A stretch of DNA of 63,084 nt, counting the filler, from Nemertoderma westbladi (Eukaryota > Animalia > Xenacoelomorpha), in the NCBI GenBank assembly GCA_032718475.1. It is 3 parts of 3 records of this genome, joined end to end, with 100 filler letters (N's around TTAATTAATTAA, not from the genome) between each part and the next. Parts side by side here need not be neighbours in the genome. Positions count along the whole stretch, not along the records: positions 1 to 21,709 come from JAUCBJ010005686.1; 2 more parts are not named here. One strand, given 5' to 3'. The position numbers and the translations under genes were made by a program. The notes under the pieces are model-generated. The model was not told the origin of the DNA, did no database searches, and saw nothing but the letters and a program-made list of their open reading frames with translations. Shown piece after piece: positions 1-63,084 of the stretch (positions are counted from its first letter, which is position 1; every line of letters begins with the position of its first letter).

Positions 1-1268
1 CAATTTGGATGCAAAAGGCCACTGTAAAATATGTATATTTGTGGCCCTAATGTAAATCATCTCATTCTTTATGATAGTAAAGGTGGCCCTTTTCCCGTTC
101 ATTTAATTTAATAAATCAATTTTGAAACAAATGGGCCAGTCAAACTTTCTCAAAAAATGACATGAATAGTAATATGAATTGTAAGACTTGCAATGTAATT
201 ACCACAGTTAACCAAACTAAAATAATAAAAGTTTTAATAATGCATTATTTTTGTTTGAACATAATTTTATGTATGGTTGATATATCTTCTTGAAATTTGG
301 TAAGAGTGACCTACACCTACAAGCATTGCTTATTTAGAAATTCTAAATTCAGACAGACTTTAAAGTTCCCCTGTCTGCCGCTAGGGGGGGGGGGGCGAAT
401 TGACAGAATCGTAAAGGTACTGTAGCTGTGTAATTGTAGAACCAACCATCAGATTCCATCTGAAATTTGGTAGGAGTGACCTAGGAGCATTGCATAATTA
501 GAAATTATTGGTGAGTTTGTCGCCGAGGCTACTCTACGGGGTCGAAAGAAGTCAACAAAGCGGGCCATCACAGCTCAGATCCGCGAACGCGAAATAACTA
601 CACTTGATCCCGACACAGGGGATGTGAATTGGTGCTACAAAATAATTATTTATTACATGGTAAAAAAAGTAGAATTTTTTTTCATTATTCTCAAGGCATT
701 TTATTTACCGAGCGCCAGCGAGGTTAATAAAGGGTCGAGAGAATATTGAAAAAAAAATGTTCTACGTCTTTTTCCCCATGTAATACGTAATTGTATTCTT
801 AAATTGGTACTTTTTTGTTGCTTAATTCGTTAATAAAATATAGAGCGATATAGTGCTACAAAATAAATTTAACTGTATTATTTTACTATATTGCTTCCAT
901 TGTTACTGCGATTCAAATTATTGTACTCTTCAACTCCTGATGCTGCCTTACTCAATGTTAAAATGATTTTGTGTTCTCGAATATTTTGTGGAAATATTTC
1001 ACTGTTGGGTAGCTATTTGTATATTAGTTATATTTATTTATTAGTTATATTTGTATATTAGTTGTTTTAGCTTTTAGATACTCCGTTTAATATAGTCAGT
1101 TGTTTTAGCTTTTAGATACTCTGTTGAAAAGTCAGTTGTTTTAGCTATTAGATACTCCGTTTAATATAGTCAGTTGTTCAATACTCCGTTTTATATGCGG
1201 GTCTCGGTCTACGGTTAAGCGGTGCGGTTGGTGAATGCTGGGTGAACCTAGCTTTTGTTAGCTTTTAA

Positions 1269-2345
1269 CCCTTTCAGTACCTAACTGGAAATTATTCAAA
1301 TCCCCAAGTGCCCAAGTCTAATTCATGAATTTCTGAAGTCTGTCTGTCTTTCTGTCAGTTTGTCTGTCAAGACTTTAGAAATAGTAAAATCTGCTAACAT
1401 TCTCCCTATAGGGGTTTCCTGCTCAAGGATTTCATTTCCGCTGTCAGTTTTCACTTTTGACCCTATCCAGACTGTCTGTCAGTCTGTCTGTCGGTCTATC
1501 TGTCAGTCTGTCCGTCAAAAATATAAGGAATCGCATTAGCTAATTAAAATTCTCGCTAAGGGGGTTTTCCTGGTCAAGGATTTCATTTCCGAGGTCAGTT
1601 TTAACTTTTCACCCCATCCAGTCTGTCTGTCGGTCTGTCGGTCAGTCTGTCCGTCAAAAATATAAGGAATTACATTAGCTAATTAAAATTATCGCTATGG
1701 GGGTTTTCCTGGTCAAGGATTTCACTTCCGAGGTCAGTTTTAACTTTTCACCATATCCAGTCTGTCTGTCGGTCTGTCTGTCGGTCAGTCTGTCCGTCAA
1801 AAATATAAGGAATTACATTAGCTAATTAAAATTATCGCTATGGGGGTTTTCCTGGTCAAGGATTTCATTTCCGCTGTCAGTTTTCACTTTTTACCCTATC
1901 CAGACAGTCTGTCGGTCTGTCTGTCGACTGTCTGTCAGTCTGTCCGTCAAAAATATAAGGAATCACGTTAGCTAATTAAAATTATCGCTATGGGGGTTTT
2001 CCTGGTCAAGGATGTCATTTCCGCTGCCAGTTTTCACTTTTGACCCTATCCAGACCGTCTGTCGGTCTGGTCTGACGGTCAGTCTGTCAAATTTGAAAAC
2101 TAACAACAGGGTTTACCTTATTGCTGCAGCCTGGCAGTCTGTAAGCAGGCCTCCAGTAGGCGTACCGTAGTTAAATTACAGTAGATACAAGCTGAAATGC
2201 GCCGCTAACATATAGAAAGAAGCATGTACTTAATGGTCCAGCAACATTTTCCCTTCTTAGAAATCGAATAAATGTCACGGAACAGACGTATGTGTCAAGG
2301 CGCTCTACCCATGGATCAGACGTATGTGCCATGGTACCGAAAGGG
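1269..2345. mobile_element. piggyBac-like non-autonomous element (MITE) carrying an internal tandem repeat
   Basis: Termini CCCTTTCAGTACC (1269) and GGTACCGAAAGGG (ends 2345) are inverted repeats; flanks are TTAA and TGAA (TTAA target with one change); no ORF. Confidence 0.6.
1375..2090. repeat. ~145-bp tandem repeat, about 5 copies, with a (GTCT)n-like core
   Basis: CCTG(G/C)TCAAGGA recurs at about 1418, 1570, 1708, 1851 and 2001. Confidence 0.9.
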
Positions 2346-2819
2346 TGAATGCTAACAAGCTAACCTTTGTATCAATAAATTAAATAAATAACTAAATAGA
2401 AAATAATATTTACAATAAACAAGAAAGTTCTAAGATTTAGTTCTATAGAATGAACCACATGACACCCCCCCCCCCCCCCCCCCCCAAAGTGCAAAAACAG
2501 CAGTTTTGTCACAAATTTATATCTAGACCCTCTTCCTCATTAATCGTGATGACATTTATAAATCTATAAATATTTATAAAAATATCTTGCCATCGTAAAT
2601 TGGTGGCCTATTTAGTTCTCTAGCATTGTCCACATGACACCACCACCACCACCCCAGTAATAATTAGAACCAGTCATTCGATTCATCTGATATTTGGTAG
2701 GAGTGGTAAGTCTCGTGCTGCGCGAATACTCCAGCCCGTATGTGCAAGATAAGGTTGATATCGACTTCGACTAATACCGCTAATTAATATTTTTTTCAGT
2801 TAATTTGATTAGGTACTAA

Positions 2820-3462
2820 TCAATTTGGATTGGAATCGGGCCGTTTTAATCAATGTATATTTATGGCCCTAATGTTGTTAATCTCATTCTTTATGATAGT
2901 AAAAATGGCCCCTTCTTCGGGTCATTTTATTTAATAAATCAATTTTGAAACAAGTGGGCCACTCAAATTCTCAGCTCAGTTTATTTGTAGGATCAAATTG
3001 GATTCAAAAGGGCCACTGTATAATGGCCCTAATGTTATTTATCTCATTTTCAGTTCGGCCCGTTTCCTTCTCAACTAATTTGATAAATTTCATATGAAGT
3101 CAGATCAAATAGGGCCTGTTATGGCCCTTTCTTTCTTCACTATATAGTAAGCTCAGTTCGGGCCAATGATATATTATTCCAGACAGTAAGAGGGCCAATT
3201 TTGGAAAATTTTGGCCCTTTTGACTTTTTTGGCCCTAATTCCATTTTATACATTTTGGTAAGTGGCCCGAAAATTGTGTTTTCATTTAGTAATAAAATGA
3301 AGGTGCATAACTTTTTAGAGGAAGGATATACACAAAGGGCCATCCAAGCCCGTTTGCGGTTTCGGGCTAAAGGGCCAAAAAGGGGCTAAAGGGCCACTTT
3401 TTAATACCCCCCAAGTCGCAATAGGGCCACTTTTGATATACAAAAGTGGCCCTTCAGCCCGA
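2820..3462. repeat. GGGCC-motif-rich dispersed repeat; 2821-2965 resembles 1-145; followed by (TA)n
   Basis: Direct similarity to the window start and many GGGCC/GGCCC motifs. Confidence 0.5.
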
Positions 3463-3825
3463 ACGTATATCTATATATATATATATATATTAAATATTAA
3501 TTATTAAACAGAATAAATAAAAAAATTACTAAATTGCTAAAAATAAAACGGTGAATGAAAATTAAATTTTCTAAAACACTGGGTAAGCCTATGCAAATAT
3601 AACCAAGTTGCTGAGATTGGATGACTTAGCAAAATGTATATTAAATGTTGTAAAGTTGCATATTTTCAAAGTTTATCAAAAACCAGCCTTCCAGTAGTTT
3701 TGAAAATTAATGTAATTGTAACGTTAATTAAATTTGCTGAGGCTGAGGCGCCGATGAGTAAACTGTGGGGCGAGTGACGAAAGTAAGCGAGCTTAGCATA
3801 CAGGTACCACTAACTCAATCGGTGT

Positions 3826-4632
3826 GTCTGTTGCTCTGTTATTCTGTTGTTCTGTTGTTCTGTTGCTCTGTTGTTCTGTTGCTCTGTTGCTCTGTTGTTC
3901 TGTTATTCTGTTATTCTGTTGTTCTGTTGTTCTGTTGTTCTGTTGTTCTGTTGTTCTGTTGCTCTGTTGTTCTGTTGTTCTGTTGTTCTGTTGTTCTGTT
4001 GTTCTGTTGTTCTGTTGTTCTGTTGTTCTGTTGTTCTGTTGTTCTGTTGTTCTGTTGTTCTGTTGTTCTGTTGTTCTGTTGTTCTGTTGTTCTGTTGTTC
4101 TGTTGTTCTGTTGTTCTGTTGTTCTGTTGTTCTGTTGTTCTGTTGTTCTGTTGTTCTGTTGTTCTGTTGTTCTGTTGTTCTGTTGTTCTGTTGTTCTGTT
4201 GTTCTGTTGTTCTGTTGTTCTGTTGTTCTGTTGTTCTGTTGTTCTGTTGTTCTGTTGTTCTGTTGTTCTGTTGTTCTGTTGTTCTGTTGTTCTGTTGTTC
4301 TGTTGTTCTGTTGTTCTGTTGTTCTGTTGTTCTGTTGTTCTGTTGTTCTGTTGTTCTGTTGTTCTGTTGTTCTGTTGTTCTGTTGTTCTGTTGTTCTGTT
4401 GTTCTGTTGTTCTGTTGTTCTGTTGTTCTGTTGTTCTGTTGTTCTGTTGTTCTGTTGTTCTGTTGTTCTGTTGTTCTGTTGTTCTGTTGTTCTGTTGTTC
4501 TGTTGTTCTGTTGTTCTGTTGTTCTGTTGTTCTGTTGTTCTGTTGTTCTGTTGTTCTGTTGTTCTGTTGTTCTGTTGTTCTGTTGTTCTGTTGTTCTGTT
4601 GTTCTGTTGTTCTGTTGTTCTGTTGTTCTGTT
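3826..4632. repeat. (TTCTGTTG)n 8-bp microsatellite, about 100 units
   Basis: Seen directly; explains the spurious LLFCCSVV/QQNNRTTE ORFs. Confidence 0.99.
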
Positions 4633-5699
4633 CGGACTGGGGGCGATTCACGGGCGAATATTGGGGCGACTTACGGGGCACGGGACTCATATCAGATATC
4701 TAAGTGGCAAGGGTGGGAGGTAAAATCAAGCAGTACTCAGGTTTACCTGATACTAATTAGGCCTAGCCAACCTCCTACTGCCTGTAGAGGTAGTTTTGGT
4801 AACCCACTAGGCCTTGGGACAAGGACTGCCCTTAGCGGTTCCTGGCCAACAGCAGTTATTACGAGCCTGAAAAGGATTCGGAAAGCCTGCTGATTGCGTC
4901 AGGGATTTGCAACGGGAACTGACAGATCCTTAGCGGTCCCTGGTCACCGGCAGTTATTACGAGCCTGAAAAGGATTCGGAAAGCTTGCTGACTGCACCAG
5001 GGACTTGCGACGGATCGACCGACTGGACGAAGGAAGGGTTCGACGAGGACTGACTTCCTGGAGTGACTTCCTACCGAAGCGACTATGAGCCTGAAAAGGA
5101 TTCGGAAAGCTTAGGTGGTTGGGACCCTGCGATGAACCAACAGACCCCTAGCCAAGCCGTACCGCTTTCCTGATGACCGATCCCTTCGGGGTTTGGGAAG
5201 GGTGGGACGGACACGCAACAGGGTCTACCGACCTGACCGACCCTTAGCCAAGCCGTACCGCTTTCCTGATGACCGACCTCTTCGGGGTTCGGGAAGGGTG
5301 GGACAGACACGCAACAGGGTCGACCGACACCGACACTACGGTACCGGGACTAGGACCGAGGGAAAATGGGGATCATTAGTTAGGTTAAAATCTAAAAGCG
5401 AACAGTGGGTAATTAAAAATAATGTACTGTAGGAATTTATATGTTCGTGTATTATTGTGAATATTTGGTATATTGGTGTGGGGAAGCCCAAATTATTCTC
5501 AATCAAGGTTCAATCAGAGTTTAAGTTACATTAAAGATTATATCCAACCAATGCGACTTTTTTCTCTACTGCAATCTTGCATCTCAGATAAGACTCCTTC
5601 TCCACTCCCAATATCCGGTGACTGGCCGGAATCAAATGGTCTGAAAATTCCGCCACCAGCATCGGCGTTTTCCCCATGGTGTCGGGAATAACGGCAACA
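4633..5699 (+). mobile_element. BEL family-1 LTR (subfamily a), 5'-truncated, embedded in microsatellite
   Basis: Inverted homolog of 6404-7782; near-identical to 18826-19656; ends GGCAACA; flanked by ctgtt on both sides. Confidence 0.85.
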
Positions 5700-6403
5700 C
5701 TGTTGTTCTGTTGCTCTGTTGTTCTGTTGTTCTGCTGTTCTGTTGTTCTGTTGTTCTGTTGTTCTGTTGTTCTGTTGCTCTGTTGTTCTGTTGTTCTGTT
5801 GTTCTGTTGTTCTGTTGTTCTGTTGTTCTGTTGTTCTGTTGTTCTGTTGTTCTGTTGTTCTGTTGTTCTGTTGTCCTGTTGTCCTGTTGTTCTGTTATTC
5901 TGTTATTCTGTTATTCTGTTATTCTGTTGTTCTGTTGTTCTGTTGTTCTGTTGTTCTGTTGTGCTGTTGTGCTGTTGTTCTGTTGTTCTGTTGTTCTGCT
6001 GTTCTGTTGTTCTGTTGTTCTGTTGTTCTGTTGTTCTGTTGTTCTGTTGTTCTGTTGTTCTGTTGTTCTGTTGTTCTGTTGTTCTGTTGTTCTGTTGTTC
6101 TGTTGTTCTGTTGTTCTGTTGTTCTGTTGTTCTGTTGTTCTGTTGTTCTGCTGTTCTGTTGTTCTGTTGTTCTGTTGTTCTGTTGTTCTGTTGTTCTGTT
6201 GTTCTGTTGTTCTGTTGTTCTGTTGTTCTGTTGTTCTGTTGTTCTGTTGTTCTTTTGTTCTGTTGTTCTGTTGTTCTGTTGTTCTGTTGTTCTGTTGTTC
6301 TGTGTTCTGTTGTTCTGTTGTTCTGTTGCTCTGTAGTTCTGTTGCTCTGTAGTTCTGTAGTTCTGTTGTTCTGTTGTTCTGTTGTTCTGTTGTTCTGTTG
6401 TTC
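5700..6403. repeat. (TTCTGTTG)n microsatellite between two tail-to-tail LTRs
   Basis: Seen directly. Confidence 0.99.
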
Positions 6404-7897
6404 TGTTGCCGTTATTCCCGACACCATGGGGGAAAACGCCGATGCTGAAGGCGGAATTTTTCAGACCATGGAATCCCGGCCAGTCACCGGATATTGGTAA
6501 TGGAGAAGGAATACGTTCTTAAATGCAAGATTGCGGTTGAGGAAAAGCTGCATTGGTTGGATATACTCTTTAATGTAACTTCCCTACAGTTGAACCTTGA
6601 TTGAGAATAAGTTGGGTTTCCCCAAACCAATATACACCAAATTATTCACAATAATATAACACGACAATATAAATCCTTACAGTATATTATTTAATTACCC
6701 ACTGTTCGCTCAGATTTTAGCCTAACTAATGTTCCCCGATTTTCCCTCGGTCCTAGTCTTGGTGCCGTAGTGTCGGTGTCGGTCGACCCTGTTGCGTGTC
6801 CGTCCCACCCCTCACGAACCCCGAAGGGATCGGTCATCGAGAACCAGTACGGCTTGGCTAAGGGTCGGTCCAGTCGGTAGACTCTGTCGCGTATCCGTAC
6901 CACCCCTCCCGAACCCCGAAGGGATCGGTCATCGAGAACCAGTACGGCTTGGCTAGGAGTCTGTCATGTTGGTGGACCCGTTCGCGTGTCCGTCCCACCC
7001 CTCCCGAACCCCGAAGGGATCGATCATCGAGAACCAGTACGGCTTGGCTAGGGGTCCGTCAGTTCATCGCAGAGACCCAACCACCTAGGCTTTCCGAGTC
7101 CTTATTCAGGCTCCTAGTCGCTTCGGCAGCCGAGAAACTGCTCCGAACAGTCGGTAGGCCAGTAGAGTCCAGTCCTTTGTCTTTCGACCTCGTTACGTGT
7201 CCGTCCCACCCCTCACGAACCCCGAAGGGATCGATCATCGAGAACCAGTACGGCTTGGCTAAGGGGTCTGTCGTCGGTTCCCGTCGCAAATCCCTGGCAC
7301 AAGCAGCAGACTTTCCGATGTCCTTTTCAGGCTCGTAATAACTGCTGTTGACCAGGGACCGCTAAGGGCAGTCCTCGTCAAACTCTTCCTCTGTTAGTCG
7401 GTCGACCCGTTCGCGTATCCGTACCACCCCTCACGAACCCCGAAGGGATCGGTCATCGAGAACCAGTACGGCTTGGCTAGGAGTCTGTTGTCGTTTCCCG
7501 TCGCAAATCCCTGACACAAGCAGCAGACTTTCCGATGTCCTTTTCAGGCTCGTAATAACTGCTGTTGGCCAGGGACCGCTAAGGGCAGTCCTTGTCCTTT
7601 AGACCTAGCGAGTTACCAAATCCACCTCTACAGGCAGCAGGAAGTTGGCTAGGCCTAATAGTAATCAGGTAAACCTGAATACTGCTTAACTTTGTCTCCC
7701 ACCCCTGGCCCTTATATACATGAAATGAGTCCCGTACCCTGTAAGTCGCCCCAATATTCGCCCATAAATCGCCCCCAGTTCATTGAATGTGCCCAAAACC
7801 CATGTTCCCGCACCCAGTAGTGATATCGGAATAATCATTTTAAATAAATCCAAAAAATATTCAACTCGTGTTATGAAAAGTTGAAATACCGCAAACA
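6404..7897 (-). repeat. 3' LTR of family-1 element (~1.5 kb, subfamily b)
   Basis: Minus strand reads TGTTTGCGG...CGGCAACA; preceded by PPT; TATATAAG at about 7711-7718; internal ~75-bp repeats. Confidence 0.85.
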
Positions 7898-7908
7898 GTC
7901 CCCCCCAA
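7898..7908 (-). promoter_or_regulatory. polypurine tract (PPT)
   Basis: TTGGGGGGGAC immediately before the TGT of the 3' LTR. Confidence 0.8.
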
Positions 7909-8069
7909 TGACCTTCGTGAGGTCTGTCGGTAGATCGAGTTTACGTAGGTCATTCCCATATAAAAAACCTAAAATTTTAATATTGCATAGTCTTGATTAA
8001 TTTGGCCTAGAGTTAATATATATATAAAAATAAATGTTCAATATAAATGTCCTGGAATATCCTAGTCCT

Positions 8070-10450
8070 CTATTTCTTTCTCTGATACGCCTTTCTCCTC
8101 TTCGCCCGTCGACTCTCGTCGATCGCTAGAGCTGGTAGGGGAGCATCGACATCCATCGTGAGCAACGTTTCGGCTTGTCTCCTGGCGGCTCTTCCTTTCG
8201 ATGGCAACGGGATCATATCGGTTCGTCTTTCCAACTCGGTGTTGCGCGCTTCTAGGAACCACTTTCCGTCACCAAACTCCTCCTTATACGAATATAAGCG
8301 TCTAAGGACCTCGAATGGGCCGAATAATCCGGCACTTAGCAACAGATCCACGTAGTGGAATGGTAACGTCGCTGTCGTGTGGAGGCGTTCCGGGAAGGAA
8401 AAATAGCCGCACGCCATTTCCTGCGCGATATTTCGAGCATTTCTCCGCACTTTGGTCTTTATGTTGCTATTTGCGTAGGTTTCGAACATGACCATATTTC
8501 CCATAGCGGTAACGTCCTTTGTAGGACATTTTATATTGCAGCGGGGGCTAGCGGAATGTCCACAGAAACCGCAAGTTGTGCAGAGGTTATAAAGGATTGG
8601 ACAAACCGAGACATCATGCCCCGATGTCGCGTAGTATGGGCAATACAGTATCCCAAGGAGCTGTAGACACGAATCGGTTACTCGATTTCTTCTACCGCGT
8701 GGGCACTGCTCCGAACCGCAGTCTGCGCATATCTCCAACTGCATCTCTCGACCGGGGAATATCGGAATCGGGACGCCGACGTAATACTCGAGTCGTCGGT
8801 CGCTCTTCTGAATATTCGCTGTGGCCGGTAGCCCGCGAAAGGCTGGGCTTAGACGTAGTAGGTTCTTGTTCCGATAACCTTCTTTATGTCCCGCCGGTCT
8901 CATCTCGGACGACCGTTTCTGGCGGTGGATCCATTTGGTCTGCTAGGCGTACCATCGTGTTAGTCGCATATGTCACCGAAGTCGTTCAAGGTGGAGGTAG
9001 TGACTAACTCCCTCGCGGGTTTCCGGAGCCAAGTGGGGTGGAAGCACCCGCCTCCATCGCAGGTTCGGCCGAGGTAACCCGTTTGGCGGCCAGTTCGTAC
9101 GCGGCTTCTGGCTCGAGTTGTCGCTTCGGAGTGGATAGTAGAACGCCTTCCTGTAGCCATAATTCTTCCCCTTCCGAGGAAATCAGTGGCTCTTCCGCAC
9201 CGAGGAGATCGGTTATCGTAGGGATGTCGAACGGCCCATTCTCGTCCCAAGAATCGATAACGGTGAGCGTTTTTGTCTCTCCCGGTGTAATATTCTCGAC
9301 CGCTTTGAACGCGTGGTTTATAACCTCGTTCCAGTCGTAGTCGACAAAGGAAAGAGGAACCGCCGTAATGAGGTTGTTGAGAGTTTTACATATGAACTTA
9401 GCGACGGTGTAGGACTCCATAACGACGTAGATGTAGTTCTGTTGATCTGGATTCTCCCACCTTTGGTGTATCGTCCACTTTCTTTCCACATCCTTCCATC
9501 GACCCTCTCGCTCTCTCTTTATTTCCAATCCCGGGTATCCACCATATATCTTATTATAGTCCTGGAATTTCTGGGGTTTAAAGTCGATGCCGCCGTTTAG
9601 CACAGCGAGGTAGCCGATACCGGATTTCGTCTGTCTCACCTCGCGGAATCCTCGCATGAATTCGGCGGACCGTAACCAGGCTAGTAGTGTCTGGGTGTCG
9701 ACGCAATGACTAATGGCATTGATATCTCCTTTACGGTCTCTGCCTAAAGGAGCGTTCGCGTAGTCGTTCCGGACGTCCGCTTTTATATCCGACCCGATTT
9801 TAATGATGTCGAAGTCGAAGAGGATCTTTTGGATCTCCGGAGGTAGTAGCCAGATCGCTCCGGCTGCCTGCACCTCCTGTCTGGGTGTCGGAAATATTTG
9901 ACACACCAATACCAAACCGTCCAGGGTTCCAAGGACGACGACCAAGGATCGACCGTATTCTTTCGCCCCGTACTTCTCCTGGTAGTCGTCGCGATTCTGG
10001 ATGATCGATATACGTTCCTCCCGCAGCGTTGCTGTACACTCCGCTAGGTTTCCCCAGTGGGCGAGGTACGTACTCTTGTCGTCGACGAAACTTTGACATC
10101 ACGCCAATGTCATCGCTTTCGAGGTGGGCATCGCGTTTCCCTCGTTGTCGTATATCAAACATCGGGATTTGTAGACGCTTTGCCAAAACGTTTCCCAATA
10201 CGACAACTTGTCCCCTCCGGTCGCCTTTGCGTTCCGAGTTCTTTTCAGTCTCGTAATTGCATCGGACAACCGGAGGGGTCGTAGATTCTGGGAATCCGGT
10301 CCCTCTCGCCCGGAGAATTTGACGACTCGCACGTTCTCATTATCAGGGCGTTCCAATTCGTATCAAAGTTAGGGGATCCAGGTTGTGGATATTCCAGTAA
10401 TAATCTATCGTATTACGTAATTCGCCGATAATTTGGCTATTTGGGTCCAT
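8070..10450 (-). pseudogene. Accessory ORF3 of BEL family 1: DEDDy 3'-5' exonuclease (WRN/EXD/Mut-7-like) plus Cys/His zinc-finger domain; disrupted
   Basis: ORFs 10099-10356 and 9004-9945 share a frame with one TGA between them. ExoI LIYDNEG, ExoII LPPEIQKILFDFDIIKIGSDIKADV, CVDTQ, putative ExoIII W...YVVME. 8070-8903 has CxxC and YCPY..H....CP.....CTTCGFCGH. Confidence 0.8.
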
Positions 10451-10989
10451 ATTTACAATTATGTCCGTTACGAATTTATATCAGTTAATTATAAATCTAG
10501 AAAGTCTGATACTATAGTGACTGCAGAATAATTCAGTTTATTTTTAATTCAGTTTATTAAATAACATTGCTATATAGACATCTACCATCTTATTGCTAAT
10601 ACATTCAGCATTTACAGTTACTATAGCTATACATTAATATCCAACCAGTTTTAACTTTTTATGTCCTCTTCTTTTTTCCAATTCTTTTCTTTATACATTT
10701 TATACTTTTTTTTGTCTTTTTTCATTTCTCATTATTATTTCATTTCACATTTCATTTATTTCTAACACATTTCATCATTTAGTTCCACATTTATTACACA
10801 TTTCATTTATTTCCACATCATCATTGGGGTTATAGCCCCCCGGCTATCATCATTTGTTATAAGCGCAGCACCAGGGTGCGCATCATTTTCATCATCATAC
10901 GCGTCATCATTCAGGTTTATAGTAATGTCGTCTGTTTCTTTTCATCATTTCCAATCTACATTCAATCATCTTCTTTCGGAAATTTTCGT

Positions 10990-11412
10990 TGTGGAAGGGA
11001 TGTTACGCGTTACGTGTTACAGCTGGGCTAGTTACACCGCCTACGCCCCAAACTGCACACGTAACGGACAATGAAGACGCTGGAAGTGAAGTCACGTGGA
11101 ATGCACCAGGGACCCACCAGAATAACACTCCCAATAACATAAAGCTCAGCCGACGAAGTCATGTGGGATGGGGTTACGCAACATTCTGGGATCTACAGCT
11201 GGACTAGTTACACCGCCTACGCCCCAAAATCCACGTAACGGTCCCACCAGAATAATGCGACTGAGAAACATAAAACCTCAGTGTCAAAGCCATGTGGATG
11301 CACCATGGACCCACAAGAATAACAGTATAGAGGGGGTGTTGCGCGGCAATCCGGGATCTACAGCTGGACTAGTTACACCGCCTACGCCCCGAACTGCGCA
11401 CGCAACGGACAA
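10990..11412. repeat. ~170-bp tandem repeat (about 2.5 copies) in the pol-ORF3 spacer
   Basis: ACAGCTGG(G/A)CTAGTTACACCGCCTACGCCCC at about 11019, 11194 and 11360. Confidence 0.85.
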
Positions 11413-11682
11413 CATAACATACTACAATGGATACAATGAATTCCACCTCAAATCTTTACCATTTCCAATAATCAAATGTCATTGGTCCCGATGACCAAAA
11501 TCAGGGTAAACAATACATAAACGACCCTGCGTCAGTCGAAACATCTGCAGGGTGACGCTGGACTCCACATAACACACGAGGAAACACAAATACCATTGTG
11601 TGGTTACAGTTGGTTTAAGGCGGTCCATTGTCATTGTTGATAAATCATATATAAAGGAGTTTGTCAACAGGATGAGAAGGGT

Positions 11683-14600
11683 TTAAACGGGTTTAGCATT
11701 GTCACCAATGTCTGCAGCAGGATCCTGAGTAGGGAACTTATCACCTCTCGTAGAGTCACCGCTGTCATTGCCTTCAAGAAGGCACAGCCTCTGGATAGGG
11801 CGTTGGTAGTGGCCCTTTGCCGTTCGTATCGTCACAGTCCTCGCAAGTCCGTCTTTGCTCGGTTGTATTGCCATGACTCGCGCCACAGGCCAGTGGACGC
11901 GGTCTTTGAGGTCTTCTTTCACTAGCGCCATGTCGCCAACTGCGACATTCCTGTAGGTGTTGTTCCACTTCCTCCTGGTCCGGAGGGTTATGAGGTACTC
12001 CTGGGCCCAGATTCTCCACCAATGCGCTGCCAACGCTTGGGCCTTCTTCCAGTTAGTATGTCTCGCGATATCGTCGGGATCCGGAAACATCATTTCTGGA
12101 AGAATATGGGTTTTGGGTCTCCCCAGTAGGTGGTTAGGAGTGAGGGGCTACAAATCTGTGGGGTCGTCGCGGATAGGGATGATGGGCCGGTTGTTCAGGG
12201 TAGCCGTGATCTCGCAGAATGTTGTGCGGAGGGTGTCATTACTAAGTCGATGAGTTTCTCCCATACCCCGCTCATATGGGGTGCTAAGGGTGTTTGGAAG
12301 TGCCACTGTATATGGTGGTCCTTCCAGACTTGGGATGCGGTGTCCTTGGTAAACCATCCCTCGATCGCTTCTCTAAGTTCTCTTTCTCCTCCCACAAAGT
12401 TTGTACCATTATCGGAGTACATATGATGACATGTCCCATTGTTCGCCATGAACCGACGCAGGGTGTTGATGAATGCGTGTTGCGTAAGGTTCACCACAAT
12501 GTCTAGGTAGATTGCCATAGACCTTAGGCAGGTAAAGATGGCTCCCCAGCATTTGATGTTGGATCGTCGCTCGATGACCGTGAATGGTCCGAAACAGTCG
12601 ACTCCGGTTACATAGAACGGTGGGGAATCAGACTGTAGACGTGTGGCGGGTAAGTCGGCCATCTTTTGTGTGAGTGGTGGCGCTAGATATCTTCTGCAGG
12701 GAAAGCAACGTTTCAACACTTTCCGGATCAGCGGTTGGATGTGGGTGATCCAATATCTTTGACGTATATTAGCTATAATCCAGTTCTGTCCCGCGTGATA
12801 GTTTTCCTCGTGACACCGTTGGATTAATAGCTTGGCTAGTGGCGACGTTCCGGGCAGAAGCTCTGGGTATTTGACCTCGTACTCGACCGGGGCGTTTGCC
12901 ATCCGGGTTTTTAGACAAATCAATCCGTCCTCTCCCATCATTGGTCTCAATTGGTAGACGGGGCTGTCCGGTTTCAAGGTCTTGCCCGCACTGAGTTGTT
13001 CCCACTTGTTGGGGAAACTTACTTTCTGGACATATCTAACGATACATTTCTCCGCAATGATAAGTTCTTGTATACTCCGTCGAACTATCGATTTGTTGTT
13101 CTTCCACCGCAGGAAGTTGCGAAGGGTTAATATGTGGTGGATGAGGCGTTTCATCGATGAAGTTCGCTCGATCAATAGTTGTAAAGACGCCGCTGGTTGG
13201 ATGATAGTCACGACGTTATAGTGCCTGCCCGAGTCCTTTGCAGGCTCGGTCAGGCAACTATAGATTTCCACTGCGTGTCTTCTATGGACTTTACGGATCT
13301 CTTTGTCGGGATCGAATCGGGTACTCCAGGTCAATTGTGGCTGCTGTAGGAATTCCAGGCCTGTATGCCAGAGTTTACTTTTACCGAGTTGTTTTGGGGT
13401 GGCGCCTCCCCTGGATAAGTCCGCTGGATTTTCCTTCCCGTTCACATGGTGCCACTGTTCTCGGCCGGTGCACTGTTTTATCTCCGTGGCTCGGTTCGCT
13501 ACGAACGTGTTGTGGCGTCGTGATGGAGAGTGGAGATAGTAGAGAACGATACTCGAATCGACCCAGAAATGTTGCGATTCGATGGGGATTCGTAGGTTCC
13601 GCATCACCATGCGGTTCTGTCTCACTGCCCAAACTGCGGCCTGTTACTCGAGTCTCGGGATCGTTGCTACGAATTCTCCGGATACTGTCTTTGCCTTAGC
13701 AAATAAGAAGCTTGTGTCGCCGTTTCCATCTTGACTTAGCCTTCTTAGGAAGGTGACTACGCCGATTCCGGTATTTGAAGCATCTGAGAAAGTATGGAGC
13801 TGGGAGATATCGGTGGGTAGTTTATCAAGGAAGAACGGTCGAGGGATCCGCATAAGGTGTAGATGTTCGAGTTGTTCCGTCCACTTTCTCCATTTGACGC
13901 TTAGGTGTGGGGGTAGTTCTTCGTCCCATCCCAGTCCTTCTATCCACATTTCCTTGATTAAATTCATTCCGGCCTAGGTTACCGGGGATATAAAGTTTAG
14001 TGGGTCGAATATTGCACTTTTTATGGACAAACATCCCCTTTTCGTCATGGGCTTGGGTAGGGGGTTATATTTGAAGATGAATTCATCCAATTCTATGTCC
14101 CACTCAATGCCGAGTACACGGTGTTCCACATCCTCGGAATACATTTTATTGTTGTCCAGTCGGATTTCCTCCGGAAACATTTCCATAAGTTTCTTATCAT
14201 GGGATCTGAACTTGACGAGAGGGAAACCTCCTTTCTTTAAGCATTCCACCAACCCCATCGCCAGCTGATATGCGTCCTCAACATTATCGGCGCCAGCGCA
14301 TCCGTCGTCCACATAGAAGCATCGGCGGATGGTCTCTATGACGGTTGGAGGGAACTCGTTTTCACACATAGTTGCCGTTTTCTTTAGCATGTCACTACAT
14401 GCTACCGGTGAGTCCTTAGCGCCGAAGATCCTGACGATCATGCGCATTACGTCTACATCCTTCAATGTGAGTTGACTTATCTCCTGCGGGTTTAATATTT
14501 TATCCGTCCATAATATATGCAGACAGTCTGAGTCTCTTGGTAGCGTTCGGACCTGGTGAAACATAGATTTGATGTCGCATGTGAATGCTATCCGATTTTC

Positions 14601-15155
14601 CCTGAACCTGATCAACACGCCAATAAGTGTACTGTATATGTTGGGCCCTGTGTAGAGTTGGCTGTTCAGGGATTCGCCTTGATACATAGCAGCAGCATCA
14701 TTTACTACTCGGATTTCCCTGCCCTTCAGGGCTTCTACCACGTAGTGGGTAGGGAGATAATATGTCCGTCTGCCCCCTTGTAGTTCATTCCGGGGTACCA
14801 TTTCCGCCAGTCCGTCCTCTAGATATCCTTTGATTACGTTATTATATTTCTCTTTTATCTCGGGTTGGTCATTAAACTGGCATAGGATACCTTTAAGCCG
14901 CCTAAGGGCCATGTTGGCATTATTCGCCATCGGTTTATCTGGGTCTTTCCATAACATGGGCGAACACCAATGTCCATCTTGAAACGTGGCCTGATCCAGG
15001 ATGTCGATACAATATTGATCTTCCTCGGACGGGTTCTCGTCCTTTTTGGCGAACTCTTGGGTCTCTAGATTAAAGTATTTTGTCATCTCCCGCTGAGTTT
15101 TCTCGGTCTCAAGAAACAAATCCTCGTCAAGGTCTGTAGCTGAACAATAACCCAC
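11683..15155 (-). pseudogene. pol: BEL/Pao pol (RT, RNase H/peptidase A17 region, integrase, DUF5641-like C-terminus), broken by stops and frameshifts
   Basis: RT FTCDIKSMFHQV and FYVDD; HTFSDAS; integrase H..H..CFPC, GVDCFGP, YSDNGTNF; C-terminal HWPVARV..DGLAR. Confidence 0.95.
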
Positions 15156-15205
15156 GGAGGTTGCATTCTCTTTAATCTGACATTTAGGAAGGTATGTATA
15201 GGTGT

Positions 15206-18200
15206 CTATAGTTTCCTCCTTGATGCCGCAGAGTGTCCAGCCCTAATCGTTCGTTCAGCGTAGAAGCCGTCATCCGGATTTACAGATCGGGCGACGTCTC
15301 CAGTGGGTATGTGCAATTCCGGTGTGTCGAGTCCGATCAATAGGGTGATGTGCTTTACGTCCAATGGTGGGCACCTTAGGTCTACATCTTCCCAGTCTAA
15401 CTGTATGAGAGGGGCGTATTCGGCAGATTGTCGGAACCGCACTCGGAGGTCGGTATGTACCAAGGCGTTCCTGATTGTTAGCTTAACCATCTCATAGCCC
15501 TTCATGAATCCTTCCATCCGGAGCTGCACCTCCCCGGAGTCTACTTCTCTATGATCGGTGATGGTTTGTATGGGCTGTTTGCAAGGCTCGTAGTCTAGGC
15601 CGAGTTGTTCGAGGAAATCCCGGTCGATGATGATTCCGTCCGACCCATTGTCGAGGAACGCGAGCGTTGTCAAGGATTTCCCGACCCCTTGAATTCTTAC
15701 TGGGATTACCTTGGCGAAGACCATGTAACGGCGATTTATAAGGTTGATTGTGGCTGAGATATTTGTCACTCGTGATACATCGGAGGAGGTCTTAAACGGG
15801 TTGGTTTCCCTCCGTTGAATCGTCCGGGTTCCTTTAGAAACGTGGTTCGTTTCTCCCCTTCGTTTGGCTTCGATCCGAAAGTGGAGGGTGGTGAAGTCAA
15901 AGTTCGCGGGGATGTGGAAGAGTGTGTGATGACGTAGGTCATTACAGACCGCAAAGCACGATCTTTGATCGCAATCCCGAACATAGTGACCTGTTCCAAG
16001 ACACCGGAAACATCCTCGGTATTTCATTATCGCCTCGAAGCGTGGTACGAGTTCGGCGAACTGGAACTTTCTGCAGAATTCCACCTTATGCTTCTCCCCG
16101 CAGAAGAGACAGAGGAGGGAGTTTGTGGTGCCTTCCCTTTCGGGTGCCCAATTCTCAAGATAACATGCCCATTCCTCGGGTGATGTCGGTTCCTCGTAGT
16201 CCTCGTCGTTGGAATCCTTGGCCATTGTGATAGCCATCGTACTCACCGGAGGGGGACGGAATCTCGGTTTCTGAGTAGGTGTCCTGCTCCTGGAGTTGTT
16301 CTCTATTCCATCTAACTTGGCGAGACTTTGCTTGGAGAACATCGAGTCATTCATGGCTTCGGAGATGTCATCCAGGAATGCTGACATTTCGAGGAAACTG
16401 GGATCTCGATCTGGGTGTCTGCGTCGGAGATCTACGCATTTATACGCCCATTTACTTTGCAACCATCCGGGGAACTTTCGGGCGATCTGCCGGAAGTTTA
16501 GAATGTTGTTGACTTGTTCCTCCCTATTTAACGGTTTTAGAGTGTAGTAGGCATCCTTCATGGAATCCGAGAACTCCTGGATATTCTGTGGGTCCCCTAG
16601 GGATCCTGCGTCCTGTATCAGTTTCTCGAGAGTTTTATTAATTATAGTCCCGGTATTTCCGTATCTTTTGTCGAGGGTTTTCCATGCGTCGTAATATGCT
16701 TTATGAGCTCCTCCCTCGAAACATGCGATAATTCGCGTGGTTTGTCGCCCAGGTATTGAGATAAATATACCAGTTTTTGTGCGTCGGCTATATCTGTTGA
16801 CCCAATCTGGGTGAAGAACCGTTTTTTGAATCTGAGGTAATCGACGGGGTCTCCTTCGAAGGTGCGGATCTCCACCTTGGGCATGGCCAGGCAGTTTTCC
16901 AATGCCCAGATAATGCCGACGTCATCTGAACTGGAACGACTATGAGGATTATAGTTATTGGCGCTCTCTCCCATACATGATGGATCGACGAGAGGTGGGG
17001 TTTTAATGATGACGCGGTTATGGGTTTGTGATATGGATGTAAACGGGTTGTTGGATCGAGGGGTAGCGTCCCGTTCCGAGTCCTTTTCAGGCTCGTACGT
17101 GGGCACACTCGGGACAGTGGTGTTGGCTGGGAGATAAGGTTCCTCATTCTTAAGCATAACTGGTGGGGGGTGGAATACCGGTGCTTGTGCCGATAACGTA
17201 GACTGTATGGTAGGCGGGAACTCGGGTTTTGGAGGTTTTGCCGCCGGTGGTGTAAATGACTTTTCTAATTCTGGTATCGGGATTGGTTCGTAGTTCTGTT
17301 CTATACCCCTCTCCCAGTCCTCGTATAGTTGAATATCCCGTTCTATAAGTGCGGCTTCGTATTCCGCGAGTTTTGCAATATCTGCATTCTTTTTATGGAT
17401 AAGGATCGCCTGGGCCTCGGCGTGTTGTTTACGCATTTCGGCTTCTCGTTTTCGTTGTTCGATTTCCTGTTCGGCCTCTCGTTTTCGTTGTTCGATTTCC
17501 TGTTCGGCCTGTCGTTCGGCCTCCTGTTTGCGTTGTTTGGCCTCTTGTCTACGTTGTTCAGCCTCCCGTTCGCGTTGTTCGGCCTGTCGTTCGGCCTCCT
17601 GTTCGCGTTGTTTGGCCTCTCGCCTACGTTGTTCAGCCTCACATTCGGCCTCCTGTTCGCGTTGTTTGGCCTCTCGTCTACGTTGTTCAGCCTCACGTTC
17701 GCGTTGTTCGGCCTGCCGTTCGGCCTCCTGTTCGCATTGTTTGGCCTCTCGTCTACATTGTTCAGCCTCCCGTTTGCGTTGTTCGGCCTGCCGTTCGGCC
17801 TCTTGTTCGGCCTCTCGTTTTTGCATTTCGGCTGCTAATACATCTTGCTCGGCTCGCAGTTGAACAAACTCATCTTCCATCCGAGCTTTGAGGGCCAATG
17901 CCTTCTGTTCTCGTAGCTGATCTCGGAGTGGCTGACCCCCTTGAGAACTGCGTGTTGAACCGGCCGCCTCGCTCCTAGCGCTGGAGTGCTGGTTCCTAGA
18001 GGACCCCGTTCTCTTTCGATGTATTGCTGTCCTGGTACTGGAGGTTCGCACCGATCCTGCATCTGTTCTTTCCGCCCTCTTATAATATTGCTCCTCGTAG
18101 CCTCTCACTAGGCTGAGGGTCCTCCGGTGTTGTTTCCTGAACTCATCTAGATGTACAACGTGTTCTTCTAGTCTGGGGTAGTTTACCTGATCGGTAGCGG

Positions 18201-18459
18201 GGATGAGTTCTTGATACGCCTGTATCATCCTCTCATATCGTTGTAAGATACTTCGAATATTCTGAAGCTGAGTTTGTATCTCGTTGAGGGGGGTTTCGGC
18301 TCCCTTGAGTTGTTTCTCTATACGTTGATACGCTCGAGTGACCCCGCCCTTGAGAGCGCCTAGTCGACGGGTCATGTTTTTGACGTTCGGTACCTCATCG
18401 GCTTCCGAGTCTGTATGGGTGTCCATCTCGTCGGTGTCGGAGACGTTGTTCGTCGTCAT
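15206..18459 (-). pseudogene. gag: BEL/Pao gag-protease, frameshifted near 16640-16700
   Basis: Coiled-coil N-terminus, DUF1759-like FEGDPVDYLRF, three zinc knuckles (CLFC..H..C, CFRC..GH..C, C..HHTLFH), protease AFLDNGS. Confidence 0.93.
17440..17830 (-). repeat. In-frame tandem repeat in gag encoding (EQEAERQAEQR.REA)n coiled coil
   Basis: Repeated DNA and peptide units within ORF 16642-18459. Confidence 0.9.
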
Positions 18460-18647
18460 TCTAGCGCCTCGTTGATAGCTAGATATTCGATGTCGTAAAA
18501 TAGCTCCTCGTAAGTCTCGTACTCAGCTTGGATTACCCGTACGTTAATTCTGAATCGTCCGACGTTTGTTCCTTGTACTTCAACCTCGATGTGCCAGATT
18601 CCTGGCTCAACTTGGATTATGTCAATAGGTGTGATCGATACTTCCAT
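18456..18647 (-). CDS. 63-aa upstream ORF overlapping the gag start (ATGA)
   Basis: Intact ATG-started ORF whose TGA overlaps the gag ATG. Confidence 0.4.
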   Translation of the reverse strand: MEVSITPIDIIQVEPGIWHIEVEVQGTNVGRFRINVRVIQAEYETYEELFYDIEYLAINEALE

Positions 18648-18825
18648 TCCCTGTTAACGACTCTTATATGTGATCTGCCGACTACGAGTTTATAAGATCG
18701 AGTTTGTTGATTAATTAAACCACGGCTTTGTCTTAACTCAAATACCAGAGTTTCCTCGTAGTGGGTGCTGGGTAAGCACGGAGAGAGTTTGAAGAGTATT
18801 GTAGGATTCCCAACTTTGGAAAATT

Positions 18826-19656
18826 GAAAAGGATTCGGAAAGCCTGCTGATTGCGTCAGGGATTTGCGACGGGAACTGACAGATCCTTAGCGGTCCTTGG
18901 TCACCGGCAGTTATTACGAGCCTGAAAAGGATTCGGAAAGCTTGCTGACTGCACCAGGGACTTGCGACGGATCGACCGACTTGACGAAGGAAGGGTTCGA
19001 TGAGGACTGACTTCATGGAGTGACTTCCTACTGAAGCGACTATGAGCCTGAAAAGGATTCGGAAAGCTTAGGTGGTTGAGACCCTTCGATGAACCGACAG
19101 ACCCCTAGCCAAGCCGTACCACTTTCCTGATGACCGATCCCTTCGGGGTTTGGGAAGGGTGGGACGGACACGCAACAGGGTCTACCGACCTGACCGACCC
19201 TTAGCCAAGCCGTACCGCTTTCCTGATGACCGACCCCTTCGGGGTTCGGGAAGGGTGGGACGGACACGCAACAGGGTCGACCGACACCGACACTACGGTA
19301 ACTGGACTAGGACCGAGGGAAAATGGGGATCATTAGTTAGGTTAAAATCTAAAAGCGAACAGTGGGTAATTAAAAATAATGTACTGTAGGAATTTATATG
19401 TTCGTGTATTATTGTGAATATTTGGTATATTGGTGTGGGGAAGCCCAAATTATTCTCAATCAAGGTTCAATCAGAGTTTAAGTTACATTAAAGATTATAT
19501 CCAACCAATGCGACTTTTTTCTCTACTGCAATCTTGCATCTCAGATAAGACTCCTTCTCCACTGCCAATATCCGGTGACTGGCTGGAATCAAGTGGTCTG
19601 AAAATTCCGCCACCAGCATCGGCGTTTTCCCCATGGTGTCGGGAATAACGGCTACA
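18826..19656 (+). mobile_element. BEL family-1 LTR (subfamily a), 5'-truncated, inverted relative to the adjacent internal domain
   Basis: Near-identical to 4868-5699; ends GGCTACA; followed by a short remnant of the same microsatellite. Confidence 0.85.
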
Positions 19657-19959
19657 CTGTTGTTCTGTAGTTCTGTTGTGTCCAATTCTAAACGTTAATA
19701 ACTCAGCCAAATCTCGATAAAATATATCCAAACTTGGTACATATGTAGTCTTGCAAAAGTTTAGAAATTTTCCATGTTGAATTTGCATGGGATCTCCGTG
19801 CAGCATCTGTGTGTGTAACTGTCATGCAGTTATAATAAATTTATCTATCCAAAAATTATTAGGCTTGGCATCAGCTTGTTGCTAGGAGACTGCAGGATAT
19901 ATCAGGTGGGTTTGAAATTCAGCAATACCAGTACCATGGCCTACCCGGTACTCACTGCT

Positions 19960-21064
19960 TGTAAAAGCTTTTGCGGACATAACAAGTCATTTTTACGCAA
20001 TGCGCGGAATACTCTAAAATAGCCCTAAAATTGTTCAACTACGCGACGGACAGAAATTAGAACCAAGATGACGAAATCTGTCAGCTGATTCTTTGTGTAC
20101 ATGGAGATTCCTTTGTTTGAGCTTATTCGGCCAATCAGAGCAATCTTCCCAGTTATGCCAGTAGAGACCTACCTGAGGAAACTGGCGCATGCGCATTAGT
20201 TATCGTTTTTTCTGAGAATTAGATTCCTCTCAGAATTCTGTACTTAGTACGGACGTTTCAGACTATGGCCCAAGAACATCTGATGGCCTTAGTTATAAGA
20301 ACGTAAATCTATTAACTTGTCATACCACGTCGTACGACGCATTGCACTAAACATAACTCACCTGGAACACATACTGACTGTTCACCCACCGCACTGTTTT
20401 AATGCTGTTTTATATTGTGTTAATTGCTGTTTATATTAATGGATGTTATATTTGGAGAATACCGATAAATAATCGTAAACCCCTCAACTTTCTTGATTAC
20501 TGAGGTAAGCGGAGAAAGGGTCTACCGGTAATAACTGTGATTCAAATTATAGTGGTTTTGTGTGAATTAAATGCTATTTCATAATCCCTACGTGTGTCAG
20601 TTGCAATCCTCCTTATATATGATCAAAATCAGTGACGGTCGGCAAATTAGTGTGAATTAGTGTAAATTAGTGTGAAGTAGTGTGAAGTTGTATGAAGGTT
20701 AATAAAGCATCTCCTAAAGAATGCGCTATTTACGAAACTCCGTGGCCATCTAGTTGTGATTAGTGTAAGTCATAACTCTGTTTTATACTTAAAGCGCCAC
20801 GTCCTAAAGCCGCGTCCCCGAAAGTAAATATAGTTGTCAGAGTTTATATAGTAGCGATCAATCGAATAATACAAAGTAGCCTACATTGCAATAACTTCCT
20901 AGGGAACGCGAATCCAGTCTCCCACACCGTGGGTCATACGCCGCGCACGGACTGGCTTCGGCGGATGTAACTTCAGTACAACAGGTAAGGGCTAAAGTCG
21001 ATTCATAATTTAAAAGACATTTAAATTGGCAGGTTAAACTGCTAAAGGTCTAAAAGCGCGAACA
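19960..21064 (+). mobile_element. Solo LTR of BEL family 2
   Basis: TGTAAAAG...GCGCGAACA; 5-bp flanks ctgct/ctact; inverted homolog of 60723-61854. Confidence 0.85.
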
Positions 21065-21117
21065 CTACTATTGCCTAGTGGTAGGCCTAGCTTTCTAGGC
21101 TGGTTGTCTACTACAAC

Positions 21118-21657
21118 TAGGATCGGCATGCTGCATTGCAGCTGCATTTTTAAGAATGCTGTGCCGGCTTGTCAACAAAATTGCACCGCCACAACTCCCT
21201 ATCACCCATGACATTTGCTAGATCATCCGCATCTTTAAGGCCAGTGTCCTTTAAGATGCGTCTCAAGAAAGTCATGGGCTGTCCACCATGCTTATTCACT
21301 CCATGAGGCTGCCAAAGTACAAGATTATGCACTGGCTGGTCCTCACGGCAAAAGCAATGTCCTGCAAAGCGGAGGCGATTTTGTTCTAGTGTCAGGCTTG
21401 GGGGAACCAATGAGACACCTCCAATGTTATATATGTCTGGTTGGAGATGTGTGCATTGTACTTGACACAATGAACCCGGCGTAGCATTCTTGTGAATGTG
21501 CCATCCAGAGATTTGGTGTCCTCAGCAGTTAGAGCCTAGCATGGACTCCCGTAGAGGAGTACTGGAACTACTGCTGCTCTAAATAATCGGACCTTAAGTT
21601 TCCGATTAATTCTCGGTGACTTCCAAATCCTGGAAAGCCTATTCAAGGCTGCCCATG
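21118..21657 (-). mobile_element. RTE-clade LINE 3' fragment
   Basis: Inverted near-identical copy of 24820-25370; RT C-terminal peptide LRFAGHC.R. Confidence 0.8.
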
Positions 21658-21709
21658 TGTTCGCGCTTTCAGACCTTTGGCAGTTTAACCCACCAAATTA
21701 AGATGTCTT
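21658..21709 (-). mobile_element. Terminal stub of another family-2 LTR running into the gap
   Basis: TGTTCGCGCTTTCAGACCTTT matches 60723 onward. Confidence 0.8.
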
Positions 21710-21809
21710 NNNNNNNNNNNNNNNNNNNNNNNNNNNNNNNNNNNNNNNNNNNNTTAATTAATTAANNNNNNNNNNNNNNNNNNNNNNNNNNNNNNNNNNN
21801 NNNNNNNNN
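21710..21809. other. Assembly gap with artificial TTAATTAATTAA linker
   Basis: N44-TTAATTAATTAA-N44, same as at 39252. Confidence 0.95.
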
Positions 21810-22038
21810 CCTCCGCCCCCTCCGCCCCCTCACCCCAGAACCACCCCCCCCATAATACTTCAAGCAGCTAACCAGTCGAGCTACACTAGCTATGCTATTG
21901 CTCGGCTGCAGTTGTAATATTAATATTAATATCATAAAAATATAAATGTATCTTTGTGCTATTACTATTGATGCATTATGAAAGAAATAAATAAATTGTT
22001 CTGTTAGTGACTTACAGTCGTTTGAAATCGTAATTTTC

Positions 22039-24021
22039 GCCCATGTGAAGTTTCCCAGGATTCCACTTTCCCAGAGAAAAAAAAACACATAGGAACGGAA
22101 TTTGGCCCATTCACTATCACTAGGCAACTTTCGTATTTTCGACCATCTTCCCAAACAGTCTGGGAAACTTCACATGGGGGGTATTTTGGTATTCAGGTGC
22201 TGCGCGAAGTTCTCTTTTTTGAGGGGGGTGGTTTGTTGATCAGTCGGTCGGACGGTGAGTGATGAAGTGGGCGGGTGGGTTTGTGGGTGGGAAAGTGGGA
22301 AAATTGGAATGTGGGTGGATGGGAATGTGGGAAGATGGATGGGAATATGGGAATGTGGGGAGGTGGATGGGAATGTGGGAAGATGGGAAGGTTCATGGGA
22401 TTGTAGGAAGATGGGAAGGTTGATGGGGATGTGGGAAGATGTGAATAACAATGTTTATTGTTTGGATAGAAAAGCCCGCTGCTGTAACCTGCTCCTTTCC
22501 CATCAATTGGTAAGTGACAACAACGTTTATTGTTTTTTTTAGAAAAGCCGCCTCTGTCACCTACTCCTTTCCTCAAATTGGTAGATAACAACGTTTATTG
22601 TTTTGGTTAGAAAAGCCCTCCTCTGTAACCTGCTCCTTTCCCTCAATAGGTAACAATATCGATAATTGTTTTGGTTAGAAAAGCCCGCCTCTGTAACCTG
22701 CTCCTTTCCCTCAATTGGTAACAATATCGTTTATTGTTTTGATTAGAACAACCCACCTCTGTAACCTGCTCCTTTCCCACAATTGGTAACAATATCGTTT
22801 ATTGTTTTGGTTAGTAAAGCCCGCCTCTGTAACCTGATCCTTTCCCTCAATTGGTAACAATATCGTTTATTGTTTTGGTTAGAACAGCCCACCTCTGTAA
22901 CCTGCTCCTTTCCCACAATTGGTAACAATATCGTTTATTGTTGTGGTTAGAAATGCCCGCCTCTGTAACCTGCTCCTTTCCCTCAATTGGTAACAATATC
23001 GTTTATTGTTTTGGTTAGAAAAGCCCGCCTCTGTAACCTGCTCCTTTCCCTCAATTGGTAACAATATCGTTTATTGTTTTGGTTAGAACAGCCCACCTCT
23101 GTAACCTGCTCCTTTCCCACAATTGGTAACAATATCGTTTATTGTTTTGGTTAGTAAAGCCCGCCTCTGTAACCTGCTCCTTTCCCTCAATTGGTAACAA
23201 TATCGTTTATTGTTGTGGTTAGAACAGCCCACCTCTGTAACCTGCTCCTTTCCCACAATTGGTAACAATATCGTTTATTGTTTTGGTTAGTAAAGCCCGC
23301 CTCTGTAACCTGCTCCTTTCCCTCAATTGGTAACAATATCGTTTATTGTTTTGGTTAGAACAGCCCACCTCTGTAACCTGCTCCTTTCCCACAATTGGTA
23401 ACAATATCGTTTATTGTTGTGGTTAGAAATGCCCGCCTCTGTAACCTGCTCCTTTCCCTCAATTGGTAACAATATCGTTTATTGTTTTGGTTAGAAAAGC
23501 CCGCCTCTGTAACCTGCTCCTTTCCCTCAATTGGTAACAATATCGTTTATTGTTTTGGTTAGAACAGCCCACCTCTGTAACCTGCTCCTTTCCCACAATT
23601 GGTAACAATATCGTTTATTGTTGTGGTTAGAAATGCCCGCTTCTGTAACCTGCTCCTTTCCCTCAATTGGTAACAATATCGTTTATTGTTTTGGTTAGAA
23701 AAGCCCGCCTCTGTAACCTGCTCCTTTCCCTCCATTGGTAGGTAAAAATAACTTCATTCCCATCTTTCCACATTCCCATCTTCCTACATTTCCACCACCT
23801 TCCAACATTCCCATCCATCTTCCCACATTCCTACAGTATCTTCCTATATTCCCACCCATCTTCCCACATTCCCATCTTCCTACATTCCCATACCCACCGA
23901 CCAACCAACCGACCGACTGACCGACCAACCGAGCCAAACACCCACCTACCCACCCCTTTAAACAAATGTTGACCCATTTTATTTCGACTTTCCGTGGCTC
24001 TCTGGGAAAGTTCACATGGGC
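22039..24021. mobile_element. Foldback/MITE-like element with inverted arms around a 68-bp satellite
   Basis: GCCCATGTGAAGTTTCCCAG (about 22039) versus CTGGGAAAGTTCACATGGGC (about 24002); GGGAATGTGGGAAGAT tract (22240-22440) mirrored at 23750-23960. Confidence 0.65.
22445..23738. repeat. 68-bp tandem satellite, about 19 copies, with alternating variants
   Basis: CTCTGTAACCTGCTCCTTTCCC(T/A)CAATTGGTAACAATATCG recurs every 68 bp. Confidence 0.97.
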
Positions 24022-24819
24022 CGTAATTTTTTTATAAACCTTGTTTAATCTTACTATCATTGAACCACGAATTTTTCCCCAGGTGTGCGAGTTCTCAAAC
24101 AAGAGGTCTTACAATTTATTTCTATAAATTTGAAAGTGAAAAATTTATATTAGGCAAATTAGGTTCTGGAATGAGAAGTATATTGTAATTCAAAAGTTGT
24201 TAAAATTAAAAACTACTTTGTTATCTGCTGTTCCGATGTGAAGTTACAAAATTTGGAATCTACAAGAACTCTCAGTTCTCTAAGATGCAATATTGAGTTA
24301 AAATAGTTAAACTAAGTGCTGAGTTTCAATGGCAACCAAATTAATCGTCATTTAAAACAACTATTAGGAAACAGGGTTTAAGAAGATACGAATAAATGGT
24401 ATTTCAATTAATACTGTATTTCAGCGAGTTATTTATACCTGTTTCAATTCATTCTTATAACAACGGAATCGCAATTACGCTGGAATTAGCTTTCTCATGT
24501 GTTTTGTGTTTTTATTTGACTGTTATTATTATAGTTTTGTTGGTATACTCTATTATTATATATACACGTAGAGCCAAAACAACACAAACCAAATTTTGAA
24601 TGGCAGAATCATTTAGGCTCGTTAAGCCAAGGAATGCCTGTTCACCACCATGGGTGATCTTCCACAGTAAACCCTTCCACTCTGTTTCCCAAGTTGCCTT
24701 GGTTCCCATTTATCGACCACTGAAGGATGAAAGCCGGGGTTGGGCTAGGCTGCAGCATTTAAAGCACTGTGCCCAAACAGTGCTGCCCCATCGAACCCGG
24801 GCTCCCTAATCACCAAGGC

Positions 24820-25370
24820 AAGGCATGGGCAGCCTTGAATAGGCTTTCCAGGATTTGTAAGTCACCGAGAATTAATCGGAAACTTAAGGTCCGATTATTT
24901 AGAGCAGCAGTAGTTCCAGTACTCCTCTATGGGAGTCCATGCTGGGCTCTAACTGCTGAGGACACCAAATATCTGGATGGCACATTCACAAGAATGCTAC
25001 GCCGGGTTCATTGTGTCAAGTACAATGCACACATCTCCAACCAGACACTATATAACATTGGAGGTGTCTCATTGGTTCCCCCAAGCTTGACACTAGAACA
25101 AAATCGCCTCCGCTTTGCAGAACATTGCTTTCGCCGTGAGGACCAGCCAGTGCATAATCTTGTACTTTGGCAGCCTCATGGAGTGAATAAGCATGGTTGG
25201 CAGCCCATGACTTTCTTGAGACGCATCTTAAAGGACACTGGCCTTGAAGATGCGGATGATCTAGCAAATGTCATGGGTGATACAGTAGGGAGTTGTGGCG
25301 GTGCAATTTTGTCGATAAGCCGGCACAGCATTCTTAAAAATGCAGCTGCAATGCAGCATGCCGATCCTAT
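24820..25370 (+). mobile_element. RTE-clade LINE 3' fragment (RT C-terminus)
   Basis: AWAALNRLSRI.KS...LKVRLFRAAVVPVLLYG..CW.LT...LDGTFTRMLRR, typical of the RTE ORF C-terminus. Confidence 0.82.
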
Positions 25371-26309
25371 AGTATGTCCGATTCTGCTAACAGCCATTCT
25401 GCAGTTCTGTAGGATCTGAAGATGAGACAGGTTTATCCAATATCACCAATTCCAGTATTCAGAATGTCAGATAGTACTGTACAGTCAGAGAGTAGACCTA
25501 CTGTACAGTCAGATAGTAGGCCTACTGTACAGTCAGACAGTAGGCCTACTACAGTACTAGGCCTACTTTTGTTTAATGTTTAAGGTATAGAAAGCTAATG
25601 CTTGTTGTACCTGTACAATAAATCAACAATTTAACCAAAAATTCTTGGCTTAAAATTATTGATAGTAGACAATTTACAAAAACTAGATGAAGTTTCAATA
25701 AGTACCTAAAACTGTTTATGGGTAATAATTAAATGTTGATACTTAAATGGTGATACCGGTAAGTCTTGAGAACTGCACTAATTTTTATTAATATATCTAT
25801 TTAAAAAAATAATATACTGTATGTAAGTAAGTATTTTTAACGAATACGAATAAAATAAATTAGATCGTCAATCGTGATTAAAAACGCACTGGAACTGTAA
25901 ATAAGGAGGGGGGAGGATCGTTAGGGAAATACAGTACATACAATAAATAAAAAATACTTTGTATTCAATTCATATTGTATAAACTAAAAAAATAATAACA
26001 AATAAAATGAAAATTAAAATCAGATAAAAAGTCAGATTAAAAATATTAAAATACGATAAAACAATGGCAATCAGTTATAGGTGGGCAGATTAAAATACTT
26101 TGTGTTCGCATTGTATAAACTAAAAAAATAACAAAAAATAAAATACAAATGTAAAATTATTTAAAAGTATAATAGGGTGAAAAACAGAGTTATGATAAAA
26201 CATTGTTAATACAGTAGGTGGCCAGGCGATAAAAAGTCAGATTAAAAATATTAATTAAAGTACGATAAAACAACGATAATGAGTTACAGAAGGGCAGATT
26301 ATGGACGGT

Positions 26310-28960
26310 TTATGTGAGGTTCCACCACGATGGAGTAAATTTCAAGGGTAAATGTTTATAGTGAGTGTTCAGCCTGGATTTGAATGTATATAACGAGGGT
26401 CCGGTCACTACATCATCGGTCAACGCATTCCATGGGTCAATGACCCGAAAGTGAAAGGTTGAGTTTCGTTGGAGTAATCTCGCACGTGGTTTGTGGAGTT
26501 TTAAGGAGTGGCCGCGAGTACTGCTGGATGAGAGAGTAAATTGATAGTCGACCGACTCAAGTCCCGAAAGATACCGATAAACCTTGAATGAGTGATGGTG
26601 ATGGCGACGATACTCAAGGGTCGGGAAACCCAGTTGCCGTAAGCGAAGAGGGTACGGTGTGTCTCGCATAGTGGATACTAATCGAGTACTCCCACACGAG
26701 TAGCACGGCGTTGGACTGCTTCAATCAACCGTGTCTCGCCAATCCGATGAGGTGACCAGACTGTGGAGGCGTACTCCAAAGTAGGTCGTACAAGGGCTTT
26801 GTAGAGGCTGATGAAGATGTCCCCATCCAGATGTTTACATGATCGATAAATTAAAATCCAAGAGTTAGGTTGCATTTTTTTACAATTGTTGCAATATGGT
26901 GGCCGAATGAAAGGTCGTTCTGGAATATGACACCGAGGTCTTTTTCTTTATTTGTTTGATCTAAAACAAGTCCCCGAGATGGTATTGAAGACGCGGATTG
27001 TCGTACCCAATATGCATAATTTTACATTTTGTAAAGTTGAAACTCAACTGCCACGTTAAACTCCAGTGATATAGAATGTCTAAGTCTGGTTGTAAAGGGC
27101 CAATCGTAGGCCTTGGATGTGGAGTAAAAACAACACATAGCAAAGAAAGCAAAGCACAGCGTCAGACTTCCTTGTGGGACTCCACTGCGTACAGGTAACC
27201 AGTACGAGATTTCCCTTCCACAACAACCCGCTGTAGTCGATCAGACAGAAAGTCTTGAATCCAACCAAGAAGATTCCCAGCGAAACCTAGAGACTCCAGC
27301 TTGTGTAGTAACCTCTTATGGTGAACAGCATCAAATGCCTTTGAGAAGTCCAAATAGACTACGTCAATACATTTTTTGTTGTCAACCGCCAGGGACCAGT
27401 TATAAATTACGTCTAGCAATTGAAGTGTGCAGGATCGACCTATTTGAAACCCATATTGTTGGTTGGCCATTAGAACGTTTTCCTTTAGGTGAGACCACAT
27501 ACCGGCAACCACAATTCGCTCCATTAGTATTGAGATTACGGTAGTTAAACTGACCTTTCTGTAGTACTCTGAAGCTGTTTTCTTACCACGTTTAAATATG
27601 GGGGGTTATATTGGCTTGTTTCCATTCCGGTGGTACTTTAGTAGAGTCCATAGCATTTTGAAACAGAGTGGAAAGTGGTGTTGCAAGCACAGAGGATAGT
27701 TCAATCAACATAATAGGATAGACTCCATCTGGACCAGGTGCACTGGAACGGTTAATTTTACCTATCGCCTCCAAAACAATATCAGGGGTAAAATCAATGG
27801 TTTCAAGAGGCGCATTATAGGAAGGGGTGTATGGAATGGTGGGAATGGGAAGTTGTTCAATAGTAGATAACAAGTGATAGTGATTATTTAATACCATCGC
27901 TTTATCTTTGCTGTTTGTAACCAGATTGCCATCCATATCAATGAGGTTATGTACAGATGGCATTATTTATAGATCGCTTTGAGTGGATATATTTCCAGAA
28001 CTCTTTTGGATTTCGTGCCGCATTTGCAGCTGTTGTTTTCTCGTAAATATATTGTGCCTTGCGGACATTTAAGGTGCATCTATTACGTACGGACTTGTAT
28101 TCGTCATATGATATTGTTGATAGTGCTTTCCTGTAAGAGTCCCATAATTTCCGTTTGGTATTGATCAACTGACATATATTTTTAGACAACCACTTCGGTT
28201 TCTTAGATCGCTTGCCGACTTTTGAATGTGGAATGTGTCTTTTGCAAGAATCCATGAGGTTGGAATATAACTGTGACCATGATTGTTGTACATCAAGTTG
28301 ATGTAGGGACTCCGCAGTTAGTTTCTCTTGTAATTCAAGATTGATTGATGAGAAATCTGCCCTTTCATAAATTGGTTTTGATCGTGTCGGTAATGATTTA
28401 GACATGAATTTGAAACTGACATCGAATTCAAGTACTAGGTGATCACTTGCACCTAGAGTAGGATGATAGGCCAGAGGCGGGTTCCCAGAAAGTTCATCAT
28501 TTACGAGTATTAAGTCTAGTATACGTGGAATTTGACCGTGGCGATACCGTGTTGGTTTGGTTACTAATTGGAACAAGTAGTTATCCTGGATACAAGATAA
28601 GATTATGGATTCACCGATGTCGCTGGTAGATAGCAGGTTCCAGTCTGTATGAGGCATGTTAAAATCGCCCAAAATAATAAGTTGCTTGTTTTTGTTGGAT
28701 ATACACATATGATTAAGTGTGTGAACAACGTTGGTATAATTGTTTACACTTGGGCTCCGATATATGCACCCGAATAATATTGGCCGTGTGGAGATAGACT
28801 CTATACTAATCCATAATGATTCCAAACCATTCCCAATTTCCCAATTAAGGCTGGGATGAACTGTGTATTCCGATGCTCCAGCTAAAGATTCACGAATATA
28901 TATTATAATCCCTCTCGAACATGTTGAAAAGTCTAAATTTGAGCATAATATTTCGTATCC
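26310..28960 (-). mobile_element. CR1-clade LINE ORF2 (AP endonuclease plus RT), degenerate
   Basis: EN motifs IYRSP, GDFNMP, LDLILVN, SDH; RT motifs APGPDG, QYGF..GRSC, YLDFSKAFD, LYKALVRPTLEYAS.VWSP, RVIDPWNAL. Confidence 0.93.
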
Positions 28961-28984
28961 AATAGCAACTATAGAACGGGACTG

Positions 28985-29655
28985 TTCAATGCAGCAGGGG
29001 GCTGCGGGGGAGCCATCAACGTTGCAGGGGGCCGTGAGGGAGCCATCAACGCTGCAGGGGGCAGCGGGGGAACCATTAACGCTGCAGGGGGCCGTGGGGG
29101 GCCCATCAACGCTGTAGGGGGCAGCAGGGGAGCCGTCAACGCTGCAGGGGGCAGCGGGGGAGCCGTCAACACCGCAGGGGGCCGTGAGGGAGCCATCAAC
29201 GCTGCAGGGGGCAGCATGGGAGCCATCAACGCTGCAGGGGGCCGTGGGGGAGCCATCAACGCTGCAGGGGGCCGTAGGGGACCCATCAACGCTGGAAGTG
29301 GCAGCGGGGGAGCCATCAACGCTGCAGGGGGCCGTGGGGGAGCCATCACCGCTGCAGGGGGCAGCGGGGGAGCCGTCAATGCTGCAGGGGGCAGCAGGGG
29401 AGCCTTCAGCGCTGTAGGGGGCAGCGGAGGAGCCGTCAACGCTGCAGGGGGCCCCGTGGGAGCTATTAACGCTGCAGGGGGCAGCGGGGAAGCCGTCAAC
29501 GCTGCAGGGGGCAGCGGGGGAGCCGTCAATGCTGCAGGGTGCAGCGGGGGAGCCGTCAATACCGCAGGGGGCCGCTTGAGAGCCATCAATGCTGCAGGGG
29601 GCCGCGTGAGAGCCATCAACGCTGCAGAGGGCAGCGGGGGAGCCATCAACGCTGT
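28985..29655. repeat. 30-bp GC-rich minisatellite, about 22 copies
   Basis: GGGAGCCATCAACGCTGCAGGGGGCAGCGG repeated. Confidence 0.97.
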
Positions 29656-29687
29656 TTTACTGCATACTGCAGTACTGTGTATAAGTA

Positions 29688-30877
29688 CGGTGAGTGAGGG
29701 AGAATTGAACCCCAAATTTATGATTGCTATCATTATGTGAGAGTTTGAGAATTTCAACTCTTAAACTTTTTTAATTAAACCAATTATTCGTATTTTCGAA
29801 AATTTTCAATGGTGGGGGGGGGGGGGTGGGGGGGGAGACTTAACACCTAGGGTGGGAGACTTGAACCCCCCCCCCACCTCGCATTCTTGTAAATTCGTTC
29901 AAAAATGCATAAGAAGTGTAATAATTACATGTTCAACATGCCTATTCTCTAGTCGAGCAGAAAAATTTCAAAAAATGCGATTGTTAAATTGTTAAATTAT
30001 TATCCAAAATATTATACAAATTTAGGTGGCCGTTCACATGGTTCTCCCAACAAGAACTGAATAAATAATAGTTCATTAAACCCGCATTAAAATTTAACGC
30101 GGGGAGGTACTTTTTATTAATGAATATCTTGTATAATTTTCAATCCAGGCACATATTAAATGTCTTCCTGTAATTCTATTGATGTGTGCCGCTTTCTGAC
30201 AAAGTGGCATCTTGTTTAATCTGTCAATCACACAGTTGGCGGGCTACTAACTACATTGCAAAGAGGGAAGCGGGAAGGACGAGTTGGTTGGGTTGGCTTG
30301 GCTGGGTTTATCAAGGCCTCTCCCCCCCTCTCTCTCTCTCTGGCCACTCCATTGTATTCACATTCCATTGATAGCTTGGTCTGTGTAAGTACCAATCAAC
30401 TAGTTGGAGTGCTCTGGTGTATGGTTCTCTACGTGGGTGTATCTCTAGGTAGACCGTAGACGTCAGCATTGAAGGGTTCAATTCTCCCTCACACTTGGGC
30501 GTCATGTCTCCCCACATGGGCTTTTTTTTTATATTAATTGATATAATTTCAAAACGGCTGAACCAAAACTAGGAAAACAAAATGGCAGGATAGTGCAATA
30601 ATTAGTCAACACATATTGTGAATTACAATAACATACAGTAAAATAAGGAAGCGAATTTTCATTCGTTGTAAAGGGCAAAAATTTACTTTTGAACCCAGAA
30701 AACGTTTATTGACAATAAAACAACAAATAACCAAAAGGTAATAAAACATTGTTGCGCGGGTGTAGCCAACATGTATTTTACACATTTTTGTGTGGTATTG
30801 TTAAATAATTTACAATAGTTTTTGAGTTAATAAAAAAAATCAAGTCTCCCCTAAAGTCAAGTCTCCCTCTCTCACCG
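29688..30877. mobile_element. Tc1/pogo-like non-autonomous element (MITE)
   Basis: TIRs CGGTGAGTGAGGGAGAATTGA and TCAAGTCTCCCTCTCTCACCG; TA on the left flank; subterminal GGGAGACTT repeats. Confidence 0.6.
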
Positions 30878-31641
30878 CTACTGCTACTGTACAGAGTGAA
30901 GATTGTGCTGTTTTGTGAGCTAGCTGTGCAGTACTGCAGTAAGCTAAAATTACAGAATTAGTTTAAAAAATACTCTTTTAACTAATTTCAGAATTTTACA
31001 CAAAATTAGTAGATTAGATTAGATATTATGATTATGAATTATTATATTATGATTAGATTAGACATAGGATTAGATATATATACCATATAGAGCATAGAGT
31101 CACAGTCACCAGATCAACAATTTTTTAAAAAAGGATCTTACAGTCTTAACTGCTTAACCCTGTAATCAGTTAACCCAAAACACCAGGCTCTCAATCTTGT
31201 TCAATCATGTCTTGAAAGACCTGCAGCAGCAATCGGACAGTCAGACAGTCTGACAGTTGCAATTTCATAATTTGTAATCTGTCAGTCTGTAGGCCTAAAT
31301 CATAAATTGTTTGTTTTGTAGTGCAGTAGTGTAGGCCTTCTGTTCAGCTATTCTGCTATCCGATATTAGGCCTATCAGATTATTGTACCTTTAGGCTTTA
31401 GCCAACAGTCAGACAACCTAGGCTATCCTTTCAACTCTCAGTCACTGTCAGACTGTCAGTGTACCATACTGCAGTACTGGCAGAGTGGTGTAACTGACTG
31501 ACTGATTCCTGATTTGCCTATCAGCCAGTCACTGAGTCAGCTGATCAGATTATATTGAGTATTTATTGCTGTATTGTGAATCTCGATCTAATAACAACCA
31601 ACACAGCAACAATAACAAGGCCAAAACCTGAAGAAAGTACA

Positions 31642-31830
31642 ATGTTGCCCCCACGAGGTAATAAAATGATGGGGTATCTGAATTACAGGATGCGAGTTAC
31701 CCTTCAAGACAGCCGAACCTTCATCGGTTCATTTATGGCATTCGACAAACATATGAATATAATTCTCGGTGATTGCGAGGAGTTTCGGAGGATTAAACCA
31801 AAAGGACAAGAGGAGCGGCAAGAAAAAAGG
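31642..31830 (+). CDS. SNRPB: Small nuclear ribonucleoprotein SmB/B', coding exon 1 (Sm1 motif)
   Basis: [40 protein letters not shown]...EKR; phase-0 donor AGG|GTATGT at 31830/31831. Confidence 0.95.
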
Positions 31831-32599
31831 GTATGTCAGTCTCAGTATGTTGTTCTGGTTAATTACCGGTACAGTTTTATGTTCAAAGTTACATAGGCAG
31901 TCGATAGGTACAAACGAGCAAACTGGCAAAGCAAAATACAACTCACTTTCAACTTTAGTAACTTACCAGCTTACCCTGTTACCGGTATCGCTTACTTGTA
32001 CCGGTATTTGTATTTCCTGATTTCTGGTTCTGGGTGGATATTGGCTACGATATCACGAATGAATGCGAGACTAATCATTCTTCTATCTACTACTGTACTA
32101 CAGTACTGTACTACAGTACACTGTACTACCTGGTAGCTGACTAGGGCTCTTTCACACACACTACAGCACAGGCTGACAGGCGCCACTTTTTATATGGAAA
32201 ACATAGGCCTACAGCGTTATTTTACTTGGCTGACTTGGCCCTTGGCGTACTTAGACTTGGCTTGGTTTTTGGGGTGTTTGTACAGTCAGTTGTAGGTACT
32301 GTCTGGGATATTGGTTTGTTTTTTAGGTTAGGGTTTGTTGGTCATGCACAAACCATAATTAAAGCAGTAATTTAACCCTAACCCGAAGTCATGAGGCTCT
32401 AATATATGAAATTTTGTACAATTTCTGACTTTTCTAACCAAAACAATAAACAATATCTCAATAACATAGGGTATTTCATACTTATAGTCTTATTTTTGCA
32501 ATACGAAAATACCAGAGGTACGAATATAATATGGATATGAACTATAACTGACTTTTTGTATTATAATAATATTGGTTATTTATATAGCGTATAATAATA

Positions 32600-32815
32600 A
32601 TAATATTGGTTATTTATATAGCGCTTTTCTACGCTCAGCATACTGAAAGCGCTTTTATTATTATTACCCCAGCAAAGCCAGGTACCGCTGGGTTGGCGTA
32701 GGCACTAATGTCTAAAGTGTCTTGCCTAGGCTAGGGACACAACAGTGCGAAATTTATTGTAAGCCAAACACTATTGTGTAAGCAGTTCAGGCGCCATATC
32801 CACTCGGACACTGCG
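32600..32815 (-). mobile_element. Degenerate tRNA-derived SINE (CORE-like centre, L2-like tail) in the SmB intron
   Basis: Minus strand shows A-box-like TGTCCGAGTGG, GTTGTGTCC...GGCAAGACACTT and an AAGCGCTATATAAA tail. Confidence 0.45.
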
Positions 32816-33149
32816 ACATTAGCTCGAAGGGCCAATGGTACCACCGGTTGGCCTAATGCGCCAATATATTATGGGCCTAATATATGGTAATGTGCCTAAT
32901 AGCTGAATAGATTAAAGCCTCATGACTTAGTGTTAGGGTTGAATTACTGCTTTAATTAGGGTTTATGGGTTATTAAAATTAGGGTTAACCGGGGTAGTGG
33001 ATATGAGTCTACTATTAAACTAATTAGAATTAAAGTTATTAAATTAATAATAATTAAATAAATAAATTACTCAGAGCTATAACATTTAGTGACTACAGAG
33101 CTTCTTCACTTCTGCACTTCCATTATACAAATCCCTCAATATTTTACCG

Positions 33150-33785
33150 CTAGAATCAATATATAAATTAGAAGTAAATAAACTCATGCTTGATATTTAT
33201 AAAATAAAACACTCTTTGATGCTCCTGATATATATAAATTGATTCTCCCTCACTTCTGATCAGCATAGCTTCTTCACCAGATCAGCTGTATCCGGTTGTC
33301 TCTTTGTCCCGTCTGTTCGCCTAATGTTAGCCAAGCAATCACTTCGATATAAAGGTCCAGTTCTCTGGAACAACATGGACATTTGTACAAGGACTGTACA
33401 AACAAAAATATGTTTGCAGTCAAAGTAAAGCAGCATCTGTACGATAGTGGTTAAATTTGAGCATTAACGTAACGCAATACCGATATGCCCTACATTCCGG
33501 CGTGATACGCGATATAGAACGGTATTGCTAAAAGCAACTAATATACAATAGGTTACTCTAAAAACTAACTACCATAGTTAACAAAATGTTGGCACGATGT
33601 ACCGCAATCCCCCCCCCCCCACCCACCATCCAAGGCTACAATCATTACTAGCCCAGCTATCGTGTTGCTGCCTTTCCCATACCGCAACCACATATATTTA
33701 TTACATATTCAATTGTGCAGTTATGTATTATATTTTGTATATGGTAAATGGGATAAATAAACAAAAAATTGAATTGAATTGGAAA
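33150..33785 (+). mobile_element. Old LINE (CR1/L2 group) 3' remnant in the SmB intron
   Basis: Fragmentary peptide HSFFTRS...KQSLRYKGPVLWNN; AATAAA plus (AATTG)n tail near 33750-33785. Confidence 0.4.
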
Positions 33786-34029
33786 TTGTTTGGGCCACCA
33801 CTATTGTAACCTGCAGGGCCCACGCAAACTGTGAAAAAGTGGCGCCTCCAGCAGTCTAGAGGCGCTATCCCCTTCTACTACCGGTAGTCTTGTTTTGATG
33901 GTGTCTATGTCACGTTTGACACCACCCACTGTGACCGTTTACCTTGAAACACGGTCATTGTGATATGATTTCGAATCTAGGCCTATTCGTTATTTGATAA
34001 CTTTTGAGCCCGATAACTTTATAGAAGTA

Positions 34030-36383
34030 AAGTTGTTGTTCATTTCCCTCATTAGTTAATGTGTTTGTTTATTTCCCTCCTGACTCCTGAGATAATGTTG
34101 TTGTTTATTTCCCTCCTTAGGTAATGTTTTTTTTTATTTCCCTCCTTAGGTAATGGGTTTGTTTACTTCCCTCCTTAGATCATGTTTTTTCCCTCCTTAG
34201 ATAATGGGTTTTGTTTATTTCCTTCCTTAGATAATGTTGTTGTTTATTTCCCTCCTTAGGTAATGTGTTTTTTTATTTCCCTCCTTAGATAATGTTGTCG
34301 TTTATTTCCCTCTTTAGGTAATGTTTTTGTTTATTTCCCTCGACTTAGATAATGTTGTTGTTTATTTCCCTCCTTAGGTAATGGTTTTGTTTATTTCCCT
34401 CCTTTGGTAATGGGTTAGTTTATTTCCATGTTGTTGTTTATTTCCCTCCTTAGGTAATGGGTTTGTTTATTTCCCTCCTTAGATAATGTTGTTGTTTATT
34501 TCCCTCATTAGGTAATGGTTTTGTTTATTTCCCTCGACTTAGATAATGTTGTTGTTTATTTCCCTCTTTAGGTAATGGTTTTGTTTATTTCCCTCGACTT
34601 AGATAATGTTGTTGTTTATTTCCCTCCTTAGGTAATGTTTTTGTTTATTTCCCTCGACTTCGATAATGTTGTTTGTTTCCCTCCTTAGATAATGTTGTTG
34701 TTTATTTCCCTCCTTAGGTAATGGGTTTGCTTATTTCCCTCATTAGATAATGTTGTTGTTTATTTCCCTCCTTAGGTAATGGGTTTGTTTATTTCCCTCC
34801 TTAGATAATGGTTTTGTTTATTTCCCTCCTTAGGTAATGGATTTGTTTATTTCCCTCCTTAGGTAATGGGTTAGTTTATTACCATGTTGTTGTTTATTTC
34901 CCTCCTTAGGTTATGGTTTTGTTTATTTCCCTCCTTAGGTAATGGATTTGTTTATTTCCCTCCTTAGGTAATGGGTTAGTTTATTTCCATGTTGTTGTTT
35001 ATTTCCCTCCTTAGGTAATGGGTTTGTTTATTTCCCTCCTTAGATAATGTTGTTGTTTATTTCCCTCCTTAGGTAATGGGTTTGTTTATTTCCCTCCTTA
35101 GGTAATGGATTTGTTTATTTCCCTCCTTAGGTATTGGGTTAGTTTATTTCCATGTTGTTGTTTATTTCCCTCCTTAGGTAATGGGTTTGTTTATTTCCCT
35201 CCTTAGATAATGGTTTTGTTTATTTCCCTCCTTAGGTAATGGATTTGTTTATTTCCCTCCTTAGGTAATGGGTTAGTTTATTTCCATGTTGTTGTTTATT
35301 TCCCTCCTTAGGTAATGGTTTTGTTTATTTCCCTCCTTAGGTAATGGATTTGTTTATTTCCCTCCTTAGGTAATGGGTTAGTTTATTTCCATGTTGTTGT
35401 TTATTTCCCTCCTTAGGTAATGGGTTTGTTTATTTCCCTCCTTAGATAATGTTGTTGTTTATTTCCCTCCTTAGGTAATGGGTTTGTTTATTTGCCTCCT
35501 TAGATAATGTTGTTGTTTATTTCCCTCCTTAGGTAATGGGTTTGTTTATTTCCCTCCTTAGGTAATGGTTTTGTTTATTTCCCTCCTTAGGTAATGGATT
35601 TGTTTATTTCCCTCCTTAGGTAATGGGTTAGTTTATTTCCATGTTGTTGTTTATTTCCCTCCTTAGGTGATGGGTTTGTTTATTTCCCTCCTTAGATAAT
35701 GTTGTTGTTTATTTCCCTCATTAGGTAATGGTTTTGATTATTTCCCTCGACTTAGATAATGTTGTTGTTTATTTCCCTCCTTAGATAATGTCGTTGTTTA
35801 TTTCCCTCCTTAGGTAATGTGTTTGTTTATTTCCCTCCTTAGGTAATGGATTTGTTTACTTCCCTCGACTTAGATAATGTTGTTGTTTATTTCCCTCCTT
35901 AGGTAATGGTTTTGTTTATTTCCCTCGACTTAGATAATGTTGTTGTTTATTTCCCTCCTTAGATAATGTTGTTGTTTATTTCCCTCCTTAAGTAATGTGT
36001 TTGTTTATTTCCCTCTTTAGGTAATGGATTTGTTTACTTCCCTCGACTTAGATAATGTTGTTGCTTATTTCCCTCCTTAGGTAATGGTTTTATTTATTTC
36101 CCTCGACTTAGATAATGTTGTTGTTTATTTCCCTCCTTAGGTAATGGGTTTGTTTATTTCCCTCCTTATGTAATGGTTTTGTTTATTTCCCTCGACTTAG
36201 ATAATGTTGTTGTTTATTTCCTTCCTTAGATAATGTTGTTGTTTATTTCCCTCCTTAGATAATGTTGTTGTTTATTTCCCTCCTTAGGTAATGTTGTTGT
36301 TTATTTCCCTCCTTAGATAATGTTGTTTATTTCCCTCCTTAGATAATGTTGTTGTTTATTTCCCTCCTTAGGTAATGGGTTTG
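34030..36383 (+). repeat. 29-bp satellite, about 80 copies, whose unit is the SmB intron 3' splice site plus the first exon bases
   Basis: Unit TTGTTTATTTCCCTCCTTAG|G/ATAATG(GGT/TTG); the last copy is the functional acceptor at 36370-36371. Confidence 0.97.
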
Positions 36384-36635
36384 GTTTTACTACGAGGAGA
36401 GAACGTCGTTAGTTTAACGGTAGAAGGGCCGCCCCCACCGGAGCTGCAACAGAGTCGCCCATCTGTGCCGAGTGGACCGGGGGGTGGGAGGGGGGCTGGT
36501 AGGGGGATGCCGCCCCCTAGGATGGGCGGGGGCCCTCCAGGACTCCAGGGGCCCGGGCGGGGTATGGGCGGCCCCCCTGTCGGTATGATGATGCCTGGGG
36601 GATATGGCGACAGGGGGCCGCCCCCCAGATGGTAG
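36372..36635 (+). CDS. SNRPB: SmB/B' coding exon 2 (Sm2 motif plus Gly/Pro/Arg tail)
   Basis: ttag|GTA ATG GGT restores [25 protein letters not shown]; GRG/PPP tail; stop TAG ending at 36635; 150 aa in total. Confidence 0.95.
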
Positions 36636-37424
36636 ATGGGCGGACGTCTTTCTGTACTTGAGGTCGTCGCATAGTAGACTGTTTTGGCTGCAGTTTTTGT
36701 CGTTCGCGAATCGCATAAACTTTCGATTACAGGAAATCCTCACTTATAAACTGCGACTTGCCTGTTGTATGACCCGCAGTGGAGTCGCAAATAGACTGGC
36801 AGTGAGTGACGTCACAACGTCCTTAATGTGACTTTGTGGACTGTTTGTTTACCTAAACACAAACCGACTATCTTACTTTTTCATTTGTTGAGGTGATTAT
36901 CTGATATCTCGGCTCACTAGCTAATTTTAAACTTTAGGATTATCGATAATTACCATTGCAATCTTATTTTTCTGTTTTTACTTATATAATATAATGTACA
37001 TTTCCTCGTGTTTTGGCGTTATTAAATTCGCCTGTGATTAATATTTGCTATAAATAGACTACAGGCAATAATAATTATTAAAGCAATAAAATTTAAGCCT
37101 CACCTCCACCAACCTCCTATCTATTTCCTGGATCCTTTGAGACCCAGGCGTTATTTTATGAAAATTCAGGTTCCGGCCGGAATACTCCGGCATTTGAAAT
37201 TCCGGTTCCGACCGGAACCAAAATATCGGTTCCCGTACATCCCTACTTTTGTATTTTTTAATACCGTGCAATTCAGTAAATACGTTTTGGAGAACAATAA
37301 GTCAATAACCGAATTCGAAATCAGATTTAATTCGTCAGCGTACTACTACTACTATTGCACATTGAGATGCTTACAGTACTCTATGCCACCACCATGCAAT
37401 CCACAATTGGCAAACCCAATGCAA

Positions 37425-38130
37425 CGCGTATTAAGAATGCTATGCCGACTTATCAACAAAATTGCACAGCCATAACTCCCTTATTTCCCACGACGTTCGC
37501 GAGATTATCTGCATCTTCAAGGCCAGTGTCCATTAAGAGGCGTCTCAAGTAAGTAATGATGATTGATGGGCTGTCCACCATGCCTTTTTTCTTCATGAGG
37601 CCACCGAAAGTACAAGAATGTGCTCAGACTGGTCCTCACGGCAAAAACAATGTCTGCAAAGCGGAGGCGGCTTTGTTCCAAGTGTCAAGCTTGGGGGAAC
37701 CAATTAGACACCTCCAATGTTATATACAATATGATATTTATTTATATGTAGTGTTTGTTTCGGTGCGGTTTGTTGTTTTTGCTGTTGTCCATTATGGTTT
37801 GTCTGATAAGTCGCATAGCGGCTGGGGGCGAAAGCCCCGGACATTCAAGATTTAATTAACTTAACTGTAATGTCTGGTTGGAGATGTGTGTATTTAGTAC
37901 TTCGCACAGTAAACCCTACGTAGCATTCTTGTGAATGTGCCATCCAGAGATTTGGTGTCCTCAGCATTTAGAGCCCAGCATGGACTCCCATAGAGGAGTA
38001 CTGGAACTACTGGTGCTCTAAATAATCGGACCTTAAGCTTCCGATGTATTCTGTGTGACTTCCAAATCCTGGAAAGCTCATTTAATGCTGCCCATGCCTT
38101 TTTCTTACGTAGTCGAAGGTCCTGACCAAG
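37425..38130 (-). mobile_element. RTE-clade LINE 3' fragment, more diverged, with a ~140-bp insertion
   Basis: Homologous to 24820-25340; interrupted at about 37727-37868. Confidence 0.78.
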
Positions 38131-39251
38131 GATGTTATTACGTTACCTTACGATATCTTTTCAGGAATACCGTAGCTCAATATTTTTCCGTAACGTAAAC
38201 CGTAACGTAATAGCTTTTTCAATACCGTAACGTAATATTACTGTATATTTTTACCGTAAACCGTAACGTAATAGCGTAATATTTGTTTTATCTACCAAGC
38301 AATCATTTTGGACAAAAAAGTAAATCTTTCGACAAAAAACTTTCACTTTCATGTTTAGGCTAACTAGGGCTACTGACTTATCCCTTTATTGCACCGAGCT
38401 GACGATTTTAATCAGACAATCAAGCCAATTAATTTGCAGACGATTTCTGTCTGTTCGGCTGTCTGTCTATCTGTCGTCTGTTTGTCTGTCTGTCTATATG
38501 TATGTAGGCATGCTTGATGGTTTATCGGTCTGTCTATCTGTGAGTCTGTCAGTCTGTCTGTCTGTCTAATCTAATCTTTAATTACCTAATTAAATAATTA
38601 GCCTAATCACTTATTAAATAATTAAACTAATTAAATCATTAATTAGCTCTAAATAACTCTGTCTTTCTATAACAATCAATAATTACTTAGAAATGACAAA
38701 CAATAAGGCTTTTACAAAAGGAAAACCTAATTGCACAGTTCAGTTCCATTTTCCACTACTTTCCTTTACTGCACACTGTTGCTTATAAGCAACACGGCTT
38801 ATTTTGTGCCTTAGAATTACAAATGAACCTGTATAATTTGCAAAAATAGATGTAATAGGTGCAGGATATACAAGAAAATACGTTAGTATTTTTTGGCACC
38901 ATAAAATTATCGCAGGAATAAAAAAAGCCGACATAAAAACACCTATAAACTATCTTTCTCCTATTTTCCTATCAACATTTTTGAATGTTAACTTACAACA
39001 TAATTTAAACCTCCCACCCAAGTCTCTTCGTTTTTATTGGATAATTTAATTATCCTGCTATAAGCTACAAAGTGCAGTAATGGTTGGTTGATGGTTTTTC
39101 TATGAGATCAGACCGATAATAGAACTGTTGCTTAAAAGCATAGATAGATTTATTTATATATTATGCAAACAATAGAAACCAATACATTAACTCAGTAAAA
39201 TTATTAATGTATAGTAAGTATTGTCCAACATAACATAAAGGATAACCCCTA

Positions 39252-39351
39252 NNNNNNNNNNNNNNNNNNNNNNNNNNNNNNNNNNNNNNNNNNNNTTAAT
39301 TAATTAANNNNNNNNNNNNNNNNNNNNNNNNNNNNNNNNNNNNNNNNNNNN
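39252..39351. other. Assembly gap with artificial TTAATTAATTAA linker
   Basis: N44-TTAATTAATTAA-N44. Confidence 0.95.
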
Positions 39352-40995
39352 CCTGTGGGAATTCGGGGTCTCTGCATGACAGATGAATGTAGGTTCTGTC
39401 TACAAACGTCCTTAAAAATGGCGAATCCAGAGCTGTCCAACTTCTCAGCAGCTGAGTCTCTTAAGCTGAGCTTGGTCAAAGCGCGGTCCTTGAATTGACT
39501 ATCAACGTTGCGGAACGGAGTCAGAAAGCGCCTAAAGCATTCGAATCGAATGAATTTATTGTGTTCATCTAGCTTGGCGAGTTTGGTTCCAAGCAGTAAG
39601 GGATGAGCGCGTATAGTGCGACTTCACACATCGGCTAGCCAACCGGCAAGTGTGGTGTTCTCAAAGATAGTATATATAGCTAATGAGGGATGGAGTGGAA
39701 CACTCATAAAGCTATAGACGACGCCAGGTGCGGTTAATGGTCCGTCAAAATATAATCGAGAATAATGATCTCCATATATTTGTTGGTAGCTGACAGGGTT
39801 TCTGACTTTGAAATTCCATCCGTATTCTTGGAAGGCAAGATGTCCGATAGAGGTTCGTTGTACTTTATTGATTCCGCTTGATGTATTAGCATACATAGTT
39901 TGGAAGAAACCTCGGCCTTCTGCCCAGGGAGCAATCAGCTGGGTGTCTTACGAAAGGATATGGGATATTCTCCATGTTTCTGAAGTCATTTAGGAGATCT
40001 CCATAAATAGCTGAGCCGATTTTAAGGATTCTCTCGTCAAACAGCATCTCGAGCACTGGCTGGGGTAGCATAGATCCATCTATACCCATGGCCGGTTTGC
40101 GCTCGGTATCGGTAACATAACGCTGCGCAAGTTCGAATTGTCCATGTCGGAGTTTCTTTTGGATCACTGTGAGAGTCTCAAAAGAGTAATCGATCACGTC
40201 GGAACACGCTCGAGTAAACACATGGGCAGAACCAGTTAGTCCACATATGTGTATCATTCGCGTAGTTCCCAGTTCTCCAACCGGAACGCTACCTTCATTA
40301 TCATAAGTGACAACTCCATACATTTCGATAACGTTAAGAGTTTCGTTCCACTCTTTAGTGGCGTTTTCTATGGTCATACCCACTGGATGCCATAAGGTGC
40401 GTAAGTTCGCTTGCGTTAGGTAGATCGCTATACTTCAGATAATGTGTATTATAAGTCTCTGCATCTCCGTATCGCTGTATTCTCTCTTCCTCGAATAATA
40501 CGTTGAGATTCCAATGGACTAATCGAGTTTTAATAAATCCATCAAAATTATATGGAGGCATTATGTCCTTTTCTATTCTTGAAACATTATAAGGTTTTCT
40601 AAATGGGTTTACTTTAACCAATTGATCTAGATGTTTCTGTAGTTGTTCGAGTTCGACAAGATCCAGGGGGTTTATCAATGGTAGAAACCTTAAACTGTGC
40701 GTAGGATCTTCCGGTTTCACCATATAATATTGGGTTAAATTGACATAATAAGGGTGGTCTTTGATCCCATAAAATGAGTTCGGTAAAGGTCTAGCGCGTA
40801 GGTTGACCTCGTGTACCATACGACGGACAAGATCCGCTCGATTGTCCGGATGTTCAACGAGTATATCGTTGACACGAGCGGCCTCGATTGGCGGACGTTG
40901 TAACATAGGAGCATCAGCGATAAGATCTCTAGATCTTAAATTGATATCAACCGGTTGGGGTTGTACCGTGGCGAAGAGTTTGTCTCCGAAATGGG
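39352..40995 (-). pseudogene. Family-2 ORF3, distal part: DEDDy 3'-5' exonuclease domain
   Basis: VVTYDNEG (ExoI), LPQPVLEMLFDERILKIGSAIYGDL (ExoII), TSIGHLA...NFK...YQQIYG; aligns with family-1 ORF3. Confidence 0.82.
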
Positions 40996-41571
40996 TGTGA
41001 CGGGATCCGTGGACCCCGATTTATCCGTGTGGGTTTTCCTATCTACGCGTCCCCGCCGTGTGTGTGAAAAGGTTCTTTAAGGGTTCCAAAGTTCCTGATT
41101 GATATGAAGGTATATGGTAATATGATATAAGCACAATTAATCAGGGTTAAAGTAGTTACCGGTAAATAGGTATTACATATAGTGGCGGTAGCGGACGGTG
41201 ATAGAAGTCACCGTTCCACCCTACTGAACTGACTGAGTAAACTGAGCAAGTAACACAGTTACCGGTAATATATATTGCACGGTTGGCCGCATTATCCTAC
41301 TCAGCCGATGCCTCCCCCCCATTGGCTAATAACCCTGTTGTCGCCCTTTGCCTCTCCTGGAGGGTTTCCCTTTGCCCTGTTACTCTCTCTCTCTTTCAGG
41401 GGTGTAACCCCTGACCCATATTGTGTGTGTGTTCTCTGGGGCCTATTGTCCCCGTTTACTGGGGTGACACGAGGTTGATATTGGTAATCAACCTCGTGCT
41501 CCCAATATTGCTTAGAGGCGCTCTTTCCCACTTTATGGGGGTTTGGTGAGGCGGAATTGAATCCGCTCACA
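40996..41571 (-). repeat. 3' LTR of the nested element
   Basis: TGTGA...TCACA termini; adjacent PPT. Confidence 0.95.
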
Positions 41572-41799
41572 CTCCCCCCCATGCTATCTTCCCGGTGAGA
41601 AGATAGCATCAACCAAAAAGTGCGCTTCAATTCCGCTGGAACTCGATCTATTATCGGGTGTGGGGTGGGGTTATTTTCTTGGAGTCGGCTTTCCAGGCCG
41701 CTCCCTATGGGTATGATGTCACTACCCTCTGGCGTCTCGTGTCGGGCCGATCGTGCCCTTCTCTCACACAATTTTTGTTTCCCCAACACTCTCGCCACT

Positions 41800-42900
41800 C
41801 TAACTAACTCCGCTCTAACTCCCCTCTTACTCTCTCCCCACTCTTACACTCTCCCCACACCTGAATCGCACTCTAACTTCTCTCCATACTCCTCTCTACT
41901 CTCTACCACTCCCAAAGGCCCTAATCTCTAATGCTACCCCTGTGCTATCATACTATCTACCCACTACTTACTTGCTAACTATCTAACTCTCTACTAACTC
42001 TCCGACTCTAACTAGCTCTACTAAGTCTAACTAACTCCTACTAACTCTCTACTTCTACTAACTCCCTCTAACTCTTACCAATTCTTCAAACTATGTGGCG
42101 CTTAGGGTGGCCACGACCCCTCTACTACTAACTCTAACTAAAACCCTCTAAGTCTACCAACTCTCTAGCCCTTTAACTAGAACTCTCTAGCTCTACCCAC
42201 TCTTCTAACTACGTGGCACTTGCGGTGCCCACAACCACTCTACTATCTGGCACCCTATGTGCCCGTCTCTACTACTCTACTACCTGGCACCCTATGTGCC
42301 CGTCTCTACTACTCTACTACCTGGCACCCTATGTGCCCTCTCTACTACTCTACTACCTGGCACCCTATGTGCCCTCTCTACTACTCTACTACCTCTCTAA
42401 CTCTCTAACTCTACTACCTGGCACCCTATTTGCCCATCTCTACTACTCTACTACCTGGCACCCTATGTGCCCTCTCTACTACTCTACTACCTGGCACCCT
42501 ATGTGCCCTCTCTACTACTCTACTACCTCTCTAACTCTACTACCTGGCACCCTATGTGCCCGTCTCTACTACTCTACTCTATCTTCATCTTACCCCCTTT
42601 ACGTCTACTCGCCTGCACGTGACGCTCTGAATGCCGGCAGAGTGGGTACGTTAATTATGTGAACTACTACTAACTCTTACTAACTCTACTAACTCTCTAC
42701 TAACTCAACTAACTCTACTACTAACTCTTACTAACTCTACTAACTCTCTACTAACTCAACTAACTCTACTACTAACTCTTGTGCCCGGCACCTCTTGTGC
42801 CCGGCACCCACCCTAATTAACATACCCTGCTCTTACATCAAACACGTCATCACGCCCGTGCCCCATTTAGTTCAACGCATCCCCTACTAACTCTAACTAC
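41800..42900. repeat. Low-complexity CTACT/CTAACT tract with ~33-bp and ~39-bp tandem repeats inside the nested element
   Basis: CTACTCTACTACCTGGCACCCTATGTGCCC repeated. Confidence 0.9.
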
Positions 42901-45900
42901 GTGGCGCTTGCGGTGCCTACAACCACTGGCATTAAAGGCCTCGACAACCCCCGTCCGTCCTTCGGTATACACGGCGTCTGCCCATGTAATGCCCCCTCGC
43001 ACTCTGTCGGTCCCGCGTGCGTATGCAACACGCCTCCTGCTTTCCTGAGTCCTTTGTTATGTCCACCCACGGACCTCTCTGCCCCTGGTCTAATCCTCTC
43101 ACATCCTCTCCCTTTCCTTCTTGTCTTCTTACTCGGCCTCCCCTTTATCGGTATGCCCCTCAACCGGACCGGCATCTCTTCCGGACACTCCTCCGGTTTG
43201 TCCTCCGGACATCTTGCCGTCCGTTCCTCTCTATCTCCATGCCGATACTTGCTGGGATACCCATTCTCTCCCGCCCACTCTCTAACTGTTACTTCCTCGG
43301 GTAGTACTCTTCTCTTCTTTCTTGCCACTGTCGTGCTTGTAGCTGCTGTTTCTCTACACTCTCCGGGTCTGTGTCCTTCTACCACACATCGATGACATAG
43401 TCCGTTTGCATCTGCGTAGGCTATACGATCTTGTTTGGGCAGCGCTTGCCAGTGCTTACAACTCATGGTCTTATGGGTTCCGTCCCGATGTAATTGACAT
43501 TCGAATCCTGTATTATAGCGTTTCCTGTATAATCCCTCACGTATCGCGCCTAGGTTCATATGTACCGATTTAATGTGTTGGTCTTCTGGACTCGGCCTAC
43601 TGGGTATATTGGGATCGTGTTTAATTGTGATGTTATTTTCTTTCTGTCCCTGCCACGGTGTGGCCCTACCAGCTAGCTGTGGACTAGCAGTCCCCTGTAT
43701 GGCCGCGTGTGGTAGCGACTGTCCGCACGACCTGTTCTCGTCCAAGGGGTTCGATGTTCTTGCTCCTATTGGGGTATATTGTTGATATTGTGATGGGGGA
43801 ATGTCACCCTGTCCCCCCCCCCCCCCCCCACTGGTATGTTTGGTACTGGGGTTGATGTTAATATATTGGGGCCCATACATCTATCTGCAATAACTCTCTC
43901 CTCCCCTGGATATATGTTATGTCCCTGTGTATTATAGTCATGCTGCCGTACCGATATAGGCCTACCCACTTCTTGCCTACCTACCGGTATCTACTCCGTG
44001 GCTTCCGGGTTTAATCCCGTCGTTCGCGCTACCCTATCGCCTACTCTACCTCTCCCAGCATGGCCTATAATAGTATGTGCAGTAAGGCCTACAGTATGTC
44101 CTGCAGTCTGCATGTGCCCTTTTGAACCGAAGTTTAATCTTCGCGAATCTCGAGTCTCCCCGCAACTACCGCACTCTCGATCGGCAGCTATATCCCGTCA
44201 GGAAGCTTCTCTTCGATCCCCTCTCCTGTTCTTGACTTTGTATCGGTACGTCCTGTACCCCTCTCTTGGCGTGCGGTGCTTTTCTCCGGGGCGACGGCAA
44301 TCTCCCGAAGTTCGACCCCACTGACTCCCTAACTCCATCTCTACTGTCGACGGCTCGCTATCCATTCTCGCACTCCTATCGTTCGTGGCGACATTTCTTC
44401 TACTATCTTCTCTTTTCTTTTTAGTGCAGTATTCCCGCTCGTGAGATCTCTCGTCGACCTCCTGGTTAAACTCCCCTGCTTTTCTTTCCTCTTCTGATCG
44501 GGCTCGACACTTTGTCCGCCCTCTCGCGACGTCAACCTGCCCCTCTTTGCTCGATCGCACGCCGCTGGGGATACTCGCAATCCCCCTATTACTCTCCGTC
44601 GCCGGGTGTTGCGGTTTACCTAGCTCGGCCCGCGCATTATCCGCCGACGCCTGTGGGACACTCTCTGCCCCCCCCCCTTCTCGCTACTAATCTCTCGCGG
44701 TGGGGTGTCTGTAGCCCCCCCCCCCCCACCCGCCGCTTCTAACTTCACTACCTCTTACTACACTTCTGCGTCCCTCTTATCGGACATTCTCCACCACCCT
44801 TCTCTCGCCACTAATCTTCCGTGGTGGGGCGCCCGTAGCCCCCCCCCCCCCCCCACTCGCCACATCTAACTCCACTATCTCTCACTTCACTTCTACACCC
44901 CTCTCTAGTCGACGCACTGTCTCTACTACGGCTGGTTCTATTCACCCCCGCCTCTCTCTCTATTACTGCGTGGCCTACCAGGCCCACCTCAGGTTGGCTC
45001 AACCCCGCTGCTCCCTGCCTACTAACTACGTGGCCTACCAGGCCGCCGTCTGCCGGGTTATGTACGTCCGACACGTTCATATTAATAGCACCATTCCCAA
45101 TATTATTTGTTAAGTCAATTAAATTATTAGAATTTGAAACGGGATTATTATTTAAATTATTTAAATTAGGATTATTATTATTTTCAAAATTTGAATTATT
45201 ATTCGAATTATTTGAATTATTCTGAATATTTGAATTAATATTATTATTTGAATTTAAGTTTAAAATACCGGGTAAAATATTTCCTGTAATAAAGGGATTA
45301 GGGTTATCTACTACGGTACTATTAATATTAACTACTTCTAGCGTACTATTATTACCCCCCCCCCCCCCGCCCGTACGGCTACACCAGTTCTGGTTCTCTC
45401 GTCCGGTGCCTGTAAGTGGGGTCTCACTCTCTGATAGTTCCAACCGCGCCAGTTCTAGTCGGCGCCGCTCCAGTTTGGCTTGATATTGTGTAAGCCTCTC
45501 TAGCTGGGCACGCAAATCATCCCGCATGCGCTTATCCTCTATATCTCTCTCTCGTGTACTCTGCTCGGCCAACTCGGTATCTCTCGCAACCATCTCAAAC
45601 CGCCTCGCCGACTCGCTCATCTCCCGCTCTCTACACTCCTTGGCTCTCTTTCTACACTCCTCGGCGCTCTCTCTATACTCCCTCGCTAACTCTCCTGACC
45701 TCTCTGAAAACGCGGTTTCCTCTCACAATTGTCTCTCTAACTCATTCTGCTCATTTGCCACCATTTTTAATTCATACGTCAGACTTATCTCCCGCACCCC
45801 TCTTTCTTTTTCGGAGGATGTAGCAGAGTTATCGGTTGCGACGGACTCCCGTCGCCCCTCCGTCCCACCAACTTTCCCCCGCCTCCCGGAACTTCCTCCG

Positions 45901-46659
45901 ACCGACAAGACCGAATCCTCGGGGCTAACCTCGGATTCGCCCTCCTCAGGTCTCTTCCAACCCACTAATTTTGCTCCCCGGGAATCGATTAAGTATGGCC
46001 CTATGTACACTACACTAGGTTGCATACCCTTATACTCCCATAGTTCAAGCAGTTCGCTGGCAACCCCTCTCGCTCTCTCGCTGGCTAGTTCTTGCTGCCC
46101 AAAACGCACTAGGTAAGCAAAATATCTGTTCGACTCACCTAGCCGCTTTTCTAACTTCACCTCATCTAGTTATTCTCCCTCCTTAGCTTCCCTCAACTGT
46201 TCCCTCGTGGCGTTGTAAGCCCGTCGGAGCCAGTCGCTAACTCCGACGTCCTCGTCGCCGACATCCCCTCTTTCTCTCTGTGTCCGGCGTCGTACCGGCG
46301 GCTCCACTGTCGCCGTTCCGGTGGGCCGTCCGTCGCCCTCGGCCTGTGGCTGGCCGGCGACATCGGCACGTCGACCGCCGCTGTGTGTCGACTCGTCTCT
46401 TTCCCCTCTCGACTCGTCTTTCCCTCCTCTCGACTCATCCACTGGTTGTAGACGGCCCCCCTCATCTCTGGTCGCCGGGTCGCCCATTGTCTATGGGTCC
46501 GGCGTCGTGGGTTTATACCGTCTCGTCGCGGCCTCGCGGATCGTTAGATCGCCGTCCGGGGTCCGCGGCGGTGTCGTCTTTCCTTCTTGGTTCATCTTTA
46601 TCTCTGGTGGCTGGCAGCCACAGTCTGTCAGGGCAGTTGGTTGGATCTAGTTCTATCAC

Positions 46660-47235
46660 TGTGACGGGATCCGTGGACCCCGATTTATCCGTGTGGGTTT
46701 TCCTATCTACACGTCCCCACCGTGTGTGTGAAAAGGTTCTTTAAGGGTTCCAAAGTTCCTGTTTGATATGAAGGTATATGGTAATATGATATAAGCACAA
46801 TTAATCAGGGTTAAAGTAGTTACCGGTAAATAGGTATTACATATAGTGGCGGTAGCGGACGGTGATAGAAGTCACCGTTCCACCCTACTGAACTGACTGA
46901 GTAAACTGAGCAAGTAACACAGTTACCGATAATATATATTGCACGGTTGGCCGCATTATCCTACTCAGCCGATGCCTCCCCCCCATTGGCTAATAACCCT
47001 GTTGTCGCCCTTTGCCTCTCCTGGAGGGTTTCCCTTTGCCCTGTTACTCTCTCTCTCTTTCAAGGGTGTAACCCCTGACCCCTATTGTGTGTGTGTTCTC
47101 TGGGGCCTATTGTCCCCGTTTACTGGGGTGACACGAGGTTGATATTGGTAATCAACCTCGTGCTCCCAATATTGCTTAGAGGCGCTCTTTCCCACTTTAT
47201 GGGGGTTTGGTGAGGCGGAATTGAATCCGCTCACA
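46660..47235 (-). repeat. 5' LTR of the nested element
   Basis: Direct repeat of 40996-41571. Confidence 0.95.
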
Positions 47236-48716
47236 ATGGGGAACCATCGAAGGATGAATGATGATTTTGGAATAGAGATCAGTCATAAGGATTTGAGCTT
47301 CTGGCTGGGCTAAAGCTGCTTCTTCTCTCTCATCCATTTCGATATGTTTCTCCTCGAGCTGATTTTCCTCCACTTGTCGTTGGAAGCGTTCGTCCAAAAA
47401 CTCTTGTAGAGAGTAGGTTCGTCCAAGTTCGATATCTTCTTCGAGATTCTGGATTTCCCGATCGAACTGGGATAAAGCTAATTCTTTTACCGCTTGGACT
47501 TGTTGTTGCAATTTACGTTTGTCTAAACAATCGTAGGTTCCTTTTCCGATCTTTTGTCGAATAGCGTATAACGCGTTTCGTACAACGCTCTCCTCCACCT
47601 CGGTGACGGGTTGAACCAGGACGATTATACGGGTTGAACGGCGATATTAGAAGTCCGCATCCCAATCCGGCTAGGTAGGATGGGCGAATATCTAGGGAGT
47701 CCACAACCGGAGTGCCACCAACTAATTGTTCGGGTAACACTAGATCTTTGAACAATGAGTACAACTCTGGAGGATCCGTCATACTATCCCAGGATACTAT
47801 CTCATACTATCATAGGATCAAGAGTCTGAGGTCTCACCAGGGAATGAGGAGGTCTGTACGAGTATTCCGGAACTCTGATCATAGGTTTATTTAAGGATTG
47901 TTTGAGTCGAGCGAGCGTAGGTGATACGTCGAACAAGTTTCGCTCAAAACTCCCGTAAGTATAGCGAGTAAAACTGTATTTAGCGCAACGTCTCTGCGGA
48001 TGTTTATGTCTTTCCGTTTGTTGGTTGGGTGTAGGGCATTCATCGCAGTAATACCAAAGACGCACATCTTGTAGGGGGAATGCTGGTGATCTTTCTCCAG
48101 TTTTACAATATTCCTCTATCTGTTCGAAGCTATCCGGTACAACAGGTAGCGGTCGATCGGCGGTAAGATACATCATAGTAAAATAGAGTCGTTTGAGTTC
48201 TATCATAGGGTTATGATATATACCTTGAGGATATCGAGTTTCTAGATTTTGTTGACTGGCTACATTGAGATAAGTTTCTCTCAAGAATTCCAAATAATAT
48301 TCGTTGAAGTCACTGCGTTTATCCGATGCTTCAACATCTTCTCTTTCGAGTCGGTTTCGAATAGAATTTTCATGTTCGATTCTCAGTTTATCATTCCGAC
48401 TCTGCTGGGTATGATATTTAAATAGAATCATTTCCTGTTCTGTATCTACATCGTCCGTGTCGTGTAAATCGATAGCATGACCAGTAGTTAAGAAGTCCAT
48501 ATACGTACCATTACGATGCATATAGCGCGCAGTGAATTTTCTATAGTCCAATTCATGCGTGAGCTGTTCCTTTGACATTGGCAGTTCGATATAACGGCTA
48601 TCGTCTTCCGTAGTATGTTGACTACCGTCGCCGCTTATTAAACTATCAACAAACGCTTGCAATGGTAGGGTATATCGCTCCCTGATACCAAGATCATCTT
48701 CTATTAACTCAGTCAT
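47236..48716 (-). pseudogene. Family-2 ORF3, proximal part (unknown N-terminal domain with CDEC...H...C motif and coiled coil)
   Basis: ORFs 47802-48716, 47513-47782 and 47197-47598; removing the nested element joins ...PSMVPH to FGDKLF...MLQRP (40906) in frame. Confidence 0.72.
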
Positions 48717-50768
48717 AGCTGCTATATGAGTTTATTGATATTAGAGTTATGTAATAATTAGGCTAGCGGTCGTCGCTGCCTCCCCCTCAGTGCCCCCGGA
48801 CAGCGCAAGATCCTCAGCGCAGATGTACTGTCGTCGCTGTGCCTCTCACCAACGTAGTAGCTACACAACGACAACAGTAACCAGCACGAGTCACTCCACT
48901 GTCCGTCCCAAGGGCTTAGATTTACTGGAGGTACTTGCTACAGAGGCAGGGTAACTTTCACAACTGCGACTCGCTACTGTAAACACACTTTAGTAGTAAC
49001 ATTCACCTATAAATACACAAATTCCACATTCTTGTCACAATTGGTACAAATTCGGGCCATTTGTCCGTTAGTAGTCAAATGCTTTCCAGAATGCCACATT
49101 ATTATTATGTATCCCTATGCTATTTATGTATCCCTATGCTATTTATGTATCCCTATGCTATTTATTCCGCATGCTATTCAATGGGGCAAGCTTTCTATTG
49201 TTCTTTTAACTCGCTTCTAATTCTAGTGTGGTTGTTGCTATGGTGACATTATGGAAAGCTAGCGGTAGAATTAGGGTAATTCTCATGCATACAGATCTGG
49301 GATGCTATTTAATAGAGATTCTTTAATTGTCAATATTCCCCTTATACATGATTTTATGAATTTTATCGGCTATTGACTGTACACTGGAGATTCTCTCACA
49401 CTAATATACTTAATAGGGTGAATCTCCGCTCCCATGATCTATTAATTAATGGAATTTTGGGAATGTTATAAATTGTATAAAATGACAATTTATCAAATTC
49501 ATGAGAGGATATGAATTTAAATTTATTCCCATGAATTTTATTATTTGTTATTAAATAAACACAATTTTATTCCAGAACATGTCTGGGGACTAGGATCCTT
49601 AATTCCAGAAATTTGTCTTTTAAGAGTATCGGTAAGTGCTACGATATCTTAATAGACTAGAATTTTAGAGGATCTAAAGTTTTAACAGACTTAATTTATA
49701 ACCTTTCTATATTTTAACATTTGTTATAAAAAACGTTGTAAATATTTATCAAATATTTAATATTTAATATTTAGGATGGGCACCAATTTATTCCAGAACA
49801 TGTCTGGGGACGTTAACCACTGATTCTAGAATTTTGTCTTTCAAGTATATCAGTGGGTGCCGCGATATCTTAATCGACTAGAATTTCCGATGGTCAAAGG
49901 GTTTAACAGATTTATTTGAAGATTTATTAACAGATTTGTTTGATAACATTATTTATATTAATAATGTTTGTTAATATTTTGAACTTCAACGCTACTGTTA
50001 AATGGACATCATTCTACTTTGTTTGGACCCATTTGATGACATTTGATGCATGCAGGAAGTTCTTTTTTGAGTCATTGATCTTTCATCAATGTGTTATATT
50101 GTTATAAATTTCATTATGGTGCATCGCGATGGCACAAAATTTCAACCCTCTTGGGATCCGTGAAGATATAGACGAAATTGAAAGAAATTTTCTTTGCCTT
50201 ATTTTTTTTACCATTTGGCAACTTTTGTGCACCGGTAGAACAATGAAATCGAAAAAAAGTAAAAAACGCACCGCCCTATCTACTATATGTATTATTTAAT
50301 ATATGGTATGAGAGCAATATTGCATGAAGTAATGTCAGTGAGAAGAGGCAAGTCGTTTCCAAGGTCTACCCAGAGCTTGGTTTAGCCGAGACACGAGGAT
50401 CTGAACTTTGCATTCCTAATACTCTACTTACCAATAATACTTGAGTATAGTAGGGGCAGTATATTGTACTTTTAATAAGTACGGACATTTCGTATTACTG
50501 TAGTCACGTATTTATAGTATGATACGGACAGTAAGGAAAGAGAATATGAATTATTTCTCGCCATTAAACGAAATATATTATACTAAGTAATTAAGTAATA
50601 AAACATGAATATATTGCACTAATCTACTGAATAATCGTTAAAATATTATTCTACTAAATAAAATTAAAGAAAACGATTATAATATTAAAATTACATAATA
50701 ATGCATACATAAGTATAAAAATAAAAAAAAAATAAAATAATGTAGTCATACACCCACTCCAAACACTG

Positions 50769-53700
50769 TTACGTTGGGGATTCACTAGATGTTTGTTGGA
50801 TTAGGGAGGTGGTCGTGGAAAGAGTCTCTTGCCTTCCATAGTTACCGGACAACTCTCGGTCTCTTTCCAGCAAACATAAACGACCAACTGGGCGATTAGG
50901 TTGTTGTGTTTCGAATACAATTCCAGGTTTCTTAAAGTTACGTCTCATGACGACGAGTTCTAACGATCGCACTAAACCATCATCGGATATATGAGTCTCG
51001 ATGATACGACCTTGTCTGCCACCTCTTACGTGGAAGATCTGATTCCACGATAAGGACCATGTTTCCGGCACTGACGTTTTCTTGCTGCGCAAACCACTTT
51101 GTTCGGAGTTGTAGCATAGGAAGATAATGTTTTTCGAAATGGTCAGCGAAAGGATGGGATAATAACTGCATAAGTTGCCAAGTTTGTCGGCAGTATTCAT
51201 CTCCGTCCATGATTTCAGATTGAGGGAGCATGGCTACAGGTTTCTTTAGTAGGAAATGCGTGGGTGTTAGCGCTTCTAGGGAGTCGGGACTCGATGAGAC
51301 TGGCATAAGCGGTCTCTTATTAAGATAGGCGGCGATTTCTTCCATTAACGTCCGCAAAAGTTCGTCGGTGAGATACGCGCGGCATGGCACTATAAAGTGA
51401 AATGCAGTCTTCACGCTTCGTATTAGTCTCTCCCAACTTCCTCCCCACCAAGGGGCGTCGGCGGCGTTGAAGGTCCAGCTTGATGCTGTTACCCTTAGCT
51501 GATTGTCCACCTGTCTTTGGTTCCAATCTTTCAGGTAAGCTTTGATCTCATTATCGGCAACAATGAAGTTCGTTCCTTTGTCGGATCTCATAGTGTTGCT
51601 AGTCCCAAAACGAGCGATCTGTCGGCGTAAACTCAGTATGAAGCTGTTGGTAGATAGATCGTTCACCATATCTAGATGGATCGCTCTACAAGTCATACAG
51701 ACAAAGATGACACACCATCGCTTGACTATAGTCCTAGCACGATATACTTCAATAGGGCCAAATAAATCCACACCAGTATTAGTAAAGGGTGGTTCATAGA
51801 AGCTTACTCGTTCCCAAGGTAATTCTGCCTCTCGCTGTGTTAAAGGCCTACTAAATGCTTTCCTACAGGGTATAACAGTTCCTAAGAACTTGGTTTAGAG
51901 CTCTACGGGGCTTATGGAAATAATAGCGAGTTCGAATTTCGCTAAGAACTCGTTCTCTACCAGCATGGTAAAGTCTACTGTGAACATCTACAATCATCTT
52001 GATTTGTATTTCAAGATTTCTAATGAGTATGGGAAACTTAGTGTCAAAGGACAATGGAGCATTAGTTAATCTCCCTCCGACATGTATTAACCCATCTATC
52101 ATTGTGCTAGAGAAACAATCCCTTAAGCGCATCTGTGGATTTCTCAACAACAGGAAATACTTATCGGAACCTTCGTAGCATTGCAGGAGTCTCAGTATCT
52201 GCTTATTGGTATCCTCATGTTCTTGGTAACTGATCTTCTCAGTCAGAAACCTATCAGACACTCTATAAGTGGGAAGGTCTTTAATAGCATGGACCCTTTC
52301 AGATACTATTGGAGCGGTATCACTAGCGATCTTCGTCCTGGAATAGTGATGATGGAAACATCTTTTCAGATATACAACGGCCTTGCAAAGCTGATTTCAG
52401 GAGCTATAATGATCTATTGCTCTTTGTAGGAGAGGGGAGAGTCCTTGCGAGACATCTGGTGTTCCAGATTTCTAGTCTCTTTCCCTGATTTCTATAACGG
52501 ATTTATTCGTATTTCTCGTAACATCCGTGGGTGAGTTTAGATCCACAGCGTCGTCACCAGAGGTGTGTAGTACAGACAGATCTATCACGGGTTTAAATAA
52601 CTTTGATTTACTCGTCCGGGTTTTAGGTTTGACTTTCTCCGCTCCCTTGGCTTGTCTAATCTCCGCCGTGGTGAGATGAGGGGGCCATTCCTCCTCTTCT
52701 TTACTCAGGAAGTCGGGTCCACCTAACCAGTCTGGAGTGTCTATCAATTCTTGAGGAGTGGCTCCTCTGGAAGCGATATCAGCTGGATTAATCGTCCCAG
52801 GGCAATGTCTCCATTGATCTATATTAGAGCGACTGAGTATAATAGCTACTCTGTTGGTAATGAAGATGCTGAACTGACAGACTTCATTTGTTATATACTC
52901 CAGAATGAGTAAAGCATCAGTCCAATAGACAGTTTTCTCCAGTGGATAGTCGATCTGTTCTGTTACGTTCCGGCCGATGGCTGTGGCGTATAGAGCCGCC
53001 TTTAACTCCGCTCTAGGAACTCGTAGTTTGTTGTTTATTAGGGCCTTATAGGCGACCAATGAAACCTTAATTCCATCCGGAGTTTCAACCCTCAGGTAGG
53101 CTACTATACCTATTCCCATATCGCTGGCGTCTCTAAACACATGGAGTTGATAGGAATACGTGGGGAGAACGTGACCAAAATATGAATGGGAGATCTTAAA
53201 GTTCTCGATTGATGGTAGAGAATCTTCCCATTTCATCCACTTCTTTAGCAGTTCTCCCTGGAGTGGATCATCCCACGAGTGGTTTTCGAGCCACATTTGT
53301 TGTACTAAACTCCGAGCAACTAATATGACTGGGCTAATAAATCCCAATGGATCGAAATAAGTGCTCAGGATACTTAGACAAATCCGTTTAGTTCTAACTG
53401 GATTATCTCGTTTTTTTAACTGAAAGAATAAGATATCTCTCTCCGTGTCCCATTTTAATCCAAGAGTCTTGGTTTCTGGAAGATCGTCCTTAATGAGGTC
53501 CAGATCTTTAACACCTCGGTCTTCTACCGGGATCGATTCCAGAAACTCACAGGAGTTACTAGTTAATTTAGTTAGCCGAAATCCATCGCGTTGCCAGCAC
53601 TCTACCGTTCCCTTGGCAACATCAATGGCTTCTTCCACCGATGGGAGGGACTTTAAATTGTCGTCCATGTATATATCCCGTTTGATGTTGTCGATAACCG

Positions 53701-55424
53701 CTTTAGAGAAGGCGTCTCGGTTGTCATCGGCAGTGGTATGCACTACCGAACAAGCGTTCGAGGGGCTTGAGATGATCCCGAAAGCCTGGATCGTCATCCA
53801 GTACTCCACCGGTTTTCGGTTGAGGTCTCCTTCAGGCCACCACAGAAATCGTAGGCTGTCTCGATCCCTATCCAGCGCCTTGACTTGTAGGAACATGCCT
53901 TTGATGTCTGAAGCGAACGCGATCGAATATTGCCGCAGTCTTAGTAATATTCCTAACAAAGATTGGAGTAAGTTGGGTCCTGGCAACAGTTCTGAATTCA
54001 GGGATTGACCCATGTAAAGGGCGGAGCCGTCAAACACTACCCGGTCATTTGGTTTACCGGGCTTGGGAACGTAATGATGTGTCAGATAATATGTTCTCTC
54101 CATTATGGGTGTTTCTTCCGGAACTCGCTCCGCATATCCCTTATCTATAAATTTCTTCAGTTGGGTTTTATACATTTCCCTGGCTTGAACGTTAGTTGTC
54201 AGACGCCGATGTAGTTGTGCAATTCTTTTTTCCACTAAAGGTCGGTTATTTACGAAGCTGGGTTCTCGCCGTCGGAATGGAAGACCAATCTCATAGTGAC
54301 CTTCATCCTTCAGATAACGTGTGGTCGTTTCCTGAATCTGCTTGGCTCTCTCTTCTTCGACAGATAAAGCTTTGTCATAGGAATTAGGCTCTACGGCTTC
54401 TTGAGTAAAGAATCGTACGGCGTGTTCATCGCGTAGATTGTTATTATTACGGTCTACTACTTTGTTTAATTCATCATTGTACTTCAATGATTCGCTCTGT
54501 TGGTGGATAAGATTACATAGGTTGACTTGGTTTAACCAAGTTTGGTTCTCAGTGAGGAGATCAATGGCATTTTCCTCATCATATAAGTGGCTTATGTTGT
54601 CGTTATCTGAGGAGTATGGAGTTTCCTCAGCTGGAATTTCTTCTTCACTTATTTCTTCTTCCCATTCACTCACCTGGTGGATTCGTTCACTTGGGAGTCT
54701 TTCCAGAAAGGTCCTATGGGAAGGTCCCGTGAAGTACCAACCTACTCTCGTTCTTCCCGCATACGTCTGGAGTGGTTGTGGTCGAGCAGGCCGTTTTTCT
54801 AATGTCTCAAGCGCCTCGTGCGCATTTTGGCCGAATAAAATCTGCACCCCTGGATAATCCGTATTGAATCTAGGTATGTTGTGTTGCTGGGTAAAATGAT
54901 CTTCATCCCAGTTGTAAGGCTAGTAGCTAGTAGCAAAGTTCTTTATCGAACACCATCTTGACCGACCTAACACTATTTTCTCCTAGTTCATCCTGGGGAG
55001 TGGACAACGCACCCACGTAGTAATCTGTGGTTACTGTAGATTTCCAAACCTGCAGAATTCCGGAAAGGTTCAGTTTGGTTCGGAACTTTGGTTGACCTGC
55101 AAATATGTCTTCGGCTAGGTCTTTGTCGATAAAGGTGCCTGTGCTGCCGGAGTCAAGGAGGGCATTTACTATCAAGCTCTTCCCTATCCCATGGACCCTC
55201 AGTTGCACCACCGGGAATTCTCGGATACCTACAGATGAAGTTGGCACTTTACCAGAGAGCTGTCTTTCTGGAATAGGCAGTCGAGGATCTTCTCCATCTG
55301 TTTCTGTCTTGTACGTAAGTGCTCGATACACAGCTGTGTTGATCATATAACAGGATTCATTTTTGTCGGAGAATTCATCCGTGTAGAATCCTTCCATCTC
55401 CGAACTGTGGTCAGTGTCGTTCAC
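50769..55424 (-). pseudogene. pol: Family-2 BEL/Pao pol (PR, RT, RNase H, IN), disrupted
   Basis: ALLDSGST; FASDIKGMFLQV; IYMDD; HVFRDAS; DLFGP, RSDKGTNF, GGSWERLIRSVK. Confidence 0.95.
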
Positions 55425-55455
55425 ATCACTGAATTGGACAGTAGTTCGGGCTCAC

Positions 55456-58400
55456 TTACCTGACTCGTACGGGTTCTGTGTGCAGCAAGATATAATGTTT
55501 CGCGCCGCACTTAGCACACCTCGCGTCTGAGTAACAGGTCCGTTGTTGATGTCCTCGTCTGAGGCAATTATAACACAACCGCTTATCCCACATGACATCA
55601 CGTCTATCCTTCAGGGATTTCTTTAAGAATTCATCGCACCCACTCAAGCGATGTGGCCCGTCGCACATTACACATTTAGGTTTGATGTTACTTTCCTTAA
55701 CCTGCGTCATGTTGTGCACACTTGTTCTTTCTTCGGGCTTTCTTCCATGAATTTTCTTAGGAGACGTAGAGGAAGTTGTTACCTGTTCTCTCCTGTCACT
55801 GGTTCGAGACTTAGATTTACTTACATCTTTCCTAACTTTATTGACATAATAAGATCTTTCTGTGTCCTTACCGCTGTTCTCATCGTAAGAAGTTTGGCTT
55901 TCGCCATCGTCCGTATAACACACTGGTGTTACCTTTCTCCTAGTAACAGGGTTTTCACTTACCTTACTTTCCGGTGTCTTCTCTCTGGACTGCTTTAGGA
56001 GCTGTAATCTTACCTCTCCGTTTAAGAATGACATGAGATCAGCCATGGTAGGGTCTCTTTGTTGCTGGTCCATCATATAGAGAACCCTTTTGTCCCAATG
56101 AGTACCTACTCCACCTCTTGGCAAAGTTGATGCTATGGCTCCAACAACCATAGAACTCTGGTATTCCTGCGACTTAGCCAACCAGTCTAGCTGTCTACAG
56201 ATCTCTTGAATCTCATCGGAAAACTCTATAATCCCGCTGCTAAGAAACTTTCGGGGAGCCACTAATTTTGCATACAGATACCTAGCTATGTTAGTCCTGT
56301 TACCATACCTGATGTTTAGTGTATCCCAGACTTATCTTAATCCGTCTGGTTGTCCAATAAACTTTAACGCCATTAACTTGGGAGGTCCTTCCAAGCACTC
56401 GATGAGGAATCGAAGTTTCTCTCTGTTAGATAGTACAGAGTTCTGTATGTCATCTTTATAATATTCATTAAAAGGTAACCATTTCATCTCATCTCCATTG
56501 AACTTGACGACCTCTCCTACTTTTACCGCTTGACGGGCTTCCGTTATAGCCATCTGACGTGTAAAACTTTCTTTAGCCATCGTATTATTTGATATTGAAT
56601 TATCGATATATAAATTTCTCGGATTATGATCAGATCTGTATGGGATATCATTATCAACAGGCTTATAAATACCCTTAACAGGGTTTGCTATAGGAGTTTC
56701 TACTTCGCTAGCAGTATAGATGGGTGTAGGCTCCACACCTTGCGCATGAAATACTTCAGACCTAAAGGGCTGACACATTGTTACAGGGGGTGGTGGTATA
56801 TCCATTTGTATATTTACTAATTTATCGCGCTCTAAAGCGATACTTTGTTGTATTTCTTGCAGCTCTAACCTACTCTCTCTTACTGTTCCCTTTAACAGTT
56901 GAACAGTCCCTTCCAATTCTCGCACTTGCTCGGAAGATTTATTTTTGTTACCTTCCAGCTGTCCGAGCAGCTGTTCCATCCCCCGTCGTCCCTCGTCCAC
57001 CCACTCTACCACGGAGGCGGGAGTCGCCAGCTTATTAGCTGGATGGCGCTTCGGGACGACGGGAGACAATTTGTTTATAATGTCTTGCTCGGCGTCCAGG
57101 ACTGTTTGGGATTCCATCAGTTGTCTACTGGGCACAGGTAGTTTGGTACTGTGCAAAGGGAATTTAGAGTTAGGTTCTTGAAGCAAAGGGGTCTCTAACA
57201 AGGGAGAAGCTTCACTAACAGGCCTAATTATTTCAGGGCTCATCTACTATAGTAGGGAGTCTTTCTACTCTAATAATTCGGTCTGTAGGTTCTTGATTAC
57301 TTAAGTCTGTATTAGCTAGTTGCCTTCTCAATGCAGGAGGCATATTAGATAACTTCTGACGGTGTGGCGCTCTTCTACGTCCGCTTGAACGAGATTTATT
57401 ACCTTTTCCCTCAGGATCCGTTGTATCACCTTCATCAGAGGAGGTAAATCCCTGTCTTCTGGGAGTAGATCGACTCAGTAGTTGCATCTGAGTAGCTGCC
57501 CTTTGTTTATTTAAGTAATCTTGTTTCGCCTGAAGATTCTCCAACTCTAGTTGGGTTGTCGCTTCAGATGCCTTCCATTCTGCTTCTGCCACTGCCGCTT
57601 TTCTTTCAGCCTCTGCCGCTGCCGCCTTCCTTTCAGATTCTGCCGCTGCCGCTTTTCTTTCAGATTCTGCCACTGCCGCCTTCCTTTCAGATTCTGCCGC
57701 TGCTGCTGACCTTGGTCTTCTATTTGCCATTTCTTTATTTGTTCTTCTTGGTCCATGGTGATAAGGATGCTTTCATCAAATTTAACCTGCTCCGTGGCTA
57801 ATATTTCCGCATCTAAAGAATCTAACACGAATTTGGCTCCCTCACTATTAGGGTAAAGTCCAGCTAGCCGTCTCCTTAGCTCTTTGTCACCTATAAATCG
57901 TTGATAATCCGAGAGATAGATGTCAGTAGCATCCTTCTTCTGAGGTTTTTCGGATATCGCTTCGCCTTCCACATGAGAAAAGGTGGCATCTGTTGATTCT
58001 CCGTGGGTTATGCGCTCAGTTAGCTGAAATTTCAATTGTGTCGTTCCCTGGACCTTAACATTCACTCGCTGGAACCAAGTCTTTACAGCCACTTGCAACA
58101 ACGTGTCTTGGCTTCTCTTCGAGGCTTCCTCAAAGGCTGAAAGGATTAATCTGATCCGCAAGATACGTTCTCGCACTTGATAAAGCAGCTCTCCCTGCTC
58201 TCGAGGTCCTTATGGTTGTTGAAATAAATGTTCTTCTAGTCGTTCCAAGGAGTTGAAGAATCCCTGGACATACCCTGCTGCTGACCTCTTCAAAACAGCT
58301 GGATCTCGAGTGTCCCTTACTACCCCCATTCGGTATAAGTCTTCCCAGGCAGCTTCCGATAAGTTAAACGGGAGTCCGGGTCCGGGGAAGTTCCATTGCG

Positions 58401-58884
58401 TCTCTACAATAGACCTTAGTTCTTCCATCGTGTATCCCGCATAACTGTCCCTGGTCGATCTCTTATTTCTCATCCAATCAGCTTGATGTTCCTCCACAGC
58501 TATCAATACTCTAGTGAGTACGGCCCCAGGAAGAATTAGAAGAGGATCTGGATAAACTGCTTCTTCCATCCTTGCTCCGATCTCGGGCGTTAACTCTTCG
58601 GTATCGGAACTAGCATCGCTACGCAGTTGGGAAATAAGTTCTCGGTTCGGGTGTTGTTGTTGTTTGGCAGCTATCTCCTGGTCTCGCTTAACTTGCGCCC
58701 TAGTGCCTATAATAGACCTATGGTGCTTTACTAGCCTAGGGTCCGATACCACTACTGTAGGGATGACCTTTCTTACAGTAGGAGGGGATTTAGACTTCGG
58801 TCTGAGATGTTCTATACTTTGATCTGGGTCACAGATCGTTCTTTTTAGGAGACTATCTGACAGTGTTTGCTTTGTGTCAGACAT
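55456..58884 (-). pseudogene. gag: Family-2 BEL/Pao gag, disrupted
   Basis: DUF1759-like KFNGDEMKWLPF; knuckles CVMCDGPHRLSGC, CYNCLRRGHQQRTC, CAKCGAKHYILLH; 30-bp (AAESERKAA) repeat at 57575-57710. Confidence 0.92.
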
Positions 58885-60722
58885 AATTTATTTTACAGTT
58901 GAATGCCTACTACTATAATGACAGTTAAAGCAAGTCTAGAGGAATCAGTATCAACTGTCAGCCTAGTAGTTACCGATATCGTTACTCAGTGTAACGTGAT
59001 ATATATTTAATATTAAGTACCAGGATACACTTATAGTATATATATAAGTATTATTTACAGAGTAGGATCAGTCACAGAATACCGGTATATAATTTCAGCC
59101 TAAATTTTATATAAATATAATAAGCTTACCGTAAATACCAGTAATGTCAATTATTTAATAATAACTGATTTTCTGAATTTTAGGGATTACTTCCCTTTAC
59201 TTTGTTACTGATATTAAGCAGTAGTTCAACTGGTACTAAGACCTAATTGGTGTATAACAGGCCTACTATTTTATAAATCTGATTGAGTTGATTTATAAAT
59301 ATATATATATATACCCGTAATGGGTTTTGACAATATTTGAAATAAATGTTAATATTTCTGGATAAGAAGTCACTACACAGAAGCAGAACGCTCTCAGTGG
59401 AGTGCTACTTGTTAGACACTAATACGGATAATTCTACTAAACTAAGTTACTTATCACTACAAATTACTTACGAATCGGTTGAGATTACAATCTCTAAATA
59501 AACAATAAACAAGTTACACGTACAATTTTTAGGGTAATTTTAACAAGAAATCTACGAACCAGCCTAACAAGGAGTTAGAAATTTCTGGTTCTTATAAACT
59601 GACAGGAAACTACGGTAGTTGAAACCAATAAAGTAGTAGTAAGTAAGTTGCTTTGTCCAGATAAGGAAATACCACCGTCTGACGACTTATAATCTTAAAC
59701 TATAAGTACTATGTTATGTAACCAGAGTGTCCTTTACCTAGAGGTTAATTATCGAAGCCAACCAGAGCTAACGGACCATATAAACCACATTACAACACAA
59801 ATATACTGCCTACACACTAAATTACTTTCGGAAAGTACTGTACTCTAAACCCTAAATTAGGTACAAGTACTTATACAACAAATAACCAGCAGTTAAATAT
59901 ACGTGAACAGCCAAAAGAACCACGGTATCTGCTGGAGTGACCGGAGCACAAAATCACAAGTCTTTACCTACACCAAGCAGCCCCGATGTAGTACCGGGTT
60001 TAATTTAAATGGTATGTAAATGGTATGTATAACAAGCACAATTACTGTAGGAATAAACTTGGGGAATTGGAGGGTGCGAATACTCGCAAAAACTCTGAAT
60101 AATAAATATTACACTACCCGTACAAACTATTCAAATAAAACGTAGACCAAATGCTGGCAGACTACTGTCAAGCCAAAATAAACTACAGTATATGCAAACT
60201 CCGAAATGGTTAGTTAGTAGGCGTTCTAACCAAGTAGTACGGCTTATTCTTTCGGGGAGGATTTACCTTACAGCACTGGATGCCTCCACCTTCCTAACTA
60301 GCACTTTATCGGACAGACACTTTACATACACTGCAATTGCCTCAGACCTAACAACAGATAGACAACAATCCGGCCTACCAATTATTTATACAATCTGAGC
60401 AGGCTTACATGCCTTCTGCTCAATATTACACTTACAGATAAATAAAACTGACAGAAATAAGTAAAATCCCAATAAAAACCAGGGCTGCAGTCCCCGATTA
60501 AATAGTAAGACCTACCGGTATATAATTATCACAATCGAAATAATACTGCTGTACCTGTATGTACCGGTTCGGATCAGGCCTACAGTTTACCGTCCTACCG
60601 GTATATTCAACTTTATTGCCTACGGCGCAATAAAGAAACCCTAAATCTATTAATGTTCTCACCAGAACATTAGACAAAATATATTTATTGCCTACTGCGC
60701 AATAAAGAACTAAATCTATTAA

Positions 60723-61854
60723 TGTTCGCGCTTTCAGACCTTTAGCAGTTTAACCTGCCAATTTTAGTTGTCATCTTGTTTATAAATCGACTCTAGCCTT
60801 TACCAATTACCTGGTGTACTGAAGTTACATCTGCCGAAGCCAGTCCGTGCGCGCAGTATGACCCACGGTGTGGGAGACTGGATTCGGACTCCTTGGGAAG
60901 TATTGCAGTGTAGACCTACTGTATTATTCGATTGATCACTACTATATAATCTCTGACAAATATATTTACTTTCGGGGAAATATTAACAGTTCCTTTAGGA
61001 CGTGGCGCTTTAAGTATAGAAACAGAGTTATGACTTATACTAATCACAACTAGATGGCCACAGAGTTTCTTAAATAGCGCATTCTTTAGGAGATGCTTTA
61101 TTAACCTTCACACTACATCACACGACTTTACACTACTTCACACTACTTTACTCTACTTCGCACTAATTTGCCGACCGTCACTGAATTTGATCATATATAA
61201 AGAGGATTGCAACTGACACACGTAGGGATTATGAAATAGCATTTAATTCACACAAAACCACTATAATTTAAGTCGCAGTTGCTATCGGTAGACTCTATTC
61301 CTCTTACCTCAGTAATCCATAAGATTGAGGGGTTTATGATTATTTATCGGTATTCTCCAAATATAACATCAACATCCATTAATATAACAACAATTAATAC
61401 TATAAAACAGAAGTAAAATAGTGCGGTGAACAGTCAGTATGTGTTACTATGCAGTGGTCCAGATGTGAGTTGAGATGACAAGGTGATTAAGTTAATAGAT
61501 TTACGTTCTTATAACCAAGGCCATCAGATGTTCCTGGGCCAAAGTCTGAAACTTCCGTACAGAAGCACAGAATTCTGAGTTGAATCTAATTCTCAGAAAA
61601 GTAATAATAACCATCATGCATTGCGCGAATTTTTCAGGTAGGGCTCTGTTAGCCATAAAGTGAAAATTGCTCTGATTGGCTAAAAGCCGGAACAAAGAAA
61701 CCTCCACGTACACAGAGAATCAGCTGACAGATTTCGTCATCCTGGTTCTAATTTCTTTCCGACGCGTAGTTGAATAATATTATTATTATTATTATTTTAG
61801 AGTATTCTGCGCATTGCGTAAAAATGACTTGTTATGTCCTCAAAAGTTTTTACA
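60723..61854 (-). repeat. Family-2 LTR shared between two tandem internal domains
   Basis: TGTAAAAAC...GCGCGAACA; homolog of solo LTR 19960-21064; PPT-like TGGGAG upstream and gag leader downstream. Confidence 0.85.
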
Positions 61855-61932
61855 CAGCTCCCAGAAAATGGGATTTAAGTCTATAAAATATAAAAAATCA
61901 CAGTTTCTAAAATACAAAAATACTCTAAACTA

Positions 61933-63084
61933 TTAGTCCTTCTTTCGTGAACGGCGTTTACGAAGTTTTTTGAGGCTAGTAAGAGTCTTTCTCTCTTTGG
62001 GGCAAGCCACTTTACTAGGAGGGATATATCTCCTGGGTGAGGGGTGCAATACGATTGCATCGGAAGGTTTAGGGTTACGGTCGCTGTACCCGCCAGTCGA
62101 GGTACCCGGTTGATCGATATCAACCTCAGTAGAACGAGGTCGAACAACCTTTAGAGCGCGTTTCAAGACAGCAGCTCTAACTGGTCCCTGATGGGTCGTT
62201 TGCACAATTGCGGTAGGTTGACCGTGTATCGTGAGAAATTTCCTCGGTTTGATGGTTCTCTCCAACTCGCGTTCTCTGGCTTTATATTCATATGGTCGTC
62301 TATGAACTTCTTGTAGCTCTGGATGCGAGTTTATGAACAAGTCACCGTATTCCGGATCTTGACAGATGAAGTTGATCAAGTTATAGGAATTCAGGTTATT
62401 AGGATTAATATTCCTAAGATACTTGCGAACAAATTTAGTTGAAATATTCTCGCCAACACGCTTCATCAGCTCGTAGCTAGGAGTGCGAGATTTTTGCTCG
62501 ACGGAAGCAAAGAGATAAGGGTGAAACGCATAGACTCCTTCATAAGCACATCCGGGATAGTATCGATGACATGATTCGCAATGGAGATCCGCGTTAGCTT
62601 CCCAAGCTCTGATGTAATGCAGGGCAACCATTTCGTCTACGCTTTCTAGATCTCGGATGAAAGGGCAATAGAAACTTGCGTGTCCTTTAAACTGACAATG
62701 ATGACATTGAGTCATAAATTGAGGACAGACTGCGAAGATGTGGAGATTATTAAGTCTACAATACGCACAATAAATCTCCATAGCAGGTTGATCTTTAAAG
62801 TAGGAGCAGGGTACGCTGGAGTCCACCGGGGTAAAGTGATCTCGTGATGCACATAATCGGCAACGTTTCCTAGAAACATAATTGGCATGCCGATAATCGT
62901 ATGCTGTGAGACATTGTGGACCTTGATACCATTCCAGCACATAATCATTGTCGCTGCTCCTGGGCGCTGTGGGTTGAATCTCCTCAGACTCCAAGCAAAT
63001 TGGTTCGTCTTCCAATTGCATAACTGAGGTAGGTGTAGCTGTTTCCTCAAGTGAACCCACTGTTTGAACTTCCACAATAGAATA
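61933..63084 (-). CDS. C-terminal Cys/His zinc-finger part of ORF3 of an upstream BEL copy (open, cut by the window edge)
   Basis: CRLC...H, YCAYC...H...VCP.....CHHCQFKGH....C matches the pattern of 8070-8903; stop lies ~80 bp before the LTR. Confidence 0.75.
   Translation of the reverse strand, partial: YSIVEVQTVGSLEETATPTSVMQLEDEPICLESEEIQPTAPRSSDNDYVLEWYQGPQCLTAYDYRHANYVSRKRCRLCASRDHFTPVDSSVPCSYFKDQPAMEIYCAYCRLNNLHIFAVCPQFMTQCHHCQFKGHASFYCPFIRDLESVDEMVALHYIRAWEANADLHCESCHRYYPGCAYEGVYAFHPYLFASVEQKSRTPSYELMKRVGENISTKFVRKYLRNINPNNLNSYNLINFICQDPEYGDLFINSHPELQEVHRRPYEYKARERELERTIKPRKFLTIHGQPTAIVQTTHQGPVRAAVLKRALKVVRPRSTEVDIDQPGTSTGGYSDRNPKPSDAIVLHPSPRRYIPPSKVACPKERKTLTSLKKLRKRRSRKKD

What the first reader, a model, noticed from the sequence alone, without database searches (positions are those of the whole stretch)
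8070..10450. BEL/Pao retrotransposon carries a DEDDy 3'-5' exonuclease-zinc finger gene in the env position
Seen: between integrase and the PPT lies a roughly 780-codon same-strand frame with only a few stops and frameshifts. It has WRN/EXD2/Mut-7-type motifs (YDNEG; LP..I..ILFD..IIKIG..I..D; VDTQ; GIGYLA) followed by a multi-Cys/His domain. Established: the BEL ORF3 slot is usually empty or env-like. As I recall, captured DEDDy/RNase D domains were reported in some nematode and bdelloid rotifer LTR elements, but I know of no exonuclease-CCHC fusion of this architecture. Inference: it may trim or proofread cDNA/RNA, or antagonise small-RNA silencing, since Mut-7/Nibbler and EXD1 relatives act in piRNA pathways.
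Basis: partly seen in the sequence, partly recalled or inferred. Interest (0 to 1): 0.85.

Follow-up and report, generated by a model that had tools for sequence, protein, structure and literature searches.

The report
BEL/Pao retrotransposons carry exonuclease–knuckle gene
Two distantly related BEL/Pao jumping genes in this stretch of DNA carry an extra, here broken, gene for a predicted 3'-5' exonuclease (joined to zinc knuckles in the main element), which likely trims RNA to help the element spread; such genes were described before in other jumping-gene groups of rotifers.

Summary
Observation confirmed. A 2,381-base same-strand gene (10450-8070) lies between pol and the polypurine tract of a BEL/Pao element. 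This copy is broken in three places.

Its pieces hit no Pfam family on their own. An intact 648-aa natural relative (P0003) matches both halves (pairwise E 8e-17 and 1e-9). A profile of P0003 plus the window pieces aligns to bacterial PF01612 exonucleases with probability 95% (score 56; shuffles at most 17). The C-terminal half holds three CCHC-type knuckles like retroviral nucleocapsid. All three versions keep four acidic active-site positions, with E in place of D in motif III.

It is not a one-off capture. A second BEL element in the window, 35-40% identical in pol, carries a related exonuclease frame. Thousands of divergent contigs from other runs cover the region, and 14 of 22 listed variants are synonymous (p=0.001, selected subset).

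No fold model, intact genomic copy or RNA was obtained, so activity and target are inferred. DEDDy ORF3s are known from rotifer Juno/Vesta LTR elements; my searches found none in BEL/Pao. Verdict: new variant of a known kind.

The parts
8070..10450 (-). Extra ORF (ORF3) of BEL element A: exonuclease, acidic linker, three zinc knuckles, basic tail; broken in three places
10102..10362 (-). Piece A (87 aa), holding Exo I motif YDNEG (D at 10149)
   Evidence: spacing to the upstream helix matches element B and P0003 by eye; not significant alone against the reference profile
9007..10098 (-). Piece B (364 aa): Exo II (KIGSDIKAD, 9801-9775), DTQ, GIGYLA, Exo III (YVVME, 9429-9415), then an acidic linker
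   Evidence: (E 8e-17 to P0003)
8073..8942 (-). Piece C (290 aa): three Cys/His knuckles from 8729, 8642 and 8582 (the first two deviate from CCHC in this copy), a conserved aromatic region, and a basic tail
   Evidence: (E 1e-9 to P0003)
7898..7906 (-). Polypurine tract GGGGGGGAC
   Evidence: inferred from position and sequence
6404..7897 (-). 3' LTR of element A (TGTTTGC...GGCAACA); the start at 7897 is inferred from the PPT and the TG, as no second copy in the window covers 7897-7783
11686..16921 (-). pol of element A, in several broken frames: end of gag, protease, RT, RNase H (Peptidase_A17), integrase, DUF5641
16645..18522 (-). gag frame of element A; the element's own 5' LTR is missing
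18825..19656 (+). Partial LTR of a sister subfamily in the opposite orientation, at the place of A's lost 5' LTR; 97.7% identical to the LTR at 4629-5699 and about 85% to A's 3' LTR
39352..40995 (-). Exonuclease-bearing part of the extra ORF of BEL element B (YDNEG, KIGSAIYGD, DTQ, SIGHLA, YTIFE); cut by an assembly gap at 39351
47235..48731 (-). Upstream part of element B's extra coding region, separated from the rest by a nested LTR element with target duplication ATGGG; no Pfam family
50772..55451 (-). pol of BEL element B, 35% (RT region) and 40% (integrase) identical to A's pol
61936..63084 (-). Third knuckle-bearing frame with a basic tail, weakly like piece C; cut by the window end, context unknown
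   Evidence: (pairwise E 2e-4)

Best explanation
This is a broken copy of an extra gene that lies between pol and the polypurine tract of a multi-copy BEL/Pao family and encodes a predicted DEDDy-type 3'-5' exonuclease joined to three nucleocapsid-like zinc knuckles, which likely acts on RNA to help the element, most likely by trimming or destroying the short RNAs that silence it. Shown: the position, BEL/Pao identity, homology to an intact protein of the same two-part build, many divergent copies, and a related exonuclease frame in a second, distant BEL lineage. Predicted from sequence profiles: the exonuclease fold, and an active site of D and E (Exo I), D (Exo II) and Y-x3-E (Exo III). Inferred: (1) intact copies make the protein separately from Gag-Pol, from a spliced or subgenomic RNA, because an AT-rich 1.2 kb gap separates it from pol; (2) the knuckles hold single-stranded RNA and the basic tail aids binding or nuclear import; (3) the nuclease removes 3' nucleotides; (4) the targets are silencing small RNAs or their precursors. 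Step 4 is the weakest.
For: BEL/Pao markers DUF1759, Peptidase_A17 and DUF5641, in the order PR-RT-RH-IN. P0003 is the only credible hit of 2 among 1.84 billion representatives (E 7.7e-7; the other is a fibronectin-repeat protein) and matches both halves in order. Atlas features of P0003 residues 20-290 score 0.94-0.95, and all ten best family-bearing hits share a family or clan, the listed one being PF01612 (on 50% of that cluster's members). hhalign of alignment A3 against 19 bacterial PF01612 domains gives probability 95.3 and score 55.9, with Exo I and Exo II in register; the best of 100 column shuffles scores 17.4 and the reversed alignment 14.4. Exo III matches by eye the reference P-L-x-x-D-Q-L-x-Y-x3-D. 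P0003's knuckles match HIV-1 nucleocapsid (E 1e-4). Selection: 14 of 22 listed variants in pieces A and B are synonymous against 31% expected, p=0.0014. A basic C-terminal tail is present in 3 of 3 knuckle-bearing frames. No envelope-like transmembrane anchor: the single hydrophobic stretch of piece B aligns with the exonuclease strands.
Against: Both structure predictions failed (pLDDT 33 and 34), so the fold is not shown in 3D. The window's pieces alone score weakly: piece B probability 39, element B's piece 4, piece A 0.2. P0003 reaches PF01612 only at E 0.2. Neither hhalign run placed Exo III on the Y-x3-E motif. The fourth acid is E, whereas every reference domain with a motif III has D. 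By eye, element A has about 55 extra residues between Exo I and the next strand. The selection test used only the 40 best-supported of 719 listed differences; piece C gave 4 of 9 (not significant) and the pol-end control 0 of 3. No intact genomic copy was seen and P0003's genomic context is unknown. Nothing here distinguishes small-RNA targets from other substrates. In rotifers the DEDDy ORF3 showed no clear link to copy number and no activity was shown (PMC5408684, passages).
Confidence: 0.4

Rival explanations
1. Replication helper: the nuclease is active but works on the element's own intermediates, trimming the 3' end of the genomic RNA or primer, or removing mismatched or untemplated 3' bases from the cDNA before strand transfer or integration. 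The knuckles would bring it into the particle as nucleocapsid does.
For: Knuckles are most like retroviral nucleocapsid. DEDDy enzymes include ssDNA and proofreading nucleases (PMC5408684 section 3.3). Earlier unchecked notes report self-primed BEL/Pao elements in other genomes, for which a primer-trimming enzyme would make sense.
Against: The BEL/Pao descriptions read list only gag, pol and sometimes env (PMC8742986 whole text), so the gene is not essential for the group. It is a separate ORF, not part of Gag-Pol. Element A's primer-binding site is lost, so the priming mode could not be tested.
Confidence: 0.3
2. Pseudo-nuclease: the domain keeps the fold but no longer cuts, and the protein acts as an RNA-binding decoy or adaptor, as Maelstrom and EXD1 do.
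For: D is replaced by E in Exo III in 3 of 3 versions, and element A has a large insertion after Exo I. Maelstrom and EXD1 are inactive DEDD derivatives (PMC5408684). Earlier unchecked notes describe dead exonuclease ORFs in other LTR elements.
Against: All four acidic positions and the Exo III tyrosine are kept in three proteins only about 30% alike, which is expected for metal binding and less so for a dead site.
Confidence: 0.2
3. Passenger: a host gene captured once and copied along without benefit to the element.
For: Both window copies with an exonuclease part are broken; no RNA or intact genomic copy was seen.
Against: It is present in two BEL lineages 35-40% identical in pol, shows an excess of synonymous variants, and has an intact relative of the same build. 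gag and pol of these copies are broken too.
Confidence: 0.05
4. The exonuclease assignment is wrong and the N-terminal domain is another fold.
For: No significant Pfam or PDB hit for the domain; failed folds.
Against: Profile-profile score 3 times the best shuffle, Atlas match, and three motifs in the right order and spacing.
Confidence: 0.05

Closest known systems
DEDDy-exonuclease ORF3 of bdelloid rotifer LTR retrotransposons Juno and Vesta, also in Athena/Terminon retroelements (PMC5408684: passages and section 3.3 read; PMC6431247: passages)
   Same: A DEDDy-type exonuclease gene downstream of pol in place of env, with an altered acidic motif and untested function; shared between distant retroelement lineages.
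   Different: The host elements there are Juno, Vesta (Gypsy-type by my recall) and Penelope-like, not BEL/Pao. The motif there is reported as DEED; here it reads D-E-D-E. The paper notes a Maelstrom-like Cys-His-Cys motif in two families, but no zinc knuckles ('zinc' has 0 occurrences). I had no rotifer sequences, so common origin is untested.
Belpaoviridae / BEL-Pao (PMC8742986 whole text; PMC3118150 and PMC13524379 passages)
   Same: Pol order PR-RT-RH-IN, BEL-specific Pfam domains, PPT before the 3' LTR.
   Different: The only third gene described in these texts is env-like. 'Exonuclease' does not occur in any of the three. Element A (about 12.4 kb without its 5' LTR) exceeds the stated 4.2-10 kb, and its LTR (1.49 kb) the stated 0.2-1.2 kb.
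PF01612 DEDDy 3'-5' exonucleases (EXD2, WRN, RNase D, Pol I proofreading domain; Mut-7 recalled)
   Same: Exo I DxE, the LP..L..LL.D..I.KvG segment with the Exo II D, the DT motif, and Exo III tyrosine plus acid.
   Different: Exo III acid is E; below the Pfam cut-off; fused to three knuckles; the nearest subfamily is not determined.
Dada DNA transposons with a DEDDy domain (PMC3706591, passages)
   Same: A transposon-borne DEDDy exonuclease proposed to process 3' ends.
   Different: There it is inserted within a DDE transposase of a DNA transposon, not a separate gene of a retrotransposon.

Membership tests
BEL/Pao (Belpaoviridae) | Pol order protease-RT-RNase H-integrase with BEL-type domains | tested here: met
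   DUF1759, Asp_protease_2, RVT_1 (weak, E 0.009), Peptidase_A17 (E 1e-21), Integrase_H2C2 and DUF5641 (E 8e-29) in that order
BEL/Pao (Belpaoviridae) | PPT of about 10 nt before the 3' LTR | tested here: met
   G7AC at 7906-7898, then TG...CA LTR
BEL/Pao (Belpaoviridae) | Two direct LTRs and a tRNA primer-binding site | tested here: inconclusive
   The 5' LTR and PBS are missing in this copy; an inverted partial LTR of a sister subfamily sits there
BEL/Pao (Belpaoviridae) | RT phylogeny places it within the family | not tested
DEDDy 3'-5' exonuclease (PF01612) | Profile match to the family | tested here: inconclusive
   Below the Pfam cut-off (P0003 11.9 bits against 23.6; window pieces none), but profile-profile probability 95% against shuffles under 1% and Atlas 0.94
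DEDDy 3'-5' exonuclease (PF01612) | Exo I DxE and Exo II D | tested here: met
   Aligned in register for P0003; present in elements A and B; A's Exo I is placed by eye
DEDDy 3'-5' exonuclease (PF01612) | Exo III Y-x3-D | tested here: not met
   Y-x3-E in 3 of 3 versions, placed by eye; hence DEDDy-like variant, not canonical
DEDDy 3'-5' exonuclease (PF01612) | RNase H-like three-dimensional fold | tested here: inconclusive
   Both predictions failed, pLDDT 33-34; no fold search was run on them
DEDDy 3'-5' exonuclease (PF01612) | Metal-dependent 3'-5' nuclease activity | not testable with these tools
   Needs an assay
CCHC zinc knuckle (PF00098) | C-x2-C-x4-H-x4-C repeats | tested here: met
   Three in P0003 (HIV nucleocapsid match E 1e-4); homologous in piece C, with deviations in this copy
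Rotifer Juno/Vesta DEDDy ORF3 pool | Clusters with the rotifer ORF3 proteins in a tree | not tested
env-like ORF3 | Transmembrane anchor or viral fusogen homology | tested here: not met
   No such Pfam hit; the only 19-residue window above 1.6 (2.13) aligns with exonuclease strands

The most novel reading that the evidence does not exclude
An old, unrecognised accessory gene of several BEL/Pao lineages encodes an active exonuclease with nucleocapsid-like knuckles that destroys or mis-trims the host's silencing small RNAs: a nuclease-based counter-defence carried by an animal LTR retrotransposon.
Probability: 0.27. Interest if true: 0.8.

Novelty: new variant of a known kind. Interest (0 to 1): 0.55.

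Why it matters
It extends enzyme-type third genes from rotifer Juno/Vesta and Penelope-like elements to the BEL/Pao superfamily, where the texts I read list only env. It suggests that exonuclease-plus-knuckle cargo is a recurring solution in LTR elements. The intact natural relative P0003 makes the open question raised in 2017, whether retrotransposon DEDDy ORFs are active and on what, directly testable. If the target is small RNA, it would be a transposon-encoded suppressor of animal RNA silencing.

Tried and rejected
No whole genome was held, so copies could not be counted or dated in an assembly.

Word-index protein searches found nothing for the read-through protein, only itself for P0003, and nothing for alignment A3; each covered a limited length range. 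P0002 was rejected as a fibronectin type III repeat artefact.

No related loci were found in viral contigs or JGI metagenomes. Plasmid and phage tblastn gave only E 6-10 matches; one was fetched and held no PF01612 match. NCBIfam and PHROGs gave nothing significant. PDB sequence search gave only DJ-1-like matches at E 0.13-0.52, rejected, and a RhoGAP at E 0.37 beside EXD2 at E 0.39.

Two folds failed. Atlas for piece C gave a best score of 0.85 (zf-CCHC on 29% of members), a lead only. No RNA holder was listed, which says nothing on expression. Contig depths were not used to rank genes. No single contig spans pol and the ORF. A closer look at variants in piece C was not obtained.

I considered and rejected (a) that the element has inverted terminal repeats, and (b) that the LTR at 4629-5699 is its 3' LTR: a PPT directly precedes the LTR at 7897-6404, and microsatellite separates the two.

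Literature: searches found no BEL/Pao exonuclease. Malik et al. 2000 on nematode elements was not held, and Repbase, GyDB and most subscription papers are not searchable, so absence in print is not proven. No supplements were opened; those of PMC3118150 (BEL element sequences) and PMC5408684 may bear on novelty. Five of 24 reference domains were dropped before building the profile as partial or weak matches.

Full report
Anatomy. Element A lies on the minus strand. A gag frame (18522-16645) is followed by pol in five broken frames (16921-11686) with DUF1759, aspartyl protease, RT (weak), Peptidase_A17, integrase zinc-binding and DUF5641 domains, which marks it as BEL/Pao. After a 1.2 kb gap with short repeats and an AT-rich stretch comes the extra ORF (10450-8070). 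It is followed by a G7AC tract (7906-7898) and an LTR from TGT at 7897 to GGCAACA at 6404. The element's own 5' LTR and primer-binding site are missing. In their place is a partial LTR in the opposite orientation (18825-19656), 97.7% identical to another LTR at 4629-5699 and about 85% to A's 3' LTR. The ORF is broken after its first 35 codons, at a TGA (10101-10099), and by a frame change with stops near 9006-8942. This copy is dead.

What the protein is. The window's pieces hit no exonuclease family in Pfam or NCBIfam, and nothing relevant by single-sequence PDB search; PHROGs gave one exonuclease row at E 0.13 for element B's piece. A full HMMER scan of 1.84 billion representatives with piece B returned 2 proteins. 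One is a fibronectin-repeat artefact. The other, P0003, is an intact 648-aa singleton from a 9,449-base ENA contig with no name. It matches piece B (28% over 138 aa, pairwise E 8e-17) and piece C (29% over 155 aa, E 1e-9) in the same order, so the two-part build exists unbroken in nature. Its C-terminal part has three CCHC knuckles that match HIV-1 nucleocapsid (E 1e-4) and, weakly, Air2 (E 0.064).

Evidence for the exonuclease. P0003's N-terminal part scores 0.94-0.95 in the ESM Atlas, with PF01612 as the family of the named hits (on 50% of that cluster's members). It reaches PF01612 at only E 0.2, and as alignment A3 reaches EXD2 at E 0.39. I fetched 24 bacterial PF01612 matches, dropped 5 partial or weak ones, and compared profiles. 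A3 (P0003, piece B, two pieces of element B) gives probability 95.3 and score 55.9 with Exo I and Exo II in register. The best of 100 column shuffles scores 17.4 and the reversed alignment 14.4. Alone, piece B gives probability 39, element B's piece 4 and piece A 0.2. In hmmsearch piece B scores 7.1 and 9.9 bits against best-of-500 shuffles of 3.2 and 5.7. The assignment therefore leans on P0003. Both structure predictions failed.

Active site. Exo I reads YDNEG in elements A and B and IDVER in P0003, with matching spacing to the helix before it (by eye). Exo II reads KIGSDIKAD, KIGSAIYGD and KVGSNIKAD. Exo III was not placed on this motif by hhalign, but by eye P0003's PLCHDQLYYIYCE is in register with the reference PLTEDQLRYAAID printed, and A (YVVME) and B (YTIFE) follow it. 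The set is thus D-E-D-E with the tyrosine kept; every reference domain with a motif III has D. By eye, A has about 55 more residues than the others between Exo I and the next strand. Conservation of these residues at about 30% overall identity suggests metal binding, but activity is not shown.

Not a one-off. (i) A second BEL element in the window, whose pol is 35% (RT region) and 40% (integrase) identical to A's, has a related exonuclease frame downstream of pol (pairwise E 8e-7 and 4e-5). A nested LTR element with a 5-base target duplication interrupts it, and an assembly gap cuts it before any knuckles could be seen. (ii) A third frame at the window end has similar knuckles and a basic tail (E 2e-4); its context is unknown. 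(iii) Contigs of 4 runs (at most 3 samples and 3 studies, one possibly the source) cover 30 of 30 bins of 7700-12300 in three runs and 28 of 30 in the fourth. In run X1, 4,530 contigs were laid, of which 887 are 99% or more alike and 671 under 90%. One contig of run X5, about 80% alike, carries both the exonuclease and knuckle regions with a linker of different length; another bridges the ORF end, PPT and LTR start. None spans pol and the ORF. (iv) Of the 40 best-supported differences shown (of 719), 22 fall in pieces A and B and 14 are synonymous, against 31% expected (p=0.0014). Piece C gave 4 of 9 (p=0.24) and the pol end 0 of 3. This is a selected subset and only suggestive.

How it likely works. 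I commit to an RNA-binding 3'-5' exonuclease made separately from Gag-Pol, held on single-stranded RNA by the knuckles and basic tail, and acting most likely on silencing small RNAs or their precursors (0.4). A role on the element's own RNA, primer or cDNA ends is close behind (0.3). A non-cutting RNA binder like Maelstrom or EXD1 is possible (0.2). Passenger status and a wrong fold are unlikely (0.05 each). Nothing obtained here discriminates among the first three. No RNA run was listed.

Comparison with what is known. PMC5408684 (passages and section 3.3) reports DEDDy ORF3s with a DEED motif in rotifer Juno and Vesta LTR elements and in Athena elements, says such domains had not been reported in retrotransposons before, and shows no activity. 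PMC6431247, PMC5718144 and PMC3706591 (passages) repeat this or describe a DEDDy domain inside Dada transposases. The ICTV profile (PMC8742986, whole text) lists only gag, pol and env for Belpaoviridae. PMC3118150 and PMC13524379 contain no 'exonuclease'. Ten searches found no BEL/Pao case; one older nematode paper was not held and Repbase and GyDB could not be searched. Unchecked earlier notes of this scan describe Gypsy elements with an Rrp6-like exonuclease and a knuckle in another genome, and none for BEL/Pao. If those notes hold, the fusion is recurring rather than unique.

Verdict. Real, family-wide, and apparently undescribed for BEL/Pao: a new variant of a known kind, with function untested. 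Interest 0.55.

Noticed in passing
window 40996-47234 (-): Young LTR element (LTRs 576 bp, 99% identical, target duplication ATGGG) with gag-like frames and a knuckle but no pol seen; nested in element B's extra ORF. Probably non-autonomous; the bases after its 5' LTR do not start with TGG.
   Followed up: partly
window 47235-48731 and 40358-40995 (-): About 700 codons of further coding sequence upstream of element B's exonuclease part, with no Pfam family: a long N-terminal extension or a separate unknown accessory gene.
   Followed up: partly
window 3830-6404 and 19657-19680: All three LTRs of element A's family abut a (CTGTTGTT)n microsatellite, which hints at target preference or at repeat growth from the LTR ends.
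   Followed up: partly
window 6404-7897, 4629-5699: The LTRs contain tandem subrepeats of about 95 bases, and their number differs between the two subfamilies.
   Followed up: no
window 17346-17860 (-): Element A's gag holds a long Glu/Arg/Gln/Ala-rich coiled-coil-type repeat; element B's gag has a similar AAAESERK repeat near 57550-57770.
   Followed up: no
window 11040-11410: Short repeated units in the gap between pol and the extra ORF; many contigs join across them in different ways. A possible regulatory region for the extra ORF.
   Followed up: no
window 27950-29760: GC-rich tandem array giving long low-complexity frames on both strands.
   Followed up: no
window 21118-21657, 24763-25416, 37482-38100: Several fragments of what looks like the 3' end of a non-LTR retrotransposon (by recall), two of them in inverted orientation at 97-98%.
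   Followed up: no
window 19960-21070 and 60717-61854: A 1.1 kb non-coding repeat, 83% identical, in opposite orientations.
   Followed up: no

Follow-up and report, generated by a model that had tools for sequence, protein, structure and literature searches.

Introduction

Several genes are known in which a splice site has been multiplied by tandem repetition, and the closest described systems to the locus reported here are the "mirage" minisatellites of amphioxus (lancelets), in which a gene carries its intron-exon boundary repeated head to tail, with the authentic copy at the end of the array. Mirages are reported in Adh3, in the globin genes BflGb6 and BflGb9, in troponin C and in PGBD5; the AG/GT signals are kept (here and below the slash marks the splice junction) in many, not all, of the units, array length is variable, units at the edges escape homogenisation, and splicing is reportedly undisturbed (PMC3087553, PMC3902484). 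In the accounts of mirages consulted, no explanation was found of why acceptor mirages stay silent.

Other systems share one or another part of this arrangement. In human CBS 844ins68 an intron-end/exon-start junction is duplicated together with its 3' splice site, and the distal of the two identical acceptors is chosen (PMC1802585, PMC2630376; the latter says 'donor'). Among repeated donors in human genes, the exon-adjacent copy alone is used of five to nine identical ones in F7 intron 7, only the authentic site is used in the lamin B2 and PDGF minisatellites, and the 6-16 gene and CBS intron 13 make partial use of two extra donor copies, whereas for duplicated globin splice sites one study found the proximal copy used and another the opposite (PMC1557585). 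Tandem AGGT sites, each a potential donor or acceptor, are known from UBC, from VCX3A and from introns with AGGT duplications: in human UBC they are really used, with stochastic splicing (PMC10809524), and a duplicated AGGT segment is removed at about 6-16% in human cells, in a paper that also puts the minimal intron at ~60 nt (PMC3265369). In the recursive sites of Drosophila and vertebrates an acceptor likewise abuts a GT (PMC8605326, PMC8184009, PMC10156609); the regenerated donors are suppressed by the exon junction complex in flies and mammals (PMC8184009, PMC8605326), and recursive lariats in short introns represent a minor route (PMC10156609). Lastly, human SNRPB, which belongs to the same gene family as the host gene studied here, is autoregulated through a stop-containing exon (PMC10087933).

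Here we describe a minisatellite of 75 units in the single intron of an SmB gene of Nemertoderma westbladi. The repeat class has already been described (PMC3087553, PMC3902484), and the SmB case is an added instance of it; a literature search that was thin on subscription journals turned up no published minisatellite in an intron of SmB.

Results

The gene lies on the plus strand of the window, that is, of the whole stretch of 63,084 nucleotides that was analysed, and all of its features given below are on that strand. Coding exon 1 (31642-31830; 189 nt or 63 codons, starting with the ATG at 31642 and ending in phase 0) matches the Pfam LSM domain with an E value of 2e-13 and corresponds to human SmB residues 5-65, and coding exon 2 (36372-36635; 87 codons plus stop, 67% GC, with 14 G-runs) corresponds to residues 66-149, so that the junction is colinear; in an alignment with 121 homologs no gap columns fall at it. 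The spliced frame is 150 amino acids long and contains no internal stop or frameshift. Its Sm domain is nearest to that of SmB, the similarity continues colinearly across the intron, and the tail is rich in Pro, Gly and Arg, all of which agrees with the earlier note, in which the host gene had been named as SmB from the sequence alone. A 33-row tree was built from the window protein and 32 of the 175 stored proteins, namely the named ones and some of the top unnamed matches; in it a 95/93 split sets the protein with the animals, with no finer placement. The intron (31831-36371; 4,541 nt, phase 0) opens with GTATGT (31831-31836), which has both +5G and +6T and is taken to be the authentic 5' splice site from the colinearity with homologs. 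Downstream of exon 2 there are candidate polyadenylation hexamers at 37021-37090 (ATTAAA at 37021 and 37077, AATAAA at 37085), the use of which is predicted. No Rfam match was found over 30000-38500. The part of the intron outside the array (31831-34026; 2,196 nt) contains a 61-nt inverted repeat pair (32347-32407 and 32907-32967; 89% complementary, 499 nt apart) that is probably a small non-autonomous element.

No close relative was found: the best identities were 72-81% for exon 1, among 120 of 201 matches listed, and about 60-64% for exon 2, over most of its length. At none of 54 distinct metagenome contexts was the coding sequence interrupted at the Arg/Val junction where the intron lies, although this is weak evidence on intron position, many of the contigs being short and transcript-like (the 54 contexts derive from 80 loci, of which 25 duplicates and one without the motif were dropped; three flagged rows break several codons earlier). 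In three gene-called fragments (P0128, P0135 and P0137) the similarity to SmB ends just before the GLVLLRG motif, hinting that in other animals an intron may be present within a few bases of this site. We also considered whether the whole intron was born by AGGT duplication and rejected this, as the intron end is by eye unlike the end of exon 1.

The array occupies 34027-36377 and accounts for 52% of the intron. TRF gave a period of 29 and 83.2 periods, whereas a unit-by-unit parse yielded 75 whole units (34056-36371), of 38 distinct sequences, plus a partial unit at the left flank; as the TRF figure is length divided by period, the 'about 80' tandem 3' splice sites of the earlier note proved to be an overcount of an array that is itself real. 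Most units are 29 nt long (53 of 75), the remainder being of 31 nt (10), 47 nt (7) or other lengths (5), and each joins the intron's last 17-24 nt to the first 5-12 nt of exon 2, the first 12 nt from 36372 onward being the exon-derived part of the repeat. The earlier description of a 29-bp satellite unit that includes the exon-2 start was thus borne out, as was its mixture of junction types: an AG is retained at 71 of the 75 upstream junctions, comprising 41 AG/GT, 29 AG/AT and 1 AG/TT, and was lost from four (before 34407, 34663, 35992 and 36170, with a new AG one base downstream at 35992). In contrast, the TAAT word that had been proposed as a branch point belongs to exon 2, since the GT and the TAAT of the unit are its Val-Met codons and not separate intronic signals. 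As exon 2 opens with a GTA (Val) codon, the AG/GT geometry is a mere copy of the exon start.

The array is far beyond chance, its two 12-mer cores being present in 52 and 64 copies within it and nowhere else in the window on either strand. The first 12 nt of exon 2 form the exact start of 11 of the 75 units, and the last 17 nt of the true acceptor are present at 47 of the 75 upstream junctions. The exact 24-nt pattern of the unit had no match in the metagenome contigs. The last unit (36343-36371) provides a candidate branch region, a U-rich tract and the AG at 36370-36371. At the other end, the left-flank 29-mer (34027-34055) ends in the first AG of the array and, at an offset of 29 nt, matches the first 12 nt of exon 2 at 8 positions; it is probably the original intron end, and the commonest unit type (22 units) has a TTGTTG in common with it. 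The seven 47-nt units lie within one block (34407-35666), each having arisen from a pair of units through a deletion in which one acceptor was lost, and the ten 31-nt units lie at 34318-34662 and 35725-36200.

The arrangement of the variants is that of ordinary minisatellite turnover. The 38 distinct units, 29 of them singletons, are arranged in blocks, with the 47-nt and 31-nt types in separate ones; there is a higher-order period of two units (lag-2 distance 3.36 compared with 3.90 in shuffled arrays, P 0.002); and the most diverged units are at the 5' edge (nearest-neighbour distance 1.69 compared with 0.31 in mid-array), the 3' edge being only slightly diverged. These observations also bear on whether the array might have been created in assembly, since tandem arrays are often mis-assembled and one lancelet mirage reportedly was (PMC3087553). 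An assembler repeats identical sequence and does not invent a history of 38 distinct units with block-wise two-unit structure and divergence at the 5' edge, nor does 31642-36635 contain any N; we therefore regard an artefact as extremely improbable, although the copy number is possibly inexact.

How the array arose may be sketched as follows. A chance similarity between intron positions -29 to -18 and exon positions +1 to +12 (8 of 12 bases) could have primed the first duplication, slippage or unequal crossing-over would likely have expanded this 29-base intron-end/exon-start piece to 75 copies, and turnover would then have run without selection preserving the splice signals. The array resembles the amphioxus mirages, and it has the four of their features that can be tested on sequence, namely size (its unit is within the 10-72 bp range of the Adh3 mirage), a boundary-spanning unit (intron end plus exon start, as in BflGb6), partial retention of signals and turnover with diverged edges. 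It differs in having 75 copies, as against 3-7 in the globin and PGBD5 mirages, and in being hosted by a core snRNP gene, whereas the reported amphioxus hosts have no link to splicing. Furthermore, length variation and normal splicing have been shown for the amphioxus mirages, whereas the SmB array is known from one haplotype sequence only.

The last acceptor is the only one that gives SmB. Since the in-frame triplet before the true acceptor is TAG, no upstream AG can read into exon 2, and none of 84 does so in frame; the frame read on from an upstream acceptor closes after 3-34 codons, and in 50 of 71 cases after 10. Both had been anticipated from the sequence, and RNA spliced upstream would have an early stop and a long 3' tail. 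For invertebrates, the exon junction complex is described as not involved in NMD (PMC8184009). None of the 1,403 possible unit-bounded pseudo-exons is in frame and stop-free, so that all are unproductive and no single discrete stop-containing cassette exon stands out among them; when any GT is allowed as donor, 42 of 8,078 combinations open into exon 2, all through non-consensus sites. In this the array departs from UBC and VCX3A, the repeats of which are described as coding and frame-keeping (228 nt in UBC): its unit is intronic and, at 29 nt, below the size of a minimal intron, and 30 of its 71 upstream acceptor copies are without a GT.

We infer from the sequence that the last copy is most likely the one used. 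Local sequence offers little by which it could be told apart from the others, because the true junction is matched without a difference by 32 of the 75 upstream ones over -20 to +3 and by 6 over -29 to +12, and only when +13 is included does the number fall to 0. As sequence up to +12 fails to distinguish the copies, whatever picks out the last one has to reside deeper in the exon or in the poly(A) site; past +12 the true acceptor is followed by purine-rich (0.60, compared with at most 0.35 upstream) and GC-rich sequence. Terminal exon definition, known from established splicing biology, is the simplest candidate for this role, and the acceptor would be chosen through it, by means of exonic sequence downstream of +12 together with the poly(A) site. 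On the whole, the array is probably a mirage minisatellite of which the last copy is used since only there does a real terminal exon follow. Against use of the last copy it counts that the decoys are transcribed before the true acceptor and are locally as good. Low-level or regulated use of upstream copies is possible on the sequence, and leakage to them would yield stop-containing RNA, probably as noise rather than regulation.

The precedents bear on this choice in part. In F7, the 6-16 gene, CBS intron 13, lamin B2 and PDGF the end unit also spans the exon-intron boundary and the exon-adjacent site is dominant, but there the donor is repeated, whereas here it is the acceptor. CBS 844ins68 does concern acceptors; it has two copies of 68 bp and, reportedly, intervening G-runs that promote the distal site, while the SmB array has 72 acceptors spaced by 29 nt with at most GGG between them.

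Predicted RNA folding provides a weak hint of a further aid to choice. Upstream AGs were predicted to be mostly paired with the U-rich stretch of the repeat (mean unpaired 0.10-0.22), and the true AG to be more open (0.35-0.75; rank 1-11 of 72 over 15 settings). However, structural masking as a designed mechanism was rejected: the array folds no better than its shuffles (z 0.14 and 0.74), and the AG is as open (0.61) when the exon is shuffled. For the pyrimidine tract of the true acceptor, most settings predicted an openness below the average (rank 31-71 of 72).

The AG/GT copies had been taken to imply that the gene must either skip its decoy acceptors or ratchet through them. An acceptor is indeed directly followed by GT in 41 of the 71 upstream copies, as at recursive sites, but several other properties of ratchet points are lacking. 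Canonical ratchet points are single, highly conserved and provided with strong donors in introns of ~50 kb on average in fly hosts, whereas here 41 weak-donor copies are mixed with dead ends in an intron of 4,541 nt; human data do include shorter host introns. The regenerated donor, GTAATG, has neither +5G nor +6T and, once exon 1 precedes it, agrees with the U1 complement at 5 of 11 positions compared with 6 of 11 for the authentic donor (a simple count against a consensus, not the output of a trained scorer). The step from donor to next acceptor is below 60 nt for 39 of the 41 copies, although longer jumps are possible. When routes were modelled simply, a ladder of nearest steps arrived at exon 2 for no more than 0-1 of 41 starting copies, and with uniform random choice of acceptors 8-12% of routes are productive given perfect re-splicing, compared with 1.4% without it, the AG/AT dead ends being what holds the figure so low; the first two copies both lack the GT, and five of the six copies nearest the exon are AG/AT. 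Nor do the splice signals appear to be protected: the last 17 nt show 14 distinct substitutions in the 74 units scored (one of the 75 could not be aligned), and the AG is affected by 4 of these as against 1.6 expected from its share (P 0.07), and within the array the +1 G is A in 30 units and seven units have lost an acceptor by deletion. As the excess of AG hits is not significant, it shows no protection, but not active loss either. A designed ratchet is not supported.

A removal of the intron in several steps, not selected for, would require less. Here the AG/GT copies would act as dual-specific sites that make part of the normal mRNA, either where an array GT at least three units upstream is joined to a later acceptor, such that the array is shortened in the RNA and a perfect acceptor remains beside exon 2, or where exon 1 joins an AG/GT copy and is then spliced again. 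The 41 AG/GT copies are consistent with this, and within the array TAG/GTAATG matches the U1 complement at six consecutive positions; in the literature, an AGGT segment is spliced out at 6-16% (PMC3265369), UBC is spliced stochastically (PMC10809524) and recursive lariats arise by a minor route in short introns (PMC10156609). Re-splicing of exon 1, however, faces the low yield of random routes and the weakness of the donor formed there, together with the suppression of regenerated donors by the exon junction complex (PMC8184009, PMC8605326), and we consider multi-step removal unlikely. Of the two alternatives posed at the outset, what stands is that the upstream copies, if the gene is expressed, must be skipped or removed; the ratchet lacks support, given its short steps, dead ends and weak donor.

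The same observations bear on the proposal that the array is a selected ratchet or feedback sensor, in which plentiful snRNPs would lead to more use of upstream copies and the copy number and GT/AT mix would set the level of SmB. All routes that leave upstream sequence behind are unproductive (0 of 84 single splices and 0 of 1,403 pseudo-exons), as a sensor would need, and the autoregulation of human SNRPB by unproductive splicing, which had been invoked as precedent, is in print (PMC10087933), its alternative products likewise carrying early stops, although the SNRPB element has a different anatomy, being a discrete cassette exon whose inclusion responds to SmB level. On the other hand, there is no sign of selection on the splice signals; ladders dead-end; and the 29-nt period together with the TAG before the acceptor yields unproductive products without need of design. 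Moreover, since the same kind of repeat is reported in Adh3, globins, troponin C and PGBD5, its presence in SmB needs no special explanation. We thus find the sensor put forward in the earlier note very unlikely. A related idea, that the array replaced a vertebrate-type poison exon and that its 71 matching or near-matching acceptors compete for U2 snRNP, so that wrong choices not spliced again end in an early stop and the snRNP level, with the copy number and GT/AT mix of the allele, determines SmB output, we hold to be just as improbable.

The gene could instead be a silent or spare copy of SmB surrounded by many transposons, in which the array grew as splicing ceased to matter. It is the only recognised host gene in the 63 kb, its protein has a long branch in the 33-row tree (0.67, compared with a median of 0.25), and two conserved positions are altered, Gln60 and Met65. 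These points have to be set against 150 codons without stop or frameshift, the retention of 33 of the 35 positions conserved in at least 90% of the 121 homologs and of tail motifs containing GRG, intact donor, acceptor and poly(A)-like signals, and the result of a search for other SmB copies, as the earlier note had advised, which found no second one within the window. On balance a spare copy appears quite unlikely.

Elsewhere in the window, we observed two Pao/BEL-type retroelements on the minus strand (11686-16921 and 50983-56331), with frames split by stops and Pfam matches to DUF1759, aspartyl protease, Peptidase_A17, integrase zinc-binding and DUF5641. Open frames of 220-380 codons without a Pfam match lie on the same strand at 8073-10098, 40358-41020, 42900-48731 and 61936-63084, and the frames near 9007-10362 and 39900-41020 resemble each other by eye. 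A 68-bp satellite of about 19 copies (22453-23740) has, by eye, a unit composed of a U-rich tract, an AG, about 39 nt and a GT; as long inverted arms flank it (about 22030-22450 and 23755-24030), it is likelier to be the core of a foldback-type element than a mirage, and 28 nt of its sequence are found again, in inverted orientation, at 32429-32456 within the SmB intron. Other satellites are at 3827-4632, 5700-6408 and 28986-29654, namely two arrays of an 8-bp unit, with about 100 and 89 copies, and one of a GC-rich 30-bp unit, with 22 copies, and the region is generally prone to tandem expansion. A pattern of 44 N, 12 bases and 44 N is present at 21710-21809 and 39252-39351, both outside the SmB gene.

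Of the two altered residues of the protein, Met65 is encoded within the repeated exon bases (36375-36377), its A being the +4 base of the unit. The residue is Leu in 120 of 121 aligned homologs (Leu67 in human) and at 54 of 54 distinct metagenome loci, and of the 21 positions that at least 98% of homologs share, this is the only one to have changed. All but one of the 75 units have an A at +4, as does the left flank. Turnover of the array may thus have rewritten the coding exon from Leu65 to Met through exchange of a flank-type unit with the exon, a reading of the sequence that we put forward tentatively and hold to be more doubtful than not. Two of the 21 positions fall within the repeated bases, so that the chance probability of the change being located there is about 0.1, and this was reckoned post hoc; the change may equally predate the array.

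Discussion

The SmB locus would matter much more if use of the upstream copies tracked the level of SmB, for the array would then be the first mirage with a regulatory job. The same would be so if the repeat proved to have altered a near-invariant residue of a core spliceosomal protein, as the position of Met65 may suggest. What the locus offers, with six decoys identical to the true acceptor from -29 to +12, is a large and clean natural test of 3' splice-site choice.
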